Origin: Planctomycetota bacterium
GTDB taxonomy: Bacteria; Planctomycetota; B15-G4; SIAN01
Length of the DNA stretch: 64,000 nt
NCBI GenBank assembly: GCA_031409275.1
Contig: JANNXA010000022.1
Span: forward strand, 32,001-96,000
Reading direction: 5' to 3'
Each line of letters begins with the position of its first letter. The stretch's first letter is position 1. Under the pieces are notes generated by a model, which had not been told where the DNA came from, did not search any database, and saw nothing but the letters and a program-made list of their open reading frames with translations. Shown piece by piece: positions 1 through 64,000 of this stretch. The translations under genes and the position numbers were made by a program.

Positions 1-2
1 AG

Positions 3-917
3 GTCGATGCCGAGCAGGTCACGGTGCTGGCAGGCGGCAAGCCGGCGATCTTCTTCCCGTTCCTGGCGCTGCTCGATGAGGGCGACGAAGCGATCTACCC
101 CAACCCGGGGTTCCCGATCTACGAGTCGATGATCGAGTTCGCCGGTGCCAAGGCGGTGCCGCTGCCGCTGCTCGAGGAGAACCAATTCCGCACCGACGTC
201 GACGAGCTGAAGAAGCGGATCACCTCGAAGACCAAGATCGTCATCATCAACTCGCCGCACAATCCGTGCGGCTCGGTGCTGAAGCCCGACGACGTGAAGC
301 GCATCGCGCAGCTGTGCGCCGAACGCGGGATCTGGCTGTTCACCGACGAGATCTACTGCCGCATCCTCTACGACGAGAAGCACGCCACGCCGCTGCAGTG
401 GGGCGACAAGGACCGCATCATCGTCCTCGACGGCTTCAGCAAGACCTTCGCGATGACCGGATGGCGACTCGGCTACTCGATCGCGCCGGCCGAGCTCGCC
501 GCGAAGATCGCGAAGCTGCAGACCAACTGCAATTCGTGCCCGGCGACCTTCTCCCAGATCGCGGCGGTGGCGGCGCTCAACGGGCCGCAAGATGACGTCG
601 ACGCGATGGTCGCCGAGTTTCGCCGGCGCCGCGACCTCGTCGTGAAGGGGCTGAACGAGCTGCCGGGCGTGAGCTGCGTGGCGCCGCAGGGCGCGTTCTA
701 CGCCTTCGCCAACGTCCGCAACACCGGCGTGCCGTCGCGCGAGCTGCAGCGCGCGCTGCTCGACGAGGCGGGAGTCGGCACGCTGTCGGGAACCGCGTTC
801 GGGGCGCACGGCGAGGGCTACATCCGATTGTCGTACGCCAACTCGCAAGCCAACCTCACCGAGGCGCTGAAACGGATGAAGCACTACCTCACGACGAAGA
901 AGCCGGTCCGCACGTGA
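3..917 (+). CDS. PLP-dependent class I/II aminotransferase (aspartate aminotransferase-like), 5'-truncated by the window edge
   Basis: Motifs [26 protein letters not shown] (PLP Lys), PQGAFY and YIRLSY. The frame is open to the window start. Confidence 0.9.
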
Positions 918-1957
918 TGACCGCTCCCGCCGACTTCCGCAGCGACACGGTGACACGACCGTGCGCGGCGATGCGGCAGGCGATGGCGAGCGCGGTGGTC
1001 GGTGACGACGTGTTCGGCGACGATCCGACGGTGAACCGCCTGCAGGAGCGCGTCGCGGCGCAATGCGGCAAGGAGGCGGCCCTCTTCGTGCCCAGCGGCA
1101 CGATGGGCAACCAGATCGCCATCAAGCTCCACACGCAGCCTGGCGAGGAGCTGATCTGCGAAGAGCGCTCGCACGTCTGGGTCAACGAGGCGGGCGGGCT
1201 CGGAATGATCAGCGGGGTCCAGACCAGGACGCTGCCTGGTCCCGACGGCGTGCCGACGCTCGCAGCGCTCGAAGGGGCGATCCGCGACGAGGATGTCCAC
1301 CATCCGCGCAGCGCCTTGATCGTGCTGGAGAACACCCACAACTACGCGGGCGGACGGGTGATTCCGCTGGCGACGATGGTGGCGATCCGCGCGCTCGCGT
1401 TGCGCCGCGGCTTGAAGATTCACCTCGATGGCGCGCGCTTGTGGAATGCGGTGGTCGCGACCGCAACGCCCATCGCGGAGTTCGCGGCGCAGGTCGACAC
1501 CCTGACCTTCTGCTTCTCGAAGGGGCTCTGCTGTCCGGTCGGCTCGATCCTGGTCGGCTCGGCCGATGCGATCGCGCGCGCGCGGCGCCTCCGCAAGGCG
1601 CTCGGTGGCGGCATGCGCCAGGCGGGCATCCTCGCGGCGGCGGCGGAGTTTGCGCTCGACCACCTCGTCGAGCGGCTGGCGGAGGACCACGCCCGCGCAC
1701 GCCAGTTGGCGGCCGGCTTCACGACGATGCGAGGTTGCCGCGTCGATCCGCGCACGGTCGAGACCAATCTGGTCTTCGTCGAGCGCTGCGCGGGCGACGC
1801 GGTCGCGCTCGAGCGACGCCTCGCCGACGACGGCGTGCTGACCATCGCGCTGGCGGCCGATCGGTTGCGGTTCGTGACGCACCGCGACGTCGGCGATCGC
1901 GAGGTCGAGCGAGCGCTGCAGTCGATGGACAAGGCGACGCGCGCGCTCGCCGGTTGA
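914..1957 (+). CDS. ltaE: Low-specificity L-threonine aldolase
   Basis: [35 protein letters not shown] and FSKGL; overlaps the upstream stop codon. Confidence 0.92.
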
Positions 1958-2023
1958 GTCGAAGGAACCGTCGCGGGCCGTCGCATGGATGGCTCGCGCA
2001 GGATCGGAATGGGGAGAGCACCA

Positions 2024-3358
2024 GTGTCCGTCTTCAAGGCCTATGACATCCGCGGCATCTACCCGACGGAGATCGACGAGAAGCTCGCGTGGAAGATCGG
2101 CGCCGGGCTGGTGCAACTGCTGTCGGCCAAGCGTCTGGTGGTGGGGCGGGACATGCGCCAGTCGGCGCCTTCGATCCAGAAGGCGGTGATCGACGGCATC
2201 ACCGCGCACGGCTGCGACGTGGTCGACATCGGTCTCGTCTCGACACCCATGGCCTACTACGGCATCGGCAGCATCGCGTCGGACGGTGGACTCACGACGA
2301 CCGCATCGCACAACCCGCCGCAGTACATCGGCGCCAAGATCTGCCGCGCGGGCGCGGTGCCGATGTCGAAGGACACCGGCATCGGCGCGCTCGAGCAGAT
2401 GGCGAAGGGCGCGCTCGCGCCGGCGCCAGGCACGAAGCGCGGCTCCGTCTCCTCCGTCGATCTGCGAGCCGGCTACCAGAAGCAGCTGCGCCGCTTCATG
2501 CAGCCGTGGACCGGGATCAAAGCGGTGATCGACACCGCCAATGGAATGGGCGGACTCGAGGTGCCGCTGGTGCTCGAAGGGGCGGGCCTCGACTGGAGCG
2601 GGCTGTTCCTCGAGGTCGATGGCACTTTTCCGAACCACGAGGCCAACCCGCTGAAGGACGAGAACATCGTCGACATCCGCCGCGAGGTGGTGGCGCGCAA
2701 GGCGGCGGTCGGTTTCGCGTACGACGGCGACGCGGATCGCTGCTGCGTGATCGACGAAAAAGGCGAGCGCATCGGCGCCGACCTGATCACGGCGCTCCTG
2801 GCGCGCGAGTTCCTGCGTGCTGAGAAGGGGGCGGCGATCGTCTACGACCTGCGCGCGAGTCGCGTGGTCGCCGAGGAGATCACGGCGCATGGCGGGCGGC
2901 CGCTGCGCGAGCGCGTCGGCCACAGCTTCATCAAGGCGACCATGCGCAAGGAGAACTCGCCATTCGCCGGCGAGCTGTCGGGACACTTCTATTTCCGCGA
3001 CCACTACTTCAGCGACTGCGGGACGCTGGCGATGGTGCACGTGCTCAACGTCATGGCGCGGGAGAAGCGGCCGCTGTCGCAGATCGTCGCGCCGCTGCGC
3101 AAGTACCCGTCGACGGGCGAGGTCAACTTCGAAGTGCACGACGCGGACGCGAAGCTGGCGGAGCTGCGCGCCTATTTCGCCAAAGGCAAGCAGGACGAGC
3201 TCGACGGCATCTCGATCGAGTTCCCCGACTTCTGGTTCAACGTCCGCAAGAGCAACACCGAGCCGCTGCTGCGCCTGATGCTCGAAGCGCGCACGCCCGA
3301 GTTGCTGGCCACGCGCCGCGCGGAGATCGTGAAGCTGATCGGCGGCAAGCCGCACTGA
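2024..3358 (+). CDS. Phosphomannomutase/phosphoglucomutase
   Basis: FKAYDIRG, TASHNP (phospho-Ser), DGDADR (metal loop), GELSGH and SNTEP. GTG start at 2024 follows GGAGAG. Confidence 0.93.
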   Translation: MSVFKAYDIRGIYPTEIDEKLAWKIGAGLVQLLSAKRLVVGRDMRQSAPSIQKAVIDGITAHGCDVVDIGLVSTPMAYYGIGSIASDGGLTTTASHNPPQYIGAKICRAGAVPMSKDTGIGALEQMAKGALAPAPGTKRGSVSSVDLRAGYQKQLRRFMQPWTGIKAVIDTANGMGGLEVPLVLEGAGLDWSGLFLEVDGTFPNHEANPLKDENIVDIRREVVARKAAVGFAYDGDADRCCVIDEKGERIGADLITALLAREFLRAEKGAAIVYDLRASRVVAEEITAHGGRPLRERVGHSFIKATMRKENSPFAGELSGHFYFRDHYFSDCGTLAMVHVLNVMAREKRPLSQIVAPLRKYPSTGEVNFEVHDADAKLAELRAYFAKGKQDELDGISIEFPDFWFNVRKSNTEPLLRLMLEARTPELLATRRAEIVKLIGGKPH

Positions 3359-3404
3359 GCGGCGCGCGGGCGTGACGGCGCGCGCTTGCGCGCACGACGA
3401 ACAA

Positions 3405-3433
3405 GGCGCGTCGCGGGTTCGCCGCGACGCGCC
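3405..3433. terminator. GC-rich hairpin between convergent genes, possibly a bidirectional terminator
   Basis: GGCGCGTCGCGG-GTTCG-CCGCGACGCGCC forms a perfect 12-bp stem. There is no clear U-tract. Confidence 0.45.
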
Positions 3434-3496
3434 ATCGGTGTTCAGTCTAGGCGGCGCATCCTCCGAGGAGGACGTCCGCGCTGGTGATGTGCTGGA

Positions 3497-5221
3497 TCAG
3501 AAGAGGTAGTAGAGCTCGGGCAGGAAGGTCAGGCTCATCGTGTAGTTGTGGTCGCGGGCGAACGTCGCGGCGAGCGGTGCGCGTGCCTCGTCGCACAGCA
3601 TTCCGAGCGACGCCGTGGCGTAGGCGCGCGCGTAGTCGATCTCGTCCTTGCGCTTGGCCGCTTCGAGCAGGAAGGGCGCGGCGTCGCGGTCGCCGATCGC
3701 CCCGAGCGCGTGCAGGTAGCCGGCGCGGCTGATCAAGTCGCGGTCCTTGCGCGAGAGCTCCTCGATCAGCGCGACGGCGCCACGGTCATCGAGCAGCGCG
3801 AGGCCGACGGCGGTCCAGTGCAGCACCTGCGGATCGTTGGCCTCGGCGAGCTGCTTCTTCAGTGCCGGCGCTGCGTCCTGCACGCCGAGCCGTCCGACCG
3901 CGAACGCGAGGTAGCCGCGCAGCGCGGGATCGCTCTCGTTCTCGAAAGCGGCGAAGAGTTCGCTCCCGGCCTCCTTCTGGTCGAGCAGCGCGATGGCGAT
4001 CGCGAGCGCGCCACGAAGCGAAGCGGTCGCCTCCTGCTTGAACTGCGCCATCAGCTCGGGCAGCGCCGACTGGTAGCCGGAGAGGCCGATCGCCAGTGCG
4101 ACGAAGGGGCGCTCGCGCGTCGAGACGCTCTTCAGGCGCAACTTGAGGCGCTCGACGATCGCGGGCGCGCCGAGGCTCGCGATGCGGCCCAGGGAGAGGT
4201 GGCTGAACGAGCGCACCACGCCATCCGAGTCGTCGTTCGCCGCGCGTTCGAGCGCGCGCACGACGTCGGCGTCGTCCGGATGGGCGACGGCGCCGAGCGC
4301 GATGGCGGCGCTGCGGCGCAGCGGAGTCGCGTCGGCCGTCAGCGCCGTGATGAGCGAAGGGTTCGCCGCGCGATCGCCGATGCGACCGAGCGCTTCGACC
4401 GCCAACGCCTGCTGGAAATCATCGTGACCGCGCGCCTGCAAGTAGCTGCGCAGGAAGGGCGCATTGCCCGGATCGCGAGCCAATCCGAGCGCGTAGATCG
4501 CGGCCTGCTGCAGCGTGTGCGGCAGGCGGCTCTCGACGCCGCCCGCGAGCGAGTCGCGCAGCACGGCGTTGGCTTCCGGAACGCCGCTGATCCCGAGCGC
4601 CACCGCGGCCATCGAGCGCGTCTCGTCGGGCACTCGCTCGTCGTGGAAGGTGGTGCGCAGCCGGTCGGTCGCCTTCGGATTGCGTGCGAGGCCGAGCGCC
4701 AGCACGGCGTTGGTCCGCACGGAAAGCGACGGATCGCCGACCGCGGCGTTGCTCAGGTAGGGCAGCGTCGACTCATCCTCGAGGCGCGCGAGCGCGTAGA
4801 CCGCCGCCGATCGCACGAGTTCGTCGTCGTCACGCAGCAGCTGTACGAGCGCCGGCAGCAGGAGCTGGGCGCGATCGTCGGGCAGGAGCGGGGCGAAGGC
4901 GGCGCTGCCGGCGGCCGGGATCGCATTGCGAAGGCTCGGACGGAGGTTCACGTAGGCGTCGTGGTTGAACTCCCACCAGAACTCCCACCGCTCCTCGCTG
5001 AACGCGAGCGTCGGCGCGCTGCCGGGCACCGCGGAGGCGGTCTCGCGCGCCGCGATCCCGCCGGGGGCGTTGGCGTTGGGATTCCCCGTCGGGGGCGGCG
5101 GCGACTGCTGGCCACCTCCCGATTGACGGAACAAACCCCCATGCGCGCTGGCGTCGTGTGCGCATGCAAACCAGCTCGAGAGGACGAAGAGAGCGATCAC
5201 CCCACTGCGACTCATGGCCAT
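3497..5221 (-). CDS. Exported HEAT/PBS-lyase repeat protein
   Basis: Signal peptide ending ASA|HGG; many repeats such as VRSAAVYALARL, LRRSAAIALG and VEALGRIGD. The true start is 5221 or 5215; the upstream part of the long ORF is larC antisense. Confidence 0.85.
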   Translation of the reverse strand: MAMSRSGVIALFVLSSWFACAHDASAHGGLFRQSGGGQQSPPPPTGNPNANAPGGIAARETASAVPGSAPTLAFSEERWEFWWEFNHDAYVNLRPSLRNAIPAAGSAAFAPLLPDDRAQLLLPALVQLLRDDDELVRSAAVYALARLEDESTLPYLSNAAVGDPSLSVRTNAVLALGLARNPKATDRLRTTFHDERVPDETRSMAAVALGISGVPEANAVLRDSLAGGVESRLPHTLQQAAIYALGLARDPGNAPFLRSYLQARGHDDFQQALAVEALGRIGDRAANPSLITALTADATPLRRSAAIALGAVAHPDDADVVRALERAANDDSDGVVRSFSHLSLGRIASLGAPAIVERLKLRLKSVSTRERPFVALAIGLSGYQSALPELMAQFKQEATASLRGALAIAIALLDQKEAGSELFAAFENESDPALRGYLAFAVGRLGVQDAAPALKKQLAEANDPQVLHWTAVGLALLDDRGAVALIEELSRKDRDLISRAGYLHALGAIGDRDAAPFLLEAAKRKDEIDYARAYATASLGMLCDEARAPLAATFARDHNYTMSLTFLPELYYLF

Positions 5222-5434
5222 GCTCCGCGCCGGCACTGGCTCCCGCCGGTCCGCCCCTTTTCGGCTGCGCTTCGTTACGCATTCATTGCAGAAGCGCGCA
5301 ACGGAACGGCTTGCCGATCCCGGAGCGGCGCCGAGCCCCATCCGGCACGCTTCTCCTAGCGAAGCGCGCGCCGTCGGCCGGTTCGCCGGGGCGCGTAAGA
5401 TCCTCCGCCCTTCCCGCCTGCGGAGCGCGCCACG

Positions 5435-6637
5435 ATGTCGTCCCTCTACTTCGACTGCTTCTCGGGTGCCGCCGGCGACATGCTCGTCGCCGCGCTGCTC
5501 GATCTCGGCGCGTCGTTCGAGGAACTCGAAGCCGACCTGTCTTCCCTCGGCGTGGCCGGCTTCAAGCTCGCGCGCGAGAAGAAGTGGCAGGGCGGGCTCG
5601 CCGGCACGCGCTTCCACGTGCAACTCGACCCGCAGACGAAGCCGCCGCGCCGCAATCTGCGCGACATCCTGGCGTTGATCGAGCGCAGCCCGTTGCCGCC
5701 GGCCGTGAAGCGCAACGCCTCGCGCGTCTTCGAGCGGATCGGTACGGCGGAAGCGAAGGTGCACGGCTGCGCGATCGACGAGGTTCACTTCCACGAAGTG
5801 GGAGCGCTCGACTCGATCGCCGACGTCGTGGGCTTCTGCGCGCTCCATCACCGGCTCGGATCGCCGCGCCTCTTCTGTTCCCCGATCGCCACCGGAGAAG
5901 GGTTCGTGATCACCGAGCACGGCCTGCTGCCGGTGCCGGCGCTCGCGACGCTCGAACTCCTCGCGGGTGTCCCCATCGTCAGCGGGGGGCTGCAGGAGGA
6001 GCTCTGCACCCCGACCGGGGCGGCGTTGCTGTCGACGCTCTGCGAAGGGTTCGGCCGCGACTTCGCCTACATCCCGCGCCGGGTCGGTTACGGATTGGGC
6101 ACGCGCGTGCGCGAGAGTCCGCCCAACGCGGTCCGCGTGGTCGCCTGCGAGATGGCCGCGCCGGCGGGGGAGAGCGTCGTCGTGCTCGAGACGAACCTCG
6201 ACGACGCCACCGGTCAGGAGCTTGGCCGTTTGATCGAGCGCTGTCTCGAGCAGGGCGCACTCGACGTGGTGGTGCTGCCCGTGACGATGAAGAAAGGGCG
6301 ACCGGGCCATGTGCTGCAGGTGCTGGCGCTCGACGCCGCCGCGCCCGCGATCGAGGAGCTGCTGCTGCTCGATTCGCCCACGCTCGGAGTGCGCCGCACG
6401 CGGGCGAGCCGTCGCATCCTGCCGCGCCACGCGGAGACGGCGGCCACCTCGTTTGGCCCGGTGAACGTGAAGGTCGCGCAGCTTCCGGACGGCTCGCGCC
6501 GGGTGGTGCCGGAGTTCGACGAGCTCGATCGCCTCGCGCGCGCGCACGCGCTGCCTCTCGCCGCGGTACGGCGACGGCTGGCGGCGGAACTCGAGGGCAG
6601 CGGCGGCGACGGGGCCGGGACGCGGACTTCGCGCTGA
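5435..6637 (+). CDS. larC: Nickel-pincer cofactor biosynthesis protein LarC
   Basis: YFDCFSGAAGDM, VHFHEVGALDSIAD, ELCTPTGAA, LETNLDD, MKKGRPG and PEFDE. Confidence 0.93.
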   Translation: MSSLYFDCFSGAAGDMLVAALLDLGASFEELEADLSSLGVAGFKLAREKKWQGGLAGTRFHVQLDPQTKPPRRNLRDILALIERSPLPPAVKRNASRVFERIGTAEAKVHGCAIDEVHFHEVGALDSIADVVGFCALHHRLGSPRLFCSPIATGEGFVITEHGLLPVPALATLELLAGVPIVSGGLQEELCTPTGAALLSTLCEGFGRDFAYIPRRVGYGLGTRVRESPPNAVRVVACEMAAPAGESVVVLETNLDDATGQELGRLIERCLEQGALDVVVLPVTMKKGRPGHVLQVLALDAAAPAIEELLLLDSPTLGVRRTRASRRILPRHAETAATSFGPVNVKVAQLPDGSRRVVPEFDELDRLARAHALPLAAVRRRLAAELEGSGGDGAGTRTSR

Positions 6638-6659
6638 GCGAAGCGGCGAAGCGCGCCGA

Positions 6660-7766
6660 TCAGCGCGGCTCGAGCCAGTTCCAGTCGTGCGGCCGCCCGC
6701 TCTCGATCTCGTCGCGCAGGTCGGCGAGCAGGCGCGCGAAGAAGAAGAGGTTGTGCTCGGTGGCGAGGATCGGGCCGAGCATCTCGTCGGCCTGGAAGAG
6801 GTGGCGCAGGTAGGCGCGGCTGTGGCGGCTGCAGGCGGTGCAGTCGCAGCCCGCCTCGATCGGTTCGGCGCTGCGCGCATGTTCCGCGTTGCGGATCTTG
6901 ACGACGCCGTTGCGGGCGAAGAGGAAGCCGTTGCGGGCGTTGCGGGTGGGCAGCACGCAGTCGAACAGGTCGATGCCGGCGTGCACGGCGGCGACGAGCT
7001 CGCGCGGGCTGCCGACGCCCATCAAGTAGCGCGGCTTGGCGTCCGGGAGCAGCGGCGCGAACTCCTGCGCCTCTTCGCGAATGGTGTCGGCATCCTCGCC
7101 GACCGCGATGCCGCCGAGCGCGTAGCCGTCGAACGGTTCGGCGGCGAGCGCATCGGCCATCGAGCGTCGCAGCGCCGCATCGCGGCCACCCTGGACGATC
7201 GCGAAGCAGGCGCGTTCCTCGCCGAGTTGTCGGTGCGCGCGCAGCGAGCGGCGCGCCCAGAGCAGGCTTCGCGCGACGGCGCGTTCGAGCTCGGCGCGCG
7301 GCGCTGCGGCGGGCGGACATTCGTCGAGCACCATGGCGATGTCCGAGTCGAGCGCGTGCTGGATCGCCATCGCGCGCTCCGGCGTGAGGCGAACTTCGCT
7401 GCCGTCGAGGTGGGAACGGAAGGTCACGCCGGCGTCATCGACTTCCCGTCGTTGCGCGAGGCTGAAGACCTGGAAGCCACCGCTGTCGGTCAGCACGATC
7501 CCGGGATAGTCCATGAAGCGATGCAGGCCGCCGAGCGCGCGCACCGTCTCCTCGCCGGGGCGCAGCGCGAGGTGGTAGGTGTTGGCCAGCAGCGCGTGGA
7601 AACCGAAGCCTGCGAGCCGGCCGCCGGCGATGCCCTTCAGAGTCCCTTGCGTCGCGACCGGCATGAACGCCGGCGTCGGCGTCGAGCGGCCGCGCACGGT
7701 CAGCGTGCCGCGCCGCGCCGCGCCGACGCGCGCGTGGATCTCGAAGTGGAGCCGTGCGGCGCTCAC
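6660..7766 (-). CDS. tgt: tRNA-guanine transglycosylase (bacterial type)
   Basis: TPAFMPVAT, NTYHL, DSGGFQVFSL, LDEC, YLMGVG, FDCVLPTRNARNG and the Zn site CDCTAC..H. The GTG start overlaps the spoIID stop. Confidence 0.96.
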   Translation of the reverse strand: MSAARLHFEIHARVGAARRGTLTVRGRSTPTPAFMPVATQGTLKGIAGGRLAGFGFHALLANTYHLALRPGEETVRALGGLHRFMDYPGIVLTDSGGFQVFSLAQRREVDDAGVTFRSHLDGSEVRLTPERAMAIQHALDSDIAMVLDECPPAAAPRAELERAVARSLLWARRSLRAHRQLGEERACFAIVQGGRDAALRRSMADALAAEPFDGYALGGIAVGEDADTIREEAQEFAPLLPDAKPRYLMGVGSPRELVAAVHAGIDLFDCVLPTRNARNGFLFARNGVVKIRNAEHARSAEPIEAGCDCTACSRHSRAYLRHLFQADEMLGPILATEHNLFFFARLLADLRDEIESGRPHDWNWLEPR

Positions 7767-8965
7767 CAGCGCTTCACCAGCTGCGCGCCGCGGTAGTAGT
7801 AGCTGACGATCTCGCGCCACTTCTTGCCGGCGGCGCCGAGGCCGGCCGCGCCGTACTGGCAGAGGCCGACGCCGTGACCGAAGCCGGCGCCTTCGAACGT
7901 CACGCCACCGCGCGCCACGTCGAGTCGGCGCGCCCAGGCGCTCGGCAGCTTCTCGCCGTCAGTCCTGGCGCCCGCGTTCCAGAGGCGCCGGAACTCCTGG
8001 CTCTCGAACTTCTTGTTGCCGCCGCTCGAGCGGACGGTGAAGCGCAACGCATGGGCGAAGCGGTCGCGCTCGACGTCGATGGCGGAGAGGCCGCTGACCT
8101 TCAAGCGACGCTCGAGTTCCGCGAGCGTGAGGGTGCGCGTCCAGCGGTATTTGGGCGAGGCGGAGCACCACTCGCACTCGACGCCCACGAGTCCGGCGCG
8201 GCCGGCGTCACGGAAGACCTCGGGTCCGTCGACGGTGGCGCCGCCACACGTGCTCATGAAGAAGGAGCAGAGCGGCTTGCCGTCGGCTTCGAGCACATGG
8301 CCACGGGTCGCGGCGACGAGAGCGCGCGCGCGATCATGCTTGGGGCCGGCACCGCCATAGACCTGGTCGGCATCGGTCGCTCGCAGCAACGTCTCGCCGT
8401 GGTCGAGTCGCCAACGAGCGTAGGTGCGCGCCGCCACGGTCTGCGCCTTCAAGGCTTCATCCGGGAAGCTCGACGGCATCTCGGAGAAGAGGACGCCCGC
8501 GACGTACTCCTCGATGTCGAGGACGTTGCTCACCTCGATGCGCCCACGGGCGTCGCGGCGAATGCGCAGGTCGCCGGCGAAGCTCTTCCCCTGGTAGCGG
8601 AAGAAGTCGTCGGAACGAGGTTCGAGGCGCAGCTCACTGGTTGCGAAGGCGACGCCATTCAAGTCGAGGCCGTTGCCGCTGGCGCGCAGCCGGCCGGAGG
8701 TGAGGCGGCGGCCTTCCGCGAGCGAGTTGCCGCCGGCGTCCGCGACGCGATACGCGCCATCGCAGGCGACATCGACGCTGGCGAGGTCGCGTTCGAGCAG
8801 CACCTGCACTTCAGGAATGCGGGCGATGGCGCGCGGGCTCGTGCAGCGCACGAAGATCAGCGCGCACGCTGCGACGAGCGTCGCCAAGGTCGCGGCACGG
8901 CGTGGCATCGCAAGCCACTTGGTGCCTCGCTGGAGCGATCGGGGCAGGCGCAACCTACGCTTCAT
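7763..8965 (-). CDS. SpoIID/LytB domain lytic-transglycosylase-like protein
   Basis: EEYVAGVLFSEM, EALKAQTVAARTYA, DQVYGG, STCGG and GFGHGVGLCQYGA. An alternative start exists at 8908. Confidence 0.9.
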   Translation of the reverse strand: MKRRLRLPRSLQRGTKWLAMPRRAATLATLVAACALIFVRCTSPRAIARIPEVQVLLERDLASVDVACDGAYRVADAGGNSLAEGRRLTSGRLRASGNGLDLNGVAFATSELRLEPRSDDFFRYQGKSFAGDLRIRRDARGRIEVSNVLDIEEYVAGVLFSEMPSSFPDEALKAQTVAARTYARWRLDHGETLLRATDADQVYGGAGPKHDRARALVAATRGHVLEADGKPLCSFFMSTCGGATVDGPEVFRDAGRAGLVGVECEWCSASPKYRWTRTLTLAELERRLKVSGLSAIDVERDRFAHALRFTVRSSGGNKKFESQEFRRLWNAGARTDGEKLPSAWARRLDVARGGVTFEGAGFGHGVGLCQYGAAGLGAAGKKWREIVSYYYRGAQLVKRW

Positions 8966-9971
8966 GAGCGGGCGCCCCTGCGGAGGGATGGGTCAGGCAC
9001 CAATCGCGACCGCGCGGCGTGAGCTCGCGGCCACGCGGCGTCTTGCGGATCAGCTCGAGGCGCAGCAGATGCGGCTCGTAGACCTCTTCGATCGTCTCGT
9101 CCGCCTCGCCGACGCCGGCGCCGATCGTCTTCAAGCCAAGCGAGCCGTGATCGGCGCGGTGCAGCAGGCCGAGGATGCGCCGGTCCGTCTCTTCGAGGCC
9201 GAGGTCGTCGATCCCCAATCGCGCGAGCCCTTCGACGGCGAGCGGCAGGTCGACGAGCGGGACGCCACGAACCTGCGCGAGATCGCGCAAGCGGCGCAGC
9301 AGTCGATTGGCGATCCGCGGCGTTCCGCGCGCGCGCTCGGCGATGCACGTCGCGGCGGCCGCGTGGAGCGGCAGCTGCAGGATCCGCGACGTACGCTGGA
9401 GGATCTGGATCAGGTGTTCGACCGGATAGGCCTCGAGCTTCTCGTGGATGCCGAAGCGCCCGCGGAACGCAGCCGTCAAGCGTCCTTCGCGAGTCGTCGC
9501 GCCGACCAACGTGAAGGGTTGAATCGGCAGTCGCACCGTGCGCGCGCCAAGTCCCTGATCGATCGGGACATCGACGACGAAGTCCTCCATCGCGCTGTAG
9601 AGGTACTCCTCGACGGCGATCGGCAGTCGATGCACTTCGTCGATGAAGAGCAGATCGCCGCGTTCGAGTCCCGTGAGCAGACCGGCGAGGTCGGCGGGGC
9701 GTGCGAGCGCTGGACCGGAGGTGTTGTGCAGGCGGCTGCCGCATTCGCGCGCGAGCAGGGTGCAGAGCGTCGTCTTGCCGAGGCCCGGCAAGCCCGACAG
9801 CAGCACGTGGTCGAGTGGTTCGCCGCGCATGCGAGTGGCCTGAACCGCGATGCGCAGGTTTTCGACCGTGCGTTCCTGCCCGACGAACTCGTCGAGCGTT
9901 CGGGGGCGCAACGCCCCCTCGTCGGGCGCGTCCTCAGCCCGGTTCAATTGCGCGAACGTGCTGGCGATCAT
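8955..9971 (-). CDS. ruvB: Holliday junction branch migration helicase RuvB
   Basis: LRPRTLDEFVGQ, GLPGLGKTT, FIDEVHRL, LYSAMED, GATTR, RGTPRIANRLL and TPRGR. Confidence 0.97.
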   Translation of the reverse strand: MIASTFAQLNRAEDAPDEGALRPRTLDEFVGQERTVENLRIAVQATRMRGEPLDHVLLSGLPGLGKTTLCTLLARECGSRLHNTSGPALARPADLAGLLTGLERGDLLFIDEVHRLPIAVEEYLYSAMEDFVVDVPIDQGLGARTVRLPIQPFTLVGATTREGRLTAAFRGRFGIHEKLEAYPVEHLIQILQRTSRILQLPLHAAAATCIAERARGTPRIANRLLRRLRDLAQVRGVPLVDLPLAVEGLARLGIDDLGLEETDRRILGLLHRADHGSLGLKTIGAGVGEADETIEEVYEPHLLRLELIRKTPRGRELTPRGRDWCLTHPSAGAPAHEA

Positions 9972-10384
9972 GCGACCCCCGCCTGACGAAGCCGATCCCT
10001 CCCCAGGGACGGTGCCGCATCGATCGCTGAAGCGCCGGCGGCACGAGGGCGGAAGCTATCGGTGGCGTTCCGCAGCAGCAAGGAAGCACGCCGGGCGCCT
10101 CACGCGCCGGATCGGCTTCCCCGAGCGGATCCGCTCTCGCCGCCGGGAGATTCCTTGAGTCACGCCACCTCAGGGTCGCGGCTACAACTCGGCACGCTAG
10201 GTGATGAGGAAGTCACTCCCGGAGGGGTGCTCGACGAGCTTGGCTTTGACCCGCCCCGGGGAAGCGCGTACAAGGTCGCGTTCTTGTCCAAGGCGGCGCC
10301 GTGCGATGGAGCGCGCAGTGACGGACTGCGTGGCTCGCTTGGCGCCCCCCGCGGATGGACCGACGACCCAGGAGAGCTGGAACG

Positions 10385-13300
10385 ATGCGTCGAAACGCTT
10401 GGCGAGCTGAAGCGGCCGCCCTCGCCGCGGCGGCAATGGCGGTGGCGGCGTTCACCAGCTGCGGTGGTGGCGGTGGGGGTGGTGCGTCGCGTCCGAGCGG
10501 CGTCGACGATCCCGTCATCGTGCTGAGCGGACCGCCGGGCCGGCTGTCGCAATCGATCGACGAGGCGAACGTGGGGAACGGCGCCACTCCGCCGCCCGCG
10601 CTGACGCCGAGCGTGACGACCAGCAATCACTGGTTCCGTCTCGAGTTCCCGTTCCCGATCCAGCGCGCCGACCTGCTCGAGAACAGCGTCTTCACTGCGC
10701 CCTTCTCGTACCTGAACGGCGCGATCACCGTGAACGACCTCGTCGGCGATCACCTGCCCGGCCTCGCGATGGTGAACGGCATCGATGCGCTCGGCGTGAA
10801 CCACGCCAACGACCCCGGGTTCCCGCACGACGTGCAGGGCTCGGTGGACAAGAACCTCGGCAACAACGTCTTCCTCTACGTCGCCGACTCCGATCGCAAT
10901 CTGTCGACCTTCGCGACGTTCGGATTCGAGCTGAACGGTGTCACCAACGCCAAGGACGAGATCGCGTCGGTGACCGATCACGAGAACGGGACGCTCGACA
11001 CGGTCCGCATCACCGTCGCGAAGATCGACGGCTTCGAGTGGAACGCGGTCTGGACCTTCTCGATCGGCAACACCAATGATTCGCGGGTCCCGGACGTCGT
11101 GCGAATCGCCTCGGAGACGCGCAGTCCGCTCGATCCGCTGAATCCGGGGTCGATCGATGTTTCCGGATCGTTCATCGTCGAGTTCTCGGAGCCGGTGGTG
11201 CCGCGCAGCGTCGGCGACTCGCCGATCTTCGGCGTCGACAGTTTCTTCGGCAACACGCCGCGGACGCCGCGCTTCATCGTCGGCACCACGTTGCCGAACC
11301 TCCCGTATCCCAACACGTTCGTGACGGCGACGGTCAACACGTCGATCGGGGCGCTCTTCGTCCCCTTCGACTGCCGGCCGCTCAACTCGAACAACCTCGC
11401 CACCTACCGCCTGCGTCCGCTGATCGATCTGCCGCCCAACAGCAGCATCGACGTCGGCGTGCGCGCGCTCGTGCTGAACACGAATTCCGTCACTGGTGCC
11501 GCGGATGCGGTTCGGGATCTCAGTGGCAACTCCTATCCCGGCGAGCTCGCGGACATCGACGGTGACGGGATCCTCGACCCGATCAACTTCACCAGCACCT
11601 TCGTGAGTGGACCAGGTGCCGGTCTCGTGAACATCCCGGTCTCGCCAGAAGTCGTCTACTGGTTGCCGACGACGGGCGACGGCATCGGCGCCATCGACCT
11701 GAACGGCCGCGGTGTCACCACGAACACACCTGGCGCGAACATCAACGATCCCGAGAAGGCGTTCATCATCACGCAGCTCTGGTTGAACGCTGCCGGATGC
11801 GAGGTGCACCCGGGCGGGCTGAATCTCGCCAACGGGATCGCGCTCGAGGGCTATCCAGGCAGCGATGCGACGCCGCTCGATCCGTGCACTGGTCTGGCGA
11901 TGGTCGAGTTCGGCCACAACCGATACCTCTACCCCGTCGGCACCGGCGCCTACGCCTACGGCCCCGGCCCGAACGCGCTCCGTGGTCAGCCTTGGTTCGC
12001 CCCCAACGACCCGGGCAACCCAGGCACGCCGTTTCCTGGTGTGAACGAGGGTTCGAGCGGCTTCGAAACGCTTTGCCGCGACAGCACCGGCGACGTCATC
12101 CTGACCGGGCGGCAGTTCGGCCGCGTCGGAACCGTGAATGACCTGATCGTCGGTGAGTTCCTCGACCTCGTCTACTTCGACCAGGCGAGCACCAGGACCA
12201 ATCCGCTCCTCCATGTGACGATCTGGAACTCGGGGCGTCCCCACACGCTGACCGGTCGCGGGAACACGATCGCCGACCCGCCGACGCCCAACCCGCCGCC
12301 TCTGCGCTACTGGTTCGGGTTGCCGGAGATCGGGACGGTTCCCGACCGCGTGAACCCCGAGAACCCGCCGCTCCTGATCGAGGGCGAAGAGGTGTTCCTC
12401 GGGCCGCGCGGCGGCAGTGGTTACGTGCAACTCCAGCCCAACGAGATCCGGCCTGACGCGCCCGATCAGACCGTGTTCCCGCACATCGGGCACGGTCCGG
12501 GCCTGCAGTCGTCGAGCGCCGCCTTCACCTACTCGTCGCGCCAGCAGATCGGCAACTTCCTCTACGCGACGGACAGCACGAATGGTGTCGTGCAGGTCAT
12601 CAACAGCAACACGATGCGCGTCATCTCGAGCATCTCGACGCCGAATCCGACCGGGCTTGCGATCGCGCCCGACATGTCCAAGCTCTACGTGTCGAACTTC
12701 GGTTCGAACAACGTTTCGATCATCGGAACGAATCCGCTCGGCAACGACTTCCATCGCGAGATCGCGCGCATCGCGGTCGGCGAAGGCCCGCGAGCGATCT
12801 GCGTGCAGCCTGAGCACGAAGAGATCCTCGTCTGCAACTACACCGGGAACACGGTCTCGCTGATCTCGAGCGTGGACTTGAGCGTCCGCAAGACGCTCGA
12901 CGCGCTGATCAGCGGCCCCTACGACATCGAGGCGTCGCCGCGCCAGATCACTCCCTTCTCTCCGAGCCCCAACAACCCGACGCAGATCGGCTGGGCGTGT
13001 GGCCTCTACTTCGCCTACGTCTCGAACTTCAACGGCAACACGGTCGTCGTCTACGAGTCGGGGCCGGATGGATCGCAGGGCATCGGCATCGACAACGTCC
13101 GCGGTTCGCTTCCGAGCGATGACGCGGCCGGCGAGCTGCTGGCGCCCCGTGGCCTCTGCTACGACCCGTTCCCGAATCCTTCGGGGCTTTCCGCCGGCGG
13201 TTGCTTCGTGGCTCACCGTGACGCCGAAGGACGCGGTCGGGTGAGCGAGATTCAGTTCACCGTCCAGGCGCAGCTCGGGCCGTTGCCGATTCAGGCGCCG

Positions 13301-13708
13301 CCGGGGCTCACGACTCCGCCGGGATTCCTCGATCGAGTCTTCCAGATCGTGAAGACGTGGGGGAACCTCGACACCGCCCGCTTCATCGGGATCTCACCGA
13401 CCGACGTGACGTTGTCGGACCTGTCGACGGCGGCGTGGCAGGCGCGACCGTCGGGGGCGCCCAACCTCGGTTGCGTTTCGATCCCGCCGACGGTGGCCCT
13501 GACCGGCGCGATCAACTCGAAGAACCCGATGCGGCTCAACACTCCGTTCTGCTTCCCGGCGGTCACGCCCGATCGCCTCTACGTCTCGTTCGAGGACGTG
13601 GGCGCGGTGCAGGTGCTGAGCCCCGCTGTCCCCGGAACGATCCTGCGGACCATCACTGATCCTGGCGTCGGTGGCGTTCGAAAGGTCGTTTCGTACTGGC
13701 GGCAGTAG
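10385..13708 (+). CDS. Large lipoprotein, paralog 1 (putative Ig-like regions plus YVTN-like beta-propeller)
   Basis: GGAGAG before ATG 10385; lipobox FTS-C then G7; blades PTGLAIAPDMSKLYVSNFGSNNVSII and VGEGPRAI..ILVCNYTGNTVSLI; colinear with paralogs 2 and 3. Confidence 0.85.
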   Translation: MRRNAWRAEAAALAAAAMAVAAFTSCGGGGGGGASRPSGVDDPVIVLSGPPGRLSQSIDEANVGNGATPPPALTPSVTTSNHWFRLEFPFPIQRADLLENSVFTAPFSYLNGAITVNDLVGDHLPGLAMVNGIDALGVNHANDPGFPHDVQGSVDKNLGNNVFLYVADSDRNLSTFATFGFELNGVTNAKDEIASVTDHENGTLDTVRITVAKIDGFEWNAVWTFSIGNTNDSRVPDVVRIASETRSPLDPLNPGSIDVSGSFIVEFSEPVVPRSVGDSPIFGVDSFFGNTPRTPRFIVGTTLPNLPYPNTFVTATVNTSIGALFVPFDCRPLNSNNLATYRLRPLIDLPPNSSIDVGVRALVLNTNSVTGAADAVRDLSGNSYPGELADIDGDGILDPINFTSTFVSGPGAGLVNIPVSPEVVYWLPTTGDGIGAIDLNGRGVTTNTPGANINDPEKAFIITQLWLNAAGCEVHPGGLNLANGIALEGYPGSDATPLDPCTGLAMVEFGHNRYLYPVGTGAYAYGPGPNALRGQPWFAPNDPGNPGTPFPGVNEGSSGFETLCRDSTGDVILTGRQFGRVGTVNDLIVGEFLDLVYFDQASTRTNPLLHVTIWNSGRPHTLTGRGNTIADPPTPNPPPLRYWFGLPEIGTVPDRVNPENPPLLIEGEEVFLGPRGGSGYVQLQPNEIRPDAPDQTVFPHIGHGPGLQSSSAAFTYSSRQQIGNFLYATDSTNGVVQVINSNTMRVISSISTPNPTGLAIAPDMSKLYVSNFGSNNVSIIGTNPLGNDFHREIARIAVGEGPRAICVQPEHEEILVCNYTGNTVSLISSVDLSVRKTLDALISGPYDIEASPRQITPFSPSPNNPTQIGWACGLYFAYVSNFNGNTVVVYESGPDGSQGIGIDNVRGSLPSDDAAGELLAPRGLCYDPFPNPSGLSAGGCFVAHRDAEGRGRVSEIQFTVQAQLGPLPIQAPPGLTTPPGFLDRVFQIVKTWGNLDTARFIGISPTDVTLSDLSTAAWQARPSGAPNLGCVSIPPTVALTGAINSKNPMRLNTPFCFPAVTPDRLYVSFEDVGAVQVLSPAVPGTILRTITDPGVGGVRKVVSYWRQ

Positions 13709-13745
13709 GCGATCGACTCGTCGATCGATTCCGGCGCACGATCGG

Positions 13746-13788
13746 CTCGGCTCGCGGCGACCCAACGTCGTCGCGAGCCGAGTTCATT
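13746..13788 (+). terminator. Putative intrinsic terminator after paralog 1
   Basis: CTCGGCTCGCGGCGA-CCCAACG-TCGTCGCGAGCCGAG forms a 15-bp stem with one G-U pair, followed by TTCATT. Confidence 0.5.
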
Positions 13789-14155
13789 CCGGCGACTGCT
13801 TGACGCGTCCGGTGCTGGGGGCCGCGGCACGGCGGCGACGGAGCGGAGTGACCCCGGTCGGTCGGGTGGACTAGAAGCCAACTCGACTCCTTCCAGGGGG
13901 GCGTCGGCTTCGAGCGAGCGGATTCGCGCGAGTCGCCGCTCGTTGCCGTTCCTCGGGGAAGTTTCGGGGCGCCAGCGCATCCGGCACGGGGGATGCTGAA
14001 CTAGAAGGTGCGAGTGGGCGAGGAGCCGGGGGGCCCCGGGGAGTTTTTTGACCCTTCTCTGGGGCTCCCCGATAAAACCTCTCCCTTTCGCGGCTACCGC
14101 CAACAAGCCTGCGGTGACCATCCGTTCGACCGAGCGATGTAGGAGAACGAGCGCA

Positions 14156-17100
14156 ATGCGAGCGATGCCGATCCGTCTCTCGACGAGAGTGCTCGGGGTG
14201 TCCAGCGGGGCGCTGTTGCTGACCAGCTTGCTGCAGGGGTGCGGCGGCGGCGGCGGCGGCGGCACCTCCAACGCAGGCGGCAACGTGAATGACGTCCCGT
14301 TCCTGCTGGTGGGTACGCCCGGAAAACTGTCGCAGACACCCACCGAGGCGAACGCGGGCGCCGGTCTCGCGCCGCCCCCGACGTTTGCCACGACGGTGAC
14401 CACGGACAACCACTGGTTTCGAATCGAGTTCCCGTTCGACATCGAGGCGAACACGATCCTCGACTCGACCGCGAACCTGGCGCCGTTCTCCTACTTGAAC
14501 GGCAACATCACGATCGTCGACGTGAATGGCGCGCATGTTCCTGGGCTCGCGTTGGTGAACGGTCGCGACGCATTCGGCGTCGATCGCAGCTCCAACCCAG
14601 GATTCCCGCATGACCTGACGACGAGCGGGCGCGACTTGAACCTCGGCAAGCGCGTCTTCCTCTTCGTCGCCGACGTCGATGGCAACCTCGCGACTCCTGC
14701 GGCGTTCGGCGGATATCTGCCGGATCCGAACAACGCGAACGGAATCATCGAATCGACCACCTCGATCCTCGATTCGGTGCGCATCAACGTCTTCTCGATC
14801 AACGGGATCACCACGGAAGCGGCGTGGACCTTCTCGATCGGCAACACCGACACGCGGCAGCCGTTCGTGATCTCGATCGGGTCGGAGGAGCGCAGTCCTC
14901 TTGATCTGCTGAACCCGAATTCGACCTCGTCCTCCGGCGCGCTGATCGTCCAGTTCTCCGAGGCGATGGTCCCGCGGACGGTCGGGCGTTCGGCGGTCCT
15001 CGACGGCGCTCCGTTCGACGGGAACATGCCCAATCCGATCCTCTCGGCGAACCTGCCGCCGACGGCGATCATCGCGACGGTCAACCTGAACGTCGGCACC
15101 TTGTTCGTGCCGTTCGATTGTGCGCCGCTCAACATCAACAACCTCACGACCTACCGCCTTACTCCGCTGATCCCGTTGCCGTCGAACTCGTCGATCGACG
15201 TGTTGATTCGAAGCTTCACGACGAACAACGTCTCCGCGACCGACCTGTCGGGCAACAGCTACGACGGCCAGGACACGACCGGGGACGGCGTCGGCGATTC
15301 GGTCGACCATTCGGTGACCTTCGCAGTGGGGCCGGGGCCGGCGGTTGCGAACGTTCCGGTCTCGCCGGAGGTCATCTACTTCGCGCCTTCTTCCGGTGAC
15401 GGAATCGGCGCCATCGACCTGAACGGCAACGGCTTCACGACGAACACTCCTGGCGCGAATGCCGGCGATTTCTCGGTCGCTCCGATCGTGACGCTGCAGT
15501 GGCTCGATACGCAGGGCTGCGAGACGCAGCCCGGCGGCCTCAACCTCGCGAACGGGATCGGGCTGATCGGCTATCCCGGCAACTCTCCGACGCCGACCGA
15601 TCCCTGCACGCTCGTTCCGATGGTCGAGTTCGCCCACAACCGCTACTACTACCCCGTCGGCCTCGGCAGCTTCCCGTTCGGGCCGGTCGCCAATGCGGCG
15701 CGCGCCAACTCGGGCGGCGCCTTCCCCGACGAGTGGTTCGCCCCCAACGATGCCGGCAATGCCGGAACTCCGGTTCCTGGCGTGAACGAGGGATCGAGCG
15801 GCTTCGAGACGATCTGCCGTGACAGCAACGGCGAAGCGATCCTCACCGGGCGCGAGTTCGGCGTCGTCGGCAACGTGCAGGACATGATCGTCGGCGACTT
15901 CCTCGACCGCGTCTACTTCGACCGCTTCAACCTGCGCGCGCAGACGGGGCTGCACATCAGCTTCTTCGGCGGCGGCGCGAGCACGCTCGGCCGCAACCTG
16001 ATCTCCGATCCGCCGATCCCCAACCCGCCGCCGACCCGTTACTGGGTCGGGCTGCCGCAGGTCGACGTCAATTTCGACGCGAACTCTCCGGGCACTCCCG
16101 GCGTGTTGATCGAGGGCGACGAAGTCTGGACCGGGCCGCGTCCGAATGGCCCGGCCGCCGTCTCAGGCGTCCTCGGCGCCGGCGACACTGCGCGGGCCTT
16201 CAACGGCTATCTGCACCTCCGCAGCAATCCGATCTCGGCAAACTCGCACGACATCCAGCTTCTCCCCTTCGCCGTTGGCCCTGCGAAGGGGTGCCTTGGC
16301 AACGGCCCCGGCCACCAGTCCGCCACGTCGGCGTTCTCCTTCGCGTCGCGCCAGCAGATCGGCAACTTCCTCTATGTGACGGACGCCTCCTCCCGCGAGG
16401 TTCAGGCGGTCAACTCGAACACGATGCGCGTGATCTCGAGCATCTCGTTGCCCGACCCGACCGGACTCGCGATGTCGTCGGACATGGAGTTCCTCTACGT
16501 CACGAACTTCTCCAACGACAGCCTCTCGGTGGTGTCGTGCGACCCGACGTCGCCGCAGTTCCACCGCGAGATCGCGCGAGTTCCGTGCGGCATCGGTCCG
16601 CGCGCCATCGCCGTTCAGTCGGAGAACGAAGACATCTTCGTTTGCAACTACCTCGGCAACACGGTGTCGATCATCAACCCGGCGTCGCTCACCGTGCGCA
16701 AGACGCTCGACGCGCTGATCAGCGGTCCATGGGATGTCGAGGTGGCGCCGCGCCAGGAGCAGCCGAGTGCCCCGCACCCGTCGGGTTGGGCTTGCGGCCT
16801 CTACTTCGCGTACGTGTCGAACCTGATCGGCAATACGGTCGTCGTCTACGAATCAGGGCCGGACGGGCCGCGCGGTATCGGCATCGACAACATTCGCGGC
16901 TCGCTCCCGAATGACGACAACAGCGAGGAGCTCGTCGCGCCGCGCGGACTCTGCTTCTCGCCGTTCGCCAACCCGCTCGGGCTCTTCGCCGGTGGCGTCT
17001 TCGTCGCCCACCGTGACGCCGACGGCAACGGCCGCGTCTCGCACATCCAGTTCACCCAACAGGCGCTGTTCGGCCCGCTTCCGATCCAGGTGCCTCCCGG

Positions 17101-17503
17101 CTTCTTCCTTCCGCCTGGCTTCACCGATCGCGTCTTCGAGATCACTTCGACCTGGGGCGCCACGGCAAACTCCGTGTTGGCCGGTGACCTGCCGACGGAC
17201 GTCTGTCTCGCGGACATGAACACGGCGGGCTACCAGAGCAATCCGTCGGCGGCACCGAACTTCGGCGGGGTTGGCGATGCGCCGCAGCCGGAACGTTCGG
17301 GTGGAGTGAACTCGAAGAACTTCCTCCGCCTCGTGTCGTTCGGGGCGTCGATGGCGATCGTTCCCGACCGCCTCTACGTCAGCTTCGACGACACCGACCA
17401 GATTCAGGTGCTGTCGCCGACGCAGGCGGGATTGGTGCTGAAGACCATCGACGGCCACGGCGGTACGGGCACGAAGAAGCTCGGCGCCTTCTGGCGGCAG
17501 TGA
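14156..17503 (+). CDS. Large lipoprotein, paralog 2
   Basis: AGGAG 10 nt before ATG 14156; lipobox LQG-C then G7; same motif order as paralog 1; ends FWRQ. Confidence 0.85.
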   Translation: MRAMPIRLSTRVLGVSSGALLLTSLLQGCGGGGGGGTSNAGGNVNDVPFLLVGTPGKLSQTPTEANAGAGLAPPPTFATTVTTDNHWFRIEFPFDIEANTILDSTANLAPFSYLNGNITIVDVNGAHVPGLALVNGRDAFGVDRSSNPGFPHDLTTSGRDLNLGKRVFLFVADVDGNLATPAAFGGYLPDPNNANGIIESTTSILDSVRINVFSINGITTEAAWTFSIGNTDTRQPFVISIGSEERSPLDLLNPNSTSSSGALIVQFSEAMVPRTVGRSAVLDGAPFDGNMPNPILSANLPPTAIIATVNLNVGTLFVPFDCAPLNINNLTTYRLTPLIPLPSNSSIDVLIRSFTTNNVSATDLSGNSYDGQDTTGDGVGDSVDHSVTFAVGPGPAVANVPVSPEVIYFAPSSGDGIGAIDLNGNGFTTNTPGANAGDFSVAPIVTLQWLDTQGCETQPGGLNLANGIGLIGYPGNSPTPTDPCTLVPMVEFAHNRYYYPVGLGSFPFGPVANAARANSGGAFPDEWFAPNDAGNAGTPVPGVNEGSSGFETICRDSNGEAILTGREFGVVGNVQDMIVGDFLDRVYFDRFNLRAQTGLHISFFGGGASTLGRNLISDPPIPNPPPTRYWVGLPQVDVNFDANSPGTPGVLIEGDEVWTGPRPNGPAAVSGVLGAGDTARAFNGYLHLRSNPISANSHDIQLLPFAVGPAKGCLGNGPGHQSATSAFSFASRQQIGNFLYVTDASSREVQAVNSNTMRVISSISLPDPTGLAMSSDMEFLYVTNFSNDSLSVVSCDPTSPQFHREIARVPCGIGPRAIAVQSENEDIFVCNYLGNTVSIINPASLTVRKTLDALISGPWDVEVAPRQEQPSAPHPSGWACGLYFAYVSNLIGNTVVVYESGPDGPRGIGIDNIRGSLPNDDNSEELVAPRGLCFSPFANPLGLFAGGVFVAHRDADGNGRVSHIQFTQQALFGPLPIQVPPGFFLPPGFTDRVFEITSTWGATANSVLAGDLPTDVCLADMNTAGYQSNPSAAPNFGGVGDAPQPERSGGVNSKNFLRLVSFGASMAIVPDRLYVSFDDTDQIQVLSPTQAGLVLKTIDGHGGTGTKKLGAFWRQ

Positions 17504-17519
17504 GCTGCGGAACGCACCG

Positions 17520-18371
17520 ATGCAGCGCCTCGATCCACGCCAGAAGTCGGGAGCCGACGTGCGACGCATGTTCGATGCGATCGCGCCGAGGTACGACCTC
17601 CTGAATCGCGTGCTCTCCGCTGGGAGTGACGTGCGCTGGCGCCGACTGGCGGTGGCTCGTGCCTTGGCGGGATTGGAAGGTGCGCTGGTCGCGGATGCGT
17701 GCTGCGGCACCGGCGACCTCGCGATCGAGCTTGCGCGCGACGCGAGGACGCGACGAGTGGTCGGTTTCGACTTCGCGCAAGCCATGCTGGCGCGCGCGCA
17801 TGCGAAACGACCGGAAGGGGCGAAGGCCGACTTCGCCGTCGCCGATGCCCTGAAGTTGCCGGCGCGCAGCGGCAGTTTCGATGCGGTGACGGTCGCATTC
17901 GGGCTGCGCAACGTGGTCGAGCCACGCGCCGGGATCGCGGAGTTGTGCCGGTTGCTGCGCCCCGGCGGCCGTTTGATCGTGCTCGAGTTCTTCACGCCGG
18001 AAGGTGGGTTCTGCGGGTCGCTGTTCCGCGCCTACTTCCGTCATGTACTGCCGCGTATCGGGCGACTCGTCGCTCGCGGCGCTGCGGTCGACGCCTACCG
18101 CTACTTGCCGGAGTCGGTGGAGTCGTTTGCGCGAGTGGAGGAGGTGGCGAACTGGTTCGCCGCTTCCGGTTGCGAGGAGGTCTGCTGCGAGCGCCTGCTG
18201 TTTGGCGCCGTCGGCCTGATCTCCGGAGTGAAGCGCGTCGCCGCGGGGCAAGCCGCGGGGCAAGTGATGGGAACGACGCGCGTGTTGGGTGGCTTGACTT
18301 CGACTTCGACGACGCGCCGCAAGGCGCCCGTGCCGTACCTTGGAGATTCGCCGTGTTCGGAGAATCCATGA
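17520..18371 (+). CDS. menG: Demethylmenaquinone/ubiquinone methyltransferase (UbiE/MenG)
   Basis: MFDAIAPRYDLLNRVLS, DACCGTGDL, FGLRNV, LRPGGRL and AYRYLPESV. Confidence 0.9.
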   Translation: MQRLDPRQKSGADVRRMFDAIAPRYDLLNRVLSAGSDVRWRRLAVARALAGLEGALVADACCGTGDLAIELARDARTRRVVGFDFAQAMLARAHAKRPEGAKADFAVADALKLPARSGSFDAVTVAFGLRNVVEPRAGIAELCRLLRPGGRLIVLEFFTPEGGFCGSLFRAYFRHVLPRIGRLVARGAAVDAYRYLPESVESFARVEEVANWFAASGCEEVCCERLLFGAVGLISGVKRVAAGQAAGQVMGTTRVLGGLTSTSTTRRKAPVPYLGDSPCSENP

Positions 18372-21300
18372 CTCGCGATTGGACGCGGAAGGGGTGGTTC
18401 ATCGGAGCCGCTCTCCTGGCCACGCTCGGGGTGTCGGCATGTGGCGGCGGGGGCGGCGGGTCGGGCGGATCGCGGGGCGATGAGCTCACCGACCCGGTGA
18501 TCGCGCTGTTCGGTCCGACCGGCAAGTACTCGCAAACGCCGACCGAGGCCAACTCCTCTGGCGGTGCGATCAAGCCGCCGTCGATGCCGACCGGCACGAC
18601 GACGAACCAGTTCCTGCGCCTCGAGGTGCCGTTCGTCGTCGACCGTCGCGACATCGTGTCGCCCGATCCGGTCTACCGCCCGTTCTCCCAACTGACGGGC
18701 AACCTGGTGGTGACGGACTCGACTGGCGCGCACGTGCCCGGTGTCGCTGTCGTCAACGGCATCGATGCGTATGGCAAGTTCCGCGGCAACGACCCGGGGT
18801 TCCCGAAGGACCTCTCCGGCAGCGGTGCCGACCGCAACCTCGGTGCTGGCGTCATCCTCTACATCGCCGATGACGGGGATGGTGACCTGTCGACGGTCGC
18901 CGCGTTCGGCGGCAGCTCTTCCGATTCGGACTCGAGCCCGACGACAACGGACCTGACGTCGCTGCGCATCTCGCTGAACGACCTGAACGGTCGCTCCATC
19001 GACGCCTTCTACACCGTCACCATCGCCAACAGCGCATTGGGCGACACCGTCGGACCGAGCGTCGTGTCGATCACCGCCGAGTCGGTGGACCCGCTCGACC
19101 CGCTGAATCCGGCCAAGTGCTCGACGAGCTCGCGTTTCATCATTCGCTTCAACGAGCCGTGCGTGCCGACCACGGTCGGCAAGTCGGCGACGCTCGACGG
19201 CACCCCGTTCATCGGCAACCTGCCGCGGCTCGGTCTCCCGGGTTCGCCGCCGCCGAAGCCGCTTCCGAATACGCACATCACGGCGACGCTGAACGTCAAC
19301 CGTTCGCAGCTCTTCCTGCCGTGCGACATCCGGCCGCTCAACTCGAACAACCTCGCGACCTACATCGTGACGCCGCTCGTCGATCTGCCGGCGCAGCGCA
19401 CGATCAACATCGTCGTCGTCGATGCGAACGCCAACCGCGACGCGAATCTCACGCAGTTCGGTGCGATCGACCTCGTCGGCAACTTCCACACGCCCGGCGC
19501 TGACGCTCGCGGCATCTTCACCGTGGCGAAGGGGCGAGCGCCCGCTTGTGCCCCGGTCTGCCCGGAAGTCTTCTACTGGCTGCCGGTCAGCGGAAGTGGC
19601 CTCGGCGCCGTCGACCTGAACGGTCAGGGATTCACCACCAACACGCCCGGACACGGCGCGAGCGACTACCACTTCGCCTCGCTCATTTCGCGGGTCGCCA
19701 ACACCACCAGCGCGGTCGGCATCCTCGGCAGCGGCAACCGCTACTCCTGGCCGGTCGGAACCGGGAGCTTCATCTACGGTCCTGGTTTCTCGATCGGCGG
19801 CCAATCGTGGCAGGGCGCGCCGAGCGATCAGGGCAACAGCGGCACTCCGATCCCCGGCATCAATGAGAGGTCGTCCGGATTCGAGACGCTCGTTCGCAAC
19901 GCCGACGGGGACGTGATCCTGACCGGCACGAACAACGGCACGCTCGGAACGGTGGCCGACATGGTCGTCGGCGACTTCCTCGACGCCGGGATCTCCGACA
20001 CGCTGAGCTTGTTCAACAACCCCGGCTTCCACACCTCGTTCTTCTGGGGCGGTGGCTTGTCGCGCAACGCGCTCGGCGATCCGCCGATCCCCAACCCGCC
20101 GCCGCTGCGTTATTGGGTCGGACTGAACCCGATCGACATCCTGATCGATCAGAACAACCCGCTCGGCAAGGCGCGCATGATCGAGGGCGAAGAGGTCTGG
20201 TCGGGCACATTGAGCAGCTACTCCTTCGTCGTTCCCGACGCGATCAACCCGGTCGATGTCGACGATCGCCCGACCGGCGGCGCTGTGAACGGTCCGAATC
20301 CGCAGTCGGCCACGGCCGCCGTCGCCTACGCGGCACGCCAGCAGGTCGGCAACTTCCTCTACGTGGTCGACGCGACGGCGGGGCTCCTACAGGTCGTCAA
20401 CTCGAACACCTTCCAGATCATCACTACGCTCGACCTCCCGGGTCCTTCGGGCGTCGCGGTGATGCCGAACAATCGCTTCATCTTCACCGCGAACGCGGGC
20501 AACGACACGATGTCGGTGATCGGCTCCGATCCGACGCAGCCCGACTTCCACACCGAGATCGCGCGGGTCCCGGTCGGTCGCGGTCCAACCACGATCTCCT
20601 GCCAGGGCAACGGCGAGGATGTGTTCGTCGTGAATGCGCTCGACAACACCATCAGCATCGTCGAGCTCGGCACGCTTACCGTGCGCAAGACTCTCGACGC
20701 CCTCATCGACGGGCCGCGCGAAGTCGTGCTGACGGCTCGCCAGAACGGCTTCGGATGGAGCGCCGGCGTCTACTTCGGCTACATCGCCAACTTCACCGGG
20801 AACAACGTCGTCGTCTACGAATCCGGCCCCGACGGTCCGCAGGGCATCGGCTGCAACAACGTGCTCGGGTCGCTGCCGACGACCGGAAGCGACGTGGAGA
20901 TCTTCGAGCCGCGCGGGCTCGTCTATTCGCCGTACGCCAACGACCAGGGGCTCTATGCGGGCGGCGTCTACGTGACGCACCGCGACAACTCCGGCGCGGG
21001 GATGATCAGCCACATCCAGTTCACCCACCAGGCGCTCTTTGGTCCGCTGCCGTGCGTGTTGCCGCCGGGCAACTTCTTCATCCCGCCAGGCTTCAACGTG
21101 CGCGAGTTCGAGGTGGTCGGCCAGTGGGGCGCCAGCGGTCAGACGCCGCTGCTCGGCAGCAAGCCGAGCTCCGTCGTCCTCACCGACTTCCGCTACGACT
21201 CCTACTCGCTGCTCACGACCCAGCCGCCGAGCCAGGACGGTCGCGGCACGCCGGGATTCGGCGGCAAGAACACGCGCCACCCGATCCAGTTCGTGCAACC

Positions 21301-21481
21301 GCCCGATCCGCGCGCTCCGCACCTCCCGATCGTCGAGCCGGACCGCATGTACGTCGCGTTCGAGGACTCTGACCGCATCCAGGTCCTCGATCCGATCCGC
21401 ATCGGCGCCGCGATCGGCGAGCTGAAGGAGCGGACGGGCGTCGGCGTCCGCAAGCTCGTCGGGTACTACGACAGCCAGTGA
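18368..21481 (+). CDS. Large lipoprotein, paralog 3
   Basis: ATGA overlap with the menG stop; lipobox VSA-C then G6; shares the conserved blocks of paralogs 1 and 2. Confidence 0.85.
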   Translation: MTRDWTRKGWFIGAALLATLGVSACGGGGGGSGGSRGDELTDPVIALFGPTGKYSQTPTEANSSGGAIKPPSMPTGTTTNQFLRLEVPFVVDRRDIVSPDPVYRPFSQLTGNLVVTDSTGAHVPGVAVVNGIDAYGKFRGNDPGFPKDLSGSGADRNLGAGVILYIADDGDGDLSTVAAFGGSSSDSDSSPTTTDLTSLRISLNDLNGRSIDAFYTVTIANSALGDTVGPSVVSITAESVDPLDPLNPAKCSTSSRFIIRFNEPCVPTTVGKSATLDGTPFIGNLPRLGLPGSPPPKPLPNTHITATLNVNRSQLFLPCDIRPLNSNNLATYIVTPLVDLPAQRTINIVVVDANANRDANLTQFGAIDLVGNFHTPGADARGIFTVAKGRAPACAPVCPEVFYWLPVSGSGLGAVDLNGQGFTTNTPGHGASDYHFASLISRVANTTSAVGILGSGNRYSWPVGTGSFIYGPGFSIGGQSWQGAPSDQGNSGTPIPGINERSSGFETLVRNADGDVILTGTNNGTLGTVADMVVGDFLDAGISDTLSLFNNPGFHTSFFWGGGLSRNALGDPPIPNPPPLRYWVGLNPIDILIDQNNPLGKARMIEGEEVWSGTLSSYSFVVPDAINPVDVDDRPTGGAVNGPNPQSATAAVAYAARQQVGNFLYVVDATAGLLQVVNSNTFQIITTLDLPGPSGVAVMPNNRFIFTANAGNDTMSVIGSDPTQPDFHTEIARVPVGRGPTTISCQGNGEDVFVVNALDNTISIVELGTLTVRKTLDALIDGPREVVLTARQNGFGWSAGVYFGYIANFTGNNVVVYESGPDGPQGIGCNNVLGSLPTTGSDVEIFEPRGLVYSPYANDQGLYAGGVYVTHRDNSGAGMISHIQFTHQALFGPLPCVLPPGNFFIPPGFNVREFEVVGQWGASGQTPLLGSKPSSVVLTDFRYDSYSLLTTQPPSQDGRGTPGFGGKNTRHPIQFVQPPDPRAPHLPIVEPDRMYVAFEDSDRIQVLDPIRIGAAIGELKERTGVGVRKLVGYYDSQ

Positions 21482-21638
21482 CCGCGACCGCGCAGCGCTC
21501 TCGCTGCGCACCTCCCGTCCGTTTCCTGGCGCGGGCCGCGTCGATCTTCGCGATCGACGCGGCCCGCGTCGTCGTCGCCACGCTGCGCACCCCTGTGGTA
21601 GTGTCCGCCCCGTCGTTTCGACGAAGGAGCGGTCGCGG

Positions 21639-22433
21639 GTGGCGAGGCGAATCAAGGCCATGGCGGCGCGAAAGAAGGCTCCGGCGCTCGACCTTCAGGC
21701 CTACCTGCGCCTGACGCGCGGCGTGACGGTGTCGATCGCCTATCTCCTGCCGCTGCTCGCCGCCTACGAGGTCGGTCTGCAGATGACCGGCTGCGATCTG
21801 CGCAACTCCGCCGAACTGTCGCTCAAGCTCGCCGCTGGATTGTTCGGGGACTTCGGTCCATGGATCCAGCGCGCGGTCCTTGCCGGCGTCCTCTTCGTGG
21901 CCATCCGCCTCGCGCGCCGCAACGTGCCGGCGCTGCGTCTCTATCCCGTCTTCCTGCTCGAGGCGACGCTCTTCGCGCTGCTGCTCGGACCGCTCGTGGG
22001 CACGCTCGTCGATGGCACCGGACTCGCGGCGCATCAGGCGATCCCGGCTTCGATGAACGACGCGAACGGCGTCGCGGTGGCGCCGCCGCTGGCGGAGCGC
22101 GTCCTGCTCTCGATCGGTGCCGGCGTCTACGAGGAACTGGTGTTTCGCTTCCTGCTGCTCGCCGGCGGCTTCGCGTTCTTGCATCGCGGGCTCGGCCTCG
22201 AGCGGCGGCTCGCGCTCGGCTCGGCGGTGCTCGCCTCGGCGCTGCTCTTCAGCGGCTACCACCACATGGGGCCGTCGGGCGAGCCGTTCGTCGCCGGGAC
22301 CTTCCTCTTTCGTGCGGCGGCCGGACTCGCGCTCGGACTCGTCTTCACCTGGCGCGGTCTCGCGTTGTGCGCCTACCTGCACGCCTTCTATGACATCTTG
22401 TGCGACCTCACGTGGCGCGGAGCATCCTCATGA
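21639..22433 (+). CDS. CPBP (CAAX/Abi family) intramembrane glutamic endopeptidase
   Basis: Multiple TM helices, with EELVFR, FSGYHH and HAFYD motifs. Start is 21639 (GTG) or 21660. Confidence 0.85.
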   Translation: MARRIKAMAARKKAPALDLQAYLRLTRGVTVSIAYLLPLLAAYEVGLQMTGCDLRNSAELSLKLAAGLFGDFGPWIQRAVLAGVLFVAIRLARRNVPALRLYPVFLLEATLFALLLGPLVGTLVDGTGLAAHQAIPASMNDANGVAVAPPLAERVLLSIGAGVYEELVFRFLLLAGGFAFLHRGLGLERRLALGSAVLASALLFSGYHHMGPSGEPFVAGTFLFRAAAGLALGLVFTWRGLALCAYLHAFYDILCDLTWRGASS

Positions 22434-23023
22434 AGCGCGTGATCGTCGCCGCCACGGGAGCGTCTGGAGCTCTCTACGGACGTGCCGTGGTCGAGACGCT
22501 GCTTTCCGCCGGTGCGAGCATCGATCTCGTCGCGAGCCCGCCCGCGCAACGCGTCGCGCGCGATGAACTCGGCAGCGATTGGAGCCGGCCCGAAGTCGAG
22601 CGTTGGCTCGGAACGAAGGCGGCTAGCGTCACGCTCCATCGTCACGATGACATCGGCGCCGCGATCGCCTCGGGCTCCTGTCCGGTGCAGGGGATGATCG
22701 TGGTGCCGTGCTCGATGGGCAGCGCCGGCCGCATCGCCGCCGGCCTCTCCGATGCCCTGATCGAGCGCGCCGCCGACGTGCAACTGAAGGAGCGCCGACC
22801 GCTCGTGCTGGTCGTGCGCGAGACTCCCTTCTCGCTGCTCCATCTGGAGAACCTGACCCGCCTCGCGCGCGCCGGTGCGACCGTCATGCCCGCTGCGCCC
22901 GGTTTCTACGCGCGGCCGCAGACGATCGCCGACCTCGTGCGCTTCATCGCGGAACGCGCGGTGGCCGCCGTCGGCATCGAGCTGAAGCGCAGCGTCGAGT
23001 GGAAGGGTGACGCCGCGCCATGA
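22430..23023 (+). CDS. ubiX: Flavin prenyltransferase UbiX
   Basis: TGASGA, IASGS, PCSM, RAADVQLKERRPL, RETP and PGFY; ATGA overlap. Confidence 0.95.
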   Translation: MKRVIVAATGASGALYGRAVVETLLSAGASIDLVASPPAQRVARDELGSDWSRPEVERWLGTKAASVTLHRHDDIGAAIASGSCPVQGMIVVPCSMGSAGRIAAGLSDALIERAADVQLKERRPLVLVVRETPFSLLHLENLTRLARAGATVMPAAPGFYARPQTIADLVRFIAERAVAAVGIELKRSVEWKGDAAP

Positions 23024-23907
23024 ACCGCGCCATCCCTGCGAGCGGCTTCTTCGCGAAGACCGCGATCACGCTCGAGATGGTCAAGGTCGCGCACACGATC
23101 TTCGCCCTGCCCTTCGCGCTCGCGGCGCTCTTCCTGGCCGCGGGCGGCTGGCCTGGCGCCCGCCGGCTGGCGTGGGTCGTCGTGGCGATGCTCTGCGCGC
23201 GTGCGGCGGCCATGGCGTTCAACCGCCTGGTCGACGCGAAGTTCGATGCACGCAACCCGCGAACGCAGCGGCGCGCGCTGCCGGCCGGACTGCTTTCGCG
23301 CGGCTTCACGGCAGGGTTCGTGGTCGTCTGCGCCGCCGGCTTCGTCGCCGCGTCGTACGCGCTGAACCGCCTCTGCTTCGCCTTGTCGCCCGTCGCGCTG
23401 GTGGTCGTGCTGGGCTACTCCTTCGCGAAACGCTTCACCGCGCTTTGCCACCTGTGGCTCGGGGTCGCGCTCGGCATCGCGCCGCTTGCCGCGTGGTGCG
23501 CCGTGCGTGGCGTCGTTGACGGCTCCACCTGGATTCCCGGATTGCTCGCGGTGGCGGTGCTCTTCTGGGTGGCAGGCTTCGACCTGATCTACGCGTGCCA
23601 GGATGTCGACTTCGATCGACGGGAGGGGCTGAACAGCCTGCCGGCGGCGCTCGGACCGGCGAGCGCGCTGCGCCTGGCGCGCGGCTTCCATGCGGTCACC
23701 GTGCTGGCGCTCGTATCAGTGGGCTGGCGAGCGAGTCTGGGGCTCTGGTGGGGAGGCGCGGTGGCGATCGTCGCCGCCTTGCTCTTCCTCGAGCACCGCC
23801 TGGCCGACCCGGCCGATCCCAAGCGCCTCGAGATCGCCTTCTTCCGGGTCAACGCCGCGATCGGCCCGCTGTTGTTCGCGGCGATCCTGCTCGAACTGTT
23901 CGCATGA
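23020..23907 (+). CDS. UbiA-family prenyltransferase (MqnP-like, menaquinone)
   Basis: HTIFALPFA, AMAFNRLVDAKFDARNPRT, YSFAKRFT and GFDLIYACQD. Confidence 0.9.
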   Translation: MNRAIPASGFFAKTAITLEMVKVAHTIFALPFALAALFLAAGGWPGARRLAWVVVAMLCARAAAMAFNRLVDAKFDARNPRTQRRALPAGLLSRGFTAGFVVVCAAGFVAASYALNRLCFALSPVALVVVLGYSFAKRFTALCHLWLGVALGIAPLAAWCAVRGVVDGSTWIPGLLAVAVLFWVAGFDLIYACQDVDFDRREGLNSLPAALGPASALRLARGFHAVTVLALVSVGWRASLGLWWGGAVAIVAALLFLEHRLADPADPKRLEIAFFRVNAAIGPLLFAAILLELFA

Positions 23908-24926
23908 GCGCTTCTGATTTCGAGCCCGGCGCGCCGCTTCCGGCCACGCTGCTGGTCGGCGGTTCGGCTCGTTGCCTGCTCGACGAGCTGCTCCTTCGTT
24001 GCCTTGCGCCGGTCGTGAAGGAGGCGGAGATCGAGCGGCTGCCGGCGGTCGCGCTGGCGAAAGAGAAGGACGAAGGCGGCCTTGCGACGATCGTCCTGAA
24101 GAAGCTCGGCAATGCCTCGCTGTTCGGGGCGCGCCGCGTCCTGGTGGTGATCGGCGGGCAGGAGCTGCTGCGCGACAAGTCGGCGAAGGCATGGATGGAG
24201 AAGCCGACGCCGCGCACCCATCTGGTGATCGCGGCCACGCGGCCCGCCAAGGACGGTCCTTATGCCGTGCCCGCCGGCATCCCGGTCGGCGTCGCATGGG
24301 ACGCCGGGCCGCAATCGCCAAGCGAGCTGCGACGCTTCCTCGAGCGCCGCCTCGCGCTGCGCAGCGCGAAGGCGACGCCGGCGGCGTTCGAGGCGTTGCT
24401 GGCGCAGGCCGGCGCCTCGCTCGACGCGCTCGACTCGGAGCTCGAGAAGCTGGCGCTCTTTTGCCTCGGCGAGACGATCGACGCGGCGCACGTCGAGGCG
24501 CTGTGCGGCCACACGGCGGGGCGCGACTTCGATCGCCTGTGGCAGGCGCTGCTCGACAAGCGTCTCGGCGAGGCGCTCGGCCTGGTCGAAGCGATGAGCA
24601 CCGAAGGTCTGGTGATGTTCGGCGGCGGCCGCGTCTACGGCGCGAGCGCCGTCTCGAACACGCTCTTGCCGCTGCTGCTCGCGCGCATTCGACGGGTGGC
24701 CGCGGTGGCGACGTCGAACGAGAAGCTGGTGGGGGCCGTCGGCAGCGCGCTGCGCATGAAGCCCGGCTACGTCCACTTCCTGCAGAAGGACGCGCGGACG
24801 CTCGGCCCGCGCATGGCGCGGTGGCAGGCCGCGGCGCTCGGCGCCGAAGTGCAGCAGAAGCGCGGCGGCGCGCGCAGCGATGAAGAGAACCTCGAGCAAC
24901 TGCTTGCGCGGCTGTGCGCACGATGA
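23904..24926 (+). CDS. holA: DNA polymerase III delta subunit (divergent)
   Basis: SLFGARRVLVV and LDSELEKLALF..IDAAHVEAL pattern; ATGA overlap. Confidence 0.7.
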   Translation: MSASDFEPGAPLPATLLVGGSARCLLDELLLRCLAPVVKEAEIERLPAVALAKEKDEGGLATIVLKKLGNASLFGARRVLVVIGGQELLRDKSAKAWMEKPTPRTHLVIAATRPAKDGPYAVPAGIPVGVAWDAGPQSPSELRRFLERRLALRSAKATPAAFEALLAQAGASLDALDSELEKLALFCLGETIDAAHVEALCGHTAGRDFDRLWQALLDKRLGEALGLVEAMSTEGLVMFGGGRVYGASAVSNTLLPLLLARIRRVAAVATSNEKLVGAVGSALRMKPGYVHFLQKDARTLGPRMARWQAAALGAEVQQKRGGARSDEENLEQLLARLCAR

Positions 24927-24940
24927 GGAGCGGCGGCGCC

Positions 24941-26788
24941 ATGCGCATCGAGCGACTTCCCGCGACCGTCATCGACCAGATCGCCGCCGGCGAAGTGGTC
25001 GAGCGTCCGGCGAGCGTGGTGAAGGAGCTGGTCGAGAACGCCATCGATGCCGGCGCGCGGCAGGTGCGGGTCGAAGTCGAAGGCGGCGGCCTCGTGCGCC
25101 TGGCCATCTTCGACGACGGCGCCGGCATCGCGCCGGAACAGCTGTCGCTCGCGCTCGAGGCGCACGCGACCTCGAAGATCCGCGCCGCCGACGACCTGCT
25201 GGCGGTGAGCACCTTCGGCTTCCGCGGCGAGGCGCTGGCCAGCATCGCGTCGATCGCTCACGTCACTCTCGCCTCCCGCCCGCGGGACGGCGAATCAGGC
25301 GCGTCGATCGTCGTGCGCGGTGGCGTCGTCGAAGCGCCGCGGCCGCTGGCGCGCGCGCCGGGCACGACCATCGAAGTGCGCGACCTCTTCTTCAACACGC
25401 CGGCGCGGCGCAAGTTCATGAAGGCGGAGTCGACCGAGCTCGCGCACATCACCGAAGCGGTGCTGCGCCTCGCGCTCGCCCGACTCGACGTCGGCTTCGA
25501 GCTCGTGAGCCACGGTCGCCGCACGCTGCGGCTCGAAGCGGGGCAGACGCTGCGCGCGCGGATCGCCGCCGGCTTCGGCAAGGAGCTCGCCGACGCGCTG
25601 CTCGAGGTGACGTTGACCTTGCCCGAACTCAAGCTGCGCGGCCTGCTGGCGCCGCCCGATCGCGCGCGCGCCCGCACCACGCTGCAGCAACTCTGGGTGA
25701 ATGGCCGCTTCGTCCGCGATCGAACGGTGCAAGGCGCCGTGCGATCGGCCTATCGCGACTTCCTCGCCGAGAGCCTCGCGCCGGTCTGGTTCCTCTTCCT
25801 CGAGCTGCCGCCGGCCGACGTCGACTGCAACGTGCACCCGACCAAGATCGAAGTGCGCCTGCGTCGCCCGGCCGACGTCTATCAAGCGGTCGTTGCCGCT
25901 GTCGAGCGGACGCTGCGTGGCGCCGACCTCGCGCCGCGCTTTCGCGCACCACTGCCGCGACCCTGGCTCGACGCGCCGCCGGTCGCGGCCGCTGCGCCGC
26001 CGGTCGAGTTGCGCGACTCGCAAGGCGGCGAGCTCGCTGCCGTCGCGAGCCACGTGCCCGCGCCCATCGCCGGGGGTGAGAGTCTGTTCGATGTGCTGGC
26101 CGAAGGGGCGCCACGACCCGCTGGCGCGCCCGCGAGCGCTGCGGCCGCCGTCGCGCCGGCCCGTCTGCAACAACCCACGCTCATGGCCGCGCCAGCTCCG
26201 GTCCGACTGCTGCCGGGACGATTCGTTCAGGTGCTGAAGACCTACGTCGCCGCGGCCTGCCCGGAAGGGCTCGTGATCTTCGACCAGCACGCGCTGCACG
26301 AGCGAGTGCTCTACCGACACCTGCGCGTCGAGTGGCAGGCCGGGACGATCCGGCGCCAGGAGCTGCTGATGCCGCTCTCGGTCGAGCTCCCGGCCGCCGA
26401 CGTGCTGGCGCTCGAGGAGGCGACCGATCTGCTCGAGTGCGTCGGCGTGCGCGTGGCGCCGCTCGGTCGAACGACGGTCGGCGTCTCGTCGTTGCCCGCG
26501 GTCACGGCGCCGCGAGATGTTGCCGGCTTGATGACGCGGCTGGTCACTCTGCTGCGCGGCGAACGTCCCGAAGGTCGCATCGACGACTTCGCCGATCGCA
26601 TGCTCTTCACGATGGCCTGCCATCGCGCGGTGCGTGCCGGCGACCCGCTCGGCGAAGAGCAGATCGCTGGGCTGCTGGCCGAAGCGGACCAGATCGAGCA
26701 CGCGCACGCCTGCCCGCATGGTCGTCCGACTCGCGTCGTCATCCCGCTGGCCGAACTCGAGAACCTCTTCAAGCGACGCGGCTTCTGA
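24941..26788 (+). CDS. mutL: DNA mismatch repair endonuclease MutL
   Basis: IAAGEVVERPASVVKELVENAIDA, GFRGEAL, DCNVHPTK, DQHALHER, ACH and CPHGRP. Confidence 0.97.
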   Translation: MRIERLPATVIDQIAAGEVVERPASVVKELVENAIDAGARQVRVEVEGGGLVRLAIFDDGAGIAPEQLSLALEAHATSKIRAADDLLAVSTFGFRGEALASIASIAHVTLASRPRDGESGASIVVRGGVVEAPRPLARAPGTTIEVRDLFFNTPARRKFMKAESTELAHITEAVLRLALARLDVGFELVSHGRRTLRLEAGQTLRARIAAGFGKELADALLEVTLTLPELKLRGLLAPPDRARARTTLQQLWVNGRFVRDRTVQGAVRSAYRDFLAESLAPVWFLFLELPPADVDCNVHPTKIEVRLRRPADVYQAVVAAVERTLRGADLAPRFRAPLPRPWLDAPPVAAAAPPVELRDSQGGELAAVASHVPAPIAGGESLFDVLAEGAPRPAGAPASAAAAVAPARLQQPTLMAAPAPVRLLPGRFVQVLKTYVAAACPEGLVIFDQHALHERVLYRHLRVEWQAGTIRRQELLMPLSVELPAADVLALEEATDLLECVGVRVAPLGRTTVGVSSLPAVTAPRDVAGLMTRLVTLLRGERPEGRIDDFADRMLFTMACHRAVRAGDPLGEEQIAGLLAEADQIEHAHACPHGRPTRVVIPLAELENLFKRRGF

Positions 26789-26809
26789 ACGGCGCCGCGC
26801 CGGCATGGC

Positions 26810-27688
26810 TCAGCGCGGCGGAGCGAAGTCGGCGTCGCTGAAGACGGGCGCGACTTCGAGCAGCACGATGTAGAGCGTCTGCCGCGGATTCGCTTCGCCG
26901 TCGGCCCACAGCTCGACCTTGCCCGGGACATCGAGGCCACCATTGCGCTCGTGTTTCGTGAAGCAGACCTGGATCGCCTCTTCGCCGTCTGGCATCAGGC
27001 GCGCCCCCATGAGGTGCAGCTCCTTCTCGTCGAAGTAGAGCCAGACTCGCGCCGGCTTGGACTGCCCCTCGCGCATGACGGTGAGCTTGCCTTCGACCAC
27101 GCGCGCCGTGATCGCGTGGGCGCTGACGTCGGGCAGGAGATTGAGCTCGGTGAGGCGTGGCGCCAGTCGATCGAGCTGGAAGGCGCCGGTCAGCAGTTCC
27201 GTCAGTTCGAAGTCCTGCTGCAACTGCTTCCAGTCCGCCTCGCCGCCCGGCTCATCGAGCCAGCGCACGTTCTTGCCGCTGCGCAGCCACGGTCGCTTGC
27301 CGTCGTAGCCGCTCCAGGTCTCGGCGCCGTCGAAGGAGGACTTGGCGCGCGTCCAGATGCGGTCGGGCGCACGGAAGCGCCGCTCCGCTTCGACGGCCAC
27401 GTCGTCCCCTTGGGGCGAGCGATACTGCAGACGCACCTTCACGCGCAGGGCGAGTGGGGCGTCGCCGGACGCGGTGCCGCCGCCTCGTTGCGCCACGGCG
27501 GCTTTCGCCAGCAGGGCCACCGCCGCGGGATCCGAAGCGGATGCCGGTGCGACCACCGGAGCGCTCGGCACCGCCGGCGCTTCAACCGGCTTTGGCGTCG
27601 CGTCCTGCGCTGCCGCGACTCCGGTGATGGCGAGGAGCAACGCGCCTCGCCACCGGCCGCTGCGGCGCCGGCGCTTTTGCGGCGACAC
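26810..27688 (-). CDS. Exported hypothetical protein, possibly LolA-like/outer-membrane sorting fold
   Basis: Basic N-terminus, signal peptide (AAA|QD), Pro/Ala linker and a beta-rich body with SGYDGKRPW and VWLYFD. The start is uncertain. Confidence 0.55.
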   Translation of the reverse strand: MSPQKRRRRSGRWRGALLLAITGVAAAQDATPKPVEAPAVPSAPVVAPASASDPAAVALLAKAAVAQRGGGTASGDAPLALRVKVRLQYRSPQGDDVAVEAERRFRAPDRIWTRAKSSFDGAETWSGYDGKRPWLRSGKNVRWLDEPGGEADWKQLQQDFELTELLTGAFQLDRLAPRLTELNLLPDVSAHAITARVVEGKLTVMREGQSKPARVWLYFDEKELHLMGARLMPDGEEAIQVCFTKHERNGGLDVPGKVELWADGEANPRQTLYIVLLEVAPVFSDADFAPPR

Positions 27689-27755
27689 GCTTCGCCCGCT
27701 ATGGAGTGCGCGCGCGCAAGTTGGATCCTCGCGGGTCGTGGAGCGTTCTTCGTTC

Positions 27756-28916
27756 ATGCCGGTCCCCTCGTTCGATCTGCGGGCGCAGAATGAACCGCTG
27801 CTGGCCGAAATCAAGGCGGCCGTTGCGCGCGTCCTGGACAGCGGCCGCTTCATCGGGGGCGATGAGGTCGAACGCTTCGAGGAGGCGCTCGCGCACCACC
27901 TCGGTTGCAAGGCGGCCGTTGCGCTCTCGTCGGGCAGCGACGCCCTGCTCGCCGCGCTGCTTGCGCTCGACATCGGACCCGGCGATGCCGTGGTCACGAC
28001 GCCGTTCACCTACTTCGCGACGGCGGCGGCGATCGTCCGGGTGGGCGCGCATCCGCTGTTCGCGGACGTCGATCCGCTGACGCTCAACCTCGATCCGCAG
28101 CAGGCAGAGGCGGCGGTCCTGCGTGGCAAGCGGCTTCCGGGCGTGCGGCGGGTCGCCGCCTTGCTGCCCGTCCACCTGTTCGGTCGCGTCGCCGACCTTG
28201 CCGGGCTGCGCGACGTCGCGGCGCGGCATGACCTCGCGCTGATCGAGGATGTCGCGCAGGCGTTCGGCGCACGCTGGCGCGGAGCCGCTGCCGGAACGAT
28301 CGGCCGCATCGGCTGCTTCAGCTTCTATCCCACCAAGAACCTCGGCGGCTTCGGCGACGGCGGGGCGGCCGTCACCGACGACGTCGCGCTGGCCGAGCGG
28401 TTGCGCCGCCTGCGCCAGCACGGACAGGCGAGCGGTCGCGTCTACGAGCACGTCGAAGTCGGCGGCAACTTCCGCCTCGACGCCATCCAGTGCGCGGCGC
28501 TCGCAGTGAAGCTGCCGCATGTGGGCCGATGGCAGCAGCAGCGCCTCGCGCTGGCCGAGCTCTATCGGACCGCCCTGCGGTCGCGCCGACTCGAGTCGTT
28601 CGTGATGGCGCCGGCGCCGGCCCCATTCGGCGAGCACGTCTATCACCAGTTCGTCGCGCGCGTGCCGGCACGAGACGCGCTGCGCGCTCATCTCGCCGCG
28701 AACGGCATCGGTACCGCCGTCTACTACCCGCTGCCGCTCCACCTGCAGCCGAGTCTGCGCGACATGCACGGCCAAGCAGGCGCTCTGCCGGTGGCAGAGC
28801 AAGCCGCACGCGAAGTGGTCGCCTTGCCGTTCTTTCCGGGCATGACGGCCGACGCGGTCGATGCGGTGGTGGCGGCGCTGGCGCACTTCGCGCCGGTGGG
28901 GCAAAACGATGGATGA
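27756..28916 (+). CDS. DegT/DnrJ/EryC1/StrS family sugar aminotransferase
   Basis: SSGSDAL, PFTYFAT, PVHLFG, IEDVAQA, FSFYPTKNLGGFGDGG and NFRLD. Confidence 0.93.
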   Translation: MPVPSFDLRAQNEPLLAEIKAAVARVLDSGRFIGGDEVERFEEALAHHLGCKAAVALSSGSDALLAALLALDIGPGDAVVTTPFTYFATAAAIVRVGAHPLFADVDPLTLNLDPQQAEAAVLRGKRLPGVRRVAALLPVHLFGRVADLAGLRDVAARHDLALIEDVAQAFGARWRGAAAGTIGRIGCFSFYPTKNLGGFGDGGAAVTDDVALAERLRRLRQHGQASGRVYEHVEVGGNFRLDAIQCAALAVKLPHVGRWQQQRLALAELYRTALRSRRLESFVMAPAPAPFGEHVYHQFVARVPARDALRAHLAANGIGTAVYYPLPLHLQPSLRDMHGQAGALPVAEQAAREVVALPFFPGMTADAVDAVVAALAHFAPVGQNDG

Positions 28917-30672
28917 GCCGCGCGCGTCGCGCGCGCCCTTCCCGCTGCCCGGACTTCTCTTCGCGCTGCTGCTCGTGGCCGTCGTGCATGGACCGCTGCT
29001 CTCGGTGGGGCCGCTGCTGGATGAGGGGCCCTTCCTCGCCGGGCTTGCCGAGTCGCGTGGCGCGGCGCTCTCGATGCGTTGGTTGCCCATCGAGGTTGCC
29101 TGGTTCGGGGGCGAGGCATTCGGCCATCGCCTGTTCGCGCTGCTGCTGGAAGCGGGAACGCTGCTTTGCGCCGCGGTCGCGCTACGACGCACGCCGCGAC
29201 CCAATCTGGCGCTGCTGGCGCTCGCCGCCTACCTCGTCCACCCGTGGCGCAGCGAGAGCGTGGTCCGGCTCGGTGCGCGCGCCGTGCTCCTCTCGGAATT
29301 CGCGGCGGCGCTGGCCGCGCTCCTGGCCACCCGTCGATCGAAGCTGGCGGTGGCGATCAGCGCCCTTCCCGCGGCCCTCGCGACGAGCGGTCTGCCGCTG
29401 CTGGCGCTGGGGCTGCTGCCGGCCGCGGCGTTCCTTCGCGGTGGAGCCGTGCGCCGCCTCGCGCCGCTGCTGGTCGGCGCCGCGATCGGAGTCGCCGTGT
29501 GGTGGCCCGCCGCGCCGCCGGCGCTCGCGTCGTCGACCGCGCTGCCCGCGCTCACGCTGCTGGCGACCCCGTGGCAGACCGGCTTCGAGCACGGCTTCGC
29601 CGGCTGGTCCATCGCGTGGTTCGCCGGTGCACTGCTCCTCCTCGCTCCGCTGCTCGTCGCGTCGCCGACCACGCGTCGCCTCACGGGGACCCTCACGCTG
29701 GCAGCACTGCTGGCCGTGGTCGCCGCGCCAGGGCTGCGACCGCCGCGAACGGGTCTCGAGTACCTTGGCAGCGGCATGACGCCGGAAGGTTGGCTGCCGT
29801 TCCTCGGGCTTCTCTTCGCGGCGACCGCTGCGGCCGCGAGCGGTGCGCGCGAGAGGCGCGGTGGCGCGCTTTCTCGGTTGCCGTTGCTGCTGCACGGCGG
29901 CCTTGTGGTGGCCGGCGGTTTCGTCGAGGCGCGTCGTTTCGCCGAACCGATCGCGCTGCTCGATCACGCCATCGTGGTCGCGCCCGAAAGCGTCGAGCTC
30001 AAGCTGCTGCGAGGACAGCTTTTCCTCGCGGAGAGCCAGCTCGCGCCGCCGGCCGAGGCGCTGCAGTTTGCCGACGCGGCACTCGATCTCGTCGAGCGCA
30101 GCAAGCGGCTGCGGCCCGGCGATCCAGCGGTGTTGACGCTCGAGGTGCTGGCGCTGGCGCTGCGTGCGCGGCTTGACGAGGCGCGCGCTGCGAGCGATCG
30201 CCTGCTCGAGGGGTTTCCCGACGACTGGCGAGCGCGTGTCGCGCGCGCCGAACTCGAAGCGATCGCCGGTGACTCGTGCGCCGCGTTGCGCTGGATGCGG
30301 TCGGCGGTCGCCGCGAGCGATCTGCCGGCGCTGCGGGCCAGCCTCGCGCGATCGCTCGATGCGGTCTACCGCGAATTGCGCGTCGCCCTCGCCGATCGGC
30401 GTTGGGAGGAGGCGCGCCGCTTGTGCGAGCGGCTGATCGAAGTGGCGCCGGAAGAGATGGCGGCGCGCGAGGCCTACATCGACACCTTCACGCTCGCCGG
30501 CCAGCTGACGCAGGCGCTGGCCGCTGCGGAGGAGCTCTTCGCCGCAGCGCCTCGTTCCGCCAACGTGGTGCAACGGTTGGCGAGCTTGCATGAACGGCTC
30601 GGCCATCCGGACGAGGCGCGTCGATTCCAGCAGCTCCTGCGTGAGTTGCGGCCGGCAGGCGCGAACCGGTGA
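28909..30672 (+). CDS. Multi-TM protein with C-terminal TPR-like repeats; TMTC-like GT-C glycosyltransferase candidate
   Basis: TM1 followed by LLDE, then AYLVHPWRSESVVRLGARAVLL, then a helical-repeat C-terminus. Confidence 0.6.
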   Translation: MDEPRASRAPFPLPGLLFALLLVAVVHGPLLSVGPLLDEGPFLAGLAESRGAALSMRWLPIEVAWFGGEAFGHRLFALLLEAGTLLCAAVALRRTPRPNLALLALAAYLVHPWRSESVVRLGARAVLLSEFAAALAALLATRRSKLAVAISALPAALATSGLPLLALGLLPAAAFLRGGAVRRLAPLLVGAAIGVAVWWPAAPPALASSTALPALTLLATPWQTGFEHGFAGWSIAWFAGALLLLAPLLVASPTTRRLTGTLTLAALLAVVAAPGLRPPRTGLEYLGSGMTPEGWLPFLGLLFAATAAAASGARERRGGALSRLPLLLHGGLVVAGGFVEARRFAEPIALLDHAIVVAPESVELKLLRGQLFLAESQLAPPAEALQFADAALDLVERSKRLRPGDPAVLTLEVLALALRARLDEARAASDRLLEGFPDDWRARVARAELEAIAGDSCAALRWMRSAVAASDLPALRASLARSLDAVYRELRVALADRRWEEARRLCERLIEVAPEEMAAREAYIDTFTLAGQLTQALAAAEELFAAAPRSANVVQRLASLHERLGHPDEARRFQQLLRELRPAGANR

Positions 30673-32174
30673 GCGCCAGGGCGCGCGCGAACTGGCTCGC
30701 GCTGCTGGTCACGCTGTTCGCTGCCGCGTGGCACGCGAGCTACGCCTTCCACGGCATCGCGCTCTTCGACGAGGGAGTGCTCGCGGACGGCGCGCTGCGG
30801 CTGCAGCGTGGCGAACTTCCCGGCGTCGACGCGACCCTGCCGTATGGACCGGCAACCTACGGACTGGTGGCCGGGGCCTTCAGCGCGTTCGGCGCGAGCG
30901 TCGCCACCATGCGTGGCGTGATGGTGGCGCTGCAGGCACTCTGTGACGGCGCCCTCTTCCGCGTCGCATGGTCGACCACCGGCGGGTGGGGGGCGTTGCT
31001 GGCCGCGATGCTGCTGGCGGTCGCGCACGGGTCGCTGCACAAGTCGGCCGTGGTGGTCGCGGCGCTGTGCGGATTGCTGGCGGCGCAACGGTTGGGGCGT
31101 CGGTCGGACGCGACGGGCGCATTCCAGGCGGGACTGGGTTGCGCCGCCGCCTTCTTGTTCCGCCACGACGTCGGCGGCTTTGCTGGACTCGCGTGCGCGC
31201 TGGCGTTGCTGTTCGAGTGCGCGCCCGAGCGTGTCGCGTGGTGGAAGCGCTGGTTCGCGCTCGTGGCCGGATTCGTGGCGCCGTTGGCGCCATTGCTGAT
31301 CGCGATGGGGGCGGCGGGCTTCGACCTCCCGCGCTGGTGGGCGCTTGAGTGGCAGCGGATCGCGATCCAGGAGCAGATCGCGGTGGAGTGGTCGCCGGCA
31401 CCCGACGGTGAGGGCTGGCGCGCCGGTCGCATCGTGCTCGCGGTTGCGTTGGTCGCGGCGCCGATGCTCCATCTGATTTGGGGAGCCGGGGTCGTGGCGC
31501 GCTGGCGGAGGCGAGCGCCGTTGCCGCAAGACACGATGCGGCTCGCGTCCGCGACGCTTGGCCTGCTGCTGCTCAATCAGGCGCGCCTCGTGCCGTCGGC
31601 CAACCATCTGTTTCAGGCGTTCGCGCCGGTGGCGCTCGCGGCCGCTGACCTGCTGGCGCGGCGCGGTCGCAACGTGCGCTCGCGCGTGCTGCTCGTCGCC
31701 ATCGTCGCGTCGGTCACTGCATGGGCGGCGCTGGGTCGCAGCGGCCCCTACTCCGGCACGTTCAAGCAGCGCATCGAGGGGGCCGTGCCGGTGCAGCTGG
31801 CGACGGCCGGCGTTTCGCTTCGCCCCGAGTTCGCCACCGGACTCGAACGGGTCGTCGCGGCGATCCAGCGACGGGTGGGCGTCGATGAGCCGTTGGCCAC
31901 CAGTCCCGGTGCGCCGCTGCTCGGCCTGCTGGCGCAACGCCGCCTCGCGCTGCCGTTCGCCGAACCGTCGTACTACTACCACTCCGAACGCTTCCAGCGC
32001 GAGGCGATCGCGGCGCTGGAGCGGAAGCCGCCGCCGCTGCTGGTCACGGATGGCAGCGAGCCGGCCAACTACCGCTTCGAAGAAGCGGCGCCGCTGCTCG
32101 CGGCGTGGTTTGCGCGGCGCTACGCGCCCGTGCAGACGATTGGGCCGTTCACGCTGTTCGAGCGCGTGCGCTGA
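30669..32174 (+). CDS. GT-C (ArnT/PMT-like) membrane glycosyltransferase candidate
   Basis: TM1 followed by LFDEG..PGVD..YGP, many TM helices and a soluble C-terminal domain; GTGA overlap. Confidence 0.65.
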   Translation: MSARARANWLALLVTLFAAAWHASYAFHGIALFDEGVLADGALRLQRGELPGVDATLPYGPATYGLVAGAFSAFGASVATMRGVMVALQALCDGALFRVAWSTTGGWGALLAAMLLAVAHGSLHKSAVVVAALCGLLAAQRLGRRSDATGAFQAGLGCAAAFLFRHDVGGFAGLACALALLFECAPERVAWWKRWFALVAGFVAPLAPLLIAMGAAGFDLPRWWALEWQRIAIQEQIAVEWSPAPDGEGWRAGRIVLAVALVAAPMLHLIWGAGVVARWRRRAPLPQDTMRLASATLGLLLLNQARLVPSANHLFQAFAPVALAAADLLARRGRNVRSRVLLVAIVASVTAWAALGRSGPYSGTFKQRIEGAVPVQLATAGVSLRPEFATGLERVVAAIQRRVGVDEPLATSPGAPLLGLLAQRRLALPFAEPSYYYHSERFQREAIAALERKPPPLLVTDGSEPANYRFEEAAPLLAAWFARRYAPVQTIGPFTLFERVR

Positions 32175-32198
32175 AGCGCGTGGCGCGACGCCGCGCGA

Positions 32199-34148
32199 TC
32201 ACCAGCTCGCTGGCGCGAGCAGCTTCCAGGCGCTGTGGAAGTCATGTTGCTCGATGACGACGATGCACGGTTCGTCGAGGGCGCTGGCCGGGACATCGAA
32301 ATCGAGCTCGACGTCGAAGGTGCCGGCCTGCGCATCGCTGAACCACCGCGCGTTCTGCGTTGCGAAGGTCGGCGTGGGAGCGGCGAAGGTGCGTCGCGCC
32401 ACGCGGGTGGTTGGCGTGCGCAACTCGATGGTGGCGAGCGGCGCGGTCGCGGCGACCGACACATGGATGCGGCCGCTCTCGCGGCGCGCCGCGAGGCGGA
32501 GCCGGGCGCCGGTGGTGCCGTAGACGTCGCCGCGTTCGAGCGCGCGGAAGAGCGCGTCGTGGGTGAGTTGCGGTGCGGCGACGACGGTCACCCCTTGGAA
32601 CGCGTAACGCCGCCCTTTGGGCCATTCGATGCCGATCAGTCCGCCCGGCTTGCCGAGGTGATTGTCGCTATCGGCAACGAGGAAGAGGTGATGACCTCGT
32701 CGCAGGGCCGAGAGGACGTCGCTCTCCGCTTCGGGAGGCAGCTCCTGTTCGTGGTTGCCGTGCAGCGGATAGTTCGAGTCGTGTTCGAGCGAGCTGCCAT
32801 GCCAGGAGAAGACTTCCGCCAGTCGTTGCCGCGGAATGGTGCCTGGCTCGCCCCAGACGAAGCGACGCTGCGCCTGACCGCCGTTCCACAGCGAATGGTG
32901 GCCGACGAGGAGGACGTCGGGATCGCTCCCGAGTTGCGCCGCGAGCGCCGGCAGTCCGCTCGGCGCCGGCGGCGGGGCGCATGGCTCGCGGAAGAGCACG
33001 TGGCGGTGGCCCCAATCGGCATCGGTCCATTCGTAGCCGTTGAAGACGATGAACCGCCCGTCGCGGCTCCAATCGACCGCGAGCGATCGCAGCCACTCGG
33101 CGTCGTAGTCGGGGAACTCGCGATGCTCGCTGAGCGAGAGGAAGTCCAGCCGCGTGACGTCGCGCGCGTAGCGCAGCGCCTGCGATGGGACGCCGCTGGC
33201 GTGACCGCCGACTGCGGTGTGCGAGTGGAGCGAGCCGAACCAGAGATGCGGCGCCGCGGCATCGACCGCGATCGGGTTCGAGAGCCCGACGACTTGCGGC
33301 TGCTCACGCCAGGTCACCTGGAGCCGGTGGAGGCCGACGGGTAGCGGTGGCAGCTCGAACTCGAAGGCGCTCGCCAGACGGCCGTCCCCGTTGGCTTCGG
33401 AAGGAAGCGGCACGGTGAAGCTCGTGAAGGGGCCGCTCACGGAGAGCGAACCGGCTGGAATCGGGCTTTCGAGGCTCGATGCGATCGGGCCCGAGAATCC
33501 GCTCATGAAAAGGACGCGCGCTCGGGCGGCGGTTCCGGGCTCAGCCTGCGCCGGTAGCAGGACGCGCAGCCAATCGACGTGGGGGTCGACGATTCGCAGC
33601 GGCACGCGCCCAGGGAGTCGGCGGATCGATCCGTCGCCGGCGCGCACCTGCGCGAAGAGCTCGAGCTCGAGCGGCAACGGGTTCGACGCCACGTCGAGTT
33701 GGATGGTGACATGCGCGGACGCTGGCAGCGGCGCCGCGAGCGGCAGCGCGAACCAGCCGTCGGCACGCGCGATCGGCTGCACCGCCAGCGACGTCACGGC
33801 GCCATTCGCTTCGACGCGCTGCGCCTCGACGCGGCTTTGCGCGTCGAGCTCAGGAAGTTGGTAGCGCAGCTCGATGCCGCGAAAGCAGCGTTCACCGTCG
33901 AAAGCGCCCTGATCGACGAGGAGCGTCGCTCCCGCGGGGAGGTCGCGGTCGGCGCGCAGCGTCAACTCGGCGCGAAGTCGCGCATTGGGGCGATCGGAGG
34001 GCAGCGCGGTGAGCAGAGCCGGGCGGCCCGCGGCCACGGCGAGTCCGATGGGTGGCGGCGCGATCTGGAGGGGCGCGCCGCGGTCACAGGCCGTCGCGAG
34101 ACAGGCGAGCGCTGCAGCGACGATGACGATGGGCGAGCGGGGAAGCAT
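32199..34148 (-). CDS. Lipoprotein with PHP-fold metallohydrolase domain (CehA/McbA/DUF3604-like)
   Basis: Lipobox LATA-C; WFGSLHSHT, DFLSLSEH, GYEWT, GHRHV and ADSDNH. Confidence 0.75.
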   Translation of the reverse strand: MLPRSPIVIVAAALACLATACDRGAPLQIAPPPIGLAVAAGRPALLTALPSDRPNARLRAELTLRADRDLPAGATLLVDQGAFDGERCFRGIELRYQLPELDAQSRVEAQRVEANGAVTSLAVQPIARADGWFALPLAAPLPASAHVTIQLDVASNPLPLELELFAQVRAGDGSIRRLPGRVPLRIVDPHVDWLRVLLPAQAEPGTAARARVLFMSGFSGPIASSLESPIPAGSLSVSGPFTSFTVPLPSEANGDGRLASAFEFELPPLPVGLHRLQVTWREQPQVVGLSNPIAVDAAAPHLWFGSLHSHTAVGGHASGVPSQALRYARDVTRLDFLSLSEHREFPDYDAEWLRSLAVDWSRDGRFIVFNGYEWTDADWGHRHVLFREPCAPPPAPSGLPALAAQLGSDPDVLLVGHHSLWNGGQAQRRFVWGEPGTIPRQRLAEVFSWHGSSLEHDSNYPLHGNHEQELPPEAESDVLSALRRGHHLFLVADSDNHLGKPGGLIGIEWPKGRRYAFQGVTVVAAPQLTHDALFRALERGDVYGTTGARLRLAARRESGRIHVSVAATAPLATIELRTPTTRVARRTFAAPTPTFATQNARWFSDAQAGTFDVELDFDVPASALDEPCIVVIEQHDFHSAWKLLAPASW

Positions 34149-34171
34149 GCCGCGACCAGGGAGAGCGCAGC

Positions 34172-34258
34172 TGGTGCCGAAGACAGGACTTGAACCTGCA
34201 CTCCCTTGCGGGAACTAGACCCTGAATCTAGCGCGTCTGCCAATTCCGCCACTTCGGC
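34172..34258 (-). tRNA. tRNA-Leu(CAG)
   Basis: GCCGAAG acceptor, anticodon arm CTAGA-TTCAGGG-TCTAG, long variable arm, GTTCAAGT and encoded CCA. Confidence 0.95.
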
Positions 34259-34314
34259 ACGAAATGGAGGGCGGTACTGTAGGCCGCTCCTCGGCGGAGT
34301 CAAGCGAGCGGACG

Positions 34315-34791
34315 ATGACGGCGAAGCCCGACAAAGCAAGGCGCAGCGTCGCCCGGAATCGTCGCGCAACATACGACTACGCGATCCTGGACCGTTTGCA
34401 GGCAGGCCTCGTCCTCACCGGGACCGAGGTGAAGTCGTTGCGCAAGGCGGAGGCGACGCTGGTCGGCTCCTACATCCGGATCGACGACGACAAGCTCTGC
34501 GCCTGGCTGATCGGCTGCCAGATCCCCGAGTACTCGCACGGCACCTACGCCAATCATGAGCCCAAGCGCAAGCGCAAGCTGCTCCTGAACGCCAAGGAGA
34601 TCATCAAGCTGCGGCAGTCGACGAAGACCGACGGGACCACCATCATCCCGCTCGAGATCTACTTCGAAGGGCCGTGGGCGAAGGTCGAGATCGGGCTCGC
34701 GAAGGGCAAGCGGGTGGCGGACAAGCGGCAGTCGATCGCGGCACGCGAGGCCAAGCGCGACATCGACCGGGCGGCGCGCGGACGTCGATGA
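34315..34791 (+). CDS. smpB: SsrA-binding protein SmpB
   Basis: NRRATYDY, GLVLTGTEVKSLR, RKLLL and GLAKGK..DKR. Confidence 0.97.
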   Translation: MTAKPDKARRSVARNRRATYDYAILDRLQAGLVLTGTEVKSLRKAEATLVGSYIRIDDDKLCAWLIGCQIPEYSHGTYANHEPKRKRKLLLNAKEIIKLRQSTKTDGTTIIPLEIYFEGPWAKVEIGLAKGKRVADKRQSIAAREAKRDIDRAARGRR

Positions 34792-36605
34792 ACGACCCGT
34801 CGGCGCGTCGCATCGTCGCGCGCGAAGCGGCGCTCTTCCTGCTGGCGCTGCTGCTCGCCGCCGTCGCGACCTGGCCGCTCGTGCTGCACCTGGGTCCGCT
34901 CGAACGGATGGCGGACCGCACGCTCGACGACCATGTCTATTGGTGGGACTTCTGGTGGGTCCGCGAGGCGCTGTGGGTGCGCCACGTCGACCCGTTCTTC
35001 TGCCCCGACATCTTCGTGCCGCACGGTGCGAGCCTCGTGGCTTCGCCGTTCGCCTTTCCGCTCGGCGTGCTGGCGCTTCCCTTCGAGGCGTGGTGGGGCG
35101 TCCTGCCGGGCGCGATCGTCGCCGTGAAGCTCTTCGGACTCCTCTTGCTCGCGCTTGGCGTGTGGGGGATGTCGCTGTTCGCACGCGCGCTCGGCGCTCC
35201 GCTGTGGGTGAGCTTGCTGGCCGGGATGCTCTTCTCGTTCACGCCATTCCGGATGGTGCAGCTCGGACGAATCCACTACCTCGCGGGCGCGCTCGTGCCG
35301 CTGTTCCTCCACTCGGCGTTGCGCGCCTCGCGGGGCGGCCGCTGGCACTGGTGGGCGGGCGCCGGCTCGATCTTCGCTCTCGCGATCGGCATCGACGCGT
35401 CGCTCGCGCTCGAACTGGTGGTGGCGACGGGGGCGCTGTGGGCGTTCGAGTGGCGCGGTGGCCAGCCGGTGTTGCGAACAGGCCTGCGTCTCTTCGGGTG
35501 CGGCGTGGTCGGGGTCGTGCTGGCGTCGCCGCTGCTGGTGCGGTTCCTCGCTGAAGCGCGCGACAACGCCGGCATCGACGTCGCGAGTCGGCTCACCTAC
35601 GACGACGATCCGAACCTGATGCAACGGCTCTTGTCGGCCGACCTCGACGGTCTGGCGTGGTTCACGGCGCCCGCGTTGCACGAGGCGGTCGTGATGGAGG
35701 CGCAGGAGTGGGAGCGCCCGGTCGTCGCGCGCAGCTCGGCGCGAATCAACGCCGATCTCTACGAGAAGTTCCGGCCGGTCGCGGCCCCGGCGGTGCAGAT
35801 GGCCGCGGCAGTCGTGGACGCCGGCATCGTGTTGCTGGTCGCGATTGCCGTCGGGGTCGCGCTGCGGCGGCGAGGCGGCGGGGCGTTCGTGGGTCTGGCG
35901 CTGGTCGGCTTGTTGCTGGCGCTCGGGCCGCAACGAACCGCGTTCGGTCACCACTTCGAGATGCCCTACGCATGGCTGGCGCGGGTGGTGCCGGGCATGG
36001 CGGCCGGCCGCTACCCGACCGCGCACCTGCGGCTGTTCCAGCTTGGACTGGCCGTCGCTGCGGCGCTTGCGGCGACCGGTGGCGGGCGGCGCTGGGTCGC
36101 CGCCGGCAGCGTGGCGGCGATCGGTTACCTCGCCCTCGCGCCGATGCGGCCGTTCCTGTTCGAGCCGTTCACGGTGGAGCAGATCCACGGGCACATGGCC
36201 GCCGATCCGGTCGCCGGCAATGTCCTCGAACTGCCGCCGCGGACGGAGTTGATGCTTCGGCGCATGGCGCTCGGACAAGTCGTCCACCAGCGGCCGCTGA
36301 TGGCGGGGCCGTTGACCCGGGTACCGCCGGCTGCCTGGGAGTTCTTCGATGGCGAGCCGTTCGTGCGGCGCTGCATGCGGCCGCTCGACCTCGCACTGAT
36401 GACGCCGGGGCAGCTCGAGAGCGAGGTGGCGGAGAATCGCGAGATTCTGGCGCGCTACGGCGTGCGCTACATCGTGTTGCGACGATTCCTGTTCGAGCAC
36501 GACCCGCAGGCGTCGCAGCAGCTCGTCGCCTACTTGCAGGAGCACGGCTTCAGCCTCGAGCGCTCCCGCGAAGGACATGTCCTGGTGAGGATCGACGCGG
36601 AGTAG
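34788..36605 (+). CDS. Polytopic membrane protein, YfhO/GT-C-like
   Basis: DDHVYWWDFWW, PFFCPDIFVPHG, LLAGMLFSFTPFR and a C-terminal VLELP..GVRYIVL domain; ATGA overlap with smpB. Confidence 0.6.
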   Translation: MNDPSARRIVAREAALFLLALLLAAVATWPLVLHLGPLERMADRTLDDHVYWWDFWWVREALWVRHVDPFFCPDIFVPHGASLVASPFAFPLGVLALPFEAWWGVLPGAIVAVKLFGLLLLALGVWGMSLFARALGAPLWVSLLAGMLFSFTPFRMVQLGRIHYLAGALVPLFLHSALRASRGGRWHWWAGAGSIFALAIGIDASLALELVVATGALWAFEWRGGQPVLRTGLRLFGCGVVGVVLASPLLVRFLAEARDNAGIDVASRLTYDDDPNLMQRLLSADLDGLAWFTAPALHEAVVMEAQEWERPVVARSSARINADLYEKFRPVAAPAVQMAAAVVDAGIVLLVAIAVGVALRRRGGGAFVGLALVGLLLALGPQRTAFGHHFEMPYAWLARVVPGMAAGRYPTAHLRLFQLGLAVAAALAATGGGRRWVAAGSVAAIGYLALAPMRPFLFEPFTVEQIHGHMAADPVAGNVLELPPRTELMLRRMALGQVVHQRPLMAGPLTRVPPAAWEFFDGEPFVRRCMRPLDLALMTPGQLESEVAENREILARYGVRYIVLRRFLFEHDPQASQQLVAYLQEHGFSLERSREGHVLVRIDAE

Positions 36606-36639
36606 CCGCGGCTCGATATACTGCGCCGCGCTTCGAATC

Positions 36640-37001
36640 GGGGGCGCAACGGTTTCGACCGGGTGAACCCTGAAACGGGGATGGCGCTCCGAGGTTTCAG
36701 GCTCCTCGTGAAACCCCTGAAAAAACGTTCAACTGCGAACAACAACCTCGCACTGGCTGCCTAAAAAAAACAGGTAGTCACGACCGGCGTTCCTCGTCTG
36801 CGGGGGCGCCTGTGTCGTCACTTAGCAGGCTGGCCGGCGTTCCCTGGTCCCAGGTGCGCCGGCGAGATTACGGGGCTGATCTGGCGATCGAACCTGTCGA
36901 CCGGTGCCCGCCAGATGACGTTGTCCGTTGATCGACTACGAGCGTAGAGGTCTTCGTTTCGGCACCCTGGGACGCGGGTTCGACTCCCGCCGCCTCCACC
37001 A
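36640..37001 (+). ncRNA. ssrA: tmRNA; tag peptide (A)ANNNLALAA at 36735-36764
   Basis: 5' GGGGGCG pairs with 3' CGCCTCC-ACCA; T-arm GCGGGTTCGACTCCCGC; tag ORF ending LALAA-TAA; TATACT -10 upstream. Confidence 0.96.
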
Positions 37002-37092
37002 TTCGGAAGCGCAGCGCCGGCAGGCGACCGCAGTTTGGACGACGCCCGCAGCGCACCGACTTGCCTTCCACGGCCAGGTACCACGGGCAGAC

Positions 37093-38244
37093 ATGATCGA
37101 ACATCGTCGCCGGTCGCCAGAGCAGCTGGCTGCGCTCCGAATCCTCGCCCTCCTCCTGCTCGCGCTCGCGAGCGCTTGCGTGACGTCGCGCGATGCGGTC
37201 GCCAATCTCGGCGAGCTCTACACGCGCCGCGATGAGAGCGTCGCCGACTACGCCGCGCTGGTGACCGATCGAGGCTTTTTCGCGCGGCTGGGCCGGACGT
37301 TTGGAACGAACGACGATCCGGCGGCGCTTTACGAGAGCGAGGAGCTCGAGGATCCGATCGCGTTCGCGCTCGACAACCTCGCGCGGCTCGAACTCTCCGA
37401 TGCCGACGACCTCGACCCTTGCGAACGCGTCGCGGCCATCGCCACTCTGGCCGAAATGGCGCGCCTCGATCGCGCGCGGATCGTTCGCGCGCGCGCCATC
37501 GAAGTGCTGCAGTCCCAGCTCGCGCAGCTCGACGGCCCGCGCAAGCCTGCGGCCGTCGCCGCGATTGACGACGCCGAGCTCAATCGCAAGCTCGATCCGT
37601 TGCTGCGATTGGCGGAGGCGGAGCCCGCCGCGATCGCGGCCGTGCTCGCGAACGAGTCGGCGGCGCTGATGGCGGCGTCCGCGGAACTCGCCTCGGTCCA
37701 GCCGGACGCTTTCCTGCTCGCGCTGCGCCTTACTCGCCTCGCTGCCAAGTCGACGCGTCGCGCGATCGATGGAGGCGGGGCAGCGCCGCTGTGCTCCGCC
37801 CTCGACCGCGCGGGATTCGCTGCCGCTCGTCACCTCGCGTTCCTGGTGGCTCGCGCCGACCGTGCGCTGGGGCGCGGCGTCCTTGACGGGGCGTCCGAAG
37901 TGCGATTGGCGTCGGGCGCGTTGCTGCTGTCGATCGATCCGATCGCGGCGACCGTGGAGTTCGGGCGCGCGTGGACCGCTGCGGTCGCGCCCACGGTGCG
38001 CGTGGCCTGGCTGCAGCAACTTGAACTGGCGCCCATCGTCGCGGCCAACGTCCACCCGACGCTGCGAGCGGTGCTGGTGCAGGAGCTTCAGTCGGACGAC
38101 GCTGCCGTCGCCTACGCCGCGCGCCATGCCGTGTGCCACCTGCTGGCGCGCGATCCGCAGGGCGCGAAGCTTCCGGAACTGAAGGCTGCGTGGCTGGCGC
38201 TCGGCGAATGGCAATCGACGCCGACCGCGGGAGAGTCGCGTTGA
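37093..38244 (+). CDS. Hypothetical helical (HEAT-like) lipoprotein
   Basis: Lipobox ASA-C after a hydrophobic stretch; Ala/Leu-rich helical repeats. Confidence 0.65.
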   Translation: MIEHRRRSPEQLAALRILALLLLALASACVTSRDAVANLGELYTRRDESVADYAALVTDRGFFARLGRTFGTNDDPAALYESEELEDPIAFALDNLARLELSDADDLDPCERVAAIATLAEMARLDRARIVRARAIEVLQSQLAQLDGPRKPAAVAAIDDAELNRKLDPLLRLAEAEPAAIAAVLANESAALMAASAELASVQPDAFLLALRLTRLAAKSTRRAIDGGGAAPLCSALDRAGFAAARHLAFLVARADRALGRGVLDGASEVRLASGALLLSIDPIAATVEFGRAWTAAVAPTVRVAWLQQLELAPIVAANVHPTLRAVLVQELQSDDAAVAYAARHAVCHLLARDPQGAKLPELKAAWLALGEWQSTPTAGESR

Positions 38245-38804
38245 CACCGCTCCAGGTGCACTTCAGCCCGCTCGAGCGGGACTACAGCGGCCGCGAACTG
38301 CGTTCTCACTTCGCCTTCGACGAGTTCGCGCTGATCGGCGACTCCGCGGTCGCGTGGATCGGGCCGTGCCGCGTCGACGTCGGTGAACTGGTCGATCTGG
38401 TCGACGCGCGCGCCGGCGCCTTCATCGCCAGTCCGTCGATGGCGCACTTCATCGTCGAGCACTTCGGCGTGGCGCTGGTCGAGGCGGTGTTGCGCCAGCG
38501 GCTCCTCGCGCGGTTGGGGGCCGACTTGCTTCGCGAGGGCGGGGCGCCGGCCGTGCAGGTGCGCGGCAACGATCTCTTCGCGGATGGCCGCAAGGCGAGC
38601 GTGTCGGTGGCGACGCTGTCGCCGACGTCGGCCCTGATCCACTTCGCCGTGAACATTCGCACCGACGGGACGCCCGTTCCGACGTTCGGCCTGTCCGAGA
38701 CAGCGCTGCAACCGGAAAGATTCGCCCGCGAGCTGCTCGGAAGGTACGCCGCGGAACTCGCCGATATCCACCGCGCAGCAGCCAAGGTGCGGGGGGTTCG
38801 TTGA
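38241..38804 (+). CDS. DUF366-like protein
   Basis: YSGRELRSHF, GPCRV, VDLVD, MAHFIVEHF, RQRLL, GNDLF..GRKASVSVAT and IHFAVNI; TTGA overlap. Confidence 0.75.
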   Translation: MTPLQVHFSPLERDYSGRELRSHFAFDEFALIGDSAVAWIGPCRVDVGELVDLVDARAGAFIASPSMAHFIVEHFGVALVEAVLRQRLLARLGADLLREGGAPAVQVRGNDLFADGRKASVSVATLSPTSALIHFAVNIRTDGTPVPTFGLSETALQPERFARELLGRYAAELADIHRAAAKVRGVR

Positions 38805-40069
38805 ACGCGACGTCCACAGCGCAGAGCGGCGTGAAGCGACCGGCACCCTGGAAGGGACTGGTCCGCCTGCTGGTTGCCGTCGCGATGGTGGCGCTGCTGC
38901 TGAACCTCGTCTCGTGGCGCGACCACGTGCTGTGGCCGTCCGAGTTCGGGGACGAACCGCTCGTGGGGCAGATCGCGGTCGACCCCGTCACCGGCGCGAC
39001 GCGCTTCGTCGTCGATTCCGGCGAACACGTCGGGACGCAGCTCGATTTCACCGCGGCCGAAGCGGTCGCAGACGCGACCTGGCAGTCCGTGGTGGTGACG
39101 CGTCCGAGCCAGCCGCCGCGAACGATCGAGCTGACGGCCGCGGCGCGACTCGAACTCGACAAGCAGCCGGAAGCGGGGTTGCGCACGACGCTGAAGCGCC
39201 TTGCGAATGCGCCTTCGGCGCTGGTGCAGGCGCTGCTCCTCTATGTCGTCGGAGCGATGCTCTCGTTCCAGCGCTGGCAGGTCCTGTTGCGCGCCGTCGG
39301 CGTCGAGGCCCGCTTCTGGCGCGTGCAGAAGCTCGGCTTCCTTGGCCTTTTCTTCAGCAACATCATTCCCGGCATGACCGGCGGTGACCTGGTGAAGGCG
39401 CTGATGGTCGCTCGCGACCACCCGGAGCAGAAGCCGGCGGCGGTGCTGTCGGTCATCGTCGATCGCGCCATCGGCCTGCTCGGCCTGGCCGTGGTGGCGT
39501 CCGCTGCGCTCGCGTTCCAGCACGGTCGCTTTCCCGAGACCGAGCTCAAACTCAACCTCATCCTCGGCGCCATCGTGGTCGGTGCGTGCGTCGTGATGTC
39601 GCGGCGGCTGCGGCGCGCCATCCGGCTCGACAAGCTGCTGGCGGCGCTGCCGTTCGCGGAGGTCCTGAAGAAGCTCGATCGCGCAGCGCTCCTCTACCGA
39701 GATGCCGGCTGGCAGGTGGTCTACTCGGTCTTCGCGTCGTTCGCGGTCCACGCGATGATCCTCTGGTCGTTCAGCGTGCTGGGCGGGGCGCTCGGGATCA
39801 AGATCGGGCTGCTCGACTACTTCTCGCTGGCGCCATTGGCCCTGATCGCGCAGTCGCTGCCGCTGACGCCGGGCGGGGTCGGAGTCGGCGAGGCGGCGTT
39901 CATCTACTTCTTCGCACCGGCGGGGGTCCCGCGCGCGGCGGCGCTGGCGCTGTCCGTCTCGTACCGCGTGGTGCAGCTGCTGGTGTCGCTGATCGGCGGC
40001 GCGCTCATGCTGGTGCGGCACGAGCCGCCGGTGAGCGAGGCGAGCGAGGCGAGCGAGGCGAGCGAATAG
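38801..40069 (+). CDS. Lysylphosphatidylglycerol-synthase TM domain (UPF0104/flippase-like) membrane protein
   Basis: RWQVLL, FFSNIIPGMTGGD, SVIVDR, PLTPGGVGVGE and YRVV. Confidence 0.85.
   Translation: MNATSTAQSGVKRPAPWKGLVRLLVAVAMVALLLNLVSWRDHVLWPSEFGDEPLVGQIAVDPVTGATRFVVDSGEHVGTQLDFTAAEAVADATWQSVVVTRPSQPPRTIELTAAARLELDKQPEAGLRTTLKRLANAPSALVQALLLYVVGAMLSFQRWQVLLRAVGVEARFWRVQKLGFLGLFFSNIIPGMTGGDLVKALMVARDHPEQKPAAVLSVIVDRAIGLLGLAVVASAALAFQHGRFPETELKLNLILGAIVVGACVVMSRRLRRAIRLDKLLAALPFAEVLKKLDRAALLYRDAGWQVVYSVFASFAVHAMILWSFSVLGGALGIKIGLLDYFSLAPLALIAQSLPLTPGGVGVGEAAFIYFFAPAGVPRAAALALSVSYRVVQLLVSLIGGALMLVRHEPPVSEASEASEASE
40033..40065 (+). repeat. 9-bp tandem repeat GAGCGAGGC, about 3.7 copies (encodes a SEA repeat)
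   Basis: Read directly at the 3' end of the CDS. Confidence 0.85.
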
Positions 40070-40132
40070 TCGAGGGCGGGCGCGCCGCAGCTTTGCGCTC
40101 GACTGCTACACTCCTCGCCCTTTCGGCGGGAG

Positions 40133-41041
40133 ATGACGATGGCGCTGCTCGTGCTCGGTTCGGTCGCGTTCGATGATGTGCGCACCCCGTCGGGATTTCG
40201 CGAGCGCGTGCTCGGCGGCTCGGCCACCTACTTCGCATGGGCCGCTTCCACGCTGGTGCAGACCGACCTCATCGCCGCCGTTGGGCGTGACTTCCCGGCG
40301 TCGTTCATGGAGATGCTGCGCGGCCGCAAGATCGGGCTCGACGGGCTGGTCAAGATGGCCGACGTCGACACCTTCCACTGGAGCGGCAATTACGGCGAGG
40401 ACCTGAACGTCGCGCAGACGAACTGGGTCAAGCTCAACGTGCTCGGCAAATGGAAGCCGCAGGTGCCGCCGGCCTGGCGCCATCACTCCTTCGTCTTCCT
40501 CGCCAACGATGCGCCGCAGAATCAGCTGACGGCGCTCGACCAGCTGGCCAAGCCGCGGCTGGTGCTGTGCGACACGCGCGATCTGTGGATCGACCAGGAT
40601 CGAGCCGGCATCGCGGAAGTGATGCGGCGGACCGACGGGATCATCCTGAACGATGGAGAGGCGCGGCAGCTCACCGGCGAACGCAACCTGATTCGAGCCG
40701 CGGTGAAGCTGCACGATCTCGGCAGTCGCATCGCGATCATCAAGAAGGGCGAGCACGGGGCGTTCCTGTCGGTCGACGGCAAGGGCTTCGCCCTGCCGGC
40801 CTACCCCGTCGCGGACGTGGTCGACCCGACCGGCGCGGGCGATTCGTTCGCCGGCGGTCTGATGGGGTACCTCGCACGCCACGCCGAAGTCGATTTCCGC
40901 TCGATGAAGCGCGCGATGCTGGCGGGAACGATCACGGCGTCGTTCTGCGTCGAGGACTTCTCGCTCGACCGCTTGCGGACGCTCGACTTCGCTGCGTTCG
41001 AGCGGCGGATGGGCGAGTTCGAGCAGTTCCTCTCCCCCTGA
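40133..41041 (+). CDS. PfkB-family carbohydrate/nucleoside kinase
   Basis: GSVAFD, LGGSATY, KKGEHG and DPTGAGDSFAGG. Confidence 0.92.
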   Translation: MTMALLVLGSVAFDDVRTPSGFRERVLGGSATYFAWAASTLVQTDLIAAVGRDFPASFMEMLRGRKIGLDGLVKMADVDTFHWSGNYGEDLNVAQTNWVKLNVLGKWKPQVPPAWRHHSFVFLANDAPQNQLTALDQLAKPRLVLCDTRDLWIDQDRAGIAEVMRRTDGIILNDGEARQLTGERNLIRAAVKLHDLGSRIAIIKKGEHGAFLSVDGKGFALPAYPVADVVDPTGAGDSFAGGLMGYLARHAEVDFRSMKRAMLAGTITASFCVEDFSLDRLRTLDFAAFERRMGEFEQFLSP

Positions 41042-41144
41042 GTCGCGACGATCGCGGCCGTCGCCTCGCTGTCACCCGCAGCAACGAACGACGTCTTCTC
41101 GGGTGGTGGCGGCGCGGCCGCCGCCGGACGCTCGAACGGGGCCC

Positions 41145-41189
41145 TTGAACCAGCCCCGAGGCGTCCCTAGGATCGTTCTACTTTCGTTC
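41145..41189 (+). promoter_or_regulatory. Sigma70-type recA promoter with adjacent GTTC-N7-GTTC repeat
   Basis: TTGAAC (41145)-17 bp-TAGGAT (41168); GTTC-TACTTTC-GTTC at 41175-41189. Confidence 0.6.
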
Positions 41190-41218
41190 GCATTGGCGGG
41201 AACTCAAGGAGGGACCAC

Positions 41219-42457
<1,239 letters not shown>

Positions 42458-42705
42458 TGGCTTGAGCGGCGTGTCACGACGCTGACGCCAAGGCGCCGCT
42501 TCGGCGTCGAGGAACCCTGGCGTCCGTGACGCTGCGACGTGTGGTTGCACTCCTGTGCGGATGATTCGCGAGCCCGCGGGCATGACGTTGCCCGCGGGCT
42601 CGTCGCGTTTCGGGCGGGCACGCGACCGGTGACGTTCGCGCGAACGGCCGTCGCTTTGGTTGAATGCGCGCTTCGATCGACATCGACTCCATGAGTGGGC
42701 AAGGC

Positions 42706-45384
42706 ATGAACTCCGCGGCGATCCGATCCACCTACCTCGACTTCTTCCGTGCGCGTGGCCACACCGTGATGCCGTCGGCCTCGCTCGTGCCGGACGACGA
42801 TCCGACGCTGCTGTTCACCGGCGCTGGAATGAACCAGTTCAAGGACATGTTCCTTGGACGCGGCAGTCTCAGCTGCAAGCGCGCGACCACGACCCAGAAG
42901 TGCGTGCGCCTGCCCGACCTCGACAATGTCGGTCGCACGCCGAGCCACCACACCTTCTTCGAGATGCTCGGGAACTTCAGCTTCGGCGACTACTTCAAGC
43001 GTGAAGCCATCGAGTGGGCGGACGAATTGCTGCGCGTCGGCTACGGGATCGACCGCTCGCGTCTCGGCATCACCGTCTATCGCGAAGACGATGAAGCGGC
43101 CGCGATCTGGAAGAAGCTCGGCTACCAGCGCATCTGGCGCTTCGGGGAGAAGGACAACTTCTGGCCTTCAGAGGCGCCTTCCAAGGGGCCCAACGGTCCC
43201 TGCGGTCCCTGCTCCGAGATCTACTTCGACTGGGGCGTTCGCGCCGACGGTTCGCCTGGCACCACCGACGATCCGAGTTCGTCCGGCGGCCGTTTCCTCG
43301 AGATCTGGAACCTGGTCTTCACCCAGTACGACCGTCGTGACGGCGGTGTTCTCGAGGCGTTGCCGCAGCGCAACATCGACACTGGAATGGGGTTCGAGCG
43401 CATCGTGCGCGTGCTGCAGGGCAAGCCCACCAACTTCGAGACGGATCTCTTCCTGCCGATCCTCGAGCGCCTCGGCGTGCTCGCGAAACGGCCTTACGGC
43501 GAGCAGCGCTCGCTCGATCGGCCGATGCGTCGAATCGCCGACCACCTGCGCGCCAGCGTCTTCGCGATCGCGGACGGCGTCGTTCCGAGCAACGAGCGGC
43601 AGGGCTACGTCGTGCGCAAGATCATGCGGCGCGCGCTCGCCGACGGTCTCGATGCGCTCGGAATCCGTGGACCGTTCCTCGCCGAGCTGGCCCCGGCCGT
43701 GATCGCGGTGCCCGGGATGGCGGAGTGCTTCCCGGAGATCAAGCGCCACGAGGCGAAGATCGTGCAGGTGATCGGTGAGGAGGAGCGCAAGTTCCTCGAG
43801 ACCTATTCGAAGGGGCGCGAGAAGCTCGCCGAGGAAGTGACGCGCCTCAAGCAGTCCGGCGCGGTCGCGTTGCCCGGACGCACGGCGTTCTTCCTGTGGG
43901 ACACGTCCGGCTTCCCGATCGACCTCACGCTGCGAGTCCTCGAGGATGAAGGGCTTTCGCTCGACGTCGCCGGTTTCGAAGCGGCGATGGAGGAGCAGCG
44001 CGCCCGCTCGCGCGCCGGCTCCACGATGAAGGGGGACATCTTCGCGGGCGGTCCGCTGAAGGAGCTGAAGCGCGACGTCGCGCCCACGCAGTTCACCGGT
44101 TTCGAGCAGTCGGCGCGCCTTGCGCCGCTGCTGGTGCTGCTGCGCGACGGCGTGCGCGCGCGGACCGCGACCGAGGGGCAGGAGGTCGCCCTGGTGTTCG
44201 AGGCGACGCCGTTCTACGCCGAAGGCGGCGGACAGGTCGGCGACCGCGGCGAGTTCGTCTCCGACTCCTTCCGAGTTCGCATCTTCGATACGACCAAGCA
44301 GGACGGCTACTTCCTCCATCACGGCACGGTCACCATTGGGAGCGTGTCGGAAGGGCAGAGCGGTCAGCTCGAGGTCGATGTCACCGCTCATCGCGGGCCG
44401 ACGCGCCGTAATCACACGGCGACTCATCTGCTGCACTGGGCGTTGCGTCGCGTCCTCGGCAACACGGTCGAGCAGCGCGGCTCGCTGGTCAATCCCGACC
44501 GGTTGCGCTTCGACTTCTCCTGGCAGGGCGCGGTGCCTCCCGAGAAGTTGCGCGAAGTCGAGCACCTGGTGAACGAGCAGATCGTCGCGAACCTCGGCGT
44601 CGCGACCCAGGAGTGCGCCTACGACGAGGCGCTTCGATCGGGAGCGATGGCGCTGTTTGGCGAGAAGTACGGCGATCGAGTCCGCGTCGTCGCCGTCGAC
44701 GATGCCCTGCTCGATCGACGCAGCGTCGAACTCTGCGGCGGGACGCATGTGCAGCGCACCGGAGACATCGGCTCGTTCAAGATCGTCGCCGAAGGCGGCG
44801 TCGCGGCCGGTGTGCGGCGCCTCGAAGCGGTGACGGGCCTGCGCTCGTTCGAGTTCTTCCAGGCGCGCGACGAACTGGTGCGCGGCGTCGCGGCGCAGAT
44901 GCGGGCGACGGTCGAGGAGCTTCCGGCCCGCGTCACGGCGTTGCAGGACGAAGTGAAGCGACTGAAGAAGGAGCTCGAAAAGTCGTCGCGTGCGCAGTCG
45001 AGCGGAGTCCTCGACGACCTGCTGGCGAGCGCGGAGACGCTCGGAGGCGTACGGGCGATCGTCGCGGCGCTCGACCTCGCCGGTGACCCGCTGCTTGCGA
45101 TCGTCGATCAGGCGAAGGCGAAGCTCGCCGGCGGCTGCATCGTGCTGGTGGGCCGGGAGGGAGAGCGCGCGCCGATCGTCGTCTCGGTGGACAAGGAGGC
45201 GCAGAGCCGCGGCTTGAAGGCGGGAGATCTCTGCAAGTTGCTGGCGGTCGAACTCGGCGGCGGCGGCGGCGGAAATCCATCGCTCGCGCGCGGGCAGGGG
45301 CGGTCCGACCGCTCTCCGGACGCCGCCTTGGCGAAGGTGAGGGAGGCGATTCGAGCCCAGACCGGCGGCGGCAGCGGCGGTTGA
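42706..45384 (+). CDS. alaS: Alanine-tRNA ligase
   Basis: DPTLLFTGAGM, HHTFFEMLGN, GPCGPCSEI, EIWNLVF, NHTATHLL and ELCGGTH. Confidence 0.98.
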   Translation: MNSAAIRSTYLDFFRARGHTVMPSASLVPDDDPTLLFTGAGMNQFKDMFLGRGSLSCKRATTTQKCVRLPDLDNVGRTPSHHTFFEMLGNFSFGDYFKREAIEWADELLRVGYGIDRSRLGITVYREDDEAAAIWKKLGYQRIWRFGEKDNFWPSEAPSKGPNGPCGPCSEIYFDWGVRADGSPGTTDDPSSSGGRFLEIWNLVFTQYDRRDGGVLEALPQRNIDTGMGFERIVRVLQGKPTNFETDLFLPILERLGVLAKRPYGEQRSLDRPMRRIADHLRASVFAIADGVVPSNERQGYVVRKIMRRALADGLDALGIRGPFLAELAPAVIAVPGMAECFPEIKRHEAKIVQVIGEEERKFLETYSKGREKLAEEVTRLKQSGAVALPGRTAFFLWDTSGFPIDLTLRVLEDEGLSLDVAGFEAAMEEQRARSRAGSTMKGDIFAGGPLKELKRDVAPTQFTGFEQSARLAPLLVLLRDGVRARTATEGQEVALVFEATPFYAEGGGQVGDRGEFVSDSFRVRIFDTTKQDGYFLHHGTVTIGSVSEGQSGQLEVDVTAHRGPTRRNHTATHLLHWALRRVLGNTVEQRGSLVNPDRLRFDFSWQGAVPPEKLREVEHLVNEQIVANLGVATQECAYDEALRSGAMALFGEKYGDRVRVVAVDDALLDRRSVELCGGTHVQRTGDIGSFKIVAEGGVAAGVRRLEAVTGLRSFEFFQARDELVRGVAAQMRATVEELPARVTALQDEVKRLKKELEKSSRAQSSGVLDDLLASAETLGGVRAIVAALDLAGDPLLAIVDQAKAKLAGGCIVLVGREGERAPIVVSVDKEAQSRGLKAGDLCKLLAVELGGGGGGNPSLARGQGRSDRSPDAALAKVREAIRAQTGGGSGG

Positions 45385-45431
45385 GCCCGGCGGCGGACGG
45401 AGCGCTCGTTGGCCGGCGCGGCCCCGTGCCA

Positions 45432-45460
45432 TTGATTGCCCGGGGAATGCGCCTTAACGT
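45432..45460 (+). promoter_or_regulatory. Sigma70-type promoter of the rpmF-plsX-fab operon
   Basis: TTGATT-17 bp-TAACGT. Confidence 0.55.
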
Positions 45461-45633
45461 GCCCCGCTTCCGCCTGCCTCGCCGGAAGACGTGTCGGGGA
45501 GCCCGAAGGGGGCTCCTTCCAACTCGACTTCAGCGTGGCAGGTTCCGTCCTGGGCGGACTGGCCGTTTCGACGAGCCGCGTCTTCCCCGGCCGGCGTTCG
45601 CGCTGCGACCGCCGACTTGATGAGGCAGATCCC

Positions 45634-45831
45634 ATGGCCGTTCCGAAGAAAAAGACGTCACGTCATCGCAAGGGCAAGCGCCGTTCGCATCACCATCTCG
45701 AGGCACCGGGCATGTCGCGCTGCGGTCGCTGCGGCGGGCCGACCAAGCCGCACGCGGTGTGCGATCGCTGTGGTCACTACGGCAAGCTGCAGGTGTTCGC
45801 CGACGTCGGCCCCGGCGCGACGCCGAGCTGA
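45634..45831 (+). CDS. rpmF: 50S ribosomal protein L32 (Zn-binding type)
   Basis: MAVPKKKTSRHRKGKRR, CGRC..HAVCDRCGHY. Confidence 0.96.
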   Translation: MAVPKKKTSRHRKGKRRSHHHLEAPGMSRCGRCGGPTKPHAVCDRCGHYGKLQVFADVGPGATPS

Positions 45832-45876
45832 CCCGCTCCCCGGAATTCGAGTTCCGGCCTTGAGAGGGAGGGAGGC

Positions 45877-46884
45877 ATGAAGATCGCCGTGGACGCCATG
45901 GGCGGCGATCACGCCCCGGAGGAGATCCTCCTGGGCGTCGCCCGTGCGTTCGAGAAGGGGTTCGTTCGTCCCGACGAGATCATCCTTGTCGGGATGCCGG
46001 ACCGTCTTGAGCCGTTCTTCGCGAAGGCGCCGGTGCTGCGCCAGTGTGAGCTGCGTGTCGCGACCGAAGAGGTCGCGATGGGGGACTCCCCGGTCAAGGT
46101 GCTGCGAAAGCCGCAATCCTCGATCATGGTGGCGATGGACGCGGTGCGAACCGGCGCGGCTGGCGCGTTCGTGTCGGCCGGCAGCACGGGGGCATGCGTG
46201 GCTGCCGCGTGGCGCGTGCTCGGTCCGATCGAGAACGTCGATCGACCGGGCATCGCCGTCACGTTCGAGGGAGCGGCCGGCCCGCTGACGATCCTCGATG
46301 TCGGCGCGAACATTCACGCCACGCCGAATCACCTGCTGCAGTACGGGGTGATGGGCGAGCTCTTCAGCCGCAACGTGCTCGGCGTGGCCAAGCCTCGCGT
46401 CGCGTTGCTCAACATCGGCGAGGAAGAGGAGAAGGGCAACAAGCTCGTCAAGGAGACGCGCGAGCTCTTCGAGTCGGCCGCATTCGACTTCGTCGGCAAC
46501 GTCGAGGGCAACCACCTCCTGTCGGGCAAAGCGGACGTCGTCGTCTGCGAGGGATTCGTCGGGAACGTCGTCCTGAAGGTCTTCGAAGGCGTCGGCCACT
46601 ATTTCTACGGCGCGGTGAAAGCGGCGCTCGTCGAGCCTGCCGCGCAAGCCTCTCCGCTCGGCGTCGCCGTGCGCGGCATCACCAAGAAGCTCGACTACGC
46701 CGAATATGGCGGCGCCCCGCTGCTGGGTGTGAACGGCCTCGTCATGATCATGCACGGACGCTCCGATCGCCGCGCGATGGCCAACGCATTGCACGTTTCG
46801 GCGCAGTTCGTCACCGCCGACGTGAATCGCCAGATCGGCCGCGCGCTCGGGAGCAGCCGCGGCACCGACGGAGCCGCCTCGTGA
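45877..46884 (+). CDS. plsX: Phosphate acyltransferase PlsX
   Basis: IAVDAMGGDHAP, SAGSTG, LDVGAN, NIGEEEEKG and YGGAPLLG. Confidence 0.96.
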   Translation: MKIAVDAMGGDHAPEEILLGVARAFEKGFVRPDEIILVGMPDRLEPFFAKAPVLRQCELRVATEEVAMGDSPVKVLRKPQSSIMVAMDAVRTGAAGAFVSAGSTGACVAAAWRVLGPIENVDRPGIAVTFEGAAGPLTILDVGANIHATPNHLLQYGVMGELFSRNVLGVAKPRVALLNIGEEEEKGNKLVKETRELFESAAFDFVGNVEGNHLLSGKADVVVCEGFVGNVVLKVFEGVGHYFYGAVKAALVEPAAQASPLGVAVRGITKKLDYAEYGGAPLLGVNGLVMIMHGRSDRRAMANALHVSAQFVTADVNRQIGRALGSSRGTDGAAS

Positions 46885-47870
46885 GCGGTCCGCTGCGTGT
46901 CGGCATTCGCGGCACCGGTTCAGCTCTGCCCTCGAAGGTGCTGCGGAACTCCGACTTCGAGCGGATGGTCGACACCAGCGACGACTGGATCGTCTCGCGC
47001 ACGGGCATCAAGGAACGCCGGATCGTCAGCGACGGCGAGACGACGGCGACGCTGGCCACCGAGGCGGCGCGCCGCGCTCTCGATGCTGCCGGCATCGCGG
47101 CGACGGATCTCGATGCGATCGTGGTCGCGACCGTCACCCCTGACAATCAGTTCCCGTCGACGGCTTGCAAGGTGCAGGCGGCCATCGGAGCCACTCGTGC
47201 CGGCGCCTTCGACATCGGCGCCGCCTGTTCCGGCTTCCTCTACGGAATGAACGTCGGCCGATCGTTGATCGTCGCCGGCTCGGCGCGCAACGTCCTCTTG
47301 ATCGGCGCAGAGACGCTGTCGCGCATCGTCGACTACACCGACCGTTCGGCCTGCATCCTCTTCGGAGACGGTGCAGGGGCCGCGGTGCTCAGCACCGAGT
47401 TCGAGCGGGGCGAAGTGCTTCCGCACCGCATCTACTCGGACGGCGCCGGCTACGAGATCATGTGGCTGCAAGCGGGCGGTTCGGCGCAGCGGCTCACGCC
47501 CGAGGCGATGGCTGCCGGACAGCATTTCCTCCGCATCCGCGGACGCGAGGTCTACAAGTTCGCTGTCAGCCGTTTCGTCGAACTGGTGCAGGAACAGCTG
47601 GCTTCGAACCCGGGCGAGTCGCTTGGATTGGTGATCCCGCACCAGGTGAACCTGCGCATCATCGAAAGCGCCCGCGAGAAGCTCGGCATCCCGATGGAGC
47701 AGATCTTCTGCAACATCGAGAAGTACGGGAACACTTCGGCGGCTTCGATCGCGATCGCGCTCGATGAGGCGGTCCGCTCGAAGGCGATCGACGTTGCGCG
47801 CGGCAAGCTCGTCGTCTTCTGCGCGTTCGGGGCGGGCCTGACGTGGGCTTCCGGCGCTCTGCGCTGGTGA
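46881..47870 (+). CDS. fabH: 3-oxoacyl-ACP synthase III
   Basis: DTSDDWIVSRTGI, AACSGF, FGDGAGA, PHQVN and GNTSAAS. Confidence 0.96.
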   Translation: MSGPLRVGIRGTGSALPSKVLRNSDFERMVDTSDDWIVSRTGIKERRIVSDGETTATLATEAARRALDAAGIAATDLDAIVVATVTPDNQFPSTACKVQAAIGATRAGAFDIGAACSGFLYGMNVGRSLIVAGSARNVLLIGAETLSRIVDYTDRSACILFGDGAGAAVLSTEFERGEVLPHRIYSDGAGYEIMWLQAGGSAQRLTPEAMAAGQHFLRIRGREVYKFAVSRFVELVQEQLASNPGESLGLVIPHQVNLRIIESAREKLGIPMEQIFCNIEKYGNTSAASIAIALDEAVRSKAIDVARGKLVVFCAFGAGLTWASGALRW

Positions 47871-47893
47871 TCGCCAATTCGGAGCGACTGTCG

Positions 47894-48838
47894 ATGCGAG
47901 CGATCCTCTTTCCAGGGCAAGGTGCCCAGCACGTGGGCATGGGCAAGAGCTTCCATGACGCCTCGTTGGCCGCGCGGCAGCTCTTCGCGCGTGCCGAGGC
48001 GGTGCTCGGCGTTCCGCTCGCGAAGCTCTGCTTCGAAGGGCCGGAGTCCGAACTCGAGAAGACCGATCTCTGTCAGCCGGCGATTTTCGTCTGCAGTGCC
48101 GCCATCATCGTGGCGCTCGAAGAGCGTGGCGCGTTGGCGCGTGCGGACTTCACGTACGCGGCGGGGCTGTCGCTGGGCGAGTACACGGCGCTCTGGTTCG
48201 CCGGCGCGCTTTCGTTCGAGGACGCGGTGCGCATCGTCCGCGAGCGGGGACGCGGTATGCAGGCGGCGTCGGAGGCGCGGCCGAGCGGGATGCTCGCGCT
48301 GCTCGGTGCCAACGAGGAACTGGCGCGCGCCGTCTGCGCCAAGCGCGCCGAGGGCGAGGTCCTCACGCCCGCCAATTTCCTCTGTCCGGGCAACATCGCG
48401 ATCTCGGGGAGCAGGGCGGCGCTCGATCGCGTCGTGGCCAACGCGCGCGCGGACGGCGTTCGGAAGGCGATTCCGCTGAAGGTCGCTGGCGCGTTCCACT
48501 CGACGCTGATGGATCCCGGGTTGCCGTTGCTCGCTGCCGCGCTGCGAGCTTCGAAGATCGCGGCGCCGCGGATCCCGGTGATCTCGAACGTGACCGCGCA
48601 GCCGCATGGCACTCCGGCCGAGATCGAGGCAACGCTGCTCGCGCAGGTCACTTCGCCGGTGCTCTGGGAGCGCTCGATGCGTGCACTGATCGGCTTGGGC
48701 GTCACCGATTGTTTCGAGCCAGGCCCCGGCGCCGTGCTTTCCGGCCTGATGGGCAAGATCGACGGCAACGTGCGCTGCCGCAATGTTGCGAAGGTCGAGG
48801 ACCTCGAGCGCGCCGCGACCGAAGGCGGTGGCGCATGA
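47894..48838 (+). CDS. fabD: Malonyl-CoA-ACP transacylase
   Basis: FPGQGAQ, GLSLGEY and GAFHS. Confidence 0.96.
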   Translation: MRAILFPGQGAQHVGMGKSFHDASLAARQLFARAEAVLGVPLAKLCFEGPESELEKTDLCQPAIFVCSAAIIVALEERGALARADFTYAAGLSLGEYTALWFAGALSFEDAVRIVRERGRGMQAASEARPSGMLALLGANEELARAVCAKRAEGEVLTPANFLCPGNIAISGSRAALDRVVANARADGVRKAIPLKVAGAFHSTLMDPGLPLLAAALRASKIAAPRIPVISNVTAQPHGTPAEIEATLLAQVTSPVLWERSMRALIGLGVTDCFEPGPGAVLSGLMGKIDGNVRCRNVAKVEDLERAATEGGGA

Positions 48839-49602
48839 GCGCGGCATCAACGCTCGCCGGGCGCGTCGCCCTCGTGACCGGAGCCTCGCGCGGCATCGGG
48901 CGCGCCATCGCCGTTCGCCTCGCGACGGATGGTGCCGACGTGGCCATCGTTGCGCGCAGCGCGGAGGCGCTCGCGTCGACGCGCGCGGAGATCGAAGCGC
49001 TGGGGCGACGCTGCATCGTCCTCCCGCTCGATGTGGCCGACAGCGGCCAGGTCACTGACGCCGTGAAGAAGACGGTCGCGGAAGCGGGGCGGCTCGACAT
49101 CCTGGTCAACAACGCCGGCGTGACCCGCGATGGCCTGCTGATGAGGATGAGCGACGAGGATTGGGATACCGTCCTCGACATCGACCTGAAGGGCGTGTTC
49201 CTCTTCTGCCGGGCGGCGGCGCGGCCGTTGGCCAAGAGCCCGGCCGGACGGATCGTGAACGTGTCGTCGATCGTCGGCATGATCGGCAACGCGGGGCAGG
49301 CGAACTACGCGGCGGCGAAGGCGGGGCTGTTCGGCTTCACCCGCTCGCTCGCCAAGGAGCTTGCTGGTCGCAAAGTGACGGCCAACGTCGTTTGCCCGGG
49401 TTTCATCGAGACCGACATGACGGCGGGACTGCCCGCCGACATGAAGACGAAGTCGCTTGGCCAGATTCCGCTTGGGCGGTTCGGGGCGGGCGAAGACATC
49501 GCTAGCGTCGTCGGCTTCTTGTGCAGCGACGGGGCGGCCTACGTCACCGGGAGCGTGATTCCGGTGGATGGTGGGCTCGCGATCGGGGGTTTCGGAGGCT
49601 GA
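48835..49602 (+). CDS. fabG: 3-oxoacyl-ACP reductase
   Basis: [16 protein letters not shown] and NYAAAK. Confidence 0.96.
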
Positions 49603-49742
49603 TTCATGGCGAGTTCGGGCGCGTCGGCGCCCAGAACGCGCTTGCGACGAGAATTCGAGTTATCATTCCGCCCGCTTTCGGGCGCCGGGACGCATCGCGT
49701 CGTCGGCGCGCCCGGGCGGCAAGGCCAGTCGGAGGACCGAGG

Positions 49743-49982
49743 GTGTCTCAGAGCATCGACGAGCGCGTGATCAACATCATTTGCGAGCAGATGGGTGCCA
49801 GCAAGGACAAGATCACGATGGCGACGTCCTTCGTGAACGACCTTGGCGCCGACTCGCTCGACACGGTCGAGCTGGTGATGGAGTTCGAGGACGAGTTCGA
49901 CGTCAACATCCCCGATGACGACGCCGAGAAGATCCAGACCGTCGGCGACGCCATCAAGTACATCAAGGAGCGCGTGGAGTAA
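49743..49982 (+). CDS. acpP: Acyl carrier protein
   Basis: [19 protein letters not shown] before the GTG start. Confidence 0.97.
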
Positions 49983-49990
49983 GCGCCCGG

Positions 49991-51235
49991 ATGGCAAAAC
50001 GTCGAGTCGTCATCACCGGAGTCGGTGCCGTCACGCCTTTGGGTGTCGGCGCCGAGCTGACTTTCGAGCGCCTCCTGCGAGGTGATTCGGGAGTGGCTGC
50101 CATCACGTCGTTCGATGCGGCGGCGTTCGCGACCCGCATCGCGGGCGAGTGCCGCGACTTCGACGTCGAGAAGCACTTCCCCCGCATCGAGGCGAAGAAG
50201 CTCGACCGCTTCACGGCGTTCGCGCTCGTCGCCGCCAAAGAGGCGATCGACGCATCGGGCATCAAGGAAGGTTCGCCGGACACCAGCCGGATCGGCGTGG
50301 TGGTCGGTTCGGGGATCGGCGGGATCAACGAGCTCGAGGCGCAGGACAAGGTCCTCGCTGCGCGCGGGCCCGACCGCATCACGCCCTTCTTCATTCCCAA
50401 GATGATGATGAACGCGGCCGCTGGGCAGATCTCGATCTACCACGGCTTCGAGGGGCCCAACTTCGCGACCGCCTCGGCGTGCGCGTCCGCGTCCCACGCG
50501 ATCGGGATGGCGCTGCGCACGATCCAGTACGACGAAGCCGACGTCGTCATCGCGGGTGGGTCGGAGGCCACGGTCACTCCGCTCGCCATCGGCGGCTTCT
50601 GCGCGCTGAAGGCGATGTCGAAGCGCAACGATGATCCGGCCGGCGCGAGCCGACCGTTCGACCGTGATCGTGACGGCTTCGTGATGGGCGAGGGAGCCGC
50701 GATCCTCGTCCTCGAAGAGGCGGAACGCGCGAAGAAGCGCGGAGCGCGGATCTACGCCGAGCTCTGCGGTTTCGGGACCACCGCCGACGCGCACCACATC
50801 ACGGCGCCGAAGGAAGACGGCATCGGCCCGACACGGGCGATGCAGATCGCGCTGCGCGACGGCGGCCTCGATCCGGCGCAGGTGGACTACGTGAATGCCC
50901 ACGGCACGTCGACGGAGTACAACGACGTCGTCGAGACGCGAGCGCTCAAGATGGTTTTCGGCGAGCACGCGAAGCGCCTAGCGATCTCCTCCTCCAAGTC
51001 GATGATCGGCCACCTGCTCGGGGCGGCGGGAGCGGTCGGCGCGTTCGTCTCGGCGCTGTCCGTGGCGCGCGGCGTCGTCCACCCGACCCGCAATCTCGCG
51101 GTGCCGGATGCCCTTTGCGATCTCGACTACGTTCCGGGCGCCGCCCGCGAAATGCGCGTTCGAGCCGCCCTTTGCAACGCGCTCGGGTTTGGCGGGCACA
51201 ACGCCTGCCTCGCGTTCCGGGCGTTCAGCGGTTGA
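49991..51235 (+). CDS. fabF: 3-oxoacyl-ACP synthase II
   Basis: RRVVITG, SACAS, NAHGTST, KSMIGHLLG and GFGGHN. Confidence 0.97.
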   Translation: MAKRRVVITGVGAVTPLGVGAELTFERLLRGDSGVAAITSFDAAAFATRIAGECRDFDVEKHFPRIEAKKLDRFTAFALVAAKEAIDASGIKEGSPDTSRIGVVVGSGIGGINELEAQDKVLAARGPDRITPFFIPKMMMNAAAGQISIYHGFEGPNFATASACASASHAIGMALRTIQYDEADVVIAGGSEATVTPLAIGGFCALKAMSKRNDDPAGASRPFDRDRDGFVMGEGAAILVLEEAERAKKRGARIYAELCGFGTTADAHHITAPKEDGIGPTRAMQIALRDGGLDPAQVDYVNAHGTSTEYNDVVETRALKMVFGEHAKRLAISSSKSMIGHLLGAAGAVGAFVSALSVARGVVHPTRNLAVPDALCDLDYVPGAAREMRVRAALCNALGFGGHNACLAFRAFSG

Positions 51236-51263
51236 CCAACGTGCGGCGGCGGGACGGCTCCTG

Positions 51264-52667
51264 GTGACATCGAAAGACGCCGCGCTGCGGGCTCGCTTCT
51301 GCGAAGCGGAGCAGGGGCACGTCTTCCGTTTCTTCGACGACCTCTCGGCCGAGCAGCAGGCCACGCTGCTCGCGCAGCTTCGCTCGATCGACCTCGCGCT
51401 CGTGAAGCGACTGATCGAGACGCACCTCGCGGTCGACAAGCCACCGCACGTCCCGAAGCTCGATCCGGCGAACGTGATCCCGCTGGCCTCCGACGATCGG
51501 GCACGCGCCGAAGAGCGGGAGTCCCGGCGCGTCGGGGAAGAGGCGTTGCGCGCCGGTCGAGTCGCGGTCCTCGTGGTTGCCGGCGGGCAGGCGACCCGCC
51601 TCGGCTACGACGCGCCGAAAGGCACCTTCCCGATTGCTCCGATCTCCGGCAAGTCGCTGTTCCAGCTCCATGCCGAGAAGCTGAAGGCGCTGTCGATTCG
51701 TTACGGGAAGCCGCTGCCGTTGCTGCTGCTCGTCAGCCCCGACAACCACGCGCCGACTCGCCGCTTCTTCGAGCAGCATGCGTGGTTCGGGCTCGCGCCC
51801 GCCGATGTCGTCTTCTTCGAGCAAGGGATGCTGCCGGCGCTCGATCGCGACGGGCGCCTTCTGCTTGCCGAGCGCGGCCGGATCTTCCTCAGCCCCGATG
51901 GCCACGGCGGCGTCTATCGCGCGCTCGCGGCTGCCGGTCAGATCGAGAAGCTGAAGAAACGCGGCGTCGACACGATCTTCTACTTCCAGGTCGACAACCC
52001 CCTCGTGAAGGTGGCGGATCCGGTGTTCCTCGGGCATCACCTGCGCAACGATTCGGAGTTCTCGCTCAAGGTCGTCGCCAAGCGCGACGCGAACGAGAAG
52101 GTCGGCGTGTACGCGCAGGTCGATGGCCGACCCGGCATCGTCGAGTACTCCGACCTCCCGGAACCGCAGCGTGAAGCGCGCGACGCCGCTGGCCGGCTCG
52201 CGTACGGCGCTGGAAGCATCGCCATCCACGCGTTCAGCCTCGACTTCTTTGCGCGGCTCGGGCGCGGGACGCTCGACCTTCCGCACCACCTCGCCCGCAA
52301 GAAGGTGCCGTTCGTCGACGACACCGGCGATGTCGTCACGCCGACCGAACCCAACGGCATGAAGTTCGAGAGCTTCGTCTTCGACGGGCTCGCCCTCGCG
52401 AAGAAGACCCTCGCGATGGAGGTTCTCCGCAGCGAAGAGTTCGCGCCGGTGAAGAACAAGAGCGGCGAGGATTCGGCCGAAACCTCGCGTGCCGCGCAGT
52501 CGGCGCTGTTCCGCAGCTGGATCGCCGCCGCCGGCCTGCCGATCCCGTCGACGGGCGGCGCCGTCGAGATCGGTCCGCTCCTCGCGCTCGACGCGGAGGA
52601 GCTGCGCGAGCGACTCGCAGGTGGCGCGGGCGGCGGCCCGCTGCGAGTCCTCCTCGACAAGGCGTGA
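51264..52667 (+). CDS. Eukaryote-type (UAP1-like) UDP-N-acetylglucosamine pyrophosphorylase
   Basis: AGGQATRLG..PKG, SPDGHGG, QVDNPL, EKVG, VEYSD, KFESFVFD and EFAPVKN. The start is approximate. Confidence 0.9.
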   Translation: MTSKDAALRARFCEAEQGHVFRFFDDLSAEQQATLLAQLRSIDLALVKRLIETHLAVDKPPHVPKLDPANVIPLASDDRARAEERESRRVGEEALRAGRVAVLVVAGGQATRLGYDAPKGTFPIAPISGKSLFQLHAEKLKALSIRYGKPLPLLLLVSPDNHAPTRRFFEQHAWFGLAPADVVFFEQGMLPALDRDGRLLLAERGRIFLSPDGHGGVYRALAAAGQIEKLKKRGVDTIFYFQVDNPLVKVADPVFLGHHLRNDSEFSLKVVAKRDANEKVGVYAQVDGRPGIVEYSDLPEPQREARDAAGRLAYGAGSIAIHAFSLDFFARLGRGTLDLPHHLARKKVPFVDDTGDVVTPTEPNGMKFESFVFDGLALAKKTLAMEVLRSEEFAPVKNKSGEDSAETSRAAQSALFRSWIAAAGLPIPSTGGAVEIGPLLALDAEELRERLAGGAGGGPLRVLLDKA

Positions 52668-52695
52668 TCGAGGCGACGCGCTACACTCGCGGCCC

Positions 52696-53766
52696 ATGGT
52701 GGCAACGAGGGTGGCGGTCTGGTTCGGCGGTCCGTCCGCTGAACACGAAATCTCGATTCGCAGCGCCGACGGCCTGATTGGCTGGCTTTCGGCGGGCGGC
52801 CTCGCCGTCGACGCCTTCCACTGGCGACGCGATGGACTCGTGGCGTGCGCTCGGCTGGAGCCGGGCGCCGCGCGGGAGCAGGAGGCGTCCGCGCTCGCCG
52901 CGGACGCTGCTCCGGCGTTGCCGCTCTTCGCCGCGCTCGAGCGGCTGGCCCGCGACTGCGACGTCGGTTTCCCGATCGTCCATGGCCGAATGGGCGAGGA
53001 TGGCTCGCTGCAGGGATTGCTGCGAGTGATCGGCAAGCCATGCGTCGGCGCCGGCGTGCTCGGGTCGGCGTTGGCGATGGACAAGCAACGCACCAAGGAA
53101 CTGCTGATGGGGGCGACCACGCTGCGCCTGCCGCGTGGCGTCGCCTTCGGCTTGCACGAATGCCGCGAGGGGGCGCGCGTCGTCGAGCGCACGAGCCACC
53201 TGCCGACCCCGCTGATCGTGAAGCCGGTCGACGGCGGCTCGAGCTTCGGGCTGGCGTGCGTCGACGCGCGTTGCGAGTTGCCGGCTGCCGTCGCTCGTGC
53301 GGCGCAGGTCGAGGGCGCGAGCGGTGTGCTTGTCGAGGAGCGCATCGAGGGCGACGAGGTGACTTGCGCGCTGATCGGCGACGCGGAGATCGGCATCGAG
53401 GCGTTCCCGCCGATCCTGATTCGCCCGCGCCACGGGGGAATGTTCGACCTCGAGGCGAAGTACACGCCAGGCGCGAGCGACGAGATCTGCCCCGCACCGC
53501 TGCCGCCCGCCGCGCTTCGTCGGATCGAGGCGGCCGCCACGGAGGCGTACCGTGCGTTGGGGGCGAGCGGCTTCGCGCGCGCGGACTTCATCCTGCGCGA
53601 TGGCGTGCCGTGGTTCCTCGAACTCAACACGCTCCCCGGCCTCACGCGCGAATCGCTCTTCCCGAAGGCGGCGCTCGCGGCCGGTTACCAACTGCCCGCG
53701 CTCTTTCGTCAGCTCGTGGAGCGAGCGCTCCGCGGACGGCGCGCGTTCGTGGCGACGCCGCGATGA
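52696..53766 (+). CDS. ddl: D-alanine-D-alanine ligase
   Basis: GGPSAEHEIS, HGRMGEDG, AMDK, KP..GSS, EAKY and ELNTLPG. Confidence 0.92.
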   Translation: MVATRVAVWFGGPSAEHEISIRSADGLIGWLSAGGLAVDAFHWRRDGLVACARLEPGAAREQEASALAADAAPALPLFAALERLARDCDVGFPIVHGRMGEDGSLQGLLRVIGKPCVGAGVLGSALAMDKQRTKELLMGATTLRLPRGVAFGLHECREGARVVERTSHLPTPLIVKPVDGGSSFGLACVDARCELPAAVARAAQVEGASGVLVEERIEGDEVTCALIGDAEIGIEAFPPILIRPRHGGMFDLEAKYTPGASDEICPAPLPPAALRRIEAAATEAYRALGASGFARADFILRDGVPWFLELNTLPGLTRESLFPKAALAAGYQLPALFRQLVERALRGRRAFVATPR

Positions 53767-54500
53767 TTCGCGTCGTCGTCAATGGCGCCGGCGGCCGCAT
53801 GGGGCGCCTCGCGTGCGCCGCGATCGAGTCGTCGGGAGACCTCGCGTTGGCGGGGCGCTGCGGTCGCGGCGATCCGCTGGCGAGGGTCATCGCCGAGAGT
53901 GGCGCGCAGGTGGTGGTCGACTTCACCCTGCCCGCCGTCGCGCTTGCGAATGCGATGGCGATCGTCGAAGCGGGGGCGGCGCCAGTCATCGGGACCAGCG
54001 GACTCGATGCGACGGCCTTGGGCAAGCTCGCCGAGTGCTGTCGCGCGCAGCGACGGGGCGGACTCGTCGCGCCAAACTTCGCGATCGGCGCAGTGTTGAT
54101 GATGCGTTTCGCGACGATCGCCGCGCGCCACCTGGGCCACGCCGAGATCGTCGAGGCGCACCATTCGGGCAAGGTCGACGCCCCGAGCGGTACGGCCGCG
54201 GCGACCGCCGCTGGCATGGCGGCCGCACGCGTGGCGGCCGGGCTCGTGCCTCTGCCGCTCGCAGGCGGCGGCGCGGCGCGCGGCGTTTCGCACGAAGGGA
54301 TCGCCATCCACAGCGTCCGGTTGCCAGGCGTCGTCGCCGAGCAATCCGTGCTGTTTGGCGAAGTCGGGCAGAAGCTCGAGATTCGCCACGTCGCCTACGG
54401 TCGCGAGGCCTACATGCCCGGCGTGCTGCTCGCGTGCCGGCGCGTGGGCGCGCTCGATCGCCTCGTCGTCGGGCTCGACTCGCTGCTCTTCGACGAGTGA
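53763..54500 (+). CDS. dapB: 4-hydroxy-tetrahydrodipicolinate reductase
   Basis: GAGGRMG, VDFT, GTSG, PNFAIG and EAHHSGKVDAPSGTA. Confidence 0.95.
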   Translation: MIRVVVNGAGGRMGRLACAAIESSGDLALAGRCGRGDPLARVIAESGAQVVVDFTLPAVALANAMAIVEAGAAPVIGTSGLDATALGKLAECCRAQRRGGLVAPNFAIGAVLMMRFATIAARHLGHAEIVEAHHSGKVDAPSGTAAATAAGMAAARVAAGLVPLPLAGGGAARGVSHEGIAIHSVRLPGVVAEQSVLFGEVGQKLEIRHVAYGREAYMPGVLLACRRVGALDRLVVGLDSLLFDE

Positions 54501-54525
54501 TGCGGCCGGCGCGGCCGCGACACGT

Positions 54526-55530
54526 TCAAGCGGGCGTCCAGCTCCGCAGCACTCGCGCGTAGTTGGCGCGCTCGAATTCGCGCGGCGCGGGGCAGTGGCG
54601 ATGGCTCATCGTCCCGATCATCGGAGCGACGGCGCGCCAGTCGTGTTCCTCGAGCCAGGTCTCGAGCTCGCGGCGCAGCGTCGCGATGCGGCCGACGCCG
54701 TGCATCAGCAGCACCGACACCACCTGGACGACCGCGGCGCCGCATTGCAGTGCCTTGACGACGTCCAGGCCGTGGTGGACGCCGCCCGTCAGCGCCAGCG
54801 CCGCCGAGACGCGGCCATGCAGGATCGCGATCCAGCGCAGCCGCAGGTTCAGTTCCGCCGGTGTCGAGAGCCGCAGCAGCGGAGTCACCTCGAGCGCCGC
54901 CGGGTCCACGTCGGGCTGATAGAAACGATTGAAGAGGACGATCCCGTCCGCACCCGCCGCCGTGACGCGCGCGGCGACGTTGGGCAACGAGGTGAAGAAC
55001 GGGGAGAGCTTGACCGCGAGCGGGATGCGGATGCGACGGCGCACCTCGGCCACCACCGCGACGAGCGCCTCCTCGATGGCGGCGGCCGGTCGTTCGGCCT
55101 CGGTGGCGAGGTCGTAGAGGTTGAGTTCGAGCGCGTCGGCGCCCGCCTGCTCGATCCGGGCGGCGAAGTCGGTCCACCCTTCGGGGGTCGTGCCGTTCAG
55201 CGAAGCGATCACGGGCACGGCGACGGCGCGCTTCACTCGCGCGAGGTGCTCGAGGTACTCCTCCGGCCCGAACACGAACTCGCCGGCGTCGGGGAGGAAG
55301 CTGCCCGCTTCCGCAAAGGAGTTCGAGTGCGAGTCGGCGGCGCGCGAAAGCGCGAGCTGCTCGTTCACCACTTGCTCCTCGAACAGCGAACGCAGCGCGA
55401 TCAGCGGCGCGCCGGCGTCTTCGAGTCTCCGAACGCCGTCGAGGTCGTCGGCGAGCGGCCCGGCGCCCGGCACGATCGGGTGGGGCAGCGTGAATCCGAG
55501 CCAACGGGTCGAGAGGTCCATGTCATTCAT
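54526..55530 (-). CDS. Dihydroorotate dehydrogenase-like flavoprotein (PFOR-associated)
   Basis: SLFEEQ, PVIASLNG, ALELNLY, AVKLSP, LFNRFYQPD and TGGVH; ATGA overlap with PFOR. Confidence 0.88.
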   Translation of the reverse strand: MNDMDLSTRWLGFTLPHPIVPGAGPLADDLDGVRRLEDAGAPLIALRSLFEEQVVNEQLALSRAADSHSNSFAEAGSFLPDAGEFVFGPEEYLEHLARVKRAVAVPVIASLNGTTPEGWTDFAARIEQAGADALELNLYDLATEAERPAAAIEEALVAVVAEVRRRIRIPLAVKLSPFFTSLPNVAARVTAAGADGIVLFNRFYQPDVDPAALEVTPLLRLSTPAELNLRLRWIAILHGRVSAALALTGGVHHGLDVVKALQCGAAVVQVVSVLLMHGVGRIATLRRELETWLEEHDWRAVAPMIGTMSHRHCPAPREFERANYARVLRSWTPA

Positions 55531-58500
55531 CCCTGCTTCGCGAGTTCGAGTTTGGCGAGGTGTTCGTACACCTTGAGGCGTCGTTCCATTTCCGCTTGCG
55601 CCGCGACTGCGAGCTTCTGGAAGCGGACCGGATCGGCGCGTTCCACCATGCGGAAGCGCGCCTCGGCCGCCATGTAGTCGCGCACCTTGACCGTCGGCGC
55701 GCCCGAATCGAGCTGCAGCGGCGGCAACCCTTGCGCGACGCGGCGCGGGTCGTAGCGGTAGAGCGGCCAGATGCCGGAAGCGACCGCCTTGTGCTGCTGG
55801 TCGAGGCCGTGCGACAAGTCGTAGCCATGCGCGATGCAGTGGCTGTAGGCGATGACGAGCGCCGGTCCCGGGTAGCTCTCCGCCTCCTGCAGCGCCTGCA
55901 CGGTCTGGGCATCCTTCGCGCCGAAGGCGATCGAGGCGACGTAGACGTTGCCGTAGCTCATCGCGATGAGGCCGAGGTCCTTCTTGTGCGCTTCCTTGCC
56001 AAGGACGGCGAACTTGGCCGATGCGCCGAGCGGCGTCGCCTTGCTCTGCTGGCCGCCGGTGTTGGAGTAGACCTCGGTGTCGAGCACGAGCGCCTTCACC
56101 GCGCGACCGCTGGCGAGGACGTGGTCGAGGCCGCCGAACCCGATGTCGTAGGCCCAGCCGTCGCCGCCGATCAGCCAGACGCTCTTGCGCACGAGGTCGT
56201 CGACGATCGAGGCGAGCAGCGCGGCGTCCGGTGTGGTGAGCCGCGCCAGGGCGGTGCGCAGCGATTCGACCTGAACGCGGCGCTGGCGACGCGCGGACTC
56301 GGTCGGCTCCTCGGCGGCCTGCAGCGCGGCAACCAGCTCGCCGGGCAGCAACGAGGCCAGCCCGGCCAGCTTCTCGCGAGCGAGCGTCGCGCGCGAATCG
56401 AGTGCGAGACGCATTCCGAGGCCGAACTCGGCGTTGTCCTCGAAGAGCGAGTTGCTCCACGCCGGACCGCGCCCATTCGCGTCGGTGCACCACGGGGTCG
56501 TCGGCAGGTTGCCCCCATAGATCGAAGAGCAACCGGTCGCGTTCGCGACGACGAGACGGTCGCCGAAGAGCTGCGAGAGCAGGCGCACGTAGGGCGTCTC
56601 GCCGCAGCCGGCACACGCTCCTGAGAACTCGAACAACGGGGCGAGGAACTGCGAGCCCTTCACGTCGACGCGCTCGATCGATTCGCGCGGCGGCAGCGGC
56701 AGTTTCTCGAAGTAGGCGAATCGCTCGCGTTCCCGCGCGGCGACCTCGTCGTGCGCCGCCATCTCGAGCGCGCGGTGCCGGGGATCGGTGCGGTCCTTGG
56801 CCGGGCAGACGATCGCGCACAGCTTGCAGCCGGTGCAGTCGTCCGGCGTGACCTGGACGGTGTAGCGATGGCCGGGGTGCTCGCGGCCGTGGTAGGGGGT
56901 GGAGAGGAACCCGTCCGGCGGATCGACGAGCGCCGACTCGGGATAGACGTTGACCCGGATGGCCGAATGCGGGCAGACGAAGGCGCACTTGTTGCACTGC
57001 ACGCAGATCGCCGGATCCCACACCGGAACTGCCGTCGCGATGTCGCGCTTCTCGAAGCGCGCGGTGCCGCTCGGCCAGGTGCCGTCGGGCGGAAAGGCGC
57101 TGACGGGAAGCAGGTCGCCTTGATCGGCGAGCATCATCGCGGTGACGCGCTGCACGAAGTCGGGAGCGTGTTCCGGCACCACGGGCGGACGCCAACGATG
57201 CGCCGTCGCCCGCTCCGGCAGCCGCACCTGCTGCAAGTGGGCCAGCGCGGCGCGCGCCGCGACGACGTTCCGGCGCACGATCTCGTCGCCCTTCTTCCCG
57301 TAGCTCTTGGCGATGTCCTGCTCGATCGCCGCGATCGCTTCGTCGATCGGCATGAGTCCGGTGAGGTGGAAGAAGCAGACCTGCATCGGCGTATTGATGC
57401 GACCGTCGATTCCCGCTTCGCGGGCGATCTTGTGGGCGTCGACGACGTAAAAATCTAGGCGCTTCTCGATCAGCTGTTCTTGGACCTCGCGCGGCAGCCG
57501 TTCGAAGACCTCTTCGGCGCCATACGGCGAGTTCAGCAGGAACGTCGCTCCGAGCTCGGCGGTGGCGAGGACGTCGACGCGGTCCAGGAAGTGGAACTGG
57601 TGGCAGGCGACGAATCCAGCGCGCCGGATGAGGCAGGCCGTGCGGATCGGTCGCCGGGAGAAGCGCAGGTGCGAGACGGTGCGAGCGCCCGACTTCTTCG
57701 AGTCGTAGACGAAGTAGCCCTGCACTTCGCGGTCGCTGTGGTCGCCGACGATCTTGATCGTGCCCTTGTTCGCGCCGACCGTCCCATCCGCGCCGAGCCC
57801 GTGGAAGACGCAGCGCACGACGTCGCTCTCGTCGAGCTCGAATTCAGGATCGATGTCGAGCGAGCGCTGGGTCACGTCGTCGACGATGCCGACCGTGAAG
57901 TGGTTCTTCGGCTCCATTCGCGCGGCCTCATCGAGGCACGCCTTCACCATCGCCGGAGTGAACTCCTTGCTCGACAGTCCGTAGCGGCCACCGATCACCC
58001 GTACCGTCGGCGCACCCGCGGGTCGCTCGGACAGCGCGGCGATCACGTCGAGGTAGAGCGGGTCGCCGACGCTTCCGGGCTCCTTGGTGCGATCGAGGAC
58101 GATGAGCGACTTCACGCTGGCCGGAATCGCGGCAACGAACCGCGCGGCCGCGAAGGGGCGGAACAGCCGAACGACGAGCACTCCCACCTTTTCGCCATTG
58201 GCGCAGAGCGCTTCGACGGTCGCGCGCGCCGTCTGTGCGCCCGACCCCATCAGCACCACCACGCGCTGCGCGTCCGGTGCGCCGAAGTACTCGTAGGGGA
58301 GGTAGCGCCGGCCGGTGCGTTCGGCGAAGCGCGCCATCTGCTGCTCGACGATCGCCGGGACGGCGTCGTGAAAGGGGTTCGCGGCTTCGCGCGCCTGGAA
58401 GAAGGTGTCGGGGTTCTGCGCCGTCCCGCGCACCACCGGACGATCGGGAGTGAGGCCGCGCGCGCGGTGCGCAGCGATCGCGCCGTCGGGCAGCAGCGCA

Positions 58501-59078
58501 CGCAGATCATCGTCGGAGAGGAGTGCGATCTTGGTCACCTCGTGCGAGGTGCGAAACCCATCGAAGAAGTGGAGGAACGGCACTCGCGCTTCGAACGTCG
58601 CGGCCTGGGCGATGCAGGCGAAGTCGTGCGCCTCCTGGACCGAGCCGGACGAGAGCATCGCGAAGCCGGTCGCGCGGCACGCCATCACGTCGGAGTGGTC
58701 GCCGAAGATCGAGAGCGCGTGGGTCGCGACGGTGCGCGCGGCGACATGGATGCAGCAGGCGGTGAGCTCGCCCGCGATCTTGTAGAGGTTCGGGATCATC
58801 AGCAGCAGGCCTTGCGACGCGGTGAACGTCGTCGCCAGCGCACCGGCTTGCAGCGCGCCGTGAATGGCGCCGGCAGCGCCCGCCTCCGACTGCATCTCGA
58901 CGACCTGCGGGATGCTGCCCCAGAGGTTGCGACGTGACTTCGCGGACCATTCGTCAGCGAGCTCGCCCATCGTCGAGGAGGGGGTGATCGGGTAGACCGC
59001 GATCACCTCGTTGGTCCGGTAGGCGACCGAGGCGACCGCCTCGTTTCCATCGACCGTCGCTCGCTGCGCTTCGACCAC
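55527..59078 (-). CDS. nifJ: Pyruvate:ferredoxin (flavodoxin) oxidoreductase, homodimeric
   Basis: [16 protein letters not shown], two CxxCxxCxxxCP motifs, [13 protein letters not shown] and YSNTGGQ; GGAGG before GTG 59078. Confidence 0.97.
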
Positions 59079-59315
59079 CCGATGCCCTCCCTGTCGTGCC
59101 TGCGACGCCCGCGGGGCGCTGCAACGAGTCGCCAACGCAAACGACGGGGGCGCTCGGCTGGCGCCGGGAGTGCCGGTGCTTCGCCCGGCGGATCGCCGGC
59201 GATTCAGGCACACCTTCCCGATCGTCGGGGAAGCGAACGCGCCGGCTTCTTCAGGGCGGCCGCGTCTGCTACAAGCGTTGCCCCAAAGCCGCGCTTCGCG
59301 TGCGGCGGGTCACGT

Positions 59316-59401
59316 GCCGGGGTGGCGGAACGGCAGACGCGGTGGACTCAAAATCCACTGTCCGCAAGGACGTGAGGGTTCAAGTCCCTCCCTCGGCACC
59401 A
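59316..59401 (+). tRNA. tRNA-Leu(CAA)
   Basis: GCCGGGG acceptor, GTGGA-CTCAAAA-TCCAC, long variable arm and CCA. Confidence 0.95.
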
Positions 59402-59555
59402 ACGCATCGAGTCGCGCGGAGTGGCGGGCCACGTTCGCGATCGACAACGCGAACGCTCGTACATGTCGTCGCGGACGTGAGGCGGAGCGAGTGGGGCGCG
59501 CTGGAGCGAATGCTTGCGGACGGCCGCGCGACGACCTAGAGTCGGCCCCCCTCAT

Positions 59556-59630
59556 GGGCGGTTAACTCAGCGGTAGAGTACTATCCTCACACGGTAGGAG
59601 TCACAGGTTCAAATCCTGTACCGCCCACCA
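59556..59630 (+). tRNA. tRNA-Val(CAC)
   Basis: GGGCGGT acceptor, CTATC-CTCACAC-GGTAG, GTTCAAAT and CCA. Confidence 0.95.
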
Positions 59631-59850
59631 ACGGCTGCGCCGGTCGCGCGCACCATTGCGGCTACTTCGGCGCCGCCACCGTTGGCGAAAGATCTTCCGT
59701 CGTTCCGCTGGCGGCTGCGCGGAGGCCCGTCGAACAGTCGACGTCAGAGGTCGACGTGTCGAGCGTGCGCTCCGATCCGTAGCCTTCTGCCGAACGCTCG
59801 GCTGAGTCGACGAGGAAGCTGAGTTCACCGGGAAGTAGGAGCTGTCGCCG

Positions 59851-60840
59851 ATGCCGATGCTTGCAGCTCTATTGGCCTCGCTCTCGCTCGTTCCGCAAGC
59901 GACCGCCTCGGCCGGTGCCGCGACCCCGCCGCCCATCGCCGTCGCCCAGAGCACGCCGAGCGCGACGGTCGCGGCCCCGCGTGGAGCGGCTTTGTTGCGC
60001 TCGACGATCCGTGTCGCCTCGAACAGCCTGTTCGCGAAACCGCGGGTCGCCACTCCGGCGCAGCGGCGTGGCACGCCAAACTCGGCAGCGACGTTTCTGG
60101 CTCCGGCTGGTGCCGCCGTTCCGGCCGGTGCGGCGTCGGCGTTCGCGTCGCTCCTGGCCGGTGCCGGAGGATCCTCGTTGTCGTCGGCGGCCGGTCCGTT
60201 GCACTTCGGTCCCGGCGGATCGCGCTTGCCGGCCGTCGTACTCCAAGCGCTCGAGCGTGGGCCCATCAGCGAGCGCGAGGCCGACGTCCTGGTCGAGCTG
60301 CTGCTCAGCTCTGACTTGAGCTCGGCGTTGGGCGCGAGCGATGGCCGACTCCTCGATGACCTCCCCGACCCCGATCTCAGTCAGGTTGCCGAACTGCTCG
60401 ACGGGGCGCCGGTCGACCTAGCCAGCGCGCCGCTCGACGCGGCTCGGCTGCGCGAGTGGTTCGAGCGACTCGACATCTCGAAGGACCAGGCGGTGTCGTT
60501 CCTGGAGTGGCGCGACGTGACCGCTGCGCCATTGGCCTTGTTCCGCTCGCTCGATGAAGAGCGCGACGGCCTCGTGCGATTCGACGAATTCGCACGCGCG
60601 ATTCTGGTGAACACGGCCCGCGAAGGTCGCCGTGCCGTCGATCCGGAGCTCCTTGCCTGGGCGCGCGCTTCGCTGGACGAGACGTCGGCGACCGTGACCC
60701 CGCTCGACCCTGCCGAGCTCGAGTCCCTGACCGACGCTCAGGTGCTCGCGCGAGCGCGGGCCGAGATCGCGGCAGCCGCGGCGCTTCAGGCGGCGGCGAC
60801 TGCAGCGACGGTGCCTGCTGCCAAGAAGGCTGGCGGCTGA
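59851..60840 (+). CDS. Putative exported EF-hand pair protein
   Basis: N-terminal hydrophobic segment, low-complexity linker, FERLDISKDQAVSFLEW and FRSLDEERDGLVRFDEF. Confidence 0.65.
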   Translation: MPMLAALLASLSLVPQATASAGAATPPPIAVAQSTPSATVAAPRGAALLRSTIRVASNSLFAKPRVATPAQRRGTPNSAATFLAPAGAAVPAGAASAFASLLAGAGGSSLSSAAGPLHFGPGGSRLPAVVLQALERGPISEREADVLVELLLSSDLSSALGASDGRLLDDLPDPDLSQVAELLDGAPVDLASAPLDAARLREWFERLDISKDQAVSFLEWRDVTAAPLALFRSLDEERDGLVRFDEFARAILVNTAREGRRAVDPELLAWARASLDETSATVTPLDPAELESLTDAQVLARARAEIAAAAALQAAATAATVPAAKKAGG

Positions 60841-60877
60841 CCACCGCCTTCGTCGCGCGCGCCTGCTCGATCGCGCT

Positions 60878-61627
60878 TCAGGGAGCTTTTCGCTCGCGTT
60901 CGGCGACGATCGCGAGGAATGCTTCCTCGAGGTCGGGTGTGCCGGTGCGAGCGAGCAGCTCCGCTGGCGTCCCTTCGGCGACGAGCCGGCCGTCGAGCAT
61001 GACACCGACGCGATCGGCCAGCTTGGCAGCCTCCGACATCACGTGAGTCGAGAAGAGCACGGTCTTGCCATCGCTGCGGCAACCGCGGATCAGCTCGATG
61101 ATGGCGCGGGCCGCGAGGACGTCGAGGCCCGCCGTCGGCTCATCGAGGATCAGCACCGGCGGATCGTGCACGATGGTGCGCGCGATGCCGACCTTCTGTT
61201 TCTGACCCATCGAGAGCTTGTCGCAGCGGCGATCGAGGAACTCCTCCATCTGCAGGCGCGCGGCGAGCTGCGTGATGCGCACGGGAATGGCCGCTTCGGG
61301 AACGGAGAAAAGTCGCGCGAAGTAGGTCACGACCTCGCGCGCCGTGAGCCTCCCGTACGGTGCGGTGTTTCCCGTAAGGAATCCGATCGAAGCACGGATG
61401 CGCTCCGGAGCGTCAAGGCCGTGGCCGCAGACGCGAAGCGTTCCCGACGTCGGCTCGAGCGTGGTCGCGATCATGCGAAGCGTCGACGTCTTGCCCGCGC
61501 CGTTGGGGCCGAGCAACGCGTACACCTTCGCCGGATCGCAGCGGAAACGGACGCCGTCGACCGCTCGCTTGGCGGCGGTCCGCCGGGAGGCCGCGTACTC
61601 CTTGGTTAGATCCTCGACTTCGATCAT
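60878..61627 (-). CDS. ABC transporter ATP-binding protein (NatA/ABC-2 type)
   Basis: [26 protein letters not shown] and STH. Confidence 0.92.
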
Positions 61628-61731
61628 CTTGGGCTCGCTCTCCGCAAGGCCGCGATACCCTACGCCGGCGCACCCGGGATGCAAAGCATCGAACCGGCCA
61701 ATGGACGGCGATTGAAACAGGAGGCCGCTGG

Positions 61732-62379
61732 ATGGGGCGCGAAGCGGAAGCGAGCGGAGTGGCGCACGAACGCGCGCGTCGCGCGGTGTTCGGGTTCCTC
61801 GGCTCTGCGATCCTCCATGAGACGAACAACGTCCTCACCGTCATGGCCGGTGTGCGGCAGTTGTTGAAGGCGGGTATTTCGCTCTCCGATCGAGTCGGCG
61901 GGATGATCGACCAGCAGCTCAGCCGAATGGAGGAGCTCGTCGGATGGATCCGACGGCTCGGCCCCGACGATGGCGAAGCCGGTGCGCCGGTGCGCGACCT
62001 GGCGTTCGTCCTCGAATCGGTCGAGCGCATCGTCCAGCTCGTTGGCAAGGGGCGCGGGATCAAGGTCGAGCGGGACGCTGAAGTCGGGCGGCGCGCCCTC
62101 GATTCCGAGGCTGCCGGCCTCGCGCTGCTTTGCGTGATGCTGCCGCTGCTGCCGGTGCGAGGCCGCCCGGGCGTCGCCTTCGCGTTGAGTGGAAAAGCAG
62201 CGGCCGGTTCGGTTCGCATCACCATGCGCTGCGCGCCTTCGGCGTTGCCGGCGGGGGACGAACCCGAATGGCGGCGGGCGCGCGAGCTTGCAGTCGCGGC
62301 GCGAGGCGCACTCTCGACGCGGTCGGACGGCGACGCGGTCGTCGCGGAGCTTGATCTTCCGATCGCTGACTCAGTGTAA
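61732..62379 (+). CDS. Degenerate histidine-kinase-like protein (H-box present, ATP boxes absent)
   Basis: GFLGSAILHETNNVLTV; the C-terminus resembles the HATPase tail but lacks N, G1 and G2 boxes. Confidence 0.55.
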   Translation: MGREAEASGVAHERARRAVFGFLGSAILHETNNVLTVMAGVRQLLKAGISLSDRVGGMIDQQLSRMEELVGWIRRLGPDDGEAGAPVRDLAFVLESVERIVQLVGKGRGIKVERDAEVGRRALDSEAAGLALLCVMLPLLPVRGRPGVAFALSGKAAAGSVRITMRCAPSALPAGDEPEWRRARELAVAARGALSTRSDGDAVVAELDLPIADSV

Positions 62380-62414
62380 AACGAGGTCCCTTCGACTCTT
62401 GGAGAACGTTCATC

Positions 62415-63575
62415 GTGCGTCTTCCCGCTGCTACGTCGTCGCTCGCGATCGCCGCCACTGCGCTGCTGCTCTCGGCTTGCGGCAGCTCGAATGAGTGTCC
62501 GCTCGGGCCTTGCCCGCTGAGCGAGATTCACGCCGCCGACGCCACGCAGGCTCGCGATCTGATGGCGAAGTACGACCAGGGTCCAGCGAAGCCGGTCGAG
62601 GCGCACCCGAAGGAGACGCACCTCAAGAACGTGCGTCAGCTGACCTTCGCCGGTCAGAACGCGGAGTGCTACTTCTCGTTCGATGGGACCGAGTTCATCT
62701 TCCAGTCGACGCGAGGCGATCTTGCGGCCGACCAGATGTTCACCATGGATCTCGCCGCGGGACATCTGCGCCTGGTGAGTTCGGGTCTCGGCAAGACGAC
62801 CTGCGGCTATTTCCTGCCTGGCGCCAAGCGGATCATCTACGCGTCGACGCACGCCGATTCGCCGACGCCGCCGGCGCCGCCCGACTACCAGAAGTACGGC
62901 TACGTCTGGAAGTTCAACGCCGGCTTCGACCTCTTCGAGGCGGACCGCGATGGCCGCGACGTCCGTCGTCTCACCGCGACGCCGGGGTACGACGCCGAAG
63001 GCACGATTTCGAACGATGGGAAGTGGATCGTCTTCACCTCGATGCGCGACGGCGACCTCGATCTCTACAAGATGCGCATCGACGGCAGCGACGTCACGCG
63101 CCTGACGCACGAGCTCGGCTATGACGGCGGCGCCTTCTTCACGCCCGACGGCAAGCGCATCGTCTACCGCGGTTTCACGCCCACGACGCCCGAAGAGCAG
63201 AAGGGCTACCGCGACATGATGGAACTCGGGATGTGGCGGCCGGGCCCGCTCGAGCTGCGGATCATGGATGCCGACGGCGGCAACAAGCGCACCTTCTTCG
63301 CCAACGTCGCGTCGAACTGGGCGCCGTTCATGTTGCCGGACGGGGAGCGCGTGGTCTTCTCCTCGAACCTCCACGACCCGAACCCGAAGAACCGCAACTT
63401 CGACCTCTACATGGTGCGCGTCGACGGCAGCGGGCTGGAGCGCATCACCTACGACGAGCAGTTCGACGGCTTCCCGATGTTCAGCCCGAACGGCAAGCAG
63501 CTCGTGTGGGCCGCGAATCGCCACGGCGCGCAGCCGCGCGATACCAACCTCTTCCTGGCCGACTGGGTCGAATGA
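62415..63575 (+). CDS. TolB-like PD40 beta-propeller lipoprotein
   Basis: Lipobox LSA-C; repeats FSFDGT, SNDGKWIVFTS, FTPDGKRIVY and FSPNGKQLVW. Confidence 0.88.
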   Translation: MRLPAATSSLAIAATALLLSACGSSNECPLGPCPLSEIHAADATQARDLMAKYDQGPAKPVEAHPKETHLKNVRQLTFAGQNAECYFSFDGTEFIFQSTRGDLAADQMFTMDLAAGHLRLVSSGLGKTTCGYFLPGAKRIIYASTHADSPTPPAPPDYQKYGYVWKFNAGFDLFEADRDGRDVRRLTATPGYDAEGTISNDGKWIVFTSMRDGDLDLYKMRIDGSDVTRLTHELGYDGGAFFTPDGKRIVYRGFTPTTPEEQKGYRDMMELGMWRPGPLELRIMDADGGNKRTFFANVASNWAPFMLPDGERVVFSSNLHDPNPKNRNFDLYMVRVDGSGLERITYDEQFDGFPMFSPNGKQLVWAANRHGAQPRDTNLFLADWVE

Positions 63576-63615
63576 TCGGCGCGACCCGGTCCGCAGCCGG
63601 ATCAGCTCCCGAGGA

Positions 63616-63999
63616 TCAGCTGCCGCCGGCGGGGGCGGCGCGAAAGAGCTCGCCCTGTTCGGAGGCGCGATCCACGATCGAGCGTGCGGCGCGGACGAGC
63701 TGATCGAGCTCGAGCGGCTTGCGAAGGACTGCCGCGCGTGAGCGACGCAGGAAGGCGGCGGTCTCCTCGCCGAGCGCGTCGCCCGTCACGAAGATGAAGC
63801 GTCGCAAGAGCGCCGGGCGCGTGCGCGCGAGCTGCTCGTAGAGCTGCATGCCGTCGAGCCCGGGACGGTGGATGTCGCTCACGACGACGTCGACCGGCTC
63901 GCCGGCGAGGTAGGAGAGCGCGTCTTCGCCGTGCTCGAAGGTGATGACGTGGTTGCCGTGACCAGAAAACGTGCGCGTGATCACCTCGCGCAACGCCGG
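63616..63999 (-). CDS. Response-regulator receiver domain, 5'-truncated (possibly the end of a hybrid kinase)
   Basis: VVVSD (phospho-Asp), PGLDG, FVTG and LRKP. The frame is open to the window end. Confidence 0.85.
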   Translation of the reverse strand, partial: PALREVITRTFSGHGNHVITFEHGEDALSYLAGEPVDVVVSDIHRPGLDGMQLYEQLARTRPALLRRFIFVTGDALGEETAAFLRRSRAAVLRKPLELDQLVRAARSIVDRASEQGELFRAAPAGGS

Positions 64000-64000
64000 C

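Follow-up and report, generated by a model that had tools for sequence, protein, structure and literature searches.

An Undescribed Family of Predicted Exported Ig-Like and Propeller Proteins Encoded at a Conserved Planctomycete Locus

Results

Three Paralogous Genes Lie between Syntenic Housekeeping Blocks

The DNA analysed here (the window) is a 64,000-nucleotide stretch of contig JANNXA010000022.1 from a Planctomycetota bacterium. It carries three plus-strand open reading frames (ORFs), A, B, and C (Table 1), each with a stop-free translation, and translation bears out the lengths originally predicted for three same-strand genes. Each protein opens with basic residues and a hydrophobic stretch, then a Cys followed by seven (A and B) or six (C) Gly, matching the lipobox-Cys-Gly start that had been proposed, and the colinear sequence blocks described as common to the three are present in their alignment. 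Full-length BLAST identity is 55% for A and B, 41% for A and C, and 43% for B and C (E = 0), and a fourth copy was not found in the source genome. The original prediction spoke of an array of three; the paralogy is real, but the genes are not contiguous, since a menG/ubiE gene lies between B and C and its stop overlaps the start of C.

Table 1. Coordinates of genes and encoded domains in the window
Feature	Position	Strand	Remarks
Upstream divergent syntenic block (ruvB, spoIID/lytB, tgt)	6660..9971	-	
Paralogue A (P0001)	10385..13708	+	1107 aa; mature ~114 kDa, pI 4.6
A: lipoprotein-type signal peptide, Cys26, Gly7 linker	10385..10483	+	Sequence; pLDDT <50 at residues 25-35
A: first Ig-like domain (~residues 44-229)	10514..11071	+	Z only ~5 to Ig folds
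A: second Ig-like domain (~residues 234-411), Big_5/SbsC/CopC type	11084..11617	+	Fold matches, Big_5 profile
A: seven-bladed YVTN-type propeller (residues 421-1104)	11645..13705	+	Model, fold match
Paralogue B (P0002)	14156..17503	+	1115 aa; sequence, alignment, BLAST
menG/ubiE methyltransferase	17520..18371	+	Between B and C; not always adjoining family F1
Paralogue C (P0003)	18368..21481	+	1037 aa; earliest-diverging of the three (tree)
CPBP (Rce1-like) intramembrane protease gene	21639..22433	+	Constant neighbour of F1; widespread in phylum
Downstream syntenic housekeeping block (ubiX, ubiA/mqnP-like, holA, mutL)	22400..26788	+	

The three proteins are acidic (pI 4.5-4.7), poor in Lys, and, as had been noted, rich in Asn, Gly, Pro, and Thr, which together make up 34-36% of each; the genome mean is 21.1 ± 3.7%, and all three values exceed the 99.5th percentile in a crude set of 2727 gene calls. 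Their composition-corrected codon use is ribosomal-protein-like (95th, 97.5th, and 89.5th percentile for A, B, and C), where the same measure places EF-Tu at 97.6, GroEL at the 48-82nd, and EF-G at the 38th percentile; the signal is weak in this genome and serves as a proxy for abundance.

Predicted Domain Architecture

The family to which A, B, and C belong, here called F1, has a common order of parts: a lipoprotein-type signal, a Gly linker, two Ig-like domains, and a propeller. The signal, read from sequence by a lipobox pattern, is present with its Cys in A, B, and C and in 65 of 84 full-length members. The predicted structure is confident (pLDDT 88) and places two Ig-like domains in the N-terminal half, where Ig-like signatures had been suspected. 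The first remotely resembles F2, a second lipoprotein family described below, and contains a D-x-D-x-[DN]-L-x-T loop (A residues 168-175; 72 of 121 members) that is a possible calcium site. The second resembles in fold the S-layer protein SbsC (2RA1, Z 9.0, rmsd 2.4, 97 residues aligned; 4UJ6, Z 8.6) and CopC (6NFQ, Z 8.5), although Z values of 8-9 for Ig domains are near background level, and the Pfam Big_5 profile (PF13205) matches 21 of 67 members. The likeness to SbsC and Big_5 covers one domain of ~100 residues, and because the fold also occurs in CopC, LdtMt2, and alpha-2-macroglobulin, it shows no function.

The propeller, which had been assigned to the C-terminal third, instead occupies 62% of the chain. 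It is closed by a C-terminal strand, ends in Y-W-R-Q, and carries ~390 residues of inserts. Its YVTN-like character, also part of the original prediction, is upheld by the best fold match, 1L0Q (Z 32.4, rmsd 2.2, 293 residues aligned, 22% identity). The TIGR02276 repeat profile (cut-off 27.85 bits) scores A (34.2) and B (33.3) above threshold and C (27.4) just below it. No CxxCH motif occurs in 121 members, Pfam scans of two sets (30 and 67 members) matched no PKD domain, and no wall-binding domain was found in F1. None of five proteins scanned matched a PHROGs phage structural profile (E 1e-5; 0 families), and a phage origin was rejected on this ground.

By our assignment, made from strand order in the predicted structure, the propeller face opposite the usual active-site face carries 415 of the 511 loop residues and 45 of the 50 that are well conserved, a per-residue enrichment of only about two-fold (45/415 versus 5/96). 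R853, E891, and D730 are invariant across F1 and E812 nearly so; among His residues, conservation reaches 88% or more at H790 and H944 only.

F1 Is a Lineage-Core Gene Duplicated Repeatedly

A survey of distribution and copy number, as proposed with the original prediction, describes a core gene that is often single-copy and repeatedly duplicated. F1 is present in all 31 genomes of its own order, in 117/121 and 16/18 genomes of two other Planctomycetota classes, and in 73/401 genomes phylum-wide; these genomes are kin, and the counts are not independent. Tallies are all-or-none per genome family, genomes of 2.1-2.4 Mb are among the positives, and F1 went undetected in most of the other sampled families of planctomycetes. 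Families f7, f36, f45, and f67 have short members of 750-850 aa. The cultured species Engelhardtia mirabilis carries a member. Many distant families have F1 at the same chromosomal site. The gene is not scattered but conserved, core, and syntenic in several classes. Our genome search covered Planctomycetota, and named homologue matches come from planctomycetes or unclassified bacteria. Distant longer relatives, collected above a 1265-residue floor, were mostly generic repeat proteins, and none extends the range of F1. An apparent natural split form (genome G010) was rejected because its pieces sit at contig ends.

The neighbourhood is less constant than F1 itself. Among 29 loci reaching holA, the CPBP gene is always present, whereas 7 of the 28 scorable loci lack menG, 7 loci lack ubiX, and 4 lack ubiA. 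A menaquinone link was therefore rejected: neighbour genes come and go while F1 stays. We also rejected CPBP as a dedicated processing protease, since its profile matches 247/401 phylum genomes, including families that lack F1 (f8, 15/21; f28, 16/18), and its link to F1 is no more than synteny.

In a FastTree phylogeny of 67 propeller regions (locus L043 and P0194 left out), C splits first and A and B later, both within the window's own family, and separate duplications appear in other families. The single old triplication originally envisaged thus gives way to two successive duplications: A, B, and C are recent tandem copies of an old, lineage-core gene. Orthologous proteins are 81-86% identical while their four-fold sites are 58-66% identical. 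Gene conversion among A, B, and C was considered and rejected, their four-fold sites being 53-55% identical, with no converted block in 12 sliding windows; the longest DNA run common to the paralogues is 27-31 bases. Four-fold identity of the A-B pair is higher (69%) at locus L021.

These results bear on whether a single heterotrimeric complex has A, B, and C as its obligatory subunits. Each forms its own clade with orthologues in three related loci and the same gene order, and the lack of detectable conversion in the window would also suit fixed subunits, but the duplications are confined to one family and arose independently elsewhere, the one-contig genomes G166 and G459 each give a single F1 match, and locus L025 has two copies only. 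Because F1 is often single-copy and has been duplicated repeatedly, we regard such a heterotrimer as highly unlikely, and the fixed three-subunit complex of the original prediction is not supported. The triplet has no standing as a unit.

A stand-alone surface adhesin or lectin, in which the Ig stalk presents the propeller to particles, glycans, or sibling cells and paralogues widen the ligand range, would fit the repeated duplication and the inserts, which vary among members. F1 shares its domain types with archaeal YVTN/PKD proteins, which a passage in PMC5498576 hypothesises to act in cell-cell interaction. Relatives in culture attach to particles and form aggregates. Against this, F1 is kept in nearly all genomes of one class (the 117 of 121 above), the smallest included, at a single site flanked by housekeeping genes, which is unlike typical adhesins, and its orthologues have diverged far less in protein than at four-fold sites; an adhesin is accordingly rather unlikely.

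Two Sister Families Track F1

Two other ~1000-residue lipoprotein families of the source genome, F2 and F3, track F1 within the order (28/31 and 31/31 genomes), and 46 of 47 F2-positive genomes in the phylum are also F1-positive. F2 was not found in genome families f7 or f15, and one F3 query matched only one of five distant F1-positive genomes. All three proteins are longer in genome family f4 than in f1. In genome family f2 the lipobox pattern is missing from 9/9 intact F1, 7/7 F2, and 3/3 readable F3 N-termini, while F2 has it in 10/10 (f4), 5/5 (f5), and 10/12 (f1) cases elsewhere; the pattern also missed F1 copies in f4 (3/6), f5 (2/4 intact), and f46 (3/4). The joint loss in f2 is one evolutionary event.

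Relation to Known Proteins

No curated family matched F1 over its full length in profile searches, in agreement with the original view that no family of this architecture had been characterised, and a literature search that covered few subscription papers found no paper on it. F1 is an undescribed, unnamed family of predicted exported Ig-like and propeller proteins. Two ESM Atlas clusters of 102 and 54 members (Big_5 plus Lactonase, "hypothetical protein"), in which Planctomycetota is the commonest phylum, score 0.98 with P0201 and are probably F1. A cluster of shorter, 464-aa Big_5 and propeller proteins, commonest in Ignavibacteriota (score 0.91), indicates that the domain pairing exists elsewhere.

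The best fold match, 1L0Q, is a Methanosarcina surface-layer-type protein with a tandem YVTN propeller and PKD domain, which is not known to be the main lattice protein of that organism. Both propellers have seven blades, start on the same strand, are closed by a C-terminal strand, and are joined to Ig-like domains in exported (for F1, predicted exported) proteins. F1 differs in its reversed domain order, with Ig first, in its conserved inserts and N-terminal lipobox, in Ig domains that match SbsC and CopC types, and in being a bacterial core gene at a fixed locus. Whereas the archaeal YVTN-PKD type has uninterrupted tandem repeats followed by PKD, the F1 propeller lies at the C-terminus and extends over 684 residues.

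BtuG surface lipoproteins of Bacteroides (BtuG1 and BtuG2; 8BLW, 8PTF) also bear a seven-bladed propeller (Z 24.6-24.7), and F1 might by analogy be an auxiliary or receptor component of a core machine in the outer membrane, either a BtuG-like lid that captures ligand on a transporter or a BamB/TolB-like scaffold, paired one-to-one with a membrane protein encoded elsewhere. A core, syntenic, often single-copy distribution suits such a subunit, and R853, E891, D730, and E812 could form a putative partner-binding site. However, the BtuG score lies 8 Z units under that of 1L0Q and does not exceed those of generic WD40 propellers. F1 also differs from BtuG in being three times larger, in its Ig stalk, and in conserved loops that lie, by our assignment, on the opposite face. 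BtuG-type lids are usually encoded beside a TonB-dependent transporter, and no transporter or barrel gene was found among 21 window ORFs scanned or ten recurring F1 neighbours. It is also less usual for a stoichiometric subunit to be duplicated freely in tandem and to lose its lipid anchor, as F1 has in genome family f2, and we consider a machine subunit unlikely, if the likeliest of the alternatives.

A periplasmic enzyme or enzyme subunit, whether resembling a lactonase or hydrazine synthase beta or linked to the menaquinone genes nearby, draws on the co-orientation of F1 with menG, ubiX, and ubiA, on the overlap of C with menG, and on D586, D754, D1007, and H944, whose conservation near the usual active-site face at the propeller mouth makes a metal or ligand site possible. 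Lactonase-type NosZ has many conserved His ligands. The profile matches are weak: for Lactonase (PF10282; gathering 21.7) A, B, and C score 15.6, 20.8, and 22.2 bits, each over ~75 of 344 positions and not domain-length, for L-NosZ (NF052460) 20-25 bits against a cut-off of 700, and for HzsB (NF052340) window proteins reach 21-38 bits against 560. Such matches span two or three generic blades, the YVTN-like kind that hydrazine synthase beta and lactonases have in common with F1. HzsB (5C2V) is itself described, in a passage of PMC12758564, as a planctomycete seven-bladed propeller without its own active site. With CxxCH absent from F1, no heme-protein genes among its recurring neighbours, and menG, ubiX, and ubiA each missing from some F1 loci, an enzyme is very unlikely.

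Discussion

Among the roles first offered for A, B, and C, a surface lattice is our best guess, and we put at about even the chance that F1 supplies a structural subunit of the envelope, perhaps within a coat built by several families. The best fold matches, an archaeal surface protein for the propeller and S-layer SbsC for the second Ig-like domain, point that way, as do near-universality in three classes, the shared site in distant families, and co-occurrence with F2 and F3. The composition, codon use, lack of CxxCH, placement of the loops on one face, and parallel changes of lipobox and length in the three families also count in its favour, subject to the reservations given with each. F1 would be exported by Sec and receive a lipid on its first Cys; its Gly linker and Ig domains would keep the propeller head away from the membrane, and the C-terminal strand would lock the propeller. 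The Pro/Asn-rich inserts would cap one face, contacting other subunits rather than a small substrate. Partners may be further F1 copies and, in its own order, the Ig-stalk lipoproteins F2, F3, and perhaps F4, whose genes lie elsewhere; A, B, and C would then be variants of one another, either interchangeable or sub-specialised, with no obligatory trimer. F1 would likely be an abundant coat or scaffold subunit, on either the outer or the periplasmic side.

S-layer genes tend to diverge quickly, and the conservation and fixed synteny of F1 suit a housekeeping machine at least equally well as an S-layer. Also against a coat, the text on E. mirabilis cryo-tomography (10.1101/817700) portrays the cells as fragile and changing in shape, with no mention of an S-layer. 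According to PMC12288469, an S-layer-like structure is found in no non-anammox planctomycete other than the strain studied there.

More tentatively, several deep-branching planctomycete classes, including the shape-shifting Engelhardtia/Saltatorellus group, could conceivably build an undescribed multi-protein coat of co-evolving ~110-kDa Ig-stalk proteins, with F1 as the ancient constant core and F2, F3, and F4 as partners whose anchor type and length shift together; though we doubt it somewhat, such a coat would take the place of an S-layer while being flexible and non-crystalline, without counterpart in classical Planctomycetia-type families.

The F1 gene is a ready marker for its group of planctomycete classes. 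Proteomics and tomography can address the question directly, because cultured E. mirabilis, with its odd envelope behaviour, encodes a member. A 110-kDa predicted exported protein that is near-universal in two classes, at one site, even in 2-Mb genomes, is probably central to how the cells that carry it build their envelope.

Organization of the three F1 genes and related families

Translation of the window placed three putative lipoprotein ORFs (A, B, and C; family F1) at the positions and lengths originally predicted. The genes of the predicted array stand, although a menG/ubiE methyltransferase gene between B and C, overlapping the start of C, had been missed. Each protein carries a lipoprotein-type signal and a Cys followed by 6-7 Gly, and the three can be aligned end to end with 41-55% identity. 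Asn, Gly, Pro, and Thr together contribute 34-36% of their residues, a share that exceeds the 99.5th percentile for the genome. Codon scores at the 89.5-97.5th percentile, set against weak controls, suggest that A, B, and C may be highly expressed. A search of the 5.6-Mb genome found no fourth F1 copy. Elsewhere in the window (32199-36578, minus strand) are two adjoining ORFs of ~640 aa, the first with a weak CehA/McbA metallohydrolase match and the second with no domain match.

Genes of families F1 (A, B, and C) in the window and F2, F3, and F4 elsewhere in the same genome (G000)
Feature	Coordinates	Length	Description
Paralogue A	10385-13708	1107 residues	ORF
Paralogue B	14156-17503	1115 residues	ORF
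Paralogue C	18368-21481	1037 residues	ORF
F2 triplet	G000:C14:209052-218933		Minus strand; L093; ~1020 aa each, 70-80% identical, ends Y/F-L-R-P-S-G
F3 pair	G000:C16:217866-221096 and C27:147587-150916		Minus strand; L095, L096; ~990-aa Cys-Gly lipoproteins
F4	G000:C36:116718-120287		Minus strand; ~1130-aa lipoprotein, Big_5 and Gly-rich segments

Predicted fold

An AlphaFold2 model of A, built with 70 sequences, was confident (pLDDT 87.9, pTM 0.86) and contained a seven-bladed propeller at residues 421-1104, of which the propeller core occupies ~293 of 684 residues and inserts the remainder. In the printed strand order of the model, the last strand (1098-1102) joins those at 423-438 to close the propeller ring. 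Such closure would account for the C-terminal ending of 119 of 121 F1 members (mostly Y-[FW]-x-Q), in which an aromatic pair precedes the final one to three residues. Residues 41-420, folded separately (pLDDT 90.6), form two Ig-like domains, the first matching Ig folds weakly (Z about 5) and the second matching SbsC (Z 9.0) and CopC (Z 8.5). A D-x-D-x-[DN]-L-x-T loop of the first domain, present in 72 of 121 members, may be a calcium binder.

Pfam and NCBIfam gave only partial blade matches and scattered Big_5 matches to F1, PHROGs gave none, and Atlas gave two unnamed planctomycete clusters. The top structural match to the propeller was 1L0Q, an archaeal YVTN/PKD surface protein (Z 32.4, rmsd 2.2, 293 aligned), which ranked first in further structure searches too. 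F1 shares the build of these archaeal proteins but differs in domain order and inserts and is not a member of their family. A role in cell-cell contact is hypothesized for them in the available text of PMC5498576; that F1 is a free adhesin we consider quite unlikely.

By our own strand assignment, the face away from the usual catalytic one bears the inserts together with 45 of the 50 conserved loop residues, a two-fold enrichment per residue; D586, D754, H944, and D1007, near the usual catalytic face, are conserved as well. A heme motif was found in 0 of 121 members, and F1 scores below the thresholds for HzsB, L-NosZ, and lactonase (available text of PMC12758564). That F1 is an enzyme appears very unlikely.

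Distribution and history of F1

A three-sequence profile detected F1 in all 31 genomes of the window genome's own order, and a 30-sequence profile (E 1e-40) in 73 of 401 phylum genomes. With the latter, tallies in the families shown were all-or-none, either positive (f1 4/4, f2 8/8, f4 11/11, f9 12/12, f15 7/7) or negative (f8 0/21, f16 0/25, f25 0/11, f28 0/18). The 30-sequence profile also found F1 in 117 of 121 genomes (63 of 64 high-quality ones) of the class of G387, including genomes of 2.1-2.4 Mb; at E 1e-25, 16 of 18 genomes in the class of G040 were positive. Named F1 loci belong to Planctomycetota or unclassified MAGs, and the source of one member, P0201, names it Engelhardtia mirabilis. 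Among 60 F1 loci, many of them short contigs or extra copies, the neighbors include ruvB (35), tgt (34), a CPBP intramembrane protease (33), holA (29), and mutL (27). The most distant members share the order tgt-spoIID-ruvB, F1 gene(s), CPBP, holA-mutL; they are shorter (750-940 residues, with shorter inserts) and retain the Cys-Gly start, N-P-x-P-P junction, R853, E891, and aromatic C-terminus. F1 is an old gene, inherited vertically. A rival reading, in which F1 serves as one subunit within some core outer-membrane machine, we regard as unlikely. At L028, L031, L033, L034, L037, and L045, the usual site is locally rearranged: the F1 genes are on the opposite strand, flanked by tgt and spoIID. 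The gene for a 1127-aa HEAT-repeat protein downstream of tgt (window 3497-6880, minus strand) recurs at 20 of the 60 loci.

In a FastTree phylogeny of 67 propeller regions, C branches off first and A and B split later, all inside their own family; each clusters with its orthologues from L021-L023, and duplicates in other families pair within those families. Orthologues share 81-86% protein identity and 58-66% identity at four-fold sites, and there was no sign of gene conversion among A, B, and C. The one-contig genomes G166 and G459 each have a single F1 match; an obligatory trimer of A, B, and C is highly improbable. At L027:13490-16791, frameshifts or assembly errors split a second F1 copy among three reading frames.

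Sister families

The genome encodes further Cys-Gly lipoproteins of ~1000-1130 residues with F1-like composition: the F2 triplet, the F3 pair, and F4. The F2 triplet matched no curated family above cut-off and shows remote likeness to F1 in the first Ig domain (search E 1e-7; hhalign 74.6%, E 2.6e-5). The F3 pair has a Big_5-like start and long Gly-rich tracts, and the F4 codon score was the top of the set (98th percentile). Three ~690-aa Cys-Gly lipoproteins also occur (G000:C16:47022-51547 and C16:96186-98714); two of these lie side by side and begin almost identically.

Of the 31 order genomes, 28 have F2 and all have F3, with about 17 F3 copies in G006. Across the phylum, 46 of the 47 genomes that match F2 also have F1; F2 matches outside the order are weak, and none was found in f7 or f15. 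One F3 query matched 1 of 5 distant F1-positive genomes and 0 of 5 F1-negative genomes. In 11 genomes from families f4 and f5, F2 genes lie next to F3 genes in the same orientation, and weak F2 and F3 matches adjoin each other in G166. In family f2, a lipobox was found in 0/9 F1, 0/7 F2, and 0/3 readable F3 N-termini; all three (e.g., L010, L012, L108, L184, L193) start with an ordinary signal peptide lacking Cys, and a conserved motif, G-F-A-[DN]-x-x-G-G, stands at the start of F1. All three are longer in f4 than in f1. This joint lipobox loss and lengthening link F1-F3 only suggestively, since each is one event and the lipobox pattern also failed to pick up other F1 copies.

Proposed role

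We found no description of F1 in the literature searched: its domains are known already; what appears undescribed is the family itself, its standing as a core gene in several classes, and its tie to sister families. A classical crystalline S-layer is disfavored, because the available text of a tomography account of E. mirabilis, whose cells are fragile and shape-changing, mentions none (10.1101/817700), and the authors of PMC12288469, in the part available, claim for their strain the only S-layer-like structure in a non-anammox planctomycete. F1 would be exported and lipidated, its stalk raising the capped propeller off the membrane. We give roughly even credence to F1 being part of an envelope coat or scaffold, in which it would assemble with itself and with the sister families.
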